Below are positions 1-64,000 of a stretch of DNA of 64,000 nucleotides, one piece after another. The notes under the pieces were generated by a model that was not told where the DNA came from, did not search any database, and saw only the letters and a list, made by a program, of their open reading frames with translations. A program made the translations under genes and the position numbers. The stretch spans positions 359,724,001 through 359,788,000 of the forward strand of contig OZ024742.1 in the NCBI GenBank assembly GCA_964016885.1, read 5' to 3'. Origin of the DNA: Eledone cirrhosa. Taxonomy: Eukaryota. Every line of letters starts with the position of its first letter. Position 1 is the first letter of the stretch.

Positions 1-3000
1 GAGGAGAAGGGAGAGACAGTGTGGTGAGGAGAAGGGAGAGATAGTGTGGTGAGGTGGAGGGAGAGATAGTGTGGTGAGGAGAAGGGAGAGATAGTGTGGT
101 GAGGAGAAGGGAGAGATAGTGTGGTGAGGAGAAGGAAGAGATTGTGTGGTGAGGAGAAGGGAGAGATAATGTGGTGAGGAGAAGGGAGAGATAGTGTGGT
201 GAGGAGAAGGGAGAGATAGTGTGGTGAGGAGAAGGGAGAGATAGTGTGGTGAGGAGAAGGGAGAGATAGTGTGGTGAGGAGAAGGGAGAGACAGTGTGGT
301 GAGGAGAAGGGAGAGATAGTGTGGTGAGGTGGAGGGAGAGATAGTGTGGTGAGGAGAAGGGAGAGATAGTGTGGTGAGAAGGGAGAGATAGTGTGGTGAG
401 GAGAAGGGAGAGATAGTGTGGTGAGGAGAAGGGAGAGATAGTGTGGGGAGGAGAAGTGAGAGATAGTGTGGTGAGGAGAAGGGAGAGATAGTGTGGTGAG
501 GAGAAGGGAGAGATAGTGTGGTGAGGAGAAGGGAGAGATAATGTGGTGAGGAGAAGGGAGAGATAGTGTGGTGAGGAGAAGGGAGAGATAGTGTGGTGAG
601 GAGAAGGGAGAGACAGTGTGGTGAGGAGAAGGGAGAGATAGTGTGGTGAGGAGAAGGGAGAGATAATGTAGTGAGGTAGAGGGAGAGATAGTGTGGTGAG
701 GAGAAGGGAGAGATAGTGTGGTGAGGAGAAGGGAGAGATAGTGTGGTGAGGTGGAGGGAGAGATATGTGGTGAGGAGAAGGGAGAGATAGTGTGGTGAGG
801 AGAAGGGAGAGATAGTGTGGTGAGGAGAAGGGAGAGATAATGTAGTGAGGTGGAGGGAGAGATAGTGTGGTGAGAGAAGGGAGAGATAGTGTGGTGAGGT
901 GGAGGGAGAGATATGTGGTGAGGAGAAGGGAGAGACAGTCTGGTGAGGAGAAGGGAGAGATAGTGTGGTGAGGAGAAGGGAGAGATAGTGTGGTGAGGAG
1001 AAGGGAGAGATAGTGTGGTGAGGTGGAGGGAGAGATAGTGTGGTGAGGAGAAGGGAGAGATAGTGTGGTGAGGAGAAGGAAGAGATAGTGTGGTGAGGAG
1101 AAGGGAGAGATAATGTGGTGAGGAGAAGGGAGAGATAGTGTGGTGAGGAGAAGGGAGAGATAATGTGGTGAGAAGGGAGAGATAGTGTGGTGAGGAGAAG
1201 GGAGAGACAGTGTGGTGAGGAGAAGGGAGAGATGGTGTGGTGAGGAGAAGGGAGAGATGGTGTGGTGAGGAGAAGGGAGAGATAATGTGGTGAGGAGAAG
1301 GGAGAGACAGTCTGGTGAGGAGAAGGGAGAGACAGTGTGGTGAGGAGAAGGGAGAGATAGTGTGGTGAGGAGAAGGGAGAGACAGTGTGGTGAGGAGAAG
1401 GGAGAGATAGTGTGGTGAGGAGAAGGGAGAGACAGTCTGGTGAGGAGAAGGGAGAGACAGTGTGGTGAGGAGAAGGGAGAGATAGTGTGGTGAGGAGAAG
1501 GGAGAGATAGTGTGGTGAGGAGAAGGGAGAGATAGTGTGGTGAGGAGAAGGGAGAGATAGTGTGGTGAGGAGAAGGGAGAGATAGTGTGGTGAGGAGAAG
1601 GGAGAGATAGTGTGGTGAGGAGAAGGGAGAGATAGTGTGGTGAGGAGAAGGGAGAGACAGTCTGGTGAGGAGAAGGGAGAGACAGTGTGGTGAGGAGAAG
1701 GGAGAGATAGTGTGGTGAGGAGAAGGGAGAGACAGTGTGGTGAGGAGAAGGGAGAGATAGTGTGGTGAGGAGAAGGGAGAGATAGTGTGGTGAGGAGAAG
1801 GGAGAGATAGTGTGGTGATGAGAAGGGAGAGATGGTGTGGTGAGGAGAAGGGAGAGATAGTGTGGTGAGGAGAAGGGAGAGATAATGTGGTGAGGAGAAG
1901 GGAGAGATAGTGTGGTGAGGAGAAGGGAGAGATAGTGTGGTGAGGAGGAGGGAGAGATAGTGTGGTGAGGAGAAGGGAGAGATAGTGTGGTGAGGAGAAG
2001 GGAGAGATAGTGTGGTGAGGAGAAGGGAGAGATAGTGTGGTGATGAGAAGGGAGAGATGGTGTGGTGAGGAGAAGGGAGAGATAGTGTGGTGAGGAGAAG
2101 GGAGAGATAATGTGGTGAGGAGAAGGGAGAGATAGTGTGGTGAGGAGAAGGGAGAGATAGTGTGGTGAGGAGAAGGGAGAGATAGTGTGGTGAGGTGGAG
2201 GGAGAGATAGTGTGGTGAGGAGAAGGGAGAGATAGTGTGGTGAGGAGAAGGGAGAGATAGTGTGGTGAGGAGAAGGGAGAGATAGTGTGGTGAGGAGAAG
2301 GGAGAGATAGTGTGGTGAGGAGAAGGGAGAGATAGTGTGGTGAGGAGAAGGGAGAGATTGTGTGGTGAGGAGAAGGGAGAGACAGTGTGGTGAGGAGAAG
2401 GGAGAGATAGTGTGGTGAGGAGAAGGGAGAGATAGTGTGGTGATGAGAAGGGAGAGATGGTGTGGTGAGGAGAAGGGAGAGATAGTGTGGTGAGGAGAAG
2501 GGAGAGATGGTGTGGTGAGGAGAAGGGAGGGATAGTGTGGTGAGGAGAAGGGAGAGATAATGTGGTGAGGAGAAGGGAGAGACAGTGTGGTGAGGAGAAG
2601 GGAGAGATAGTGTGGTGAGGAGAAGGGAGAGATAGTGTGGTGAGGTGGAGGGAGAGATAGTGTGGTGAGGAGAAGGGAGAGATAGTGTGGTGAGGAGAAG
2701 GGAGAGATAGTGTGGTGAGGTGGAGGGAGAGATAGTGTGGTGAGGAGAAGGGAGAGATAGTGTGGTGAGGAGAAGGGAGAGATAGTGTGGTGAGGTGGAG
2801 GGAGAGATAGTGTGGTGAGGAGAAGGGAGAGATAGTGTGGTGAGGAGAAGGGAGAGATAGTGTGGTGAGGAGAAGGGAGAGATAGTGTGGTGAGGAGAAG
2901 GGAGAGATAGTGTGGTGAGGAGAAGGGAGAGATGGTGTGGTGAGGAGAAGGGAGGGATAGTGTGGTGAGGAGAAGGGAGAGATAATGTGGTGAGGAGAAG

Positions 3001-6000
3001 GGAGAGATAGTGTGGTGAGGTGGAGGGAGAGATAGTGTGGTGAGGAGAAGGGAGAGATAGTGTGGTGAGGAGAAGGGAGAGATAGTGTGGTGAGGAGAAG
3101 GGAGAGACAGTGTGGTGAGGAGAAGGGAGAGACAGTGTGGTGAGGAGAAGGGAGAGACAGTGTGGTGAGGAGAAGGGAGAGATAGTGTGGTGAGGAGAAT
3201 GGAGAGATAGTGTGGTGAGAAGGGAGAGATAATGTAGTGAGGTGGAGGGAGAGATAGTGTGGTGAGTAGAAGGGAGAGACAGTGTGGTGAGGAGAAGGGA
3301 GAGATGGTGTGGTGAGGAGAAGGGAGAGATAGTGTGGTGAGGTGGAGGGAGAGATAGTGTGGTGAGGAGAAGGGAGAGATAGTGTGGTGAGGAGAAGGGA
3401 GAGATAGTGTGGTGAGGAGAAGGGAGAGATAGTGTGGTGAGGAGAAGGGAGAGATAATGTAGTGAGGTGGAGGGAGAGATAGTGTGGTGAGGAGAAGGGA
3501 GAGATAGTGTGGTGAGGTGGAGGGAGAGATAGTGTGGTGAGGAGAAGGGAGAGATAGTGTGGTGAGGAGAAGGGAGAGATAGTGTGGTGAGGAGAAGGGA
3601 GAGATAGTGTGGTGAGGAGAAGGGAGAGATAGTGTGGTGAGGAGAAGGGGGAGATAGTGTGGTGAGGAGAAGGGAGAGATAGTGTGGTGAGGTGGAGGGA
3701 GAGATAGTGTGGTGAGGAGAAGGGAGAGACAGTGTGGTGAGGAGGAGGGAGAGATAGTGTGGTGAGGAGAAGGGAGAGATAGTGTGGTGAGGAGAAGGGA
3801 GAGATAGTGTGGTGAGGAGAAGGGAGAGATAGTGTGGTGAGGAGAAGGGAGAGATAGTGTGGTGAGGAGAAGGGAGAGATAGTGTGGTGAGGAGAAGGGA
3901 GAGACAGTGTGGTGAGGAGAAGGGAGAGATAGTGTGGTGAGGAGAAGGGAGAGATAATGTAGTGAGGTGGAGGGAGAGATAGTGTGGTGAGGAGAAGGGA
4001 GAGATAGTGTGGTGAGGAGAAGGGAGAGATAGTGTGGTGAGGTGGAGGGAGAGATAGTGTGGTGAGGAGAAGGGAGAGATAGTGTGGTGAGGAGAAGGGA
4101 GAGATAGTGTGGTGAGGAGAAGGGAGAGATAATGTAGTGAGGTGGAGGGAGAGATAGTGTGGTGAGGAGAAGGGAGAGATAGTGTGGTGAGGTGGAGGGA
4201 GAGATAGTGTGGTGAGGAGAAGGGAGAGATAGTGTGGTGAGGAGAAGGAAGAGATTGTGTGGTGAGGAGAAGGGAGAGATAATGTGGTGAGGAGAAGGGA
4301 GAGATAGTGTGGTGAGGAGAAGGGAGAGATAGTGTGGTGAGGAGAAGGGAGAGATAATGTGGTGAGAAGGGAGAGATAATGTGGTGAGGAGAAGGGAGAG
4401 ACAGTGTGGTGAGGAGAAGGGAGAGATAATGTGGTGAGAAGGGAGAGACAGTGTGGTGAGGAGAAGGGAGAGACAGTGTGGTGAGGAGAAGGGAGAGATA
4501 GTGTGGTGAGGAGAAGGGAGAGATAGTGTGGTGAGGTGGAGGGAGAGACAGTGTGGTGAGGAGAAGGGAGAGATAGTGTGGTGAGGAGAAGGGAGAGATA
4601 GTGTGGTGAGGAGAAGGGAGAGACAGTGTGGTGAGGAGAAGGGAGAGATAGTGTGGTGAGGAGAAGGGAGAGACAGTGTGGTGAGGTGGAGGGAGAGATA
4701 TTGTGGTGAGGAGAAGGGAGAGATAGTGTAGTGAGGTGGAGGGAGAGATATTGTGGTGAGGAGAAGGGAGAGATAGTGTGGTGAGGAGAAGGGAGAGATA
4801 GTGTGGTGAGAAGGGAGAGATAGTGTGGTGAGGAGAAGGGAGAGACAGTGTGGTGAGGAGAAGGGAGAGATAGTGTGGTGAGGAGAAGGGAGAGATAGTG
4901 TGGTGAGGAGAAGGGAGAGATAGTGTGGTGAGAAGGGAGAGATAGTGTGGTGAGGAGAAGGGAGAGACAGTGTGGTGAGGAGAAGGGAGAGATAGTGTGG
5001 TGAGGAGAAGGGAGAGATAGTGTGGTGAGGAGAAGGGAGAGATAGTGTGGTGAGGAGAAGGGAGAGATAGTGTGGTGAGGAGAAGGGAGAGATAGTGTGG
5101 TGAGGAGAAGGGGGAGATAGTGTGGTGAGGTGGAGGGAGAGATAGTGTGGTGAGGAGAAGGGAGAGATAGTGTGGTGAGGTGGAGGGAGAGATATTGTGG
5201 TGAGGAGAAGGGAGAGATAGTGTAGTGAGGTGGAGGGAGAGATATTGTGGTGAGGAGAAGGGAGAGATAGTGTGGTGAGGAGAAGGGAGAGACAGTGTGG
5301 TGAGGAGAAGGGAGAGATAGTGTGGTGAGAAGGGAGAGATAGTGTGGTGAGGAGAAGGGAGAGATAGTGTGGTGAGGAGAAGGGAGAGATAGTGTGGTGA
5401 GGAGAAGGGAGAGATAGTGTGGTGAGGAGAAGGGAGAGATGGTCTGGTGAGGAGAAGGGAGAGATAGTGTGGTGAGGAGAAGGGAGAGATAGTGTGGTGA
5501 GGAGAAGGGAGAGATTGTGTGGTGAGGAGAAGGGAGAGATAATGTAGTGAGGTGGAGGGAGAGATAGTGTGGTGAGGAGAAGGGAGAGATAATGTGGTGA
5601 GGAGAAGGGAGAGATAGTGTGGTGAGGAGAAGGGAGAGACAGTCTGGTGAGGAGAAGGGAGAGATAATGTGGTGAGGAGAAGGGAGAGATAGTGTGGTGA
5701 GGAGAAGGGAGATATAATGTGGTGAGAAGAAGGGAGAGATTGTGTGGTGAGGAGAAGGGAGAGACAGTGTGGTGAGGAGAAGGGAGAGATTGTGTGGTGA
5801 GGAGAAGGGAGAGATAATGTAGTGAGGTGGAGGGAGAGATAGTGTGGTGAGGAGAAGGGAGAGATAGTGTGGTGAGGAGAAGGGAGAGATAGTGTGGTGA
5901 GGAGAAGGGAGAGACAGTCTGGTGAGGAGAAGGGAGAGATAATGTGGTGAGGAGAAGGGAGAGATAGTGTGGTGAGGAGAAGGGAGAGACAGTGTGGTGA

Positions 6001-9000
6001 GGAGAAGGGAGAGATTGTGTGGTGAGGAGAAGGGAGAGATAATGTAGTGAGGTGGAGGGAGAGATAGTGTGGTGAGGAGAAGGGAGAGATAGTGTGGTGA
6101 GGAGAAGGGAGAGATAGTGTGGTGAGGTGGAGGGAGAGATAGTGTGGTGAGGAGAAGGGAGAGATAGTGTGGTGAGGAGAAGGGAGAGATAGTGTGGTGA
6201 GGAGAAGGGAGAGATAATGTAGTGAGGTGGAGGGAGAGATAGTGTGGTGAGGAGAAGGGAGAGATAGTGTGGTGAGGTGGAGGGAGAGACAGTGTGGTGA
6301 GGAGAAGGGAGAGATAGTGTGGTGAGGAGAAGGAAGAGATTGTGTGGTGAGGAGAAGGGAGAGATAATGTGGTGAGGAGAAGGGAGAGATAGTGTGGTGA
6401 GGAGAAGGGGGAGATAGTGTGGTGAGGAGAAGGGAGAGATAGTGTGGTGAGGTGGAGGGAGAGATAGTGTGGTGAGGAGAAGGGAGAGACAGTGTGGTGA
6501 GGAGGAGGGAGAGATAGTGTGGTGAGGAGAAGGGAGAGATAGTGTGGTGAGGAGAAGGGAGAGATAGTGTGGTGAGGAGAAGGGAGAGATAGTGTGGTGA
6601 GGAGAAGGGAGAGATAGTGTGGTGAGGAGAAGGGAGAGATAGTGTGGTGAGGAGAAGGGAGAGATAGTGTGGTGAGGAGAAGGGAGAGATAATGTAGTGA
6701 GGTGGAGGGAGAGATAGTGTGGTGAGGAGAAGGGAGAGATAGTGTGGTGAGGAGAAGGGAGAGATAGTGTGGTGAGGTGGAGGGAGAGATAGTGTGGTGA
6801 GGAGAAGGGAGAGATAGTGTGGTGAGGAGAAGGGAGAGATAGTGTGGTGAGGAGAAGGGAGAGATAATGTAGTGAGGTGGAGGGAGAGATAGTGTGGTGA
6901 GGAGAAGGGAGAGATAGTGTGGTGAGGTGGAGGGAGAGATAGTGTGGTGAGGAGAAGGGAGAGATAGTGTGGTGAGGAGAAGGAAGAGATTGTGTGGTGA
7001 GGAGAAGGGAGAGATAATGTGGTGAGGAGAAGGGAGAGATAGTGTGGTGAGGAGAAGGGAGAGATAGTGTGGTGAGGAGAAGGGAGAGATAATGTGGTGA
7101 GAAGGGAGAGATAATGTGGTGAGGAGAAGGGAGAGACAGTGTGGTGAGGAGAAGGGAGAGATAATGTGGTGAGAAGGGAGAGACAGTGTGGTGAGGAGAA
7201 GGGAGAGACAGTGTGGTGAGGAGAAGGGAGAGATAGTGTGGTTAGGAGAAGGGAGAGATAGTGTGGTGAGGTGGAGGGAGAGACAGTGTGGTGAGGAGAA
7301 GGGAGAGATAGTGTGGTGAGGAGAAGGGAGAGATAGTGTGGTGAGGAGAAGGGAGAGACAGTGTGGTGAGGAGAAGGGAGAGATAGTGTGGTGAGGAGAA
7401 GGGAGAGACAGTGTGGTGAGGTGGAGGGAGAGATATTGTGGTGAGGAGAAGGGAGAGATAGTGTAGTGAGGTGGAGGGAGAGATATTGTGGTGAGGAGAA
7501 GGGAGAGATAGTGTGGTGAGGAGAAGGGAGAGATAGTGTGGTGAGAAGGGAGAGATAGTGTGGTGAGGAGAAGGGAGAGACAGTGTGGTGAGGAGAAGGG
7601 AGAGATAGTGTGGTGAGGAGAAGGGAGAGATAGTGTGGTGAGGAGAAGGGAGAGATAGTGTGGTGAGAAGGGAGAGATAGTGTGGTGAGGAGAAGGGAGA
7701 GACAGTGTGGTGAGGAGAAGGGAGAGATAGTGTGGTGAGGAGAAGGGAGAGATAGTGTGGTGAGGAGAAGGGAGAGATAGTGTGGTGAGGAGAAGGGAGA
7801 GATAGTGTGGTGAGGAGAAGGGAGAGATAGTGTGGTGAGGAGAAGGGGGAGATAGTGTGGTGAGGTGGAGGGAGAGATAGTGTGGTGAGGAGAAGGGAGA
7901 GATAGTGTGGTGAGGTGGAGGGAGAGATATTGTGGTGAGGAGAAGGGAGAGATAGTGTAGTGAGGTGGAGGGAGAGATATTGTGGTGAGGAGAAGGGAGA
8001 GATAGTGTGGTGAGGAGAAGGGAGAGACAGTGTGGTGAGGAGAAGGGAGAGATAGTGTGGTGAGAAGGGAGAGATAGTGTGGTGAGGAGAAGGGAGAGAT
8101 AGTGTGGTGAGGAGAAGGGAGAGATAGTGTGGTGAGGAGAAGGGAGAGATAGTGTGGTGAGGAGAAGGGAGAGATGGTCTGGTGAGGAGAAGGGAGAGAT
8201 AGTGTGGTGAGGAGAAGGGAGAGACAGTGTGGTGAGGAGAAGGGAGAGATTGTGTGGTGAGGAGAAGGGAGAGATAATGTAGTGAGGTGGAGGGAGAGAT
8301 AGTGTGGTGAGGAGAAGGGAGAGATAATGTGGTGAGGAGAAGGGAGAGATAGTGTGGTGAGGAGAAGGGAGATATAATGTGGTGAGAAGAAGGGAGAGAT
8401 TGTGTGGTGAGGAGAAGGGAGAGACAGTGTGGTGAGGAGAAGGGAGAGATTGTGTGGTGAGGAGAAGGGAGAGATAATGTAGTGAGGTGGAGGGAGAGAT
8501 AGTGTGGTGAGGAGAAGGGAGAGATAGTGTGGTGAGGAGAAGGGAGAGATAGTGTGGTGAGGAGAAGGGAGAGACAGTCTGGTGAGGAGAAGGGAGAGAT
8601 AATGTGGTGAGGAGAAGGGAGAGATAGTGTGGTGAGGAGAAGGGAGAGACAGTGTGGTGAGGAGAAGGGAGAGATTGTGTGGTGAGGAGAAGGGAGAGAT
8701 AATGTAGTGAGGTGGAGGGAGAGATAGTGTGGTGAGGAGAAGGGAGAGATAGTGTGGTGAGGAGAAGGGAGAGATAGTGTGGTGAGGTGGAGGGAGAGAT
8801 AGTGTGGTGAGGAGAAGGGAGAGATAGTGTGGTGAGGAGAAGGGAGAGATAGTGTGGTGAGGAGAAGGGAGAGATAATGTAGTGAGGTGGAGGGAGAGAT
8901 AGTGTGGTGAGGAGAAGGGAGAGATAGTGTGGTGAGGTGGAGGGAGAGACAGTGTGGTGAGGAGAAGGGAGAGATAGTGTGGTGAGGAGAAGGAAGAGAT

Positions 9001-10624
9001 TGTGTGGTGAGGAGAAGGGAGAGATAATGTGGTGAGGAGAAGGGAGAGATAGTGTGGTGAGGAGAAGGGAGAGATAGTGTGGTGAGGAGAAGGGAGAGAC
9101 AGTCTGGTGAGGAGAAGGGAGAGATAATGTGGTGAGGAGAAGGGAGAGATAGTGTGGTGAGGAGAAGGGAGATATAATGTGGTGAGAAGAAGGGAGAGAT
9201 TGTGTGGTGAGGAGAAGGGAGAGATTGTGTGGTGAGGAGAAGGGAGATATAATGTGGTGAGAAGAAGGGAGAGACAGTGTGGTGAGGAGAAGGGAGAGAT
9301 TGTGTGGTGAGGAGAAGGGAGAGATAATGTAGTGAGGTGGAGGGAGAGATAGTGTGGTGAGGAGAAGGGAGAGATAGTGTGGTGAGGAGAAGGGAGAGAT
9401 AGTGTGGTGAGGAGAAGGGAGAGACAGTCTGGTGAGGAGAAGGGAGAGATAATGTGGTGAGGAGAAGGGAGAGATAGTGTGGTGAGGAGAAGGGAGAGAC
9501 AGTGTGGTGAGGAGAAGGGAGAGATTGTGTGGTGAGGAGAAGGGAGAGATAATGTAGTGAGGTGGAGGGAGAGATAGTGTGGTGAGGAGAAGGGAGATAT
9601 AATGTGGTGAGAAGAAGGGAGAGACAGTGTGGTGAGGAGAAGGGAGATATAATGTGGTGAGAAGAAGGGAGAGACAGTGTGGTGAGGAGAAGGGAGAGAT
9701 TGTGTGGTGAGGAGAAGGGAGAGATAATGTAGTGAGGTGGAGGGAGAGATAGTGTGGTGAGGAGAAGGGAGATATAATGTGGTGAGAAGAAGGGAGAGAT
9801 AGTGTGGTGAGGAGAAGGGAGATATAATGTGGTGAGAAGAAGGGAGAGACAGTGTGGTGAGGAGAAGGGAGAGATTGTGTGGTGAGGAGAAGGGAGAGAT
9901 AATGTAGTGAGGTGGAGGGAGAGATAGTGTGGTGAGGAGAAGGGAGAGATAGTGTGGTGAGGAGAAGGGAGAGATAGTGTGGTGAGGAGAAGGGAGAGAC
10001 AGTCTGGTGAGGAGAAGGGAGAGATAATGTGGTGAGGAGAAGGGAGAGATAGTGTGGTGAGGAGAAGGGAGAGACAGTGTGGTGAGGAGAAGGGAGAGAT
10101 TGTGTGGTGAGGAGAAGGGAGAGATAATGTAGTGAGGTGGAGGGAGAGATAGTGTGGTGAGGAGAAGGGAGAGATAGTGTGGTGAGGAGAAGGGAGAGAT
10201 AGTGTGGTGAGGAGAAGGGAGAGACAGTCTGGTGAGGAGAAGGGAGAGATAATGTGGTGAGGAGAAGGGAGAGATAGTGTGGTGAGGAGAAGGGAGAGAC
10301 AGTGTGGTGAGGAGAAGGGAGAGATTGTGTGGTGAGGAGAAGGGAGAGATAATGTGGTGAGGAGAAGGGAGAGATGGTGTGGTGAGGAGAAGGGAGAGAT
10401 AGTGTGGTGAGGAGAAGGGAGAGATAGTGTGGTGAGGAGAAGGGAGAGACAGTCTGGTGAGGAGAAGGGAGAGATAATGTGGTGAGGAGAAGGGAGAGAT
10501 GGTGTGGTGAGGAGAAGGGAGAGATAGTGTGGTGAGGAGAAGGGAGAGATAGTGTGGTGAGGAGAAGGGAGAGATAGTGTGGTGAGGAGAAGGGAGAGCT
10601 AGTGTGGTGAGGAGAAGGGAGAGC
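1..10624. repeat. 25-bp minisatellite (GAGGAGAAGGGAGAGATAGTGTGGT)n, ~425 units, continues off the left edge
   Basis: Unit read directly; point variants (ACAG, ATAAT, GGTGGAGG) and 22-bp deletion variants; + strand almost C-free. Confidence 0.98.
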
Positions 10625-11483
10625 TGATAAAGTAAAAAGCATTCTCATGTCTTTCGTGTTGGTCTCTTTATAATACGATATGTTTGTGTCTGAGAGACTT
10701 TTGACAGAAACCAATGTGCTCACTAATCAAAGAAAGTTCATGTCACGCCATTGCACAAGCCTGCACGCACCAATTATCATTTCTTTGGCAAGAAGATACT
10801 AGTGAATGAATATTTACGTATGTATCTACATTGATGTGTACGTTAATATGATTATTCAGCTATATATTAGGATTTATACAGTCACATATGAATGATGAGT
10901 TGGTTTTGTTTAGCAACCAGTCAACCCCCATCGAATAAATCTATAATCAAAGGCTTTCCGTCCATAACCATAGGCTTATATATAAATACATTATCTAATG
11001 TCTCCGTCTATGCCTATCCTAAAAATGTTATTATTTTTGTTTTCGCAAACTTAGGCGAAATGATAGGTGATTTTTGTAGTGAAGATGTTACTTCAGTATT
11101 ACAATATGTACCTCCTACGATATTAACACAGCTTTAAAGACATGGGTAAAGTGTTGGTATAGAGGTGATACATTACAAATCTCTATCACATACTAGTAGG
11201 AAAAATTAACATACACCAAACCATAAGCTATGTCACATATTTCAAATGGGATGTAATTTTGGGGCAGAGCATTCCAGTTAGGTGAAGCAAAAGGATGCCT
11301 AACGAAGCCAAACAAAGTTAACGAAGCTAGACAAAGGCTAACGAGATTTAAGAAGTCTAACGAGATTTGACGAGGACTAACGAACCTAGAAGTAACCATC
11401 ACTCTGATACCCATAATTTTTAACTAAATATTTGCCGTATGATACGTTACAAGTATATATATATATATATATATATATACAAA

Positions 11484-12278
11484 AAGAAATATATTTCACC
11501 AATTAATCAGATGGTAAGTCACGGAAAGTGGATATTATTTAATGAAATATATACAGGGAAGATTAATCATTAAAAGGTATATATTTTTGAAGTTCTAGTT
11601 AACTTTATTTATCTGTTACCTACTAGCCATGCGTGGTTACACGCTTGTAAAAATCATCTCCTGTGATTTTTCATGTTTATATTTATTTATATATATATTG
11701 ATCAATTCCTAGTTATTAAAATGCTCGTACTTACAAAGTCCTAGAGCTTATTTTCGGGCGATATGGCGCATTCCGTTAAGGAATGACACCCATAATTTCG
11801 ATTCTGATTGAATTCTTTTAATCTATCTTAATTTTGGATATAGATATATAATACTGCTCCTTAATTGTAGAGCTAACTCTGTTGAAGGGAATTGACTGCT
11901 ATTTCTAGTTGTCGAATAACTATTCACGCCACTGAAACGAAGCCGCTGTGATGTATAATATCAACACGTGGTAACGGCCAGTTTAAGATTTTGACTCGAA
12001 GTGTAAACATGGATCGCTTGATATTGTTCTTCCTTGTTGATAATCCAATAATATCCACTTTCCGTGACTTACCATCTGATTAATTGGTGAAATATATTTC
12101 TTTAATGAAATATATACAGGGAAGATTAATCATTAAAAGGTAAATATTTTTGAAGTTCTAGTTAACCTTATTTATTTGTTACCTACTAGCCATGCGTGGT
12201 TACACGCTTGTAAAAATTATCTCCTGGGATTTTTCATGTTTATATTTATTTATATATATGTTGATCAATTCCTAGTTA
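11484..12278 (+). mobile_element. Non-coding HHR-containing partial-tandem unit (retrozyme-like / non-autonomous PLE), ~562-bp period
   Basis: Direct repeat 11541-11717 = 12103-12278; 11484-11539 is the reverse complement of ~12047-12102; (TA)n on both sides; no ORF. Confidence 0.7.
12030..12123 (+). ncRNA. Type I hammerhead ribozyme, U3:A8 core variant
   Basis: Stem I TTCCTTG/CAGGGAA; core TTGATAA 12037-12043; stem II CCAAT/ATTGG; GAAA 12089-12092; stem III TATATTTC/GAAATATA; AUA triplet, predicted cut after 12116. Confidence 0.8.
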
Positions 12279-12361
12279 TATATATATATATATATATACA
12301 ATATTAAATAAATGGAAACTATATTTATAAAACCATATTTATTTCATTATATATATTTCAG

Positions 12362-12772
12362 AAGACATACCCGTTCCAAAGACCCTCATGTATAGATAAG
12401 AAATGTATAACCTGTAAAATAAGCCCCCATATTAACTGTAAAACTAGAAATGTAGTGTATAGCATAAGATGTACTGAAGGACAATGTAGAAACAAAAATA
12501 TAGTGTACATAGGTGAGACAGCTCGTAGTATAGGGGAACGAATAAATGAACACTGGCGAGACCTCCAAGATAATAAAGAATCATCTGTGCTCTACCAACA
12601 TGCTAAGATAGAACACAGGGGTAGATTAGAGAGCATAGAAATAAAAATAGAATCCACGCACAGAAAAGACGCAATGTTTAGGCAAATTACAGAGGCAGTA
12701 AGCATAAAAGAATTAAAACCAAAATTAAATAGAAAATATGAGTGGAACAGCAACATCACAACTTACAATTAA
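12362..12772 (+). pseudogene. PLE Cys-linker + GIY-YIG endonuclease fragment
   Basis: Frame open upstream of the annotated 12455 start; VVY..YIGET, R..EH, E and LN motifs. Confidence 0.88.
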
Positions 12773-13087
12773 GGACAAAATGAAAACACACACACACATA
12801 GAACAAACAACTTACAATTGAAAACACACACAAAATGAAAACACACACAGGACAAAATGAAAACACACACACACATAGAACAAACAACCAACCAACAATA
12901 AATAAATAAATAAATAAATAAATAAACAAATAGAAAAATATAAATAGAAAAATAGAAAAATGAACACAAACACACACAGACACCCGGATGTGGCGCATGC
13001 GCAAACTGAGCACACAACACACACACAGAAACAAAATGGCGTAGGATAGAAGAAAGGAAAGGCCCAGAAACGAAGAAAGGAATCCCC

Positions 13088-13132
13088 AGTCACTGAAGAG
13101 GTCACAGAGTGTGTGACGAAAGGACTATGACT
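13088..13132 (+). ncRNA. Minimal type I HHR in family C pLTR
   Basis: AGTCA CTGAAGA G GTCACA-gagtg-TGTGAC GAAA GgaC TA TGACT. Confidence 0.75.
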
Positions 13133-13292
13133 ATATATATAAACAACTATCTGGTTGTGGAACCAACCAACCAACCAGATATTTATAGGTTTGTAGATTT
13201 GTAAATTTATAAATTTATAAATATATAATAAATTGAAGTGAAAGCAACTGGTGCGTGTGTTTCTTATTGGCAACATGACCCTCCCAAAGTAT

Positions 13293-13336
<44 letters not shown>

Positions 13337-13338
<2 letters not shown>

Positions 13339-14450
13339 AAATTGTAGTTTACTTAAAGCATTGTGTAGTTAAGTATAAATATTTGGAGTTAGAATGCCAA
13401 AACAATGCAGGTATGGATATAGAATATAAATACAAAAGCAAAAGAGATCGCTGACAATTAGTCTTTTACCTGAAATTTATTTCAATATCCTTAATTTTCG
13501 AGATAATATCTCTTCTTCGGAGGGAAGTTAAGGGGTTAATCCAGTGTTCTAATTAGCTTGCCAAGTCATGCTGACAGGAAATAGTATAGAAATTCCATTC
13601 TATTTCTAATGTCAAAGAGTGAAGGTTAGATGGATAAAGAGTTGTCTGCCTTTAAAAAAGGGTTTGGACATGTATGTTTAAGTGTGTGTGGGAGAATACG
13701 TCAAGGTGTAAGCATGCGTGTGTGTGTGTGTGTGTATGTGCGTGTGTGTGAGAGGATATGTTTATAGGTAAATGTGGGGTCTAGATGCTCTATCATGTTA
13801 AAACTATTCTATGTGTATGTATGTATGTGTGTGAGAGAGAATAAGTGAAGGTGTAAGCGTGCGTGTGTGTTTGTGAGATGGTACGTGGAGGTGTAAGTGT
13901 GGGGCTAGGTGCTCTATCATGTTAAAAATTGGGTGTTGAGTTCTATTCTGTTATTGATTGGTGTTTGTGTTTTGTCTATAATCAGTGCTTCTTTAATTCT
14001 AAGATTGCCGAGGTTTCTTTCTTTAGCTTCTATCCTAACTATTATGTTTTTGTCGGTGATTTTGCATTTCAATCGGTGTTTCTTAAATGAGGAAGCGTTA
14101 GTGTTCAGGTGTTCTTTTATTCTAATGTGAAATGGTCTGGTGGTGCTACCCATGTAGAAATTGCTGAATTTGTCGCACTCTAATCTGTATACGACGTAAG
14201 CCTGGTGGCATAGGTCTGTGTCGTCGATGGGGCAGTTGGCTAGCCTGCACTGGCTGTCATGTCTGGTGGAGTATCTTTTGGTTAGCTGTCCGCTTAGAGA
14301 AGGTCCTGAGTGGGCTAGCTGGATATCTAATCCCTCTCGTCTGATAGCTCTGCGGATGGCTGTTGTTGTTTCGTCACTGAAGTGTGGGAGCTTCAGGAAG
14401 CAGGTGTTAGTGCCTCGGATGTGGTGTCCTCTGTTGTTTCTAAACGTGAA
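13337..14450 (-). mobile_element. 5'-truncated PLE (family A): GIY-YIG region, 3' UTR and pLTR
   Basis: Minus-strand LKLPHFSDE..CRLANCP..CHQAYVVYRLECD..FYMGSTTRPFHIRIKEH..IKEALII..INNRIE; ~90% similar by eye to 30750-31740. Confidence 0.9.
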
Positions 14451-15313
14451 TTAATTGAACAGAATACTAATATAAAGACCACTAACTATAGAAGATGCAG
14501 AGATAGAAAGTACTTATGGTTCAATTCAGTGTTTAACTCCTCTATAAAAACAAAACTACCTTATACTTTCTTCAAATTAGTTGATAAACACTTCCCTAAA
14601 ATTCATAAATATCATAAAATCTTTAATAGAAAAACTATCAAACTATCATACTCCACTGCCAACAACATAGAATCGCACATACATAAAATTAACTATAAAA
14701 GAATTTATAATACAAGTAACCCGCAAATAAGTACCATAACACCAAATACAAAACATAAACATATAACATCATCACAACCAAACACACGTCAGAACACATC
14801 ACCACAATACATCAACAAACCCAATTCTCGGCCCATACATAACAATTTACAAAACCATATAGAAGAACTGGCACAAAGGAAAGCATCTAAATGTAATTGT
14901 CATCTACCTGAAAAATGCCCATTACAAAATAGATGCCTAGAGTCTAATATAGTATACCTATGTACTATAAATTCAGGCAGCTTAGCATGGCACTACATAG
15001 GATTACAACTGGAGAATTTAAGAAAATGTGGTATGTCCACAGACACTCTATGAATAATAGGAAGCTCATAAATACAACTCTCGCCAATAAAATCTGGCAA
15101 CTCAGAGATGCAAACATGGAATATAAAATCAGCTGGACGAAGCTATCAACAGTAACGGCCTATCGAATTGGCATGTCCCACTGTGGTCTTTGTAATATGG
15201 AACTTTTCCAAATTTTAAATTACAACAAAATGCTACTTAACAGTAAAATTGAAAGAACTCTTTTCTGTAGGCATAAAACGGCGACCAAATTTGATAACTT
15301 TAGACCAGCTTAA
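14451..15313 (+). pseudogene. PLE thumb/linker/GIY-YIG C-terminus with a frameshift near 15002
   Basis: ORFs 14382-15053 and 14960-15313 join at YIG|ITTGEFKK..H; CGLC..E..LLNSK..CRHK. Confidence 0.85.
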
Positions 15314-16179
15314 TTCATCTTATCTATTCCATAACCTAAATTGTACCACTTAGATCTATTATAATATCACATCATCATCATTATTGTTATAATTGTCACC
15401 ATCTGTCAATGAACCAACATCAAAACCTCTTATATTTACATTCATATTTTATATCTCTATCTTTCTATCTCTATTTCTCTCCCTAAATATATTTCATCCC
15501 TAGTATTTTATCTTATCATATCATTTTCACTTCTAATATAACATACAACTAATTAATCAATTAATTAATTAATTATATAATTAATTTATTAAAATAACCA
15601 ATACACACATAAATATATTTAACATTATCATATTTATACCATCGCATCTCTCTATATTTTAACAACTTTCAATAATCTTAATATGTTTAAATTTCTTCGC
15701 ACATTTTTACTTATTTATTTTCATATTTCATATTTTTATCATTTTGTATCATACTCGATATAATTTGTTTATTTATTCATTTATTTATTTATTTATTTAC
15801 ATTTATTCATGTATTAACATTTATTCATATATTAACATTTATTCATTTATTGTTGATATCATTATTTTCCCTCTATTTCTCTTTTTTTTCTCTTACGTCA
15901 TTTCTACTCTATCCTTTTCTCTCCTCTTTCTCTCCTCCTTTCTCTACATCTTTTTTCTCTCTATATCTTTCTCTGTTTTCATTTCTTCTTTTTCTTTTTC
16001 TTTTTCTTTTTCTTTTTCCTTTTCTTTTTCTTTTTCTTTTACTTTTTCTTTTTCTTTTTCTTTTTCTTTTTTTTCTTTTTCCTTTTTCTTTCTTTTTCCT
16101 TTTTCTTTCTTTCTTTCTTTTATCTATCTCTATTTATTTCTTGTTTTCTCTCTCTATCTTTATTACTAATATTATTAAT

Positions 16180-16310
16180 GGCCCTTTATGCTCTGAGTTC
16201 AAATCCCGCCGAGGTTAACTTTGCCTTTCATCCTTACGGGGTCGATAAAATAAAGTACCAGTAATACACTGTGTAATTGCTGGCCTTGTGCCCAAAGTAG
16301 AAACAATTAT
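16180..16310 (+). mobile_element. tRNA-derived Deu/Nin-domain SINE (3' part)
   Basis: B box GAGTTCAAATCC followed by TTTGCCTTTCATCCTTACGGGGTCGATAAAATAAAGTACCAG. Confidence 0.85.
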
Positions 16311-16362
16311 TATTAATGCTGTAATTTGAATTTGTAGATTTGCCGGTTATATATTTTTTATA

Positions 16363-16474
16363 ACAGTTTCTGATGACATGATTGAGCTAACATCGTATTT
16401 AAAATTGAGTAGCACTGCTTCTAATGTTCAGCAATTTTTAGATAACTCAATCTAAGAAACAATTGTTAGACTGT
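16363..16474 (+). ncRNA. Type I HHR with long stem II and palindromic minimal stem III
   Basis: ACAGTTT CTGATGA ..ATTGAG..CTCAAT.. GAAA CaattG TT AGACTGT. Confidence 0.7.
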
Positions 16475-16694
16475 AAATAAATTCCCCTTTTTGTACTGTT
16501 GACCATGTTATTCTTCACTTTTTGCGTGTATTTATTATTGGCAACATGACCCTCCCAAAGCATAACAATATCGGTTTCAACACACGTTTTCAGATAAAGA
16601 ACCTTGCTAAACAAATTCAGAAACGAAATATATTATATATATATATAGAATGAAACAGTTCTAGTCCTGTAGAATCTCATCTATATTAAAACTA

Positions 16695-16738
<44 letters not shown>

Positions 16739-17207
16739 TAAACGGAATAGAAAATGCTGACAAATTGTTCACAGTTGAAAAATGGTTTAATTAGGAATAA
16801 AAGAGTATTAGTGATTGTATGGGTTAGTATTCAGTTGTGGTTTTAAGTTTTTAAGTTTTTACCGGTTGCGCATTTCTAAATGCTTTTCAAAAATAATTTT
16901 GAGATAGAGTGTCCGTGCTGTTTGCTCTGATCTGATTAGTTTTGGGAATTCTACCTGTTTTTATGTTAAAAAAGTGGCTCCAGCGTTATTTTTGCGTTGC
17001 AAAAATGCTTGTGGTCAAAACAATTTTGATTGGTCGGTAGAGGTCATGTGAATGTAAAAAGTTGATTTTGCGCCAAGACTGTTTTTATGTTAAAAAAGTG
17101 GCTCCAGCAAAAATTCTTGGTCAAAACAATTTTGATTGGTCGGTAGAGGTTATGTGGATAAAAAATTGGTTTTGCGCCAAGATTGAGAAATGACTCTTTC
17201 ACAACAA

Positions 17208-17334
<127 letters not shown>

Positions 17335-17460
17335 TGTGTGTAGTAGTAGTAGTAAGGTGTTCGATGCTGCGACAATGGCCAGCAGCGATGTGTGTCAAAT
17401 GGCTATTAAGATAAGTGTGTGTGTGTGGGGGGGGGTGTATAACAGAGTAATTCGATGGTC

Positions 17461-18027
17461 GAATCGCACAACAACTTCTCAAACCCCCAAACCTCAAAGA
17501 AACGAAGAAGGAAGCACCACACCGAAGATGAACTTCCCAACCTCGCTACCATAAGAAGGAACAAAAACCCAGGAAATCATCTCCCCCAGAATGACATTTA
17601 CAACTTTCCCCCTTCAAGGAGACACCATACCAAATCACTCAACTACTACGTGGATTCCTCATCGTCAAACATAGGGAAAAGATACCACCGCCATGATAGA
17701 TGCAACAACTTCCCCGCTTCAAGGGGACAGCAAGGTAATTACCATTTTCTCAACTCTCACTTCCACAATACACAACAAACCCACACCATACGATACAACC
17801 AACAACGTAGGCCACTTACAACACCACAATACAACATGGCACATAGAAACACACACCCATACTCGCAGTACAGGAACACCCCATTCAATCTACAACCACC
17901 AACCCGAACCACATTTTACAACAACAAGGAATATAATAAACACAGGAGACCACTTAACATCAGCAGACAACCTCTCTACCCCAACCATTTTTTAGACACA
18001 GCACACAGATACAGGCAAACAAAATAA
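17461..18027 (+). pseudogene. 3' part of upstream ORF1 (basic, N/R/H-rich), overlapping the RT frame
   Basis: Open 190-aa frame whose ATG (17455) lies in the inverted arm; ends ..NHFLD..; positionally equivalent to 62042-63256. Confidence 0.6.
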
Positions 18028-20312
18028 CACAAGACAGGGAGGAGAAACCGATAGTAATAAAAATTATCAATCTTACTAGTGCAGAACCAACACCCAACCT
18101 TATCAACTTACTCTCCAAAGGTCTTAAATTCACACCAACCCCACTACGTCCTAACTACTATGAAATGAAGGAAGACATCACAGACTTCTGTAGAAAGTTA
18201 CGACTTAGTGAACAACTATTCGACCAGTACAATGAGGATGAATCATTAGCCAGAAATAGAAGCAATTACACCCCTTCAAAAGGTAGAAATAAAATCCTGG
18301 ACGAATTCTGTGAACACATCACAAACTTCCCTTACCAACACTTGCACAGACAAAAACACAAGCCAAACCTCAACAAGAAAGAATGGGAAGAATTAAATAG
18401 ATTAAAAACCGACAGAACCATTACAATTAAAGAGGCTGATAAAGGGAGTACAGTAGTCCTAATGGAGACAGAATTCTATATCAACTTAGCGCTCTCCACT
18501 TTGGAAAACGAAACATACTACGAAAAGGCTGAACACTACAATCAACAGAAAATTATGAGAAACCTAAAAACTCTAATCAACCAATACAAAGAAGGACTCA
18601 CTAACAAGGAATTCAGCTTCATCACAGACTTCACAAGTAAATCCAGCCTTTTCTACGGTATCCCTAAAGTACATAAAAGCGAATCAATCAGTAAGGCATG
18701 CAAGGAAGCCACAGACATAGTCATCAATGTCCCCTCACCCAATGATCTCAAATTAAGACCTATAATAGCAGGCCCCGCTTGCGAAACGCACCGTCTTAGC
18801 AACTTCATTGATACCCTTCTCAAACCCTTCCCCAAGCACATCAAAAGCTATATAAGGGACGACCTAGATATGCTCAATCACCTCCCTAATATGCCACTTT
18901 ATGAACAAACCCTACTAGTGATGTTCGATGTAGTCAACCTATACTCCAACATCCCCCACAACCTAGGAATAGAAGCTATCCAATTCTGGCTGGATAATTT
19001 CCACAATGAACTCCCACAACGCATCAAAAAAGAATTCGTGATAGAGGGACTCAAATTTATCTTGGAGAACAATTACTTCGTTTTCAATAACAAACCCTAC
19101 AGGCAGAAATCTGGGACCGCTATGGGAACGAAAACAGCCCCTACTTATGCCAACCTAGTCATGGGATACCTGGAAATCACCCTCTACACTAAAGTCCTAA
19201 ACAAATTTGGAAACACCCTCCACTTACACATTGAAAGGAACTGGAAGCGATATCTAGATGACTGCTTCATCCTTTGGCACGAAAACATCGAAAAACTTAA
19301 AGAATTTCACACCCTTATAAATGGGCTCAACACAAATATTAACTTCACGATGGAATACAGCCATCAACAACTCCCCTTCCTCGACATCCTCATTAAGATC
19401 CATAACAAAAAAATAGAAACAGACATATACTACAAGCCCACAGACTCCAAGCAATATCTCCCCTTCAACTCTTGCCACCCTAGACACGTTAAAATTAATA
19501 TTCCCTACAACTTAGCCAAGAGAATCTGTACTATAGTCTCCAATAAAAACATCTGCTACTTACGGCTACAAGAACTAAAGGACACACTCATAGGCAGGGA
19601 CTACCCTGCATCACTAATTGACAATGGAATCCAACGTGCCCTAAAACTCAGTACCCAGGACCTTAGACACCCTAAAGTAAATCAACCAAAACTAAAAGCT
19701 CTTCCATACATCTCCACACACAACCCCCTCAACAATGAGGCCTTTGACACCATCCTCCAGAACATCCCTGTATTGAAAAAGGACCATAGAATGAACCAAA
19801 TTCTACGAACACACGATATCATAAAGAGCAAAAGACAATCCAAGTCAATGAAAAACATCTTAACACATGCCAAAGTACTGCCAACCACAACAACGAAACC
19901 CACAGTAAAAAAAGGCGATAGACCCAACTGTGGCATTTGCATCAACCTAATAGAGGGTTCGGAATTCTCTTTCAAAGATGGACAACGTTTTATAGTAAAA
20001 CACAATTTCACATGTGCATCGGAAAATCTAATATATGTATTAACTTGTTCAGGTTGTCGAGAACAATACATAGGCCAGACCAAAAAAAACCTCCGCCAAC
20101 GCATGACTGTCCATAGATCCCAAATTAAAATACGGGAATACAGGAAAATACCACTGAGTGAACACATTGATACCTGTGCCGCCCAAAATCATCCCAACTT
20201 CAGAATCTTTCCCCTCTACAAATTTAAAGATAATGCCACCCACACCCAGCGCATCAGCAAGGAATCTTACTTCATTAACAAATACGGACCCCGTCTAAAC
20301 ACTTCTCCCTAA
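17958..20312 (+). CDS. PLE reverse transcriptase + GIY-YIG endonuclease (Neptune-like)
   Basis: Frame open from 17958 (KIINL..LLSKGLKFTPTP precedes the first ATG at 18165); EADKG, FYGIPKVHK, RPII, DVVNLYSNIPH, GTAMG, WKRYLDD, FLD, C..C, NLIY..C..C..YIGQT. Confidence 0.95.
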   Translation, partial: HQQTTSLPQPFFRHSTQIQANKITQDREEKPIVIKIINLTSAEPTPNLINLLSKGLKFTPTPLRPNYYEMKEDITDFCRKLRLSEQLFDQYNEDESLARNRSNYTPSKGRNKILDEFCEHITNFPYQHLHRQKHKPNLNKKEWEELNRLKTDRTITIKEADKGSTVVLMETEFYINLALSTLENETYYEKAEHYNQQKIMRNLKTLINQYKEGLTNKEFSFITDFTSKSSLFYGIPKVHKSESISKACKEATDIVINVPSPNDLKLRPIIAGPACETHRLSNFIDTLLKPFPKHIKSYIRDDLDMLNHLPNMPLYEQTLLVMFDVVNLYSNIPHNLGIEAIQFWLDNFHNELPQRIKKEFVIEGLKFILENNYFVFNNKPYRQKSGTAMGTKTAPTYANLVMGYLEITLYTKVLNKFGNTLHLHIERNWKRYLDDCFILWHENIEKLKEFHTLINGLNTNINFTMEYSHQQLPFLDILIKIHNKKIETDIYYKPTDSKQYLPFNSCHPRHVKINIPYNLAKRICTIVSNKNICYLRLQELKDTLIGRDYPASLIDNGIQRALKLSTQDLRHPKVNQPKLKALPYISTHNPLNNEAFDTILQNIPVLKKDHRMNQILRTHDIIKSKRQSKSMKNILTHAKVLPTTTTKPTVKKGDRPNCGICINLIEGSEFSFKDGQRFIVKHNFTCASENLIYVLTCSGCREQYIGQTKKNLRQRMTVHRSQIKIREYRKIPLSEHIDTCAAQNHPNFRIFPLYKFKDNATHTQRISKESYFINKYGPRLNTSP

Positions 20313-20931
20313 GACGAACCCACAACATACACACGTCAACATACATACCTACATCAGCACACATCTCTACCCACATATAAACACAATGACACACGTAAAC
20401 ACACATGCTCTATGGTGCAATACAAAAAAATATATGTGCATATATATGTATGTATATATGTATATATATATATATATATGTAGTGAATATATGTATGTGT
20501 ATATATATATAGTGAATATCATTTCACACCTTTTATTGTTAAGATTTTTGATGTTCTATTAAGAGAACCGATTTTACTGAAAAAATCGAATAATGTACAC
20601 CATTTTACCAGGGGGAAAAAAATACTGGTCCACCCACACACACACACACACACACATATATACACAAACACATACACACGCGTACATCAACATACAAAGA
20701 GACTTATACACACACACACCCACACACACGCACTTCTCCGTATAAGACAAAAGCTGAAAAATATCTTTTGACATGCTAAAATACTTTCAGACACATTCTT
20801 ACTGACCATCGAATTACTCTGCTATACACACACACACACACACACACTTATCTTAATAGCCATTTGACACACATCGCTGCTGGCCATTGTCGCAGCATCG
20901 AACACCTTACTACTACTACTACACACACACA

Positions 20932-21020
<89 letters not shown>

Positions 21021-21340
21021 CCATATTTGTTGTGAAAGAATTATTTCTCAATCTTTGCGCAAAACCAATTTTTTATCCACATGACCTCTACCGACCAATC
21101 AAAATTGTTTTGACCAAGAATTTTTGCTGGAGCCACTTTTTTAACATAAAAACAGTCTTGGCGCAAAATCAACTTTTTACATTCACATGACCTCTACCGA
21201 CCAATCAAAATTGTTTTGACCACAAGCATTTTTGCAACACAAAAATGACGCTGGAGCCACTTTTTTAACATAAAAACAGGTAGAATTCCCAAAACTAATC
21301 AGATCAGAGCAAACAGCACGGACACTCTATCTCAAAATTA

Positions 21341-21377
21341 TTTTTGAAAAGCATTTAGAAATGCGCAACCGGTAAAA
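21341..21377 (+). ncRNA. Degenerate minimal HHR (UUGAAAA core, GCAA instead of GAAA); mirror copy at 16857-16893 (-)
   Basis: TTT TTGAAAA GCAT-ttagaa-ATGC GCAA CCGG TA AAA; same layout as the intact motif at 27725-27760. Confidence 0.5.
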
Positions 21378-21601
21378 ACTTAAAAACTTAAAACCACAAC
21401 TGAATACTAACCCATACAATCACTAATACTCTTTTATTCCTAATTAAACCATTTTTCAACTGTGAACAATTTGTCAGCATTTTCTATTCCGTTTACCAAT
21501 ATATAATAACTTGTGTGTTACACCTCTATTCTTTTAACTATATATATATATATATATATATATAGTTTTAATATAGATGAGATTCTACAGGACTAGAACT
21601 G

Positions 21602-21686
<85 letters not shown>

Positions 21687-21693
<7 letters not shown>

Positions 21694-21842
21694 TAACAGA
21701 TTAAAGTTAAAGCAAAGAATCGCTGCTTTCACCCTTAACGGGATCTTTAATAAATATTTGCTCTACGGTTCTTATATATGTGATATATATTTATCCTTAT
21801 CGAGCCCTCTTTGGATTTTAGTCTTCAAATTTATTACTATTA

Positions 21843-21848
<6 letters not shown>
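21687..21848. mobile_element. Rearranged solo pLTR fragment between (TA)n tracts
   Basis: 21687-21747 matches 29852-29912 directly; 21747-21845 is the reverse complement of 29761-29857. Confidence 0.75.
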
Positions 21849-21874
<26 letters not shown>

Positions 21875-21878
<4 letters not shown>

Positions 21879-21972
21879 GGTTTGTTGGTTCATCACTGGA
21901 TAGTGCTGGTCATTCCGTATGGTTAACCTCGATGTAGTATTAGGGAGAGCACTCGACGTACTGCAACTCATA
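21875..21972 (-). mobile_element. pLTR tail fragment of the 34770-35080 family
   Basis: Reverse-complement similarity to ~34985-35080 (GGTTTGTTGGTTCAnCACTGGATAG..GGTCATTCCGTAT). Confidence 0.7.
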
Positions 21973-22290
21973 TATATATGTATAATTGATGTGGGATACT
22001 TAAAGCGTCCGTATGCGGTAGGCCGTTTGAGCACTCGATGCTCTTACAGAGCAGAGTATAATATCGTAACGATTGGAATATGTCTAATACATTTTAATTC
22101 GTCGCACCACTGATTCTCCGTTTCTTACGTGATATATGTATTGTAATATGTAATATATAGATTGTAATAAATGAGGGTTTTTTAAATGAAAAAAAATGAG
22201 ATGTCCTACACGAGTGAAAGTATAAGGAATAAAAATCGAAAATGGAGTCGTTTTAAGAATATTTATTTATACATACAGACACAGACATAT

Positions 22291-22600
22291 ATGTCTAACG
22301 AGTATTTGACTGCGTTTGTAGCGTCACAGCATCTCGGTAATAGAGGCATAACATTATATAGCATGTAGCAATATTTCTAACACACACACACACATATATA
22401 TATATATAAAGTATGACCCCGACGGCAGAGCTCAAGCCGTTTCGACGGCTATTTCTGGACTCCAGAAATAGCCGTCGAAACGGCTTGAGCTCTGCCGTTG
22501 GGGTCATACTTTTTCCTATTTCCCACTCTACTACTCTAAGTATTGAGTACTCTGGTGCGTTATGGTCCATCTGGTTTCTTACCACAATTCCTTTGTTGTT

Positions 22601-22631
<31 letters not shown>

Positions 22632-22720
22632 TAGAAATATTGCTACATGCTATATAATGTTATGCCTCTATTACCGAGATGCTGTGACGCTACAAACGCA
22701 GTCAAATACTCGTTAGACAT
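22291..22720. repeat. Nested fold-back: pLTR family D palindrome (22409-22511) inside an inverted duplication of flanking DNA (22291-22408 / 22601-22720)
   Basis: Both arm pairs read as reverse complements; the inner sequence carries the 3' half of the HHR seen intact at 49947-50040. Confidence 0.88.
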
Positions 22721-22899
22721 AATTACTATTTGACAGAAGAAAAACAAAGCAATACACGTAAAGATGGTTTAGTAAAGAAAAATACAATTCTATTCTAGAG
22801 CCAACAAATGAAACCCAATACATATTTTAATAGACCAGAGCGGAAGAACATGTCATATCTTACAGTCTTGTTTAAGGATCCTCCACAATAACTAGCGGT

Positions 22900-23795
22900 A
22901 TATTAATTGTTTCTGACACAAGGCCAGCTCGTTATCCGACACTCTACCCAGTACTGACAATCGGTTGTAATAATAACTGTTTCTACTTTTGGCACAAGGC
23001 CATCAATAACCCAGTGCATTACTGGTACTTTATTTTATCGACTCCGTAAGGATGAAAGACAAAGTTAATTTGAACTTAGTACATAAAGTGAGATAACTCT
23101 AAGCTGGAAAGCATGTCGTCCGGCTCTCTAACGATACTGCCAACCCACCGTTGTAATAATAATTGTTTCTTCTATTGGCACAAAGCCAGCAATTATCCCA
23201 GTGTATTACTGGTACTTTATTTTATCGACTCCGTAAGGATGAAAGGCAAAGTTAACCTCGGCGGGATTTGAACTCAGATGATAAAGGGCCGTAACTCTAT
23301 GCTTCAAAGCATGGCGTCCGACCTTCTACCGATACTGCCAATCCACCGTTGTAATAATAATGATGTCTGATCTAGACAAAAGGCCAGCACGCTGTCCGAC
23401 ACTCTACCGAGTACTGCCAATCAATTGACCTAATGATGATGTCTGATTTAGACACAAGGCAAACAATTTTGGGAGAGGGAAAAGTGGATTAAATTGACCC
23501 GCGTGCGTGACTGGTACTTTATTTTATCAACCCCGTAAGGATAAATGGTAAAAGTAACCTCGGCGGGATTTGAACTCGGAACGTATTGTGCCGTAACTAT
23601 GTGCTACAAAGCATGCTGTCTGACGCTCTACTGATTCTGCTAATCCGTTGCGTTAATAATAGTTTCTGATTTAGGCACAAGGTCAACAATTTTAGGGGGA
23701 GGGGAAAGTCGGTTATATCGACCTCGTAAGGATGAAAGGCAAAGCTAACCCCGGTGTGATTTGAACTCAGAACGTAAGGAGCTGCAACTCTATAC
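22900..23795 (-). mobile_element. Tandem cluster of ~5 Deu/Nin-domain SINE copies/fragments
   Basis: Repeated CTGGTACTTTATTTTATCGAC..AAGGATGAAAGGCAAAG..GGATTTGAACTC separated by short AAT tails. Confidence 0.85.
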
Positions 23796-24197
23796 CTATT
23801 ATATAAGCAATATTAAATATTTCACACTTATCTTTACAGAGAAGTATATACTGATGTCCATAAACACAGATTTGTAAGATATTTAACTTTGCAGAGAAGA
23901 TAAGACCAAAACATCGCTCACCATTCCCATATATCTATATTTTATTTATTACTTCATCTGTTTTAATATAAACCTCACATAAACTTTCACTAAATCTTAT
24001 GACTAATAAGATTTAGTGAAAGTGTATATAAAAATGTTATAATTGCGAGATAACGTTTATTCATTTCATTTTTTATTCTCTTTACTCTGGCTTCTGATAT
24101 TTCATAGACTTTTAAACGAGAAAGAATAGAAATTTAACAAAATTCTTTCAATTTGTATTTTAAAATATAAACTTCGGAATTAAGATTTACTACATAT

Positions 24198-24388
24198 AAT
24201 TGTTTCTACTTTTGGCACAAGGCCAACAATTATCCCAATGTATTACTGGTACTTTATTTTATCGGCCCCGTACGGATGAAAGGCACAGTTAACATCGGTG
24301 GGATTTGAACTCAGACCATAAAGGGCCATATCTCTTTGCTGCAAAGCATGGTGTCCGACTCTCTACCGATACTGCCAATCCACCGCCC
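24198..24388 (-). mobile_element. Full-length Deu/Nin-domain SINE
   Basis: Tail, Deu-like core, B box and head GGCGGTGGATTGGCAGTATCGG on the minus strand. Confidence 0.85.
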
Positions 24389-24749
24389 TGGTGTCCGACC
24401 CTCTACCGATACTGCCAATCCACCGCCCTGGTGTCCGACCCTCTACCGATACTGCCAATCCACCGCCCTGGTGTCCGACCCTCTATCGATACTGCCAATC
24501 CACCGCCCTGATGTCCGACCCTCTATCGATACTGCCAATCCACCGCCCTGGTGTCCGACCCTCTACCGACACTGACAATCCACCGCCCTGGTGTCCGACC
24601 CTCTACCGACACTGCCAATCCCCCGCCCTGGTGTACGACCCTCTACCGACACTGCCAATCCACCGCCCTGGTGTCCGACCCTCTACCGATACTGCCAATT
24701 CACCGCCCTGGTGTCCGACCCTCTACCGACACTGCCAATCCCCCGCCCT
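24349..24749. repeat. 40-bp tandem repeat x10 derived from the SINE head
   Basis: (GGTGTCCGACCCTCTACCGATACTGCCAATCCACCGCCCT)n contiguous with the SINE 5' end. Confidence 0.95.
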
Positions 24750-24932
24750 TTACTACATATGATGTAATTCTTTTATAATTTACAATTTAGAAAGATTAAA
24801 TAATAAATAGCTACATGAATGAATGACTATAAAATAATTAGAAAAACACTACAAATATTTAAAAACGGAAAAGGAAAGGAAAAGCAAGGGATTTAGGGTG
24901 ACAAAAGAAAGGGGGGGGTAGGATGATGGGCT

Positions 24933-25180
24933 CTAGGCCTGGGGCGCGGCAGTGTTGAGACTGCGACCCGCGGACAAGACCGCAAAAGCATTTCCACGGA
25001 CAATGGTCAGCGACACCTGCTGCAACAGCCACCCCACCTCGTGGGGGTCCTTCCTCAGACGGGCTACTGGTGTTCCGATCTTACAAGGGAGCCCAGCAGT
25101 ACGGGGTCCAAGTACGCCTGAGATCTCGACGATGACCAGTGCGAAGAGGAAGTGGCCAGACAATCCCCGGTATTTGCCTA
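24933..25180 (-). pseudogene. 3' fragment of a CRE-like non-LTR retrotransposon (RLE C-terminus)
   Basis: KYRGL..F..VEISGVLGP..DPHEVGWLLQQVSLTIVRGNAFAVL resembles the KY..E..G..G..Q..S....RGNA end of CRE-type RLE domains. Confidence 0.65.
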
Positions 25181-25270
25181 CATATAAAAAGTATCGATAT
25201 ATGGAGAATAATATTAACAATATCGAAGGATAGTAAAGATGCAGAACGCCAAAGAAACTAATACGTCAAA

Positions 25271-25385
25271 CAAATCCCGCCGAGGTTAACTTTGCCTTTC
25301 ATGCTTACGGGGTCGATAAAATAAAGTACCAGTAATACACTGGGGTAATTGTTGGCCTTGTGCCAAAAGTAGAAACAATTATTAT
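25271..25385 (+). mobile_element. SINE 3' fragment (a second, more degenerate copy at ~25530-25640)
   Basis: Deu-like core and GGCCTTGTGCCAAAAGTAGAAACAATT tail. Confidence 0.8.
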
Positions 25386-25673
25386 TGTTATTGTTATACC
25401 CACCCTCTAAACCTTAACCTACTTTACCACCACCACCTACAAACCCACCAATAAGTGTATATAAATGGTAAATGGATCTAGGGACCTCCATCGACAGTTT
25501 AGATGTGTCTTTGCACATATAATGCTTTGCGGTATTCGGTCCGGCTCTCTTCGCTCTTTGATTTCAAATCCCCACGAGGTCAACTTTGTTTTCATCTTTA
25601 AAGGTCGATAAAAATCTATCAGTTCAGCACTAGAGTCAATTCTTCCTCTATATTTCTTGTTCCCATACACACA

Positions 25674-25747
<74 letters not shown>

Positions 25748-25985
25748 CTCTTTCGATCTCTCTCGATCTCTCCCTCGATCTCTCGATCTCTCTCCTTTTC
25801 TGGAAGAAACAGGCAGTGTTTAGACCAGGAGAGTGGTTGGCCTCCGTCATGTTTAAAGTGCCCAGGACATGCCACATGTTAATACGGTACTCCAACGACA
25901 CTAACGTCTCTATCAGGAGTTATACCTCCATATATACATAAAATACATGTTTAAACTATTGTTAGATAAAACCATGCATTAGATT

Positions 25986-26342
<357 letters not shown>

Positions 26343-26345
26343 ATA

Positions 26346-27372
26346 AATATCTTTAAGTCGTTTGGAAGCCTCGACAATGCAAATGGGTGAATCTCCGGGT
26401 AACAAGATCCGGTGGTGGAGAGAGATGTAAGTGGGTGTACGTTGAGATGCGTGGTGTGTATGAGATGTGTAGAAGAATGAAGGAAAGAGTATAAAGGATA
26501 ACATTAAAATAACAACACGAGAGAGAGTTACCTTGGGAGAGATATATTAGTCCCTATATATTTCGGATTCACATCCATCAACTGGGGATTTTTCCGGGGT
26601 GGGGGAAAGGTTGTCTGTCGGACAGGTGCGAAACGCGTCCTCCGCTGTTTTTTGTTTTGAATATCTGAGGTATTCGGCAGAGCGCGCGTGCGCGTGAAAT
26701 GGGGTCGGTCGGGCAGAGGTCAGCGGCCGAATGAGGCAGTGGGGTGGCGCTAGCTGTCAGTCTATTCTCTGCCTGTTTGTTAAATGTTACTGTGTGTGTG
26801 TGTGCGTGTGTTGTTGTCTCGCTTGAGTGTTTGTGTGTGTGTATTGTTGCCTTGTTCCTCTGTATTGGCAGTGTAGTATGTTCGTATGGTGGAATGCTAC
26901 TGTGTGTGTGTGTAGTTGTCTCGTTTGTGTGTGTGTGTGCGTGTGTTGCTGCCAGGCGGCGTTGATGTGCTCTTCTATCTGCGCGGGAGTGATTCCCGTG
27001 ACCTTGGAGTAGAGGTTGTCATCGTCAACTACACACACGAGACAACTACACACACACACGCACACACACACAGTAGCATTCCACCATACGAACATACTAC
27101 ACTGCCAATACAGAGGAACAAGGCAACAATACCCCAGTTGATGGATGTGAATCCGAAATATATAGGGACTATTAAATCTCTCCCAAGGTAACTCTCTCTC
27201 GTGTTGTTATTTTAATTTTATCCTTTATACTCTTTCCTTCATTCTTCTACACATCTCATACACACCACGCATCTCAACGTACACCCACTTACATCTCTCT
27301 CCACCACCGGATCTTGTCACCCGGAGATTCACCCATTTGCATTGTCGAGGCTTCCAAACGACTTAAAGATAT
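26346..27372 (-). mobile_element. Internally deleted PLE derivative with nested inverted copies
   Basis: Arms 26346-26587 / 27131-27372 and 26841-26935 / 27031-27132; minus-strand DDDNLYSKVTGITPAQIEEHINAAW resembles family A RT N-terminus (NNELYTEIPDITAAQIEKQANSVW). Confidence 0.7.
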
Positions 27373-27411
27373 TTACTTATTATTCCACAATGCTTCAAGC
27401 AAACTTCAATA

Positions 27412-27543
<132 letters not shown>

Positions 27544-27724
27544 TGAGGTTCTTTTACAAAATGAAAAATAGCCGAGGTGTCCTACACGAGTGAAAGTATA
27601 AGGAAAAAAAGATGAAATCGAAAATGCAACTGGATATATATATAAAGTAGAGTTGAGATGGAGGGTCTGTGGTTTTTCTCACATCTGATGTGAGAAAAAC
27701 CACAGACCCTCCATCTCAACTCTA

Positions 27725-27760
27725 CTTTTGAAAAGCAGAAGAACTGCGAAACCGGTAAAG
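27725..27760 (+). ncRNA. Minimal type I HHR, U3:A8 variant, next to the 27644-27729 palindrome
   Basis: CTT TTGAAAA GCAG-aagaa-CTGC GAAA CCGG TA AAG; palindromic stem III, GUA triplet. Confidence 0.75.
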
Positions 27761-27849
27761 GAACCAAATAAATATATATATATATTTTTTTAAATAAGAC
27801 TCCAGTGACATTTTCGATTTCATCTTTTTTTCCTTATATATATATATAT

Positions 27850-28015
27850 AATTGTTTCTACTTTTGGCACAAGGCCAGAAATTATCCCAATGTATTACTG
27901 GTACTTTATTTTATCGACCCCATAACGATGAAAGGCAAAGTTAACCGCGGCGGGATTTGAACTCAGAGCATAAAGGGTCGTAACTCTTTGCTGCAAAGCA
28001 TGGCGTCCGACCCCT
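27850..28015 (-). mobile_element. Deu/Nin-domain SINE
   Basis: Same motifs as 24198-24388. Confidence 0.85.
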
Positions 28016-29040
28016 TATATTAGGTACTTGCCGGCAAGCATATATTGCTTCCTGTTTTCCTGACCTTTGTATATAATGATAATAATAATGAAACTATTGT
28101 GTACAGTGCTCAGGTGCACTACAACTCATCAAAAGTGTATGTATAGTACATAGGGTAATGTACAAACGTCAGGATATATAACTATCTTTAGCTTTATAGA
28201 CACAACATACAGCCTTATGATCGAAGATTTCTTATTTTGCACTTGAATATCTATTATCTCCTTAGAAGAAAACACTAAGAAATGACAAGAAACATCTCAT
28301 GTAAAATAATTCTTCTTATGGTATACCCATCTTTTGCAGCATGCTGAGTTCTCTTTTTCAAATTGTCAGAGCCATCGTCGGTTATTTAGTACAAACGATG
28401 CTGGATAGTAGTAGAATACATTCCCAGCCATGCTATCAATTTAAATTAGATGCATGTGTTAGTACTGTGGGTTTCTACCATGTGTGTGTGGTATATGTTG
28501 TTGCCTATAACACACAGTAACATCGATGAGAGCAGACAAACGTTGGATGCTTAAATCGATATGTAGTCACACTAGTGTCTCGGTCAGCTTTACTTTTTAT
28601 CCTACATTAAGTCAATAACATTTCAACTCCTTTCTAATTCTTTCCTATTTCCTTTACATCATTATTTAGACTTAAATATTTAGCCAGTCTGTAAATATCA
28701 AAGTTGACTTGCAACACGTATCTTCTAGGAACTTTCTTGGTAGTCTTTTACATTACAAAATTACATAATCATTACAAGATCAACATCAATAACAATCAAT
28801 ATGGACCCTGTAGCTAATACATGTTTTAGTCATAACTTTCTGTCGTCAATCTGTAAGGTGTGTAAAACTATAACATAATGCTCCTCTCTCATGCTGTATT
28901 ATATTTAGATATCAATGACTTCTCACAGTAAGGTGGAAAACAGATAATTATCAAATAAATAAAATATACTAATATGCGCATATGTCGTGTACACACACAC
29001 ACACACACACACACACACGTACACACACACACACGCACAA

Positions 29041-29093
<53 letters not shown>

Positions 29094-29157
29094 TACACAC
29101 ACACACAAATACACACACACACAAATACACACACACACGCATATATATATATATAAA

Positions 29158-29405
29158 ATAATTGTTTCAACGTTTGGCACAAGACCAGCAATTAACCAGT
29201 GTATTACTGCTACTTTATTTTATCAACCCCGTAAGGATGACAGGCAAAGTTAACATCTGACGGATTTGAACTCAGACCGTAAAGTGACGGAGTTCAAATC
29301 CCGTCGAGGTTAACTCTGCCTTTCATCCTTACGGAGTCGATAAAATCAAGTACAAGTAATGTACTGGGTAATTGCTGGCCTTTTCCCATAAGTAGAAACA
29401 ATTAT
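29158..29405. mobile_element. Head-to-head pair of truncated SINEs
   Basis: Minus copy 29158-29285 joined to plus copy 29290-29405 at the B box. Confidence 0.8.
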
Positions 29406-29469
29406 TTGACATATATATATATCAAATAATGGTAGTTAGGACGGGATTAAATCACTATACTTGTTTATT

Positions 29470-29520
29470 GCATTATATATATTTCTGTTATATTGTTATA
29501 CATGTGACTTCGTCAGATGC
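29470..29520 (-). ncRNA. Candidate minimal HHR with irregular stem II
   Basis: GCAT CTGACGA agtcaca-TGTATA..TATAACA GAAA TATATA TA ATGC; lies between inverted arms 29428-29457 / 29533-29562. Confidence 0.5.
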
Positions 29521-29694
29521 TTACGCAATCATTGGTAATTTAATCCCGTCTTAACTACCATTAGTTAATAAATGAATACTCCGTCACTCAATATCACATA
29601 CCTGGGATAAATACTGACGTGTAGTTCTTTGGTCGTTAAGACCTGCTTATCATCAGGAAGTTACTACGTAACAACTAAGATAAAGAAGACTCTT

Positions 29695-29763
<69 letters not shown>

Positions 29764-29862
29764 ATAATAATAAAATTGAAGACTAAAATCCAAAGAGGGC
29801 TCGATAAGGATAAATATATATCAAATATATAAGAACAGTAGAGCAAATATTTATTAAAATAA

Positions 29863-29936
29863 CAGATTAAAGTTTAAGCAAAGAATCGCTGCTTTCACCC
29901 TTAACGGGATCTTCTGAAACTAACAAAGTTAATCTG
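29863..29936 (-). ncRNA. Type I HHR fold with mutated core (CAGAAGA)
   Basis: AGTTT CAGAAGA tCCC-gttaa-GGGt GAAA GCA..TGC TT AAACT; stem I extended by GATTAA/TTAATC. Confidence 0.55.
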
Positions 29937-30352
29937 TGAACGCAGAAGTGAATATTTCAAAAAACGTTGCAACCGGAGGAAGACAGGAAGACGATACTTT
30001 GGTTCGTGGAAACGTTCCCTGGCAAAGAACGGGGAAAAACGAATATAATACGTCATTATTTGGAGCGGTGAAAAACAATTACGCGCAAAGACAAAACCAC
30101 GTTTATGGTATAAAAGAAGTCGTAGACTAATATTCTATTAGTGTATTTGTATACCTATGGCGAGTTTTTCGCGTATGCTTGTGTATGTACGTATATGGAT
30201 GCGTGTATGTATTTATTTAATTTCAATTACCTCTGTGTTTTATTTACTTTATTCTTAACTCTGAAGCCGAGAATCATTCGGTTTCCTAGTTAGAATTTTA
30301 GTCTACGACTTCAGTTATACCATTTACGTGGTTTTGTCTTTGCGTATATATA

Positions 30353-30657
30353 TATAAGAAGAAATTAAAAGATGGTTAAAAAAGTTCCATGTATTTTATT
30401 ATGCGCATTTCAAAAACAAATATCATCCGGGGTTTTTTAAGCTTCATATCATGTCTCCCTATTTTATCTGATGAGAACGCAAATATCGTCCCTGGATGAT
30501 ATTTGTTTCTGAAATGCGCATAATAAAATACATGGAACTTTTTTAACCATCTTTTAATTTCTTCTTATATATACTCCAGTCCAATAAACTGTTGAGTGCT
30601 ACTTATCCGATATTTGCATTGCTTTATTGTGCTACAATAAAACTCACCTCCTACATT
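30353..30657 (+). mobile_element. Solo pLTR with 5' inverted partial copy
   Basis: 30353-30432 is the reverse complement of ~30491-30572; contains an HHR; (TA)n flanks. Confidence 0.75.
30461..30529 (+). ncRNA. Type I HHR
   Basis: ATTTTAT CTGATGA GAA-c-GCAAATATCGTCC/GGATGATATTTGT-TTC t GAAA TGCGCA TA ATAAAAT. Confidence 0.82.
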
Positions 30658-30665
30658 ATATATAT

Positions 30666-30748
<83 letters not shown>

Positions 30749-32427
30749 AGAGGAAATTGTAGTTCACTTGAAGCATTGCGTAATGAGGTATAAATGTTTG
30801 GAGTTAGAAGGCCAAAACAATGTAGGTATGGATATAGAATATAAATACAAATGCAAAAGATATTGTTGACAATTAGTCTTTTACCTTAAATTTATTTAAG
30901 TATCCTTAATTTTCGAGATAATATCTCTTCTTCGGAGGGAAGTAAAGGGGTTAATCCAGTGTTCTAATTAGCTTGCCAAGTCATGCTGACAGGAAATGGT
31001 ATAGAAATTCCATTCTATTTCTAATGTCAAGAAGTGAAGGTTAGGTGGATAAAGAGTTGTCTCCCTTTAAAAAGGGGTTTTGACATGTATGTTTAAGTGT
31101 GTGTGGGAGAATACGTGAAGGTGTAAGCATGCGTGTGTGTGTGCGTGTGTGAGTGTGAGAGGATATGTTTATATGTAAATGTGGGGGCTAGATGCTCTAT
31201 CATGTTAAAACTGGTCTTTGTGTGTGTGTGAGAGAGAATAAGTGGAGGTGTAAGCGTGTGAGTGTGTGTGTGTGTGTACGTGTGTGTGTGTGTGTGAGAG
31301 ATGGTACGTGGAGGTGTAAGCGTGGGGCGAGGTGCTCTATCATGTTAAAAATTGGGTGTTGAGTTCTATTCTGTTATTGATTGGTGTTTGTGTTTTGTCT
31401 ATAATCAGTGCTTCTTTAATTCTAAGATTGCCGAGGTTTCTTTCCTTAGCTTCTATCCTATTATGTTTTTATCGGTGTTTTTGCATTTCACTAGATGTTT
31501 CTTAAACGAGGAAGCGTTAGTGTTCAGGTGTTCTTTTATTCTAATGTGAAATGGTCTGGTGGTGCTACCTACGTAGAAATTGCTGCATTTGTCGCACTCT
31601 AATCTGTATACGACGTAAGCCTGGTGGCATAGGTCTGTGTCGTTGATGGGGCAGTTGGCTAGCCTGCAGCGGCTGTCATGTCTGGTTATGTGTCTTTTGG
31701 TTAGCTGTCCGCCTAAAGAAGGTCCTGAGTGGGCTAGTTGGAAGTCCTCTGCAACCACGCAGTCCGTCAATAAATCGACAGCTGGATGAGCGGGGACTGT
31801 AGTGTAGAGGGAGACAACGTCGAGGCTAAAGGCGTATCTATTTAATTTAAGTTGTTCTGGCTGGAGTTGGTGTAGTCTACGTATGACTTCGTCGGAGCTA
31901 CTGACATGCCCAGGAAAGGTGGAGAGTAGAGGCTTGAGGACCTGAAAGAGGAGCCAGGAGATTTTGTATAGGGGTCCTTCTATGCTAGAGACGATGGTTC
32001 TTATTTGCATCTTAGTACTATTCTTCTGGGTCTTGATGAGGTGATAGAAAGTGGGCAGTCTGCTATTTCTAGTGGTGTAATTGAACTTAAATTTATTTGG
32101 GAGTTGTCTTCTACTACAGATGTCGAACCAGACGGAGTTGGCCTGTTTTTCAATCTGGGCTGCAGTTATGTCCGGGATCTCTGTATACAGTTCGTTGTTG
32201 CTTAAGTGTTCAAAGGCTAGGTTGTTGTATGTGGCTTGAGAGATGACACAAAACAAAACTCTTTACCTTTGTGGGATGGTAAGTATATGAGTTCCCTATT
32301 CTGCAGGTTCTTCAGGGCGAGTTGTTGCGTCCTGGGGAGGTTTGAGGTTATTGTCAGCAATATCTTTTGCATTTGTATTTATATTCTATATCCATACCTG
32401 CATTGTTTTGGCCTTCTAACTCCAAAC

Positions 32428-32434
<7 letters not shown>
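30749..32434 (-). mobile_element. PLE family A copy with internal RT deletion and inverted pLTR piece at the 5' end
   Basis: SRLPTFYHLIKT, R.IVSS, SLDVVSLYT fused directly to QLAHSGP..GIY-YIG; 32350-32434 is the reverse complement of 30789-30873. Confidence 0.9.
31340..32256 (-). pseudogene. PLE RT N-terminus fused to GIY-YIG (YxDD core deleted)
   Basis: ORF 31453-32256; deletion junction at ~31742; no GxxMG/YxDD; end frameshifted relative to the 13917 copy. Confidence 0.85.
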
Positions 32435-32497
<63 letters not shown>

Positions 32498-32515
32498 ATT
32501 ATTATTATTGTTATT

Positions 32516-34192
32516 ACTCTTTGAGTCTCAGTCATTGATTTTAGTTAACTGGAAAGTTTGTTGAGATGAATATCAAGCCACTACCTGCAGCCTCAGATAT
32601 TCAGGACGTATCGGAGGGTTCTTGCTGTTCCCAGCAAGCATGCCTTTTGAAGCGTTCCAAAAAGCGTGAAGGGTCCAATTTTCTTTAACCATCCCTGGAA
32701 ACTTTTTGAGATAGTCCCTAGTGCGCCTATGACAATCGGGATCACTTTGACTTCATGGCAGTTCCAAATCCTTTTTACCTCCCACTTTAAGTCCTGGTAT
32801 CGGTTAGTGTTCTCCCTCTCCTTCTCTTGCACTCTCGTGTCCAATGGGCAGGCCACATCCACAATCAGGAACGATCTTTTTTCTTTGTCCAAAACCACCA
32901 GGTCAGGTCTATTGTGTTCCAGTTTCTTGTCCGTCTGTATCCTAAAATCCCACAGCACCTTCACCTGATCGTTTTCTATCACCGCCTCTGGCTTATGCTC
33001 ATACCACTTCTCAGAATGTGGTAAATTGTTTACTTTGCATAGGTGCCAGTGGATCACCATGCCCATCACATCATGTCTCCAGCCCTTATAGTGAGTCTGG
33101 GCTAGGTGTTTACACTCGGATACAATGTGAGCCACAGTCTCCTCTCGCTCTCCACAGATCCTGCACAGTGGGCTAGCCTCCTCCTTGTAAATGTGGTGTT
33201 TCAACCACTTCGTTTTGAGGGCCTGCTCCTGCGCAGCCATTAACATTCCTTCTGTAGCCTTTTTAAGGTCTCCTCTTTTCAACAAGTTCCATGTCTGTGG
33301 ATCTCTAAATTCAGTTTTCTCAAAGAAGGTACTATGAAGGGATTTTTCCTGAAGGCTGCTCTTTCTCCTTGATGTTATTTCCTCCTTGGACATCCCCTGG
33401 CCTATTGTCCCCTCCTTCAGTACAGCTCTGAGCATTGGCTCCTTACTATCAGTCACGTATTTGTGTAGGTTGTTTTTCTCCATCTGAACACAGTCCTCTA
33501 TGCTGATAAGACCTCTTCCACCCTCAGATCTCCTTAAGTAGAGTCTATCGACATCACTCCTCTTGTGGAACATATTGTAGATAGTCAATAGCTTCCTAGT
33601 CTTCCTATCCATTTCTTTTTGTTCAGCAACATTCCATCTCAGAATTCCCGCACTATACCTAATAATAGACACAGCTCGGGAATTTACTGCACTTATGGCA
33701 TTCCTACTGTTCAGATGTGACTTTAATACGCTCCTTACTCTCCGAAGGTATTCAGTTCTTATCAATTCCTTCATTTTTTTGTTCTTGATGTCATCAGCCT
33801 CCAGAACGCCCAAATACTTGTATCCTTCTTCAGAGTCAATTTATTTTATCATCTCACCTGTTGGTATCTGGATTCCGTTACTTCTGCTCAACTTACCCCT
33901 CCTCATCACAATGACTCCACACTTACTAATACCAAATTGCATACATATATCATTGCTGAAAATACGGACAGTGTCAACAAGCACATCCAACTCCTTCTCA
34001 CTCTTCCCGAAGAGCTTAAGATCGTCCATGAAGAGGAGGTGATTGATGGTAAGCCCTCCCTTTCCCAACCTGTATCCTGCTCTCACTTTTCGCAGTACAC
34101 TGGTCAGGGGCGTCAGGGCAAGGACAAACAACAGAGGGGACAGGCTATCTCCCTGGAAGATACCTCTCTTGATCTTCACGCTTCCCAAGGAT
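32516..34192 (-). mobile_element. 5'-truncated R4/Dong-like RLE non-LTR retrotransposon inserted in (TAA)n
   Basis: Flanked by (ATT)n at 32492-32515 and 34194-34223; short 3' UTR. Confidence 0.88.
32593..34192 (-). pseudogene. RT C-half + CCHC knuckle + restriction-like endonuclease, one in-frame stop at 33841-33843
   Basis: GIFQGDSLSPLLF, NHLLFMDDLKLF, YKYLG, GGRGL, CRIC..ET..HIVSEC, RHD, RPDL..DVACP. Confidence 0.92.
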
Positions 34193-34537
34193 TCTATTAT
34201 TATTATTATTATTATTATTATTATCTGAGTATGTGTCTGTAAATTAAAGGTGGAAAACTGGGAGAGGGCACTTGCCCTGGTGGTCAGGGCCACTGTGGTC
34301 TTTTAATGGGCTTTCTCCACAAATGTCCCTCGGAAGTCTCCCCCCTATTGGGGAATTTTTCTTTGTTATTTTATTTCAACCTCTGTTTTTTTTACACGCA
34401 GAAATGCCCTTTTGTACCGTCCTGTATTGTCCTGTACTGTCCTTAATGTCTACTTTATGTAAACCCTTGTGGTTAATAAAGAAAACATTATTATTATTAT
34501 TATTATTATCATTATTATTATTGAGTAAAATGACATG

Positions 34538-35080
34538 AGGCCGGACTGGTGAAATTCCTTCAAAGATTTATTATAGCAAACACTTTGTACATTTCAGTTA
34601 CCAAGTTCCGTAGGATCCTGGTGACATCATCAGGTGTTTATTGCATAAAAGTTATATAATAAAAGAATGATGGTAAACACTATCCAAGAGGCTAAAAAGC
34701 AAAGAGAAATATTTAAGACTGGTCAGGGCCAACTGTTGCCAGCCCGGCGACCACCTTCGAGTTGGATTGTGTTTACCATTATTCCTTCATTATATAACTT
34801 TCATACAATAAACAACTGATGATGTCACCAGGATCTTATGTAACCTGGTCATTGGAATATACATAGTGTTTGCTATAATAAATCTTTGAAGCAATTTCAC
34901 CAGACCGGCCTTCCGGCATTTTACTCAATAATAATTAACTCCGTTCTCGCACCACCAACAACATTCAACTTAAACGAAGGTGGATGAGTTGCATAACGTC
35001 GAGTGCTTTTCCTAATATTACATAATGGTTGACTATACGGAATGACCTGTTCTATCCAGTGGTGAACCAACAAACCTAAA
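34538..35080. mobile_element. Diverged inverted pLTR pair, each with an HHR (34578-34639 -, 34810-34871 +)
   Basis: Arms 34538-34687 / 34762-34911; consensus AAACAC CTGATGA tGTCACCAGG..CCTGGTnAn GAAA TGTACA TA GTGTTT, each copy with different lesions. Confidence 0.75.
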
Positions 35081-35462
35081 TATATATATATATATATATG
35101 AGATTCGGCTGAAACGTTCATAGGCTGAGTGACACTCCGAAACAATTGTCAATTATCTCGATTTTCTCTCAGCTACTGCTGGAACAAAAGAATGTTGTCA
35201 TTCATCTACCACGTGGTGTTCTAAGAGACTGTTTACTTGTAAACAATCCGAACATTAATAATATTATGATATCATTATAGTATTAGTATTATTCACTCAC
35301 GAATATATTTAGGAATCCATCACGTTAAGAGCGAAAACAAATTTTGTTTATATATATATATATAGCGGTAGAACAGTGGGAGGTAATATCCGTAATGGAG
35401 GAGCACTCAATCCATGGGATGAGTTAGGTAGAAGTGGTTACACAACAATTAGTTCATCATAC

Positions 35463-35500
35463 CGAGAACAATTGTTTCACCTTAGCGGATCCTCAGCTCG
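35463..35500 (-). ncRNA. Minimal type I HHR (left arm of palindrome)
   Basis: Reverse complement of 35523-35560. Confidence 0.78.
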
Positions 35501-35522
35501 TAATGGACATGTATGTCCATTA

Positions 35523-35560
35523 CGAGCTGAGGATCCGCTAAGGTGAAACAATTGTTCTCG
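35523..35560 (+). ncRNA. Minimal type I HHR (right arm of palindrome 35433-35594)
   Basis: CGAG CTGAGGA tCC-gctaa-GGt GAAA CAATTG TT CTCG. Confidence 0.78.
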
Positions 35561-35591
35561 GTATGGTGAACTAACAATTGTTGTGTAACCA

Positions 35592-35659
<68 letters not shown>

Positions 35660-35662
35660 TCC

Positions 35663-35727
<65 letters not shown>

Positions 35728-35739
35728 ACTCCTTATTAT

Positions 35740-35774
<35 letters not shown>

Positions 35775-35782
<8 letters not shown>

Positions 35783-36125
35783 ATACTTGGGGAGGGTCAT
35801 ATTGTTGTAATAATATTGCCAGATATAATAACAGAACTCATTCACTGTTTGGTTGGTTTTCGCTGCTGTATCTTTTATAGACTACATATATCTGTTTATA
35901 TCTATATCATATCTGTATTTTTAACCGTTGGTCAGTCAATGATAAACATTAAGGACCAAATGAATTAACTGTGGAGATATAAAAGATACAGATGCGAAAA
36001 CCAACCAAACAGTGAGTGTGTTCCGTTATTATTTCTGGTAACATTATTACAACAATATGACCCTCCCCAAGTATAACAATATTTGTTTCGACACACGATT
36101 TCATATAAAAAACCTCGCAAAACAA

Positions 36126-36126
<1 letters not shown>
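35775..36126. mobile_element. Solo pLTR tail of family C2 with inverted partial copy
   Basis: 35775-35879 is the reverse complement of ~35978-36081; homologous to 54760-54985. Confidence 0.8.
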
Positions 36127-36216
<90 letters not shown>

Positions 36217-36222
<6 letters not shown>

Positions 36223-37080
36223 TTGGTGCTCTGAAATAGCGATATATATATATGAATGTATATATAGTGTATTTTGCAATACACTGTATGCTTAATTAAA
36301 AGCATTTAGAAGACCTTACGCTATTGTTTTAGAGTAGTGACAGTGTCACTTACGTTAAATTTTCACCAAACAGGGGAGATAAAGCTGAAAGAGCTCTGTT
36401 TCGTACTGATTGGTACTGATCAAAGCCAAGTACTCCACCTGTTTGCTGAAAATCATGAATGTTTGATTCTTATAGAATTCTAATAATAATCAGGAACTGA
36501 TTATACAGAGCAGTTGCCGGTCAGGCAGAAATTGAAAATTAGAATTGGTGCTCTGAAATAGCGATATATATATATGAATGTATATATAGTTTATTTTGCA
36601 ATACACTGTATGCTTAATTAAAAGCATTTCGAAGACATTACGCCTGTTTTCTGAAAATTTAAAGTAAGTGAGACTGTAACTACTCTAAAACAATAGCGTA
36701 AGGTCTTCGAAATGGTTTTAACTAAGCATACAGTGTATTGCAAAATACACTATATATACATTCATATATATATCGCTATTTCAGAGCAACAATTCTAATT
36801 TTCAATTTCTGCCTGACCGGCAACTGCTCTGTATAATCAGTTCCTGATTATTACTAGAATTCTATAAGAATCAAACATTCATGATTTTCAGCAAACAGGT
36901 GGAGTACTTGTCTTTGATATGTACCAATCAGTACGAAACAAAGCGCTGTCAGCTTTATCTCCACTGTTTGCTGAAAATTTAAAGTAAGTGAGACTGTCAC
37001 TACTCTAAAACAATAGCGTAAGGTCTTCGAAATGCTTTTAATTAACCATACAGTGTATTGCAAAATACACTATATATACA

Positions 37081-37085
<5 letters not shown>
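36217..37085. mobile_element. Retrozyme-like ~322-bp unit, subfamily 1: 1.3 units joined to 1.3 inverted units
   Basis: TTAGAATTGGTGCTCTG recurs at 36217 and 36539; orientation flips at ~36644; HHR folds at 36383-36427 (-) and 36910-36954 (+); no ORF. Confidence 0.8.
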
Positions 37086-37155
<70 letters not shown>

Positions 37156-37159
<4 letters not shown>

Positions 37160-37412
37160 GTTTGTATTTGTAAAGCCAAAACAATGCAGGGATGGATATA
37201 GAATATAAATGCAAATGCAAAAGATATTGTTGACAATTACTCTTTTACCTTAAATTTATTTAAATATCCTTAATTTTCGAGATAATATCTCTTCTTCCGA
37301 GGGAAGTCATGCTTGGCAAGCTATTTAGAACGCTGGTTTAACCACTTTACTTCCCTCCGAAGAAGAGATATTATCTCGAAAATTAAGGATATTTAAATAG
37401 ATTTAAGGTAAA
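37156..37412. mobile_element. Family A pLTR fold-back fused to the retrozyme array
   Basis: 37156-37307 matches 30792-30943; 37308-37412 is the opposite orientation. Confidence 0.8.
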
Positions 37413-38255
37413 AATTAGAATTGGAGCTCTGAAATAGCCATATATATATGAATGTATATATAGTGTATTTTGCAATACACTTTATGCTTAATTAAAAGCA
37501 TTTTGAAGACCGTATGCTATTGTTTTAGAGTAGTGACAGACTCACTTACTTTAATTTCAGCAAACAGGGGGAGATAAAGCTGACAAGGCCTTGTTTCTGC
37601 ATTTATTGATGCTTATCAAAGCCAACTACTCCCTCCCGTCCGCTGAAATTACGGATGTTATATTCTCATAGAATTCTAGTAAATAATCAGGGACTGATTA
37701 TACAGAGCGGTTGCCGGTCAAGCAGAAATTAAAAATTAGAATTGGTGCTCTGAAATAGCCATATATATACACTTTATGCTTAATTAAAAGCATTTTGAAG
37801 ACCGTATGCTATTGTTTTAGAGTAGTGACTTTAATTTCAGCAAACAGGGGGAGATAAATCTGACAAGGCCTTGTTTCTGCGTTTATTGATGCTTATCAAA
37901 GCTAACTACTCCATCCCGTCCCCAGAGCTCCAATTCTTATTTTTAATTTCTACTTGACCGGCAACCGCTCTGTATAATCAGTCCCTGATTATTTACTAGA
38001 ATTCTATAAGAATATAACATCCGTAATTTCAGCGGACGGGAGGGAGTAGTTGGCTTTGATAAGCATCAATAAATGCAGAAACAAGGCCTTGTCAGCTTTA
38101 TCTCCCCCTGTTTGCTGAAATTAAAGTGAGTCTGTCACTACTCTAAAACAATAGCATACGGTCTTCAAAATGCTTTTAATTAAGCATAAAGTGTATTGCA
38201 AAATACGCTATATATACATTCATATATATATGGGTATTTCAGAGCTCCAATTCTA
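37413..38255. mobile_element. Retrozyme-like ~321-bp unit, subfamily 2: tandem plus inverted copies
   Basis: Period 37415 to 37736; orientation flips at ~37922; HHRs at 37578-37623 (-), 37858-37903 (-), 38052-38097 (+). Confidence 0.8.
38052..38097 (+). ncRNA. Type I HHR, U3:A8 variant, GUC triplet
   Basis: GGCT TTGATAA GCAT-caataa-ATGC a GAAA CAAGGCCTTG TC AGCT. Confidence 0.82.
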
Positions 38256-38364
38256 AAATAAATATATATATATGAAACCGGGATAAACACTAGCCAAATG
38301 AGCCTTCTGGCTTAAGACAGGCTTTAGACTTTATAGATATAGATATATATATCATATATATATG

Positions 38365-38400
<36 letters not shown>

Positions 38401-38872
38401 AAGAATGACAAGTAGACATCATAAAAAGGTAATTTATTCCAAGTGCTTACAAATGTTTCTATAGTAGTTACACAGCCTAGTCATGCTATGTGCAAATTGG
38501 TAGTTATTTATTTGCAGATATTCAATTTTCAAATGCTGTTCATCCTACCAAGTCTTCAGAGTGAATAGCTAAATTGTAAATTCCCTTGAATTTCTTAAAG
38601 GGGGTTATTGGGAAGATAGAGTAGAAAAGGAAGAGAGAAAGAAGGGGAGGGGGAGAGAGAGAGAGATGTAGGGGTCGGAGAAATGGGAGAGAGTGGTTTT
38701 AAGAATACAGATAGCTTAATCTAAATGTTGTGATAGGGGTCCAATAAGTGGTTTTATTATACTGCTTACTCTCAAAGTGACAGCTTAGGCATTGTGTTGA
38801 TATTGTCAAGTTTGGAATGATTTATTACCACAGAGAGCAGGTTAATAGATGTGGAGAAGAAGGGAGATAGAC

Positions 38873-38923
<51 letters not shown>

Positions 38924-40486
38924 AATGGGGAGAGAGAACGAGAAAGAGAGAGAGAAGGGGACAGAAAAAAGCTAAGAGAAGGGGAAGGAAAGGCGATATA
39001 CACCGAGTTCGTAATTGTAGTTTGCTGATCGCACTTAAGTATCCATTTATTACGATAAGCAAGGTACTGGCTTGTAGTGTGGGTGGGGGGGATATAGTTA
39101 GGAAGTATTATTGAGTGAAATTAGTTAGCGAGAAAGTGATGTAGTAGTCTCGTGTTCATATTATGTTAAGTTACTTTTATAGTGAGAAAATTTAGCCTTC
39201 AGTTTGAGGTTGCAGTATAACGATCGTTCGATTCTGTCATTAGTTGTTTTTAGATTTTAAGATATAAAAAAGTTCAAGGTCGCATAATCTGCAGTACTTC
39301 AATCCACTCCGATATGCACTAGCGCTGGATAATTTATCCCATTTTAGGTTGAACTGCCGGTTGTATTCACGGAGTTGCCAGGTCTTATTAGCGAGCGTGG
39401 TTACATAACGGTGTTCAAGATGTTTAATCGAAAATCGATGACGATACCAGCGTGATTTAAAGGACGTAGTGGTAGACCCGACGTAATACAATTTCTGGTC
39501 GTTTGATTCGACAGTGCATTGATAAACAATGTTGGACTCTAGGCATTTATTCTTCAATGGGCATCTCTCATGTAGGTGGCAGTTGCAGCTTTTGTTATGG
39601 GTAACAGCTGTACCTTGGATAGGTTGGGATAACAGTTCAGGTGGGTTGTGTAATACTTGTCTCCCATTTGGTGGTTGGGAGGTTGATATTACGTTATGCT
39701 CATCAGATTCTAAAATATTTTGTGTTGTTTAATAATTGCTTTAAGTTAAGTTTTTTTATGTATGCTTCTAGGTTTGGTGCAGTGGAGTATGATAGCTTAA
39801 CAGTCTTAGAGTTTAGAATTTTACTGTATTTATGGGAATTAGGGAAAAGCTTGTTAATTCACTTAAAGAATGAAAGAGATAGTTTCGTACTAATCGAAGC
39901 ATTAAAAATGGGATTATACCAGATATACTTTCTACAACGTACTTTATTTGAGTTTGGTGATGATTTTCTATTATTAGTATGTCTGGTGGTACTGTGTGTG
40001 TGCGCTTGTATTTCTGTAAAACAGGTTTCATATTCTTCGATTTCGTGTGTTGCTATGTGTGCTCTGGTGATTCTTATCAATGTATTCTACTTTATCCCGG
40101 TGGTCAGCATTCCTTAATGCGTTATTATAGTATTCTTCATGTTCCCTGAAAATCTGAGAGTTAGACGATAGGCGAGAGATTCTGAGAGAAATACTACGAG
40201 GAACCGATTTGATCATGGAAAGTGGGTGATTCGAATTAAAATTAATATAGGTAAGGTTCTCATTTATTTTATGGAAGGGTCGTATCAGTCCTGTATTCAA
40301 ATTAAGAGTTACGTCTAGAAAATTCACTTCTTTAAGATTGTATTCGTACGTTATTTTCAGACCCAGTTCGCTAAAAGATTTCCAAAATGTTTTGCCGTAG
40401 CCTTTCAAGATTTTGGTTATTTAAGTTATTAGAGACGACGCGCTTCTATTAGTTAATAACTTAAATAACCAAAATCTTAAAAGGCG
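38401..40486 (-). mobile_element. 5'-truncated, frameshifted PLE (family B, WFN-type) ending in a fold-back
   Basis: VNFLDVTLNL..YIN..SNHP..SISLRISRLSSN; KYIWYNP; CLESNIVYQC..YYVGST..FKSRW..H; CRLCDLE; hairpin 40400-40486. Confidence 0.88.
38436..38566 (-). ncRNA. Candidate HHR with large branched stem II
   Basis: CT CTGAAGA c TTGGTAG..CTACCAA..hairpin.. GAAA CatttG TA AG; weak stem I. Confidence 0.4.
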
Positions 40487-41275
40487 GTGGTGGTGGTGGT
40501 GGTGGTGGTGGTGGTGGTGGTAGTGGTGATGGTGGTGGTGGTGGTGGTGGTGGTAGTTGCGGTGTTGATGGTGGTGGTGCTGGTGGTGGTGGTTGTGGTG
40601 GTGGTGGTGGTGATGGTGATGGTGGTGGTGTGGTTGTGGCGGTGGTGGTGGTGGTGGTGTTTGTGGTGTTGGTGGTGGTGGTGGTGTGGTGTGGTGGTGG
40701 TGTGGTTGTAGTGGTGGTGGTGGTTCTGGTGCTGGTGCTGGAGGTGGTGCTGGTGGTGGTGCTGGTGGTGGTGGTGCTGGTGTTGATGGTGGTGGTGCTG
40801 GTGCTGGTGGTTGTGGTGGTGGTGGTGTGGTTGTGGCGGTGATGATGGTGGTGGTGGTGGTGTTGGTGGTGTTGGTGGAGGTGTGGTGTGGTGGTGGTGT
40901 GGTTGTAGTGGTGGTGGTGCTGGTGCTGGTGCTGGTGCTGGTGTGGTTGTGGTGGTGGTAGTGGTGGTGGTGGTGGTGGTGGTGGTGGTGGTGGTGGTGG
41001 TGGTGGTGGTGGTGGGTGTGATGATGGTGGTGGTGGTTGTGGTGGTGGTGGTAGTGGTGGTGGTTGTGATGATGGTGGTGATGGTGATGGTGATGGTGAT
41101 GGTGGTGATGACTATAGTGGTGATGGTGGTGGTGATGGTAATGGTGTTGATCAGGGTGGTGATGGTGACGGTGATGGTGATGGTGGGGTGATGGTGGTGG
41201 TTATGATGATGATAGTGATGATAGTGGTGGTGAAGTCTGGTGGTAATTACTATGCTGGTGGTGGTGGTGGTGAGG
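40485..41275. repeat. Degenerate (GGT)n trinucleotide array
   Basis: Direct reading. Confidence 0.95.
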
Positions 41276-41487
41276 TGTCGCGGCAATATAACGGACAATA
41301 TATAATTAAACATTAAATGCATTTTTTTCACAATTCGTGTTTCCGTCTCAGTGTCATGGAATTACTGTTGTATGGTTAACAATATATTGTAGATGGCTTG
41401 TCAGGCATTGATTGCAACATTAACATGGAAGTACGCCTGAGTGGCAAACCACACTCAGTAAAAATGGTCGACGTAGCATATAGCAGA

Positions 41488-41620
41488 TAGAGATTTAGAG
41501 AGAGTTATAGAGAGTTAGGGAGAGTTAGAGAGGGTTAGAGAGAGTTAGGGAGAGGTATAGAGAGTTAGAGAGAGTTAGAGAGAGTTAAAGAGAGTTGGAG
41601 AGTGTTAGAGAGTTAGAGTT
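41488..41620. repeat. 10-bp tandem repeat (AGAGAGTTAG)n
   Basis: About 12 degenerate units. Confidence 0.85.
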
Positions 41621-41874
41621 GTTAGTATCACATGACCGAAAGAGCAAGCAACATAAATATTGTTAGTATGTGTCAATTTTTTTCAAATAATTGATGAATG
41701 AAGCAAATATGTATGTGTATATGTATGTATGTTTGTATGTTTGTATGTATGTGTATATGTATGTATGTTTGAATGTATGTGTATATGTATGTATGTATGT
41801 GTGTATGTATGTATGTATGTATGTATGTATGTATGTGTGTATGTATGTATGTATGTATGTATGTATGTATGTGT

Positions 41875-42345
41875 ATTATCTCTTTCTCTTAATTTCGACT
41901 ATATTTTTTTGACCGGCCACCTTCCTGGTGGCAAGGTTGTAAAAGAAAAGAAATTGTCATCCCATGAATCGCAAGAATGTTTTGAAAATTTTGAAGGTGC
42001 CAGCTATCGCAGCCATTTGTAGACTATGAATTAGGGAGCTGCGCTTTTTGTCCGCAAATCCAAGTTCAGTCATACTTTGGTCCAAGCGGGTTGGTATATA
42101 ACCCGTAGCTCCAATAATGATGGGTATGTTGCTAAAGGTGTATCTTGGATACTGGATTTGTAAACTCCTCATCAATGGTCCGTAGATGTCCTCCTTCTGT
42201 ATTTTTCTGACAACGTTTACATCAAGTGGGCAGCTGATCTCCACAACAGAACACGTTTTCAATGTGTTGTCCCAAACAACAATATCAGGCCGGTTGTGCT
42301 TTAATTTGGTGGCAGTTTTTATTTTCAGGTTCCACCAGTATTCCT
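41875..42345 (-). pseudogene. 3' end of an RLE-type non-LTR retrotransposon embedded in (TATG)n
   Basis: WNLKIKT..KHNRPDIVVWD..KTCSVVEISCPLD..K...Y..L..IPIIIGATG..LQ....GT. Confidence 0.8.
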
Positions 42346-42690
42346 ATGTGTGTATGTATGTGTATATGTATGTATGTTTGTATGTATGTGTGTATGTATG
42401 TATGTATGTGTGTATGTCAGGTCACCAGTTGGTGCTACTGGTAACATGTATCCCAGTACAACCTGTCTCATGGTCGGGTCATTGGCGACTAAACTGGCAA
42501 CCCCACCAAGGTTTCTTGGTGAGGAGGGTGATTTTGGACATCCTGCAGGACTAAAAACAAAACCTGTCAAAGGGCAAAGGAGCTCTTAAGAGTCAATGGC
42601 CATCCAAAATCACCGGGAGAGATGACCCCTTAGCCTTTGTCAAGGCAGAATTCTAGGAGAAGGAAAACTCTGATATAACACCTGCAACCC

Positions 42691-43445
42691 TGATGGTATC
42701 CAATGATGTTGACTTGTTCTTCTTTTTGGTAAATATCATCTTGGTTAAGAGAGTGGGACTGGCTTTGTGCAGTGCCTTTGCTCACTATAAAAGCTTCACG
42801 GCACAGGCATTGCTTTATATCTGGAGATCTCTCTGCACTTGTCGTCACATGGTACCATGGGCCCAGCAATATGTGTCAATAATTGTCACAAGTGCAGTGT
42901 TTGTAGCAGAGTTTTCAAGTCGCTGGCTGGACTAAAAAGTCACACTCGTTCAGCGCATCAGTAGGGGTTCTCCTACATGGATATGAAGTAGTGGCCGTAC
43001 TCGAAAACGAGTTGGCAGCCACCATGTGTGTATGTATGTATGTGTGTATGTATGTACGTATGTATGTACGTATGTATGTAAGTATTATGTGTGTATGTAT
43101 GTGTATATGATGGTATCCAATGATGTTGACTTGTTCTTCTTTTTGGTAAATATCATCTTGGTTAAGAGAGTGGGACTGGCTTTGTGCAGTGCCTTTGCTC
43201 ACTATAAAAGCTTCACGGCACAGGCATTGCTTTATATCTGGAGATCTCTCTGCACTTGTCGTCACATGGTACCATGGGCCCAACACTATGTGTCAATAAT
43301 TGTCACAAGTGAAGTGTTTCTACCAGAGTTTTCAAGTCGCTGGCTGGACTAAAAAGTCACATTCGTTCAGCGCATCGGTAGGGGTTCTCCTACATGGATA
43401 TAAAGTAGTGGCCGTACTCGAAAACGAGTTGGCAGCCGCCATGTA
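42691..43445. repeat. ~335-bp direct duplication separated by (TATG)n, probably LINE-derived
   Basis: 42691-43025 = 43108-43443 with few substitutions. Confidence 0.85.
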
Positions 43446-43724
43446 TGTATGTATGTGTGTTCTGGTTTTATAATTTCACAAATGTTTTCCCAATAGAGAG
43501 AGAGTCGGTTTCTAACATAGACACAAGACTCTCTCATTGGAATTTACACAACATCAACTAGGTAGATATGTATGTCTGCATGCATGCATGTGTAGATATG
43601 GATGTTATTGTATGTGTGGATGTGGATGTTTTGAGTTGTATGTGTGCATGTGTATATGCTTTGTATCTGTACATGTGTATATGCAGTTATTAGATGCAAA
43701 TTTTTTGGAATGTTTTACATATTT

Positions 43725-43965
43725 TACTGTATGTATGTATGCATGTATGCATGTATGTATGTATATATGTATATATGTATGTATCTATGTGTGCATGTAT
43801 GTATATATGTATGTATGCGTGCATGTATGTATGTATGTATGTATGTATGTATGTATGTATGTATGTATGTATGTATGTATGTATGTATGTATGTATGTAT
43901 GTATGTGTGTATGTATGTATGTATGTATGTATGTATGTATGTATGGGTGCATGTATGTATGGATA
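43725..43965. repeat. (TATG)n microsatellite
   Basis: Direct reading. Confidence 0.95.
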
Positions 43966-44459
43966 TATACATGAAGCCAAGACTGTTGATGGTGTTGTAG
44001 GACATGCCGTGGTGACATACATCGTATATTGAGCAATTTAAACCTGACAGAGGCCATCTTCTCTGCAGATCTAAACTCCGCCGATTTCTTCCAGAGAAGG
44101 AATGAGAGAGTAACAGAGAGGAAGTACGAAAGAAATGCAGAGGTAACATTGATCCCAGTATAGAACTGGTACACTTTTTATCGACCTCGAACGAATGAAA
44201 AGCAAAGTTGACCTCGGTGTGATATAAATTCAGAACTCCGAAAGCCGGAACGAATACCGTAAATCATTCTCTCCAACGTTGTAAAGACTCTGCCAATTAG
44301 CTGCCTGAAAAAAATATGCTGAACAATAAAAGTATCAAAGACTAACATAATTAAACAACGCCCACGTGTTAATGGTAGAAGAGAAAATAAGATACTTGGA
44401 TGAAATGGGAAGGGAGGGTGGAGTGGAATGTTACCTGGAGAGGATATTTAAAAGTGGAA

Positions 44460-44650
44460 CACTCTTCTTCTGGTTTTGCCCGTACAATCGATCCAGCGAT
44501 CTTTCCTGTGATATTCTAACCCCATGCCCATAGTATCGGAGCTCTGATCTCTCATTTCGGAGAAGTAGCGACTCTACCTGGAGCGAATCTCTGATCTCCG
44601 AACTACGCACTCTATTGGATAACGTTACTCCAAAGACCCTTTGGAGGGAC
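44460..44650 (-). pseudogene. RTE-clade LINE 3' fragment
   Basis: LQRVFGVTLSNRVRSSEIR..LLLR.ERSELRYYGH.VR resembles the RTE ORF C-terminus (R..LRW.GHV.R). Confidence 0.7.
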
Positions 44651-45312
44651 TCCAAGGAATCAAATTCTTTGTTCATGTTGTCTATGATGTCCTCTTCAGT
44701 TCATCCAAACTCTTTTCATGGAAAACAGTACAGACACCAAAATGTCCACTTCGTTGAAAATCACGGATCTTGAAAGAGATTCTGTGCAGCTAGCCAAGGC
44801 AATGGATGAAGGGTGCTCTCGCTGGAGAGAGATGTTCATGTCCTTAACACTAAGGCTGTGTCAAGTAGTAAAGGGATAAGTGACAGCAGATACCACCACC
44901 ACCACCACTACCTTTATGAAGATCATCTCTGTTGCTTAAGGGAAATGGTCGAGGAAAATGCCCCAAAATTGATTTACTAGATTCCTTTCCGAACGTTGAG
45001 ATTCGACGATGACATTTGACCTGGAGAGGCCGCTGAAATGTCCATTAAATATCATTGAATCTTTATTAAGACCAGACATTATCTTTTTTTGGAAAAGATG
45101 GTGGTGGTGGTGTGTCAGAGAAACGGGTGAAGAGTGAGGTGTGTGGCAAAGGAGGTGGTGGTGGTAGTAGTGGCGGGGTGTCAGAGAAATGGATGAAGAG
45201 TGAGGTGTATGACAAAGGAGGTGGTGGGGGGGGGGGGGTCAGAGAAATGGGTGAAGGGTGAGGTGTATGGCAAAGGAGGTGAATTGAACCCTGAGTATTT
45301 TAAGCGTGAGTC

Positions 45313-45532
45313 AAGGCGGTGGATTGACAGAATCGTTGGTGAATCAGAAAGATTTTCTTGTGGGGTTCTTTCTAACTCTTTATGTTCTGAGTTCAAATCC
45401 CGCCGAGGTCCACTTTACTTTTCATCCTTCCAGAATCGATAAAACAAAGTACCAGTGAAACACTGAGTCGATTTAATCGATTTCTCCTTCCCCAAAACAT
45501 TTTTGGCCTTGTGCCTAAATACGAAATCATTA
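45313..45532 (+). mobile_element. Diverged full-length Deu/Nin-domain SINE
   Basis: AAGGCGGTGGATTGACAGAATCG head, B box, core, tail. Confidence 0.8.
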
Positions 45533-45801
45533 TAGAAGTCAGTAGGGTAAGCTGGAGACATCAACATGGTTTTAGTTGACAAGAGGTGACAAAAGGGACT
45601 AGTGAAGTGCTATTTGGACACAGACGTGGTCAACCTCAGCCGGGTCACCTACTGTCGAGGCCCAAATAATAGGCAGGGGCATTGGAACAAGTGAGGGTGG
45701 GGTTGGAGAATCGGAAATGTTTCTAGGTTGTCTCCCTTGATTTTTTAACAACCAGAATTAGTCGTTTAGTTTACATATTGAGACTATTTATTTTACAAGT
45801 G

Positions 45802-45920
45802 AAGGCATGTGGCTGATTGGTTAGAGAACTGGTTTCGCAATCGTGAGGTTGTCAGTTCGATTCCTGAACCAGGCGATGTGTTATGTCCTTGAGCAAGACA
45901 TTTTATTTTACGTTGCTCCT
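45802..45920 (+). mobile_element. tRNA-derived CORE-like SINE head
   Basis: A box TGGCTGATTGG, B box GTTCGATTCC, then TGTCCTTGAGCAAGACA. Confidence 0.7.
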
Positions 45921-47156
45921 TCTACCTGGAGTTGCGACCGATAGAAAGTATTAGCAATATCTTTTCTTTATTAAGACCAGACATTATCTTTGTTTCTTGG
46001 GGGAAGAGAGTTCAGTTAACTGGAGCTAACTGTTGAGATGAGAGAATAGATGGGGAAAGGAAAGAGAGAAAATGCCAGACAGGGAAATAGGTGGAGGGTG
46101 AGGTGTGGAATGTGAACACAGTCGTGTCTTTCATAAAACACATTTCAATGAAAAGCAGTTCCTACTTTTAAAGATGGCGGAGGTTATTTATTTTTATGTT
46201 ATCATAATTATTATTCTGTGTACAAAGTTTGGAAATCAAAATTTGTATCACGGTATGGGTAATCTATTTTGTATTTATCCAATTAAATTTGTGTCAAAAC
46301 CTAAAAGTGTATTCCTGCTAAACACTAAATCCTACATGTAAACTCCCACCAGAATTTATTATACTGATTTATCAATAAATCGGCAAGTTTTTTTAGCCTA
46401 AATATGAACAAGAACCAAAACCGAAGAAAGTAAAGTCTTGAAATGTTATTCATTTTTATAATGAAGAGTTTTCTATAACTATATTATGATCGCAAATATC
46501 ATATCTTTGAACTGAAAGCTACACCATAGCTACGTAAATATAATCACAAATATAATTATCCTATAGGTTTAAATTTAAAATTGCTCGGGCGATAACTATG
46601 AGATTAAAACGTGTAGGAAATTAAAATATTCGTCAATAAATATAAAATATATTAACTATCTCATTATTTCATTGTTTTTCAGATATATTTTTCAAGCTCC
46701 ATGTGTTTACAAATAATACATTTTCTAACTGAACACCACTCCGTAATTACGCAAATATAATTGGATAAATCCAAAATAGATTAACTGTGCAGTTATTTGT
46801 TTGGTTTTATTTTTCAAACTACGTAAGAAAAATAAATTGCCATGAAACACAAAACAAAACATTAGCTTCCATTTTATAATATAATATGTGAATCACAAAC
46901 AAGAATGTATTGAGCAAAGAAGTTTAGCATAGATGTAAAACCGGTTTATTTGTCCGCTATGTGAGCTGGTGAGCTGTAAGATTCAACTTAAAGTACAACG
47001 GTCACTGGGTCAATAAAGTTTGAACCATACATACGTCGTTGAAATATTATATTGAAATTTGTAATAATGTCAACATCTTTGTTGGAAGGAATACATGACC
47101 AGGTTATTTCCCTTGAGTTAAATCTTCTTTTAAAACCATATTGTTAGCTATCATAA

Positions 47157-48120
47157 TCCCGCCGAGGTTAACTTTGCCTTTCATCCTTACGGGGGTCGAT
47201 AAAATAAAGTACCAGTAATACACTGGGTAATTGCTGGCCTTGTGCCTAAAGTAGAAACAATTATATGGAAGGTGATGAATTGGCAGTACCGGAAGAGGGT
47301 CGGACGCCATGCTTTCCAGCATAGTTACGTCCCTTTACGGTCTGAGTTCAAATCCTGTCGAGGTTAACTTTGCCTTTCATCCTTACGGGGTGGATAAAAT
47401 AAAGTACCAGTAATGTACTGGGTAATTGCTGGCATTGTGCCTAAAGTAGAAACAATTATATGGAATGTGTATGACGGTGGATTAGCAGCATTGCTAGAGC
47501 GTCCGACAACCTGCTTCGTGGTATATAGTTACGACCGTTTATATTTTGCGTTCGAGTCCAGCGGGGGTCGATAAAATAAACTACCAGTAACGAACTGAGG
47601 TCGATTTAATCGACTTTCCCCGCCCCAAAAATTGTTGGCCTTGCGTCTAACTCAGAAACTACTATAGGTAATGTGTATGTCATGGGATTGGCAGAATCAA
47701 TAGAGCGTCGGCCAACACGCTTTGCTGTATATAGTTACGGTCCTTTACGTGCAGAGTCCAAATCTAGCAAGGTTAGCTTTGCCATTCACCCTTACGGGAT
47801 CGACAAAATAAAGTACCAGTAACGAACTGAGGTCGATCTAATCGATTTTCCCCCTCTCTCCAAATTGCTGGCCTTGTGCTTATAGTAGAAATCATTAATA
47901 TTATAATATGGGTGGAGGATTGGCAGAATCGGTAGAACGTCGGACAACATGCTTTGCTGCAATTAGTTATGGCTCTTTACGTTTTGAGGTCAAATCCAGC
48001 CGAGGTTAGCTTTAGCTATTATCATTACGGGGTCGATAAAATAAAATACCAGTAACGCACTGGGTTCGATTTAATCGACTTTCCCCTCACCCCAAAATAG
48101 TGCTTAAATCAGACATTATT
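47157..48120 (+). mobile_element. Head-to-tail cluster of ~5 Deu/Nin-domain SINEs
   Basis: Core ..GATAAAATAAAGTACCAGTAA at ~47197, 47393, 47570, 47802, 48035. Confidence 0.85.
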
Positions 48121-48407
48121 ATAGATATTTATATATTACAGTACTCTTGTTGTGTCCAGCTTGTGTACAGAACTAACTATAATGTCCTAGTGAAAGTATA
48201 TTTCCCCTTCACACTAAACACTAATCCTTCACACAAGCAAACTCCCTTCTTCACAAACGCCTCTCATCACAAACAAATCGGGGCCCCAAACACTAGTGTT
48301 CCAGTGCAGAATCTACGATGGAACATGATACAATGTTGCAGCTAAATCAAGACCCATCAAAAGGAGAGCCACAATTATATTAGTGCTTAGATACTCCAAA
48401 GGTCTTC

Positions 48408-48845
48408 ATCCGGCCCTGGTCTTAATCTGGTCAAAACCCTAATCCGACTCTGGTCTTAATCCGCCCTGGCCTTAATCCGGCCCTGGCCTTAATCCGCCCC
48501 TGGCCTTAATCCAACCCTGGCCTTAATCTGGTCCCCGCCTTAATCCAGCCCTGGCCTTAATCTGGTCCTGGCCTTATTCAAGCCTTGGCCTTAATCCAGC
48601 CCTGGCCTTAATCTGGTCCTCGCCTTAATCCAGCCCTGGCCTTAATCTGGTCCTCGCCTTAATCCAGCCCTGGCCTTAATCTGGTCCTGGCCTTAATCCG
48701 GCTGTGGTCTTAATCTCATCCAGCCTTATTCTGGCCTTGGTCTTAATCTTGCCTTAATCCGGCCCTGGTCTTAATCCAGTCCAGCCTTAATCCGGCCCTG
48801 GCCCTAATCCGGCTCTGGCTTTAATCCGGCTCTGATCTTACCCTG
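48408..48845. repeat. Degenerate ~17-bp tandem repeat (CCTGGCCTTAATCCGGC)n
   Basis: CTTAATC recurs every ~16-17 bp, ~25 units. Confidence 0.88.
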
Positions 48846-49048
48846 ATCATTGTCTTAACATCAACCTCTGTTGCTTCATTTTATTCAGTTCTTTCCTAGA
48901 AATCTTCTTTTTCTCTCCTTACTACATAGATATGATTTATAATCTAAATATAAACTTATACATGTGTATGTGTGTACATGTATATATATATCGGACTCCA
49001 CAGCCACCATCGTGCCCACGGCAGACGGGAACTAAAATAAAGATAAGT

Positions 49049-49082
<34 letters not shown>

Positions 49083-49274
49083 AAACATAAATCATCGAGA
49101 TTCGCATTTCGGCCCACGAAATAACGAAAAACAACCTCCGAGATGTGCGGCAAGTGCTCAATGATTCAGATGAACCAGAGCTATAACAAACGTTAAAGGC
49201 CAAACTCACTGAGACGATGGTTAAACAATCATTCGCATAGCCAAAAAAATGATCAAGTAATTCGGGTATTGAAA

Positions 49275-49327
<53 letters not shown>

Positions 49328-49354
49328 TGTTCATGAATAATCGTATTTAATATA

Positions 49355-49392
<38 letters not shown>

Positions 49393-49483
49393 TTTCAATA
49401 CCCGAATTACTTGATCATTTTTTTGGCTATGCGAATGATTGTTTAACCATCGTCTCAGTGAGTTTGGCCTTTAACGTTTGTTA

Positions 49484-50131
49484 CCCCTCCCCTCTTTCTC
49501 CTGCCAGTAGGAGAAAGAGGGGAGGGGTGGAGTAGCCCCAAGTCGGAACGGTAGGTAGAACAATGGGGGGTAGAAATAATACTGAGAGTGAAGAAAAGCA
49601 AATAAGTGTAAAGAAAAACAAATGAGTGTAAAGAAAAAAGTAAAGTAAATTAAATTCTACGACCTAGGTCTCTAGCTATTGTTAGTCTAGAAAAAATAAA
49701 TTTATTTTTCTAGTATTATTTCTACCCCCCATTGTTCTACCTACCGTTCCGACTTCCCCCCCCCCTCCCCTGTATCTTCTTTGACCTCATGCCCAGCTGT
49801 AGCTGGCACTACAAACGCTTGATTGGGGCTACTCCACCCCTCCCCTCTTTCTCCTACTGGCAGGTTTAGCCACCATCTCCCCTACTAATTTGCAACCACA
49901 GAATTACTACTGATTTTTGACAATCACTTTGACCATATATGGAATTACCCCTTGAGAAGATCGGCTATTTAAATACCAGGATAAATTTTCATTTAGTCCA
50001 GAATTAGCCGTCGAAACGGCTTGAGCTCAGCTGTCGGGGTCTTACTGGTTCCTATTACCCACTCTACTACCTCAAGTATTGAGTACTTTGGTGCGTTATG
50101 GTCCACCTGGTTCCTTACCACATTTCCTTCG

Positions 50132-50135
<4 letters not shown>
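49484..50135 (+). mobile_element. pLTR family D with scrambled inverted 5' pieces
   Basis: 49500-49540 and 49541-49583 are reverse complements of ~49822-49864 and ~49712-49754; ends in (TA)n. Confidence 0.75.
49947..50040 (+). ncRNA. Type I HHR, U3:A8 variant, long stem II, GUC triplet
   Basis: ACCCC TTGAGAA GA-t-CGGCTA..TAGCCG-TC GAAA CGGC-ttgagctca-GCTG TC GGGGT; predicted cut after 50035. Confidence 0.82.
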
Positions 50136-50207
<72 letters not shown>

Positions 50208-50249
50208 TATATTAAATACGATTATTCATGAACATAACTATATATATAT

Positions 50250-51002
50250 ATTTACCCCTGTGTTCTATCTTAGCATGTTGGTAGAGCACAGATGATTCTT
50301 TAAAGAATCATCTGTGCTCTACCAACATGCTAACATGCTAAGATAGAACACAGGGGTAAATTAGAGAGCATAGAAATAAAAATAGAATCCACACACAAGA
50401 AAGACGCAATGTTTAGGCAAATTACAGAGGCAGTAAGCATAAAAGAATTAAAACCAAAATTAAATAGAAAATATGAGTGGAACAGCAACATCACAACTTA
50501 CAATTAAGGACAAAATGAAAACACACACACACATAGAACAAACAACTTACAATTGAAAACACACACAAAATGAAAACACACACAAGACAAAATGAAAACA
50601 CACACACACATAGAACAAACAACCAACCAACAATAAATAAATAAATAAACAAACAAATATAAATAGAAAAATAGAAAAATGAACACAAACACACACAGAC
50701 ACCCGGATGTGGCGCATGCGCAAACTGAGCACGCAACCCACACACAAACAAAATGGCGTAGGATAGAAGAAAGGAAAGGCACAGAAACGAAGAAAGAAAT
50801 CCCCAGTCACTGAAGAGGTCACAGAGTGTGTGACGAAAGAACTATGACTATATATATATATAAACAACTATCTGGTTGTGGAACCAACCAACCAACCAGA
50901 AATTTATAAATTTGTAAATTTATAAATATATATTAAATTAAATTGAAGTGAAAGCAACTGGTGCGTGTGTTTCTTACTGGCAACATGACCCTCCCAAAGT
51001 AT

Positions 51003-51010
<8 letters not shown>
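50250..51010 (+). mobile_element. 5'-truncated PLE family C with terminal fold-back; HHR at 50805-50849
   Basis: 50302-51010 is near-identical to 12574-13298; hairpin 50250-50360. Confidence 0.9.
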
Positions 51011-51038
<28 letters not shown>

Positions 51039-51042
51039 ACAC

Positions 51043-51100
<58 letters not shown>

Positions 51101-51104
51101 ACAC

Positions 51105-51146
<42 letters not shown>

Positions 51147-51443
51147 TTATATATATCACCTTTATACACAGACATTACGGTGTTTCGGTGACACGTCTTT
51201 TGGTTATTGTACAGAATCGCCTCTTAATTATATTCTTTTTCTTTTGCACTGTGATAAATAAGTCAATCCCACATTCCCAGACCCCCCCCCCCCCCCCACT
51301 CCGTCTACCTCATCTTCTTCTCATTGTTGTGTTTTCTACAACAATTCCACTTTATCAATCTGTCCTCATTCTCATCATTATTTCGTTGGTTATCAATTCT
51401 TAACGTTTGAAAAGAGATTATTTTTTATTTTGCTCACTCTCTC

Positions 51444-51512
<69 letters not shown>

Positions 51513-51959
51513 CATATTCTTGAATGATTCTATCTAACAGGAGTCGCGACAGATCATTAACGGACAGTGAAGAAGAAGAAGAAGAAGAAGAAGATTGTTA
51601 TATACAATGCGGCGACCATGGTGGGTGTGAGAGGTGAAAAGATTGAAAAAATGTGAAAACAGATAGAATAAGCTAAAATAAGAAATAAAAAGAATCAGGA
51701 GACATTCCGTGCTGACCACGTAAAGAAGAGAAAAGGCTGTTTATTACAATACTGACCTTATACAAGAGAACATTCTAGCAAATAACATCAACTTACTTTT
51801 CAATTACAGTAACACTGAATGTTCACTAAAACTCTTTCTTTTGTATTAATCTTTTATTTGTTTGGACCTTCGTTCTTTCTTTCTTTTATATTTTCGTTTA
51901 TTGACCTTTTCTTCTTCTTCTTCTTCCTTTCAGAATTTTCTGGGTTTTTTTTTGTTATT

Positions 51960-52023
<64 letters not shown>

Positions 52024-52161
52024 AAAGTTAAACAAGGTTCAATGAATAAATCAAAGAATGAGTTTTACAATAGATTGGAAGCACTCAACAGTTTTGGTTT
52101 TCCAGAGTTATTAATATTAATTCAAAATATTAACAAAATAGATATTCTTATGATCAAGAAT

Positions 52162-52226
52162 ATTTTATTATACATATTTCAGAAGTACTGAGTTAACTTC
52201 AACAGTACGTCCTCATCAGATAAAAT
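52162..52226 (-). ncRNA. Type I HHR (inverted pLTR)
   Basis: Reverse-complement copy of 54575-54639 with a few substitutions. Confidence 0.78.
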
Positions 52227-52988
52227 AAGATGATGCATGACATACCCTGACATAGTAGATGGTTAAGATTCAGTCATGGTAGTGAGTAAGATATGATAAA
52301 ACTCAATATTTATATACCTTAAGATTGAGACATGAAAAAACTTACATATAATACAGAGGGTGCGTGTAAGAAAGCTTAAAAATGCATCACAGCAAATTGC
52401 ATTGCATCAATATAACTGTTAAAAAAAAATTTAAATTACTGAAGAAAGAGAAAATAATGCAACCTCTGCACAAAGGAGACCCTATTAATAATTATTAATT
52501 ATGAAAACTTAATTAACAAAAAAAGTGAATTATTCTCAAACTGCCTTCATAAAGCTTTATCTACATTCTAAGCCTCGCAAAAAGTCAGGAAAAAACACTA
52601 AACAAACAAGCTTTAATTGTTGACGTCTCTTATCAACTGTTGGACCTAAAACGTTATAACAGTTTATAAAACATTAATAATATTTTATTTTCTAATCATG
52701 TTAGATATTTATAATTTAGATTCGGATCTTTATTTATTTGTCTGTTTTAAATATATAATTTGGATATTTAATTTGTAAGTTTACCGGTTATTATTGAACC
52801 GTAGATCATTCATGCATTTGTATATTTTACTCATTTTGGGTTTGTTCTGGGACTCAGAAAGTTAGCTCTGCACTTATATACTTTTATATATATCTAGGTA
52901 TAAATATTACAAACCATACTAGTCGACAAATATTGGTCTTTCTCTCCACTGAACTGGAGGTAAAACTACAATTATAGCATTACTAATA

Positions 52989-53148
52989 ATTGTTTCTACT
53001 TTAGGCACAAGGCCAGCAATTACCCAGTACATTACTGGTACTTTATTTTATCGACCTCGTAAGGATGAAAGGCAAAGTTAACCTCGGCGGGATTTGAACT
53101 CAGACTGTAAAGGGACGTAACTATGCTAGAAAGCATGGCGTCCAACCA
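52989..53148 (-). mobile_element. Deu/Nin-domain SINE inside the PLE 3' UTR
   Basis: Tail, core and B box. Confidence 0.85.
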
Positions 53149-54574
53149 ATAATGATTGTAATTATTTATTTATTAAATGTATATCGTTTCATTAATACCC
53201 ATAATTCTCTCTATATATAGTTGTACAAATATGTGTATCTAGTGTAATAACATGCTCCTAGTTACATTTACAAATAATTTAGATACTCAAATGACTCACT
53301 ATTGTTATAAGTGTTAGATATTCCCTGGATCTTCGAAATTATATAATGATGATTACTTAATTTAATATAATTTAATTTATTTTTAATTAAATTTAGATTA
53401 CCTTCGGCTTTTTCAAGTCTTTAGCTCCTCTTTTTATCACATTCGCTGGACACTTTAGAAGTATATTTTGTCTACTATATATTAAAACCCTCTTACATTT
53501 TAAACTATATTTTTAATATTGGATATTTTTATGTTTCGCAAACAATTCATTATTTTTCACTTTTTATTTTTATTTTTATTTTTATTTTGTATCCAGCCTT
53601 AGGACTCGTGTAGTTTTGACTTATATATTTATAGTATATATCAATTAAATGATCCTTTTACAATAATTGATCTAAAGCATTAATTTTTAACAATATTTTC
53701 AGTAATGTATTTACTATATTGTATTATTGTATTATGTTATGTATATTTGAAAGGTATCACCTTAAGTCTTTAGACAATATAATTTTTTTATATATTTTTT
53801 GATTAACACATATATGTAATTTAAAACTCAGACCTCGTTAAGTTTAATTATAAGGCCTGTTTATCCTTTAGGCACTCAAATTGTTAATCATAAATTCTTT
53901 AAAAATTATAACTGTAATTATTTTCTAAATTATATTATATAAACGGTTGTCAATATTATAAATAATTTTGGTAAAGTTTACCTTCGTGAGGTTGTAAAAC
54001 CATTATGTTTTCTTTCTCGTGTTTGTAAATCCTTTAAATTTGATTTCATAAAATTTGATTTTAGAAATTAAACTTGATAGGTTTTAAAAGTTAATAGGTA
54101 TTAATATTAAAGTATACTAAGATATTATTCATTACTCTGAACTAACTTAAATTAAATATTTTGAATATTAACGGTCAACCAAATAAGTTTAGATATATAT
54201 TGCATATATGGATAATTGTTTAAAAACTTGAACATAAATTATTCCCCTTTGTCTCTCTTTCTCTCTCTCTGTAATCAACTCTCTTTTGTCTTTCGAGGCA
54301 ACTACTAACTATAGTATCCCATCAGCTGTTTTCTTCCTCTTTGCTTTCCTTTCTTTCCTCTTTCTTCAGTAATTTAAATTTTTTGTAACAGTCATATTGA
54401 TGTAATGCATTTTTTTAAGCTGTCTCACACGCACCCTCTCTATTATATGTATTATATATTTTTCTCATGTTCTTAATATTAAGGTATATAAATATTGAGT
54501 TTTGTCATATATTACTCACTACCATGACTGAATCTTAACCATCTACTATGTCAGAGTATGTCATACATCATCTT

Positions 54575-54639
54575 ATTTTATCTGATGAGGACGTACTGTT
54601 GAACTTAACTCAGTACCTCTGAAATATGTATAATAAAAT
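54575..54639 (+). ncRNA. Type I HHR
   Basis: ATTTTAT CTGATGA GGAc GTACTG..CAGTAC CTCt GAAA TATGTA TA ATAAAAT; same stem I as 30461-30529. Confidence 0.8.
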
Positions 54640-54680
54640 ATACTTGGTCACAAGAATATCTATTTTGTTAATATTTTGAA

Positions 54681-54745
<65 letters not shown>

Positions 54746-55008
54746 ACGGCGATGAATTAGTTTTGCGAGGTTTTTTATATGAAATCGTGTGTCGAAACAA
54801 ATATTGTTATACTTGGGGAGGGTCATATTTGTGTAATATTGCCAGAATTAATAACAGAACACACTCACTGTTTGGTTGGTTTTCGCTTTTCGCTTCTGTG
54901 TCTTTTATATCGGTAATCTAACTTACTCGGTCCTCAATGTTGCCATTGACTGACCAACGGTCAAAAATAATACAGATACAATATAGACACAAACACATAT
55001 ATATAGTT

Positions 55009-55052
55009 TATCAAAGTTCTTTCGTTGCACATCTGCAACATCGTCAGTGGTG
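55009..55052 (-). ncRNA. Minimal type I HHR (family C2)
   Basis: CACCA CTGACGA t GTTGCA-gatg-TGCAAC GAAA GaaC TT TGATA; same layout as 13088-13132. Confidence 0.65.
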
Positions 55053-55325
55053 CTATTGTTTCCTTCCGTTACATTGTATGTCTACGCCATCTTTATTTAG
55101 TCTGTTTATATATTTATTTATTTATTTGTTTGTTTGTTTATTTTATTTTGTCTTCTTTGCGCATGCGTTTGCGTGTGTGTATAGTGTTTTGTTTGATGTG
55201 TGTTCGTGATTGGGTGACTGTGTATTGGTTAATGTATTCTATGTTTACTAGTGTGTGTTTATATGTTTGTTGTTATTGTGCTTGTGTATGTATTTATTTA
55301 TTTATTTATCTATTTATTTATTTAT

Positions 55326-57661
55326 TTATACTTCTCTTAGGTCAGTGTTGTTTGTTTGGGTGTTGTTGTTATTCCATTCGTTCTTTCTGTTTAGTCTTGT
55401 CCTTCTAAGTTCTATTTCACTGGCCTCTCTGATTTGCCTATCTGCTGGGTCATTTCTATCTTTAGATATTATTCTAATTTCTATGTTGTCTATGTTACCG
55501 TCGTGTTGTTGTCTGGCATGTTCGTATAGTACTGAACCGTTTTTTCGTCCTTTTAGTTCCCCCCAGTGTTGGTCTATCCTTTCACCTATGCTACGAACTG
55601 TCTCGCCTATGTATGTTGTTGTCATGTTTCTGCAAGTATCCTCTGTACATCTTATGCTATAGACTACGTTTCTAGTTTTACAGTTTATCCGGGGTTTTAC
55701 CTTACATATGATACATTTCCTATTAGTACAGTGGGTTTTCTTAAAAGGGTAGGTTTTGCTGATCAGGGATTTTATGGTGGTTCCTGGCTTTTCTACCGCC
55801 TTAATCTTTAAGTGGGTCTTTCTCAGGGCCTTTCTACACTGGTTAGCTAATTTCCCTCCAGGGGAAGCGTCCACAAACATGACACTCTGGTATCTCTGGT
55901 TGTCGTACCATGAGTTGGCTTTCCCTATCTTATGTCTAGCCCTATCTAAGCTATTCCATGATTTGCTCCTGTATAATGGGCAAATTCCTTTCATGTCCAG
56001 TTCTATGAGGGTCTTATACTTCTCCATGGCTCCTTCGTATACTCTGACTCTGTCTCTTTGGTTGTAGCCAGAGAACTGCATGCGGTTGATGAAGTGTTGG
56101 ATGTGTCTTTCCATTTCTGTTGGGTCGCACATGCGGGACACATTCTTCATCACTCGTACCAAATCTGCTGAGTTTTTGAGTATCAGGTATTTGGAGGCCA
56201 TGGGTTTAGCATAGTGTGAGTGGAGAATTTGGGCTCTCTCGTCTATAGTGTTAATCCAGAGTTCCGTCTCTAATACAGGTAGTCTATTGTTAGGGTGTTT
56301 GGAAGGGTAGTCGATAGTTACAGTTATACTCTGGTGTATGGAATTAGCTATCTGCTGGATGCTTTCCATTGTGCTACGTTCTAAATCAAACTTGTTAATG
56401 CTCTCTAGTGGGGATGTTCTTATTACTATATTGATATCGTCTACGTAACGAGAGTACATGATGAGGTCTATGGAGCTCTCATTAAGGAGATCTTTAAGTC
56501 TCCTTTCCCACCATACCATAAAAAGGTTGGCAACATCACCAGCTATGCTGACGCCAATGGCTGCTCCCTCATTTGGGTGTAGATCTTCTCGTTGAACTTG
56601 AATATGTGGCCCTTTAGGGTAGTTTTGATACTAGCCCCTATTGCATGTGCGACCATTTTTCTAACCTGGTCATTGTTTTGGGGGGTCCGTATAGCTTTGG
56701 TCCGCTCAATCCACCTCCCCATGGGAGTCTTTTTTGCCATTGAGGTTATGGTGGGGTGTCTACCTCTTATGGGTCTACTAGGGCAGAAACGTCTAAGGTC
56801 ATGGCTGTCTAGGTAGTCAGTGTCGTAGGTAAGTCTAAGTAGGAGGCCCAGTTCGTCTGTGTCGACGTCGCAGAACTCCACCTCACTCTCAATGATCATC
56901 TCCACACATTTTTCTACAGCAAAATCAATGTTAATGGATGGGTACAGTGATACCACATCCATGCTGCCTATTATGCAGTTGGATAGGTTCCTGTTTTTGT
57001 TGCACTCACTGATTCTGCTGAGGAGGTCCTCTGTACTGTCACATACATCTGGGGACATCTTAATTATGGGGCGTATAACCATTGAGAGGAAGTAGGAGAT
57101 CCTGTAGTTGCTAGCTATATTAGCTCTGCATACGGGTCTTGTTGGTAGTCCTGTTGTCGGGTCGTCGACTGTCTTGTGGTTTTTGCGGAGCCCATACAAG
57201 GGTGGTATGCCATTGTTAGACGCCTGGAAGTTGTTGGCAGTGCGTCTGCTTGGCTTTAGGATGTCAGTCCACATCATCATGTGAGCGTTGAGGATTTTCT
57301 CTCTCCCATTATGTGTTTGCTGTGCAATTTCGCTCGTGTTGGTGATGTGGGGTTGCATAGCCTTGATGTAGTTCAGCATGCTATATATTGACATCCTACC
57401 AGACTTACCTGTGGGTAGACATACTACCTCACCATCCCTTGTGCGCTGCTTGAGGCTAACCAAGCCTTCTACAGGTTTCCCCCCAAGTTGTTGGGCCTCT
57501 GGTCTGCTCTGTCTCTTAGTATACCTGTTTACTATTTGTCTAATATTATTTCTAGCTATGGTGAACTGTGCCTCTGTCTCGTCATCTATTTGTTGTGGTA
57601 TGAAAACTCTTTTATTAAAGGGTAACCTCGTAGGATAGATATTACCCATCTTAGAAAACAT
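55326..57661 (-). pseudogene. PLE RT + GIY-YIG, frameshift near 56570
   Basis: PPLYGLRK, TRPVC, MDVVSLYPSI, GAAIG, YSRYVDD, NCKTRNVVY..YIGET. Confidence 0.92.
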
Positions 57662-57691
57662 ATAAGATGGGTAATATCTCTCCTACGAGGT

Positions 57692-57758
<67 letters not shown>

Positions 57759-58374
57759 TGGAAAATGTGTGTAATCCTTGGTACAGTTAGGTATATTAAG
57801 ACAGGGGGGAAGAAAAAAATGGCTTCACTTGTGCTTTCAACAAATTTATTTTCTTCACAAAATCCCAAAAGAATTTTTTTCCGGATTAGAAAAATTTTTT
57901 TATTAAAAAAAAATATTTTATAAATTAAGTTGTTGGTTGGTGGTTAGGTCTTAGGAGTTCTTGGTTAACGTAGGAGGTATTGTTTCGTTTTTAGAACGAC
58001 CTTTCACGCTGAGGTGCGCTTGTCAAACTGATGTGTATGTGGTGTGTTGTTCTATATATAGGGATTTAACATGTCTGTGGTGTGGTGGGGGGTTTTTTCT
58101 CCCGCTTTAATAAGTGTAGGGGTGTAGGTGTGTTGAAAAAGTGTTAATAGCAGTAATGAGTTGAGACGGTGAGTAGGGTTTGGTGGGGAGAAATGTAACA
58201 AGTGCGGCCTGCCCCGGTCATTCTCGAAAAATTCCTTTATTCAGGGGAAAAAGCTTTTAGTATTCCTTTGTGTTGAGAATGGTCATAGGCAAACCGCACC
58301 TGCCAAGCTTGTAAACAATTATTTTTTTCTGAAGGATTTTTCTACGTCCATCCCCAAATTTGTCCTTTGTTCAA

Positions 58375-59730
<1,356 letters not shown>

Positions 59731-59813
59731 TCACCGTTCACTCAGATATTCATGTGTACACATAAGAAGAGGGGGGGGGGTAGTGAAATGGAATTTTACC
59801 TCCGAGTGTTAAT

Positions 59814-62144
59814 TCATTTTTTCGTGTTCAGTAGTGGTTTAAATTTTTCAATGAAGAATTCTTCTTTATATCTGCGGAAATGTTCGTTATCCGACCATAT
59901 CTTGAAGAAAGGGAAGATTGTGAATTTTCCCTTCCCGCATAATGCAAAGTGTGCGCTACATGTGGTATTTCTGACTGTGGGGTCTTTAATTTGTTGTTTA
60001 TGTACCCGGACTCTATCATGTAATCCCGTTCCGGTTTCCCCAATGTAATACTCTTTACACTGTGGACATGTTGCGCAATATATTAGGTTTTTCGTTTTGC
60101 AGTTCATGTTTGCATTGACCTTGAAATTATCATGGTTTTTGAAGGACAACTGTTTGCCCTCTTCGATGAGTTCACAGGTTCCACATCTAGGGTCCCCGCA
60201 TTTCGTCACTTGCATTGATTCCATGTTGGTCGTAAATTTTGCCTTGGTAATTAGCTTTTTAAGGTTGGGTGCTTGGCGTCTGCTATAAATTATCTGTGTG
60301 TTTTTTAAGAGTGCATTCATTTTGGTAGATTGCTGTAGAATCGGGAGATACTGCTTAGCAGTTTTCACAATGTTCATGTTCCCTGGGTTGTGAGTGATGA
60401 CAAAAGAGATAGCAGGGTTTTCTTTTTCATGTTGTGGGTTTGGTTTTCTCGGTGTTGTTATTGGGATGTTCTTAGCCTTGGAGATGGCAGCGTTGATGAG
60501 TTTCATCGGGTATTCTTGTTTTTTAAGGAATTTTTTCAGGTCACATAATCTTTTTTCTTGTAGTACGGGGTGTGTTGCTATAGTGCAGATGCGCCTTGCC
60601 ATGTTGAAGGGAATGTTCCTTTTCGTATGTGAGGGGTGTGCTGACCGGAAATTTAAGTATTGGTGTGTGTTAGTGGGTTTGCAAAATAGGTCCGTTATGA
60701 TATTTTCCCCTTCTTTAATGATGAGGATATCTAGAAAGGGCAGTTCCTTTTCGTTACATTCCATAGTGAATTGTATAGCTTCATGAAGCCTGTTTAAGAT
60801 CGAATAAAATTTTTGTAGGTCTGTTTGGCTTCTGTTCCAGAAGATGAAGCAGTCATCTAGGTAACGTTTCCAGTTTTTATTAATGTAGAAGGCGAAGTCT
60901 TGACTGAATGTTATCTGTAGTTGGGAATATAATTTTGCCTCTAAGTGACCCATAACGAGCGTTGCATATGTAGGGGCCACTTTCGTACCCATGGCTGTTC
61001 CTTTTATTTGTAGATAAAGTTCGTTGTCAAAGAGGAAGTGGTTGTTTTCCAATACTAATTTAAGTCCTTCCAAGATGAATTCTTTGGGGAATCTTTCTGA
61101 AATGTGACTTGAGTGTTTTGTAATCCAGAAGTCCACAGCTTCAATCCCTAGGTCGTGTGGGATGTTAGTGTACAGGCTTATTACATCAAAACTGACTAGG
61201 ATTCTATACTGGTGTACTTTTTGGGGGATATAGTTAAGGAATTCCATATCATCTCTGATGTAGCTTGGAACTTTTTTACATAGGGGTTTGAGTATGATGT
61301 CTATTAGGTTGCTTAGACGCTGTGTGCTTGAGGCTGGGCCAGCAATAATGGGGCGTAATTTTAAGTCTGTCGGTTTTGATGCTTCGATGTATGATGTATT
61401 TTTCCCTTTTATGTTGTTTTGGATTTCTATGGATTTGTGAATTTTTGGTAATCCATAGAAATTGCTGGTTTTCATTTCGAAGTTGGTTAGGTAATCTACT
61501 TCTTTTGGTGTTAGGTTGTTTTGGTACTTTGTTGTTAGTTTGCCTATTTGGTTCCTCGATTTCCTTTCGTCGTTTTTAGTGATTTTCCTGTAGAAGTTTT
61601 CGTCATTCAAGTGTGCTAGAACCATATCTTTGTAGTGGTTTGTGTCCATGATGATGATTGCTCCACCTTTGTCCGCTTCTTTTATTATTATTGAGGAATC
61701 CCTTTGTAGCTTGTTCAATGGTAGTAGTTGGACTGTAGGGATGTTGCGTTTGTGTTTCGTCTCGGCCGTATTTGTGCGTGCTGATCGGCGAAGGCAGGTT
61801 ATGTACTCCTCCAGTTATTTATCTCTATTTAGCGGGGGTGTGAAGTTCTTTTTGTTTTTCACCAGTGATTCTTCCTCGTATTGTACACCCTGGAAGAATT
61901 CTCCTAAGCGTAATTTTCGACAGTATTCTTCTGTGTCTTTTATAACATCGGCTGTATCTGTTTTCGGAGTGGGAGTGAACTTCAGTCCATTTTCTCACAG
62001 TTGTATTTCTGGTTGTGTTAATTTCTTGGCTGATATATTGATTATTTTTGGTTCGATTGGTTCTTTCTCGTCAGGTGCCACTTGAAAGGTGGTGCTTTTT
62101 TCTTTTTTTCTTTCATTTGGTGCGAGGCCCCTAGTCCTAAAAAA
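59814..62144 (-). pseudogene. PLE RT + GIY-YIG (Neptune-like); intact 59814-61718, two nonsense codons upstream
   Basis: KIINIS..L*ENGLKFTPTP..CRKLRL, EADKGG, FYGLPKIHK, DVISLYTNIPH, GTAMG, WKRYLDD, CGDPRCGTC, NLIY..YIGET. Confidence 0.93.
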
Positions 62145-63256
62145 TGGGTGCCATTTGGGATAGGGGTGTTTCTGTTGTGGTGAAACCTTTGGCCCGCCGG
62201 AACTTCATGCCGGTAACTGGTTGGGCGATAGACTCTTGCGTGGTCGTTGCTGTATGGGAGTCTGGTTCTTCTGTTGTTTCGTTCAGTATTCATGTGACTT
62301 TGATTTTGTCTCCGGTAATTGTTCTTGGTGTTATGGCAGTGGCTGTATCTGGTTCTGGTGTTGAGTATTGGGTCTGTATGTAGTTGTGTGTTTGGGGTTA
62401 CCCAATATCTGGTTGTTGTTGGTTTATTGTGTGTGGGTGCTTCATTTCTTGTGTTGTTGTATTTTCCTGAGTTCTGGGGTTTCCTATGGGTTTGTTTTCT
62501 GGGTTTTATTTGGTCTTTCCCATAGTTATCTTCATATTCTTGAAGCCATTGAGTTCTTGACTCCAAGATTTTCTTTGATTTTAACTCCTCTCTAGTTGTA
62601 TCTGTCTGCCATAGGTTAAGGAGTTTTTCACGTACATTGCCGCTGCTTCTTTTGTTTATTTCCTCTTGGATGGTGGTGTCGCATTTTTCAAATTTCTCTT
62701 TGAATTTTGGCACTCTTAGGCGGAGTAGGGTGATTTCGGTCTCAAGTGTTTGGAGTGCTAGATTTAGTCTTGTTGCAGTTTCTTCCTTTGATTCCGATGG
62801 TATTTCTTTAATTCGGAATTTTCTCGGGAGGATAACTGGTTCCTTGCTACGCCATATTTCGTATGTGTCTGCTAGGTTTTCACTCCTCAAGGCTTTCCAG
62901 TATGCCTGTTTTCTTTGATTTAATAGTTGGTTCCAAATGTTTTTCATTTGGTTTCTTTTTCTGTAGGCTTCTTTTTCTAGATTCAGTTCATTCCATTCTT
63001 TGAATGCATTATTGGTGATGGAGTTCTGTTCATGTGTAGCTATTTCAGGGGAAAAGGTTTGTTCTTGTTTTTGTCGGTCTGTAATTAGTGAATCAAGTTT
63101 TTCCCTATAGCTGCGTGTTTGTTGTTCCATTTCTTGGACGGCATTCGTAAGGGAATCATATTTATCTATTATTATGGTGAGTTTTTCTGATATTTCCTGT
63201 AGTAGTGTCTCCGATTTGAAGGATTCAGTAGAGGATTTTGAACGTGTGTTAGCCAT
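62042..63256 (-). CDS. PLE ORF1, 404 aa, helical/coiled-coil-like N-part and basic disordered C-part
   Basis: ATG 24 nt after the 5' pLTR, uninterrupted, non-repetitive; overlaps the RT frame. Confidence 0.75.
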   Translation of the reverse strand: MANTRSKSSTESFKSETLLQEISEKLTIIIDKYDSLTNAVQEMEQQTRSYREKLDSLITDRQKQEQTFSPEIATHEQNSITNNAFKEWNELNLEKEAYRKRNQMKNIWNQLLNQRKQAYWKALRSENLADTYEIWRSKEPVILPRKFRIKEIPSESKEETATRLNLALQTLETEITLLRLRVPKFKEKFEKCDTTIQEEINKRSSGNVREKLLNLWQTDTTREELKSKKILESRTQWLQEYEDNYGKDQIKPRKQTHRKPQNSGKYNNTRNEAPTHNKPTTTRYWVTPNTQLHTDPILNTRTRYSHCHNTKNNYRRQNQSHMNTERNNRRTRLPYSNDHARVYRPTSYRHEVPAGQRFHHNRNTPIPNGTHFLGLGASHQMKEKKKKAPPFKWHLTRKNQSNQK

Positions 63257-63630
63257 TCTGTCTTGTACAAGGGGATAGAATATTGGAAAATGTGTGTAAT
63301 CCTTGGTACAGTTAGATATACTAAGACAGGGGGGAAGAAAAAAATGGCTTCACTTGTGCTTTCAACAAATTTATTTTCTTCACAAAATCCCAAAAGAATT
63401 TTTTTCCGGATTAGAAACAATTTTTTATTAAAAAAAATTATTTTATAAATTAAGTTGTTGGTTGTTGGTTAGGTCTTAGGAGTTCTTGGTTAACGTAGGA
63501 GGTATTGTTTCGTTTTTAGAACGACCTTTCACGCTGAGGTGCGCTTGTCAAACTGATGTGTATGTGGTGAGTTGTTCTATATATAGGGATTTAACATGTC
63601 TGTGGTGTGGTGTGTATATATATGTATATA

Positions 63631-63709
<79 letters not shown>

Positions 63710-63764
63710 ATGTATGTGTATATATGTATGTGTGTATGTATGTATTTGTATGTGTATGTGTATG

Positions 63765-63805
<41 letters not shown>

Positions 63806-63892
63806 ATATATATATAGATATAGATATATGTGTATATGTATGTATATGTGTGTATGTGTCTGTATGTGTTTGTGTGTACATATATGTATATA

Positions 63893-63959
<67 letters not shown>

Positions 63960-64000
63960 ATGTGTGCGTGTATGTGTATATATGTATATTTAGTTATGTA

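Follow-up and report, generated by a model that had tools for sequence, protein, structure and literature searches.

A conserved -1 slippery junction between ORF1 and the reverse transcriptase frame in a two-ORF clade of Neptune-like Penelope-like elements

Two Penelope-like elements in the window

The window, by which we mean the whole 64-kb stretch of DNA analysed, contains two Penelope-like elements (PLEs), here called element 1 (family F1) and element 2 (family F2). Element 2 was recognized from its direct pseudo-LTRs (pLTRs), its open reading frames and its copies, which are found at about 98% identity elsewhere in the same genome. Its features are the following:

57755..63612, minus strand: element 2, full-length endonuclease-bearing Penelope-like retrotransposon between (TA)n tracts
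63280..63612, minus strand: 5' pseudo-LTR, 333 bp, a 97.9% identical direct repeat of 57755-58087
57755..58087, minus strand: 3' pseudo-LTR, direct repeat of the 5' pLTR
62042..63256, minus strand: ORF1, 404 aa, with a helical, coiled-coil-like N-terminal part of 245 aa and a low-complexity basic tail
62138..62144, minus strand: slippery heptamer U_UUU_UUA (ORF1 codons UUU UUA), followed by GGA
62096..62113, minus strand: run rich in A and translated as KEKKKK at codons +9 to +14 past the Leu, an indel hotspot
59814..62144, minus strand: frame encoding reverse transcriptase (RT), thumb, CX4CX2C linker and GIY-YIG, -1 to ORF1

The 333-bp direct repeats with 97.9% identity are the pseudo-LTRs of an endonuclease-bearing (EN+) PLE. 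Pfam matched RVT_1 (E 3.6e-10) and GIY-YIG (E 2.3e-06), and in translation the CCHH motif with two cysteines between GIY and YIG can be read (LIYCATCPQCKEYYIG...VH...SAH). The linker between RT and endonuclease, KCGDPRCGTCE, fits the CX2-5CxxC pattern of Neptune/Nematis. Two internal stops interrupt the RT frame, at 61997 and 61817; both are private to the window copy, other copies reading TTA (26/27) and TAC (28/29) there. The ORF1 stop TAA (62044-62042) sits within the K-I-I codons of the RT frame. Searches for the hammerhead ribozyme motif of EN+ PLE pLTRs, which minimal or variant forms would escape, gave no Rfam match at the gathering score and no simple core pattern near either element.

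Element 1 is a 5'-truncated copy on the opposite strand:

17443..18027, plus strand: 3' remnant of ORF1, with its stop exactly 10 residues past the Leu
17988..17994, plus strand: slippery heptamer U_UUU_UUA, present in 30/30 best copies
17958..20312, plus strand: RT-GIY-YIG frame, open, -1 to ORF1

It has inverted arms, unlike element 2 with its direct repeats. Full-length F1 copies encode an ORF1 of 436 aa, and a 29-mer at the element 1 junction has 385 exact matches in the same genome.

The first-pass annotation had singled out an 11-mer, CCATTTTTTAG, common to both elements. It is indeed present in exactly two copies in the window, at 17985-17995 (+) and 62147-62137 (-), where 0.05 are expected; two copies were reached in 0/100 shuffles. 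Translation confirmed H-F-L (CAT TTT TTA G) for the ORF1 frame and P-F-F-R for the -1 frame at both sites, with the heptamer U_UUU_UUA phased as a -1 slip requires. After P-F-F-R the -1 frame of both elements runs into KIIN, GLKFTPTP, the RT and GIY-YIG. For element 2 the continuation into KIINIS...GLKFTPTP and the RT with only two stops had been noticed correctly, and extends over 777 codons including GIY-YIG.

The surroundings of the site had been described as dissimilar. This is true of the DNA, whose ungapped identity on either side (21/60 and 20/60) is at background level, but not of the ORF1 protein: only the truncated window copy of element 1 fails to match element 2 ORF1 (E 9.1), whereas ORF1 of full-length F1 copies is 32% identical to F2 ORF1 over 237 aa (E 2e-28), and the RTs are 42% identical. 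Since both the ORF1s and the RTs of F1 and F2 are homologous, the slippery site is inherited and shared by descent. It is a conserved island, which still argues for selection, and does not represent a second origin. The earlier argument that independent recurrence speaks against a random indel thus keeps its conclusion about the offset and loses its premise of independence.

Nor is the 11-mer as such supported as the signal. Among 25 junctions the exact 11-mer occurs in two; what is conserved is the heptamer together with a favoured 3' G, while the three preceding bases, CCA in the 11-mer, vary freely. ORF1 proteins have His before Phe-Leu in 32/94 cases and Gly, Glu or Asp after it in 65/94, and with these preferences a match as long as 11 bases is a modest coincidence.

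Conservation of the offset and of the heptamer

ORF1 and RT are offset by -1 in 30/30 F1 loci and, over the whole junction, in 45/53 distinct F2 copies; of the remaining copies four gain one base, three lose one and one loses 15. Neither family thus has the single ORF of a canonical EN+ PLE. The heptamer is intact in 30/30 best F1 loci and 28/30 best F2 loci, and lies in phase within the overlap as an X_XXY_YYZ heptamer of canonical -1 frameshifting does. A public-run contig with a depth of about 300 covers 61779-62524 without gaps, the junction-crossing contigs coming from four runs of one study with unrecorded library type.

A pattern for the RT N-terminus that is blind to the motif gave 937 matches in the genome and three in the control. 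The first 30 of these loci belong to F2, F2b, F3, F4 and F5, and the intact copies of each have T_TTT_TTA in phase. In total 19 of the 30 are in phase, five are shifted by indels, four have a mutated heptamer, one is truncated and one is a chance match. Six families/subfamilies in this genome carry the same -1 offset, which is the family norm and neither decay nor assembly error. The search for in-phase heptamers in other families, proposed with the first-pass annotation, was positive in F2b, F3, F4 and F5 as well as in the foreign loci described below. The proposed synonymous-site check points the same way: Phe-Leu at the junction is spelled T_TTT_TT(A/G) in 25/27 cases compared to 7/61 inside RT frames, in a comparison whose sites were picked after viewing and are kin by descent.

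The RT frame is without a usable start codon of its own. The first in-frame Met after the site is found at codon ~166 in F2 and ~60 in F1, downstream of the conserved KIIN and GLKFTP. Four F2 copies (4/53) are brought in frame by gain of one base. In L100, L215 and L217 this is an extra A in the A-run. Rare alleles link these three loci to one another and to L025, a copy without fusion, and in L100 the single frame stays open over 1,289 codons. Either slippage in the A-run is frequent, or a fused source element gave rise to a few copies, whether in cis or in trans. The fused form has not spread, and the frameshift may not be strictly required.

The ORF1 protein matched no Pfam family. Its first 255 residues are predicted by AF2 to form five long helices (pLDDT 92), and the predicted fold had no Foldseek match at E<=0.001; the best VIA match (Z 9.0, rmsd 5.7 over 146 residues) belongs to generic helical bundles, the only kind found. 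The first ESM Atlas match (0.82) lies in an L1-type cluster and serves as a lead only. With the ORF1 profile 555 clusters were collected at E<1e-10, with one close relative from Saccostrea. FL or FF occurs within the last 45 residues in 94/112 homologues, 0.10 being expected; 112 of 154 proteins entered this count, 42 without core or tail being left out. The codon after Phe-Leu/Phe is Gly in 37/94. A weak search for a long fused ORF1 homologue found none.

Scanning metagenomes by RT alignment yielded 74 loci, 50 of them with the RT N-terminus, 12 of which matched the ORF1 profile. All 12 (12/12) carry a heptamer in phase: six U_UUU_UUA, five U_UUU_UUG, which is a non-canonical heptamer, and one C_CCU_UUU. 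The corresponding scan by ORF1 alignment gave no confirmed locus. In an RT tree of unnamed rows, from which five loci were left out as too short, the 21 rows with a slippery site lie on one side of a branch (SH-aLRT 84) and the 11 rows without it stand apart. The -1 slippery junction of these Neptune-like PLEs, a clade with two ORFs, is real, conserved and inherited.

Routes to the reverse transcriptase frame

The sequences show how the two frames are arranged and phased, that the heptamer is conserved in the DNA, and that RT lacks a usable start codon; programmed -1 frameshifting at the inherited U_UUU_UUA, giving a minor ORF1-RT-EN fusion, is very probably how the RT frame is translated. Both elements are two-gene PLEs in which ORF1 overlaps the RT-endonuclease frame at the in-phase heptamer. 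Ribosomes would slip back one base there, presumably with tRNA-Phe and tRNA-Leu slipping in tandem as they do at the HIV-1 gag-pol site, so that the minor fusion is made beside abundant ORF1 protein in a ratio probably resembling that of Gag to Gag-Pol. The helical ORF1 protein may have a structural or RNA-binding role.

LINE-1 uses separate translation of its ORF2. If the RT were likewise translated alone, whether through reinitiation, through internal entry or from a non-AUG start codon within the overlap, the heptamer would be a by-product. Separate ORF2 translation is also used by TART (PMC5009743), and a killifish Neptune is annotated as two separate ORFs in the available part of PMC12602865. 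We consider this route improbable: the first AUG lies behind the conserved N-terminal motifs of the RT and is placed differently in F1 and F2, and the T_TTT_TT(A/G) spelling would go unexplained, as would the other heptamer found in the same phase at L239.

We hold it just as improbable that an RNA polymerase or RT slips at the U6 run and adds a base in some transcripts or copies, from which a fused protein is made. HIV RT does produce +1 and -1 indels at U6A in vitro (PMC5737442, in its accessible portion), and 3/54 F2 copies have seven T and 1/54 five T. However, such slippage is blind to codon phase, yet all intact junctions share the same phase, and the run stays at six U with no lengthening. 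Fused copies have made no sweep, 45/53 F2 copies keeping the offset.

A shade less probable still is a 3' splice acceptor, composed of a pyrimidine run and AG, at which the RT frame would be spliced to an upstream exon. The sequence TTTTTTAG at 18/25 junctions would suit this reading, and introns do occur in PLEs, as stated in the accessible text of PMC8557442. On the other hand, AG is absent at 7/25 junctions, among them F4 (TTTTTTA|ACG, with an open ORF1 frame of 451 codons), L256 and the TTG class, and a U-run serving as acceptor would not need codon phase. Foreign sequence was joined at the AG in 0 F1 copies compared to 385 unspliced ones, a weak argument as PLE copies may derive from unspliced RNA. 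The favoured G is accounted for by the HIV-type 3' context.

The last reading holds that the active element has one ORF and that the offset arose in dead copies through a random indel or faulty assembly. The open 1,289-codon frame of L100 and the customary description of canonical EN+ PLEs as single-ORF might suggest this. The copy counts refute it and leave it virtually no probability, the same offset being found in six families/subfamilies, in foreign loci and in sequencing contigs obtained independently.

Known frameshifting systems and candidate stimulators

Athena/Terminon elements are reportedly PLEs with an ORF1 separated by a frameshift, an account attributed to Arkhipova et al. in 2017. 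Canonical EN+ PLEs are called single-ORF by Craig et al. 2021 (PMC8557442), of which parts were available, and the legend of their Fig. 1 allows for an ORF1 set apart by a frameshift that has a pseudoknot. Those pseudoknot elements resemble F1 and F2 in having a coiled-coil ORF1 joined to RT by frameshifting; F1 and F2 differ in bearing an endonuclease and in being interspersed, and no significant nested fold was found in them. The legend probably means Athena/Terminons; it may instead mean Neptune, in which case a Neptune frameshift would already be known. Neptune and Nematis, as described in the same portions of PMC8557442, share with our elements the GIY-YIG domain with CCHH, the CX2-5CxxC linker, the pLTRs and microsatellite targets. 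They are described there as single-ORF, whereas here a helical ORF1 of 400-450 aa overlaps the RT in -1 with a conserved heptamer. The Fundulus Neptune repeat.CL27 (PMC12602865) has an unannotated ORF1 upstream of an RT/GIY-YIG ORF2, as found here; it is reported with two non-overlapping ORFs, and the available portion of that report makes no mention of a frameshift. Our literature search found no slippery-site frameshift described for Neptune elements, although figures, Repbase/Dfam or subscription papers may note one.

The closest parallel is the HIV-1 gag-pol site AAU-UUU-UUA-GGG, which has the same U_UUU_UUA, the same phase, the favoured 3' G and a Gly codon (PMC5737442 and PMC5009743, each in its accessible part), and whose GGG matters for frameshifting (PMC5737442). 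HIV-1 has a stem-loop stimulator, for which most of the elements studied here show no counterpart among nested folds, and the likeness is convergent, with no homology.

Downstream structure is the usual requirement for -1 frameshifting (10.1101/469692), canonically a hairpin or pseudoknot lying 5-9 nt past the heptamer. Nested folds 3' of the site, the one kind of stimulator covered by our test, were not significantly stronger than shuffles in F2 (z +1.1, +0.5, -0.9) or F1 (z +0.5, +0.1, -1.4). Among 25 sites a clear nearby hairpin was seen only at L290 (5 nt downstream, z -4.2) and, weaker, at L252/L265 (about -2.4). A long hairpin of GGUGCC/GGCACC and UGAAAG/CUUUCA in the folds of F2 and F2b was rejected, being not significant and showing by eye no double compensatory change between the subfamilies.

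Ribosome collision could provide a different stimulus. According to the available part of 10.1101/2023.02.01.526718, the smallest gap at which ribosomes collide in yeast is 10 codons, and in human cells disomes accumulate at stop codons. Smith et al. 2019 (PMC6815119, likewise in part) found with E. coli reporters that a slow stop 8-10 codons past the heptamer raises -1 slipping of the trailing ribosome, with a peak at a 9-codon spacer. Their constructs are synthetic and bacterial; the fitting spacing seen here is natural and eukaryotic, present in the element 1 branch and absent from that of element 2.

We determined the number of residues from the Leu to the ORF1 stop in 94 proteins. It is exactly 10 in 26 of them, nine in one and shorter in none, and each length from 11 to 18 is found in two to four proteins. 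The 10-residue floor is not absolute, as among the 25 loci L245 has four residues and L270 two. On an ORF1 tree, a quick one, the 10-residue state occupies 29/98 rows in clusters and requires 11 changes, of which at least five are forced by well-supported branches. Element 1 belongs to the 10-residue class; element 2, with 31 residues, falls in a branch of 25 rows without any 10-residue member. We dropped the idea that stops recur periodically at 20 and 30 residues: in F2, F3 and F5 it is simply the K-I-I codons in the RT frame that create the stop.

For the F1 branch our best guess, a tentative one, is that ribosomes queue behind one terminating 10 codons downstream. For element 2 we rank three options by our own judgement. 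The U6A-G context alone, working at low efficiency, comes first and is a serious candidate held short of conviction; a weak or protein-stabilised RNA fold is possible and comes second; collision with a ribosome that the lysine/A run slows down comes last and seems unlikely. The KEKKKK run of element 2 is a speculative candidate for such a pause site. In the long-tailed ORF1s the lysine peak at +11 is slight (15/58 compared to 12/58 at +7), so that a general polybasic stall is unsupported. It is doubtful whether a large animal PLE clade frameshifts by collisions without RNA structure, with the terminating ribosome as roadblock in the many branches that keep the 10-residue stop and with the element 2 branch, having lost this stop, relying on a lysine/poly(A) pause equally far downstream.

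If programmed frameshifting at the heptamer holds true, a widespread group of endonuclease-bearing PLEs has a hidden retrovirus-like gag-pol design, its full-length RT-EN enzyme carries an ORF1 extension of ~370 residues, and repeat libraries truncate PLE proteins or mistake a genuine signal for decay. With hundreds of diverged junctions there would be a natural panel for studying how U_UUU_UUA functions when downstream structure is scant, and whether eukaryotes have a natural stimulator in the terminating ribosome. Elements 1 and 2, split by their stop distance of 10 and 31 residues, would be a ready pair for a reporter test.

One foreign locus stands by itself. L270 lies outside the slippery-site branch of the RT tree and scores -1.1 with the ORF1 profile, yet has U_UUU_UUA in phase, and is the only foreign locus with an in-phase heptamer beside an unrelated ORF1. 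For the end of this ORF1 Pfam gave only E 0.048 for a likeness to SGNH esterases, which by eye we take it to resemble.

Copies with altered ORF1-RT phase

An additional A in the A-rich stretch that encodes KEKKKK downstream of the slippery heptamer places ORF1 and RT in frame in three F2 copies, L100 (G000:C3:109895600-109901600), L215 and L217. These three copies have rare alleles in common, and L100 is open throughout. In family F3 (e.g. L180, L200-L203) the overlap contains a C-run of variable length and the ORF1-RT phase accordingly differs between copies; this variation represents either a slippage hotspot or homopolymer error.

Variant junctions and ORF1 tails in relatives

A subgroup including the locus L239 (about 2880-2890) and the ORF1 homologues P0109 and P0157 is marked by the motif DHNW within the tail of ORF1. 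Within it, C_CCU_UUU replaces the Phe-Leu site in L239 and Tyr-Phe-Arg is found at this place in P0109 and P0157. The distant Penelope-like element L270:569-2260 carries U_UUU_UUA in phase, followed by a stop after 2 residues; its unrelated ORF1 is possibly SGNH-esterase-like. Conserved in ORF1 tails of the F2 branch are Gly-Gly(-Gly), about 8 to 11 residues past the slippery Leu, or, close to the C-terminus, the motif ET(L/V/Y)(V/P)K (P0059, P0065, P0067, P0079, P0103, P0121, P0124; F4, P0051, P0057, P0062). Read at the protein level, these kept motifs could be a trace of RNA elements.

Repeats in and around the two elements

Contig word depth at window positions 63219-63590, in the 5' pseudo-LTR of element 2, reached 22,000-78,000 compared to about 300-600 across ORF1, suggesting that a short, non-autonomous derivative of this pseudo-LTR is very abundant. 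The same element harbors a (TA)/(TG) microsatellite tract of 1.3 kb (58390-59750) that separates its EN stop from its 3' pseudo-LTR. Element 1 has inverted arms of about 810 bp (16647-17460 and 20804-21610), which are 91% identical, with a stretch of 107 bp duplicated in tandem inside.

Other Penelope-like families have also left decayed pieces of RT and GIY-YIG, one of which adjoins the element 2 insertion, at window positions:
55326-57682, minus strand
12308-15313
31453-32262
39240-40420

Positions 1-10726 are occupied by a long tandem array with a short unit, in which all three minus-strand frames are open for thousands of codons.
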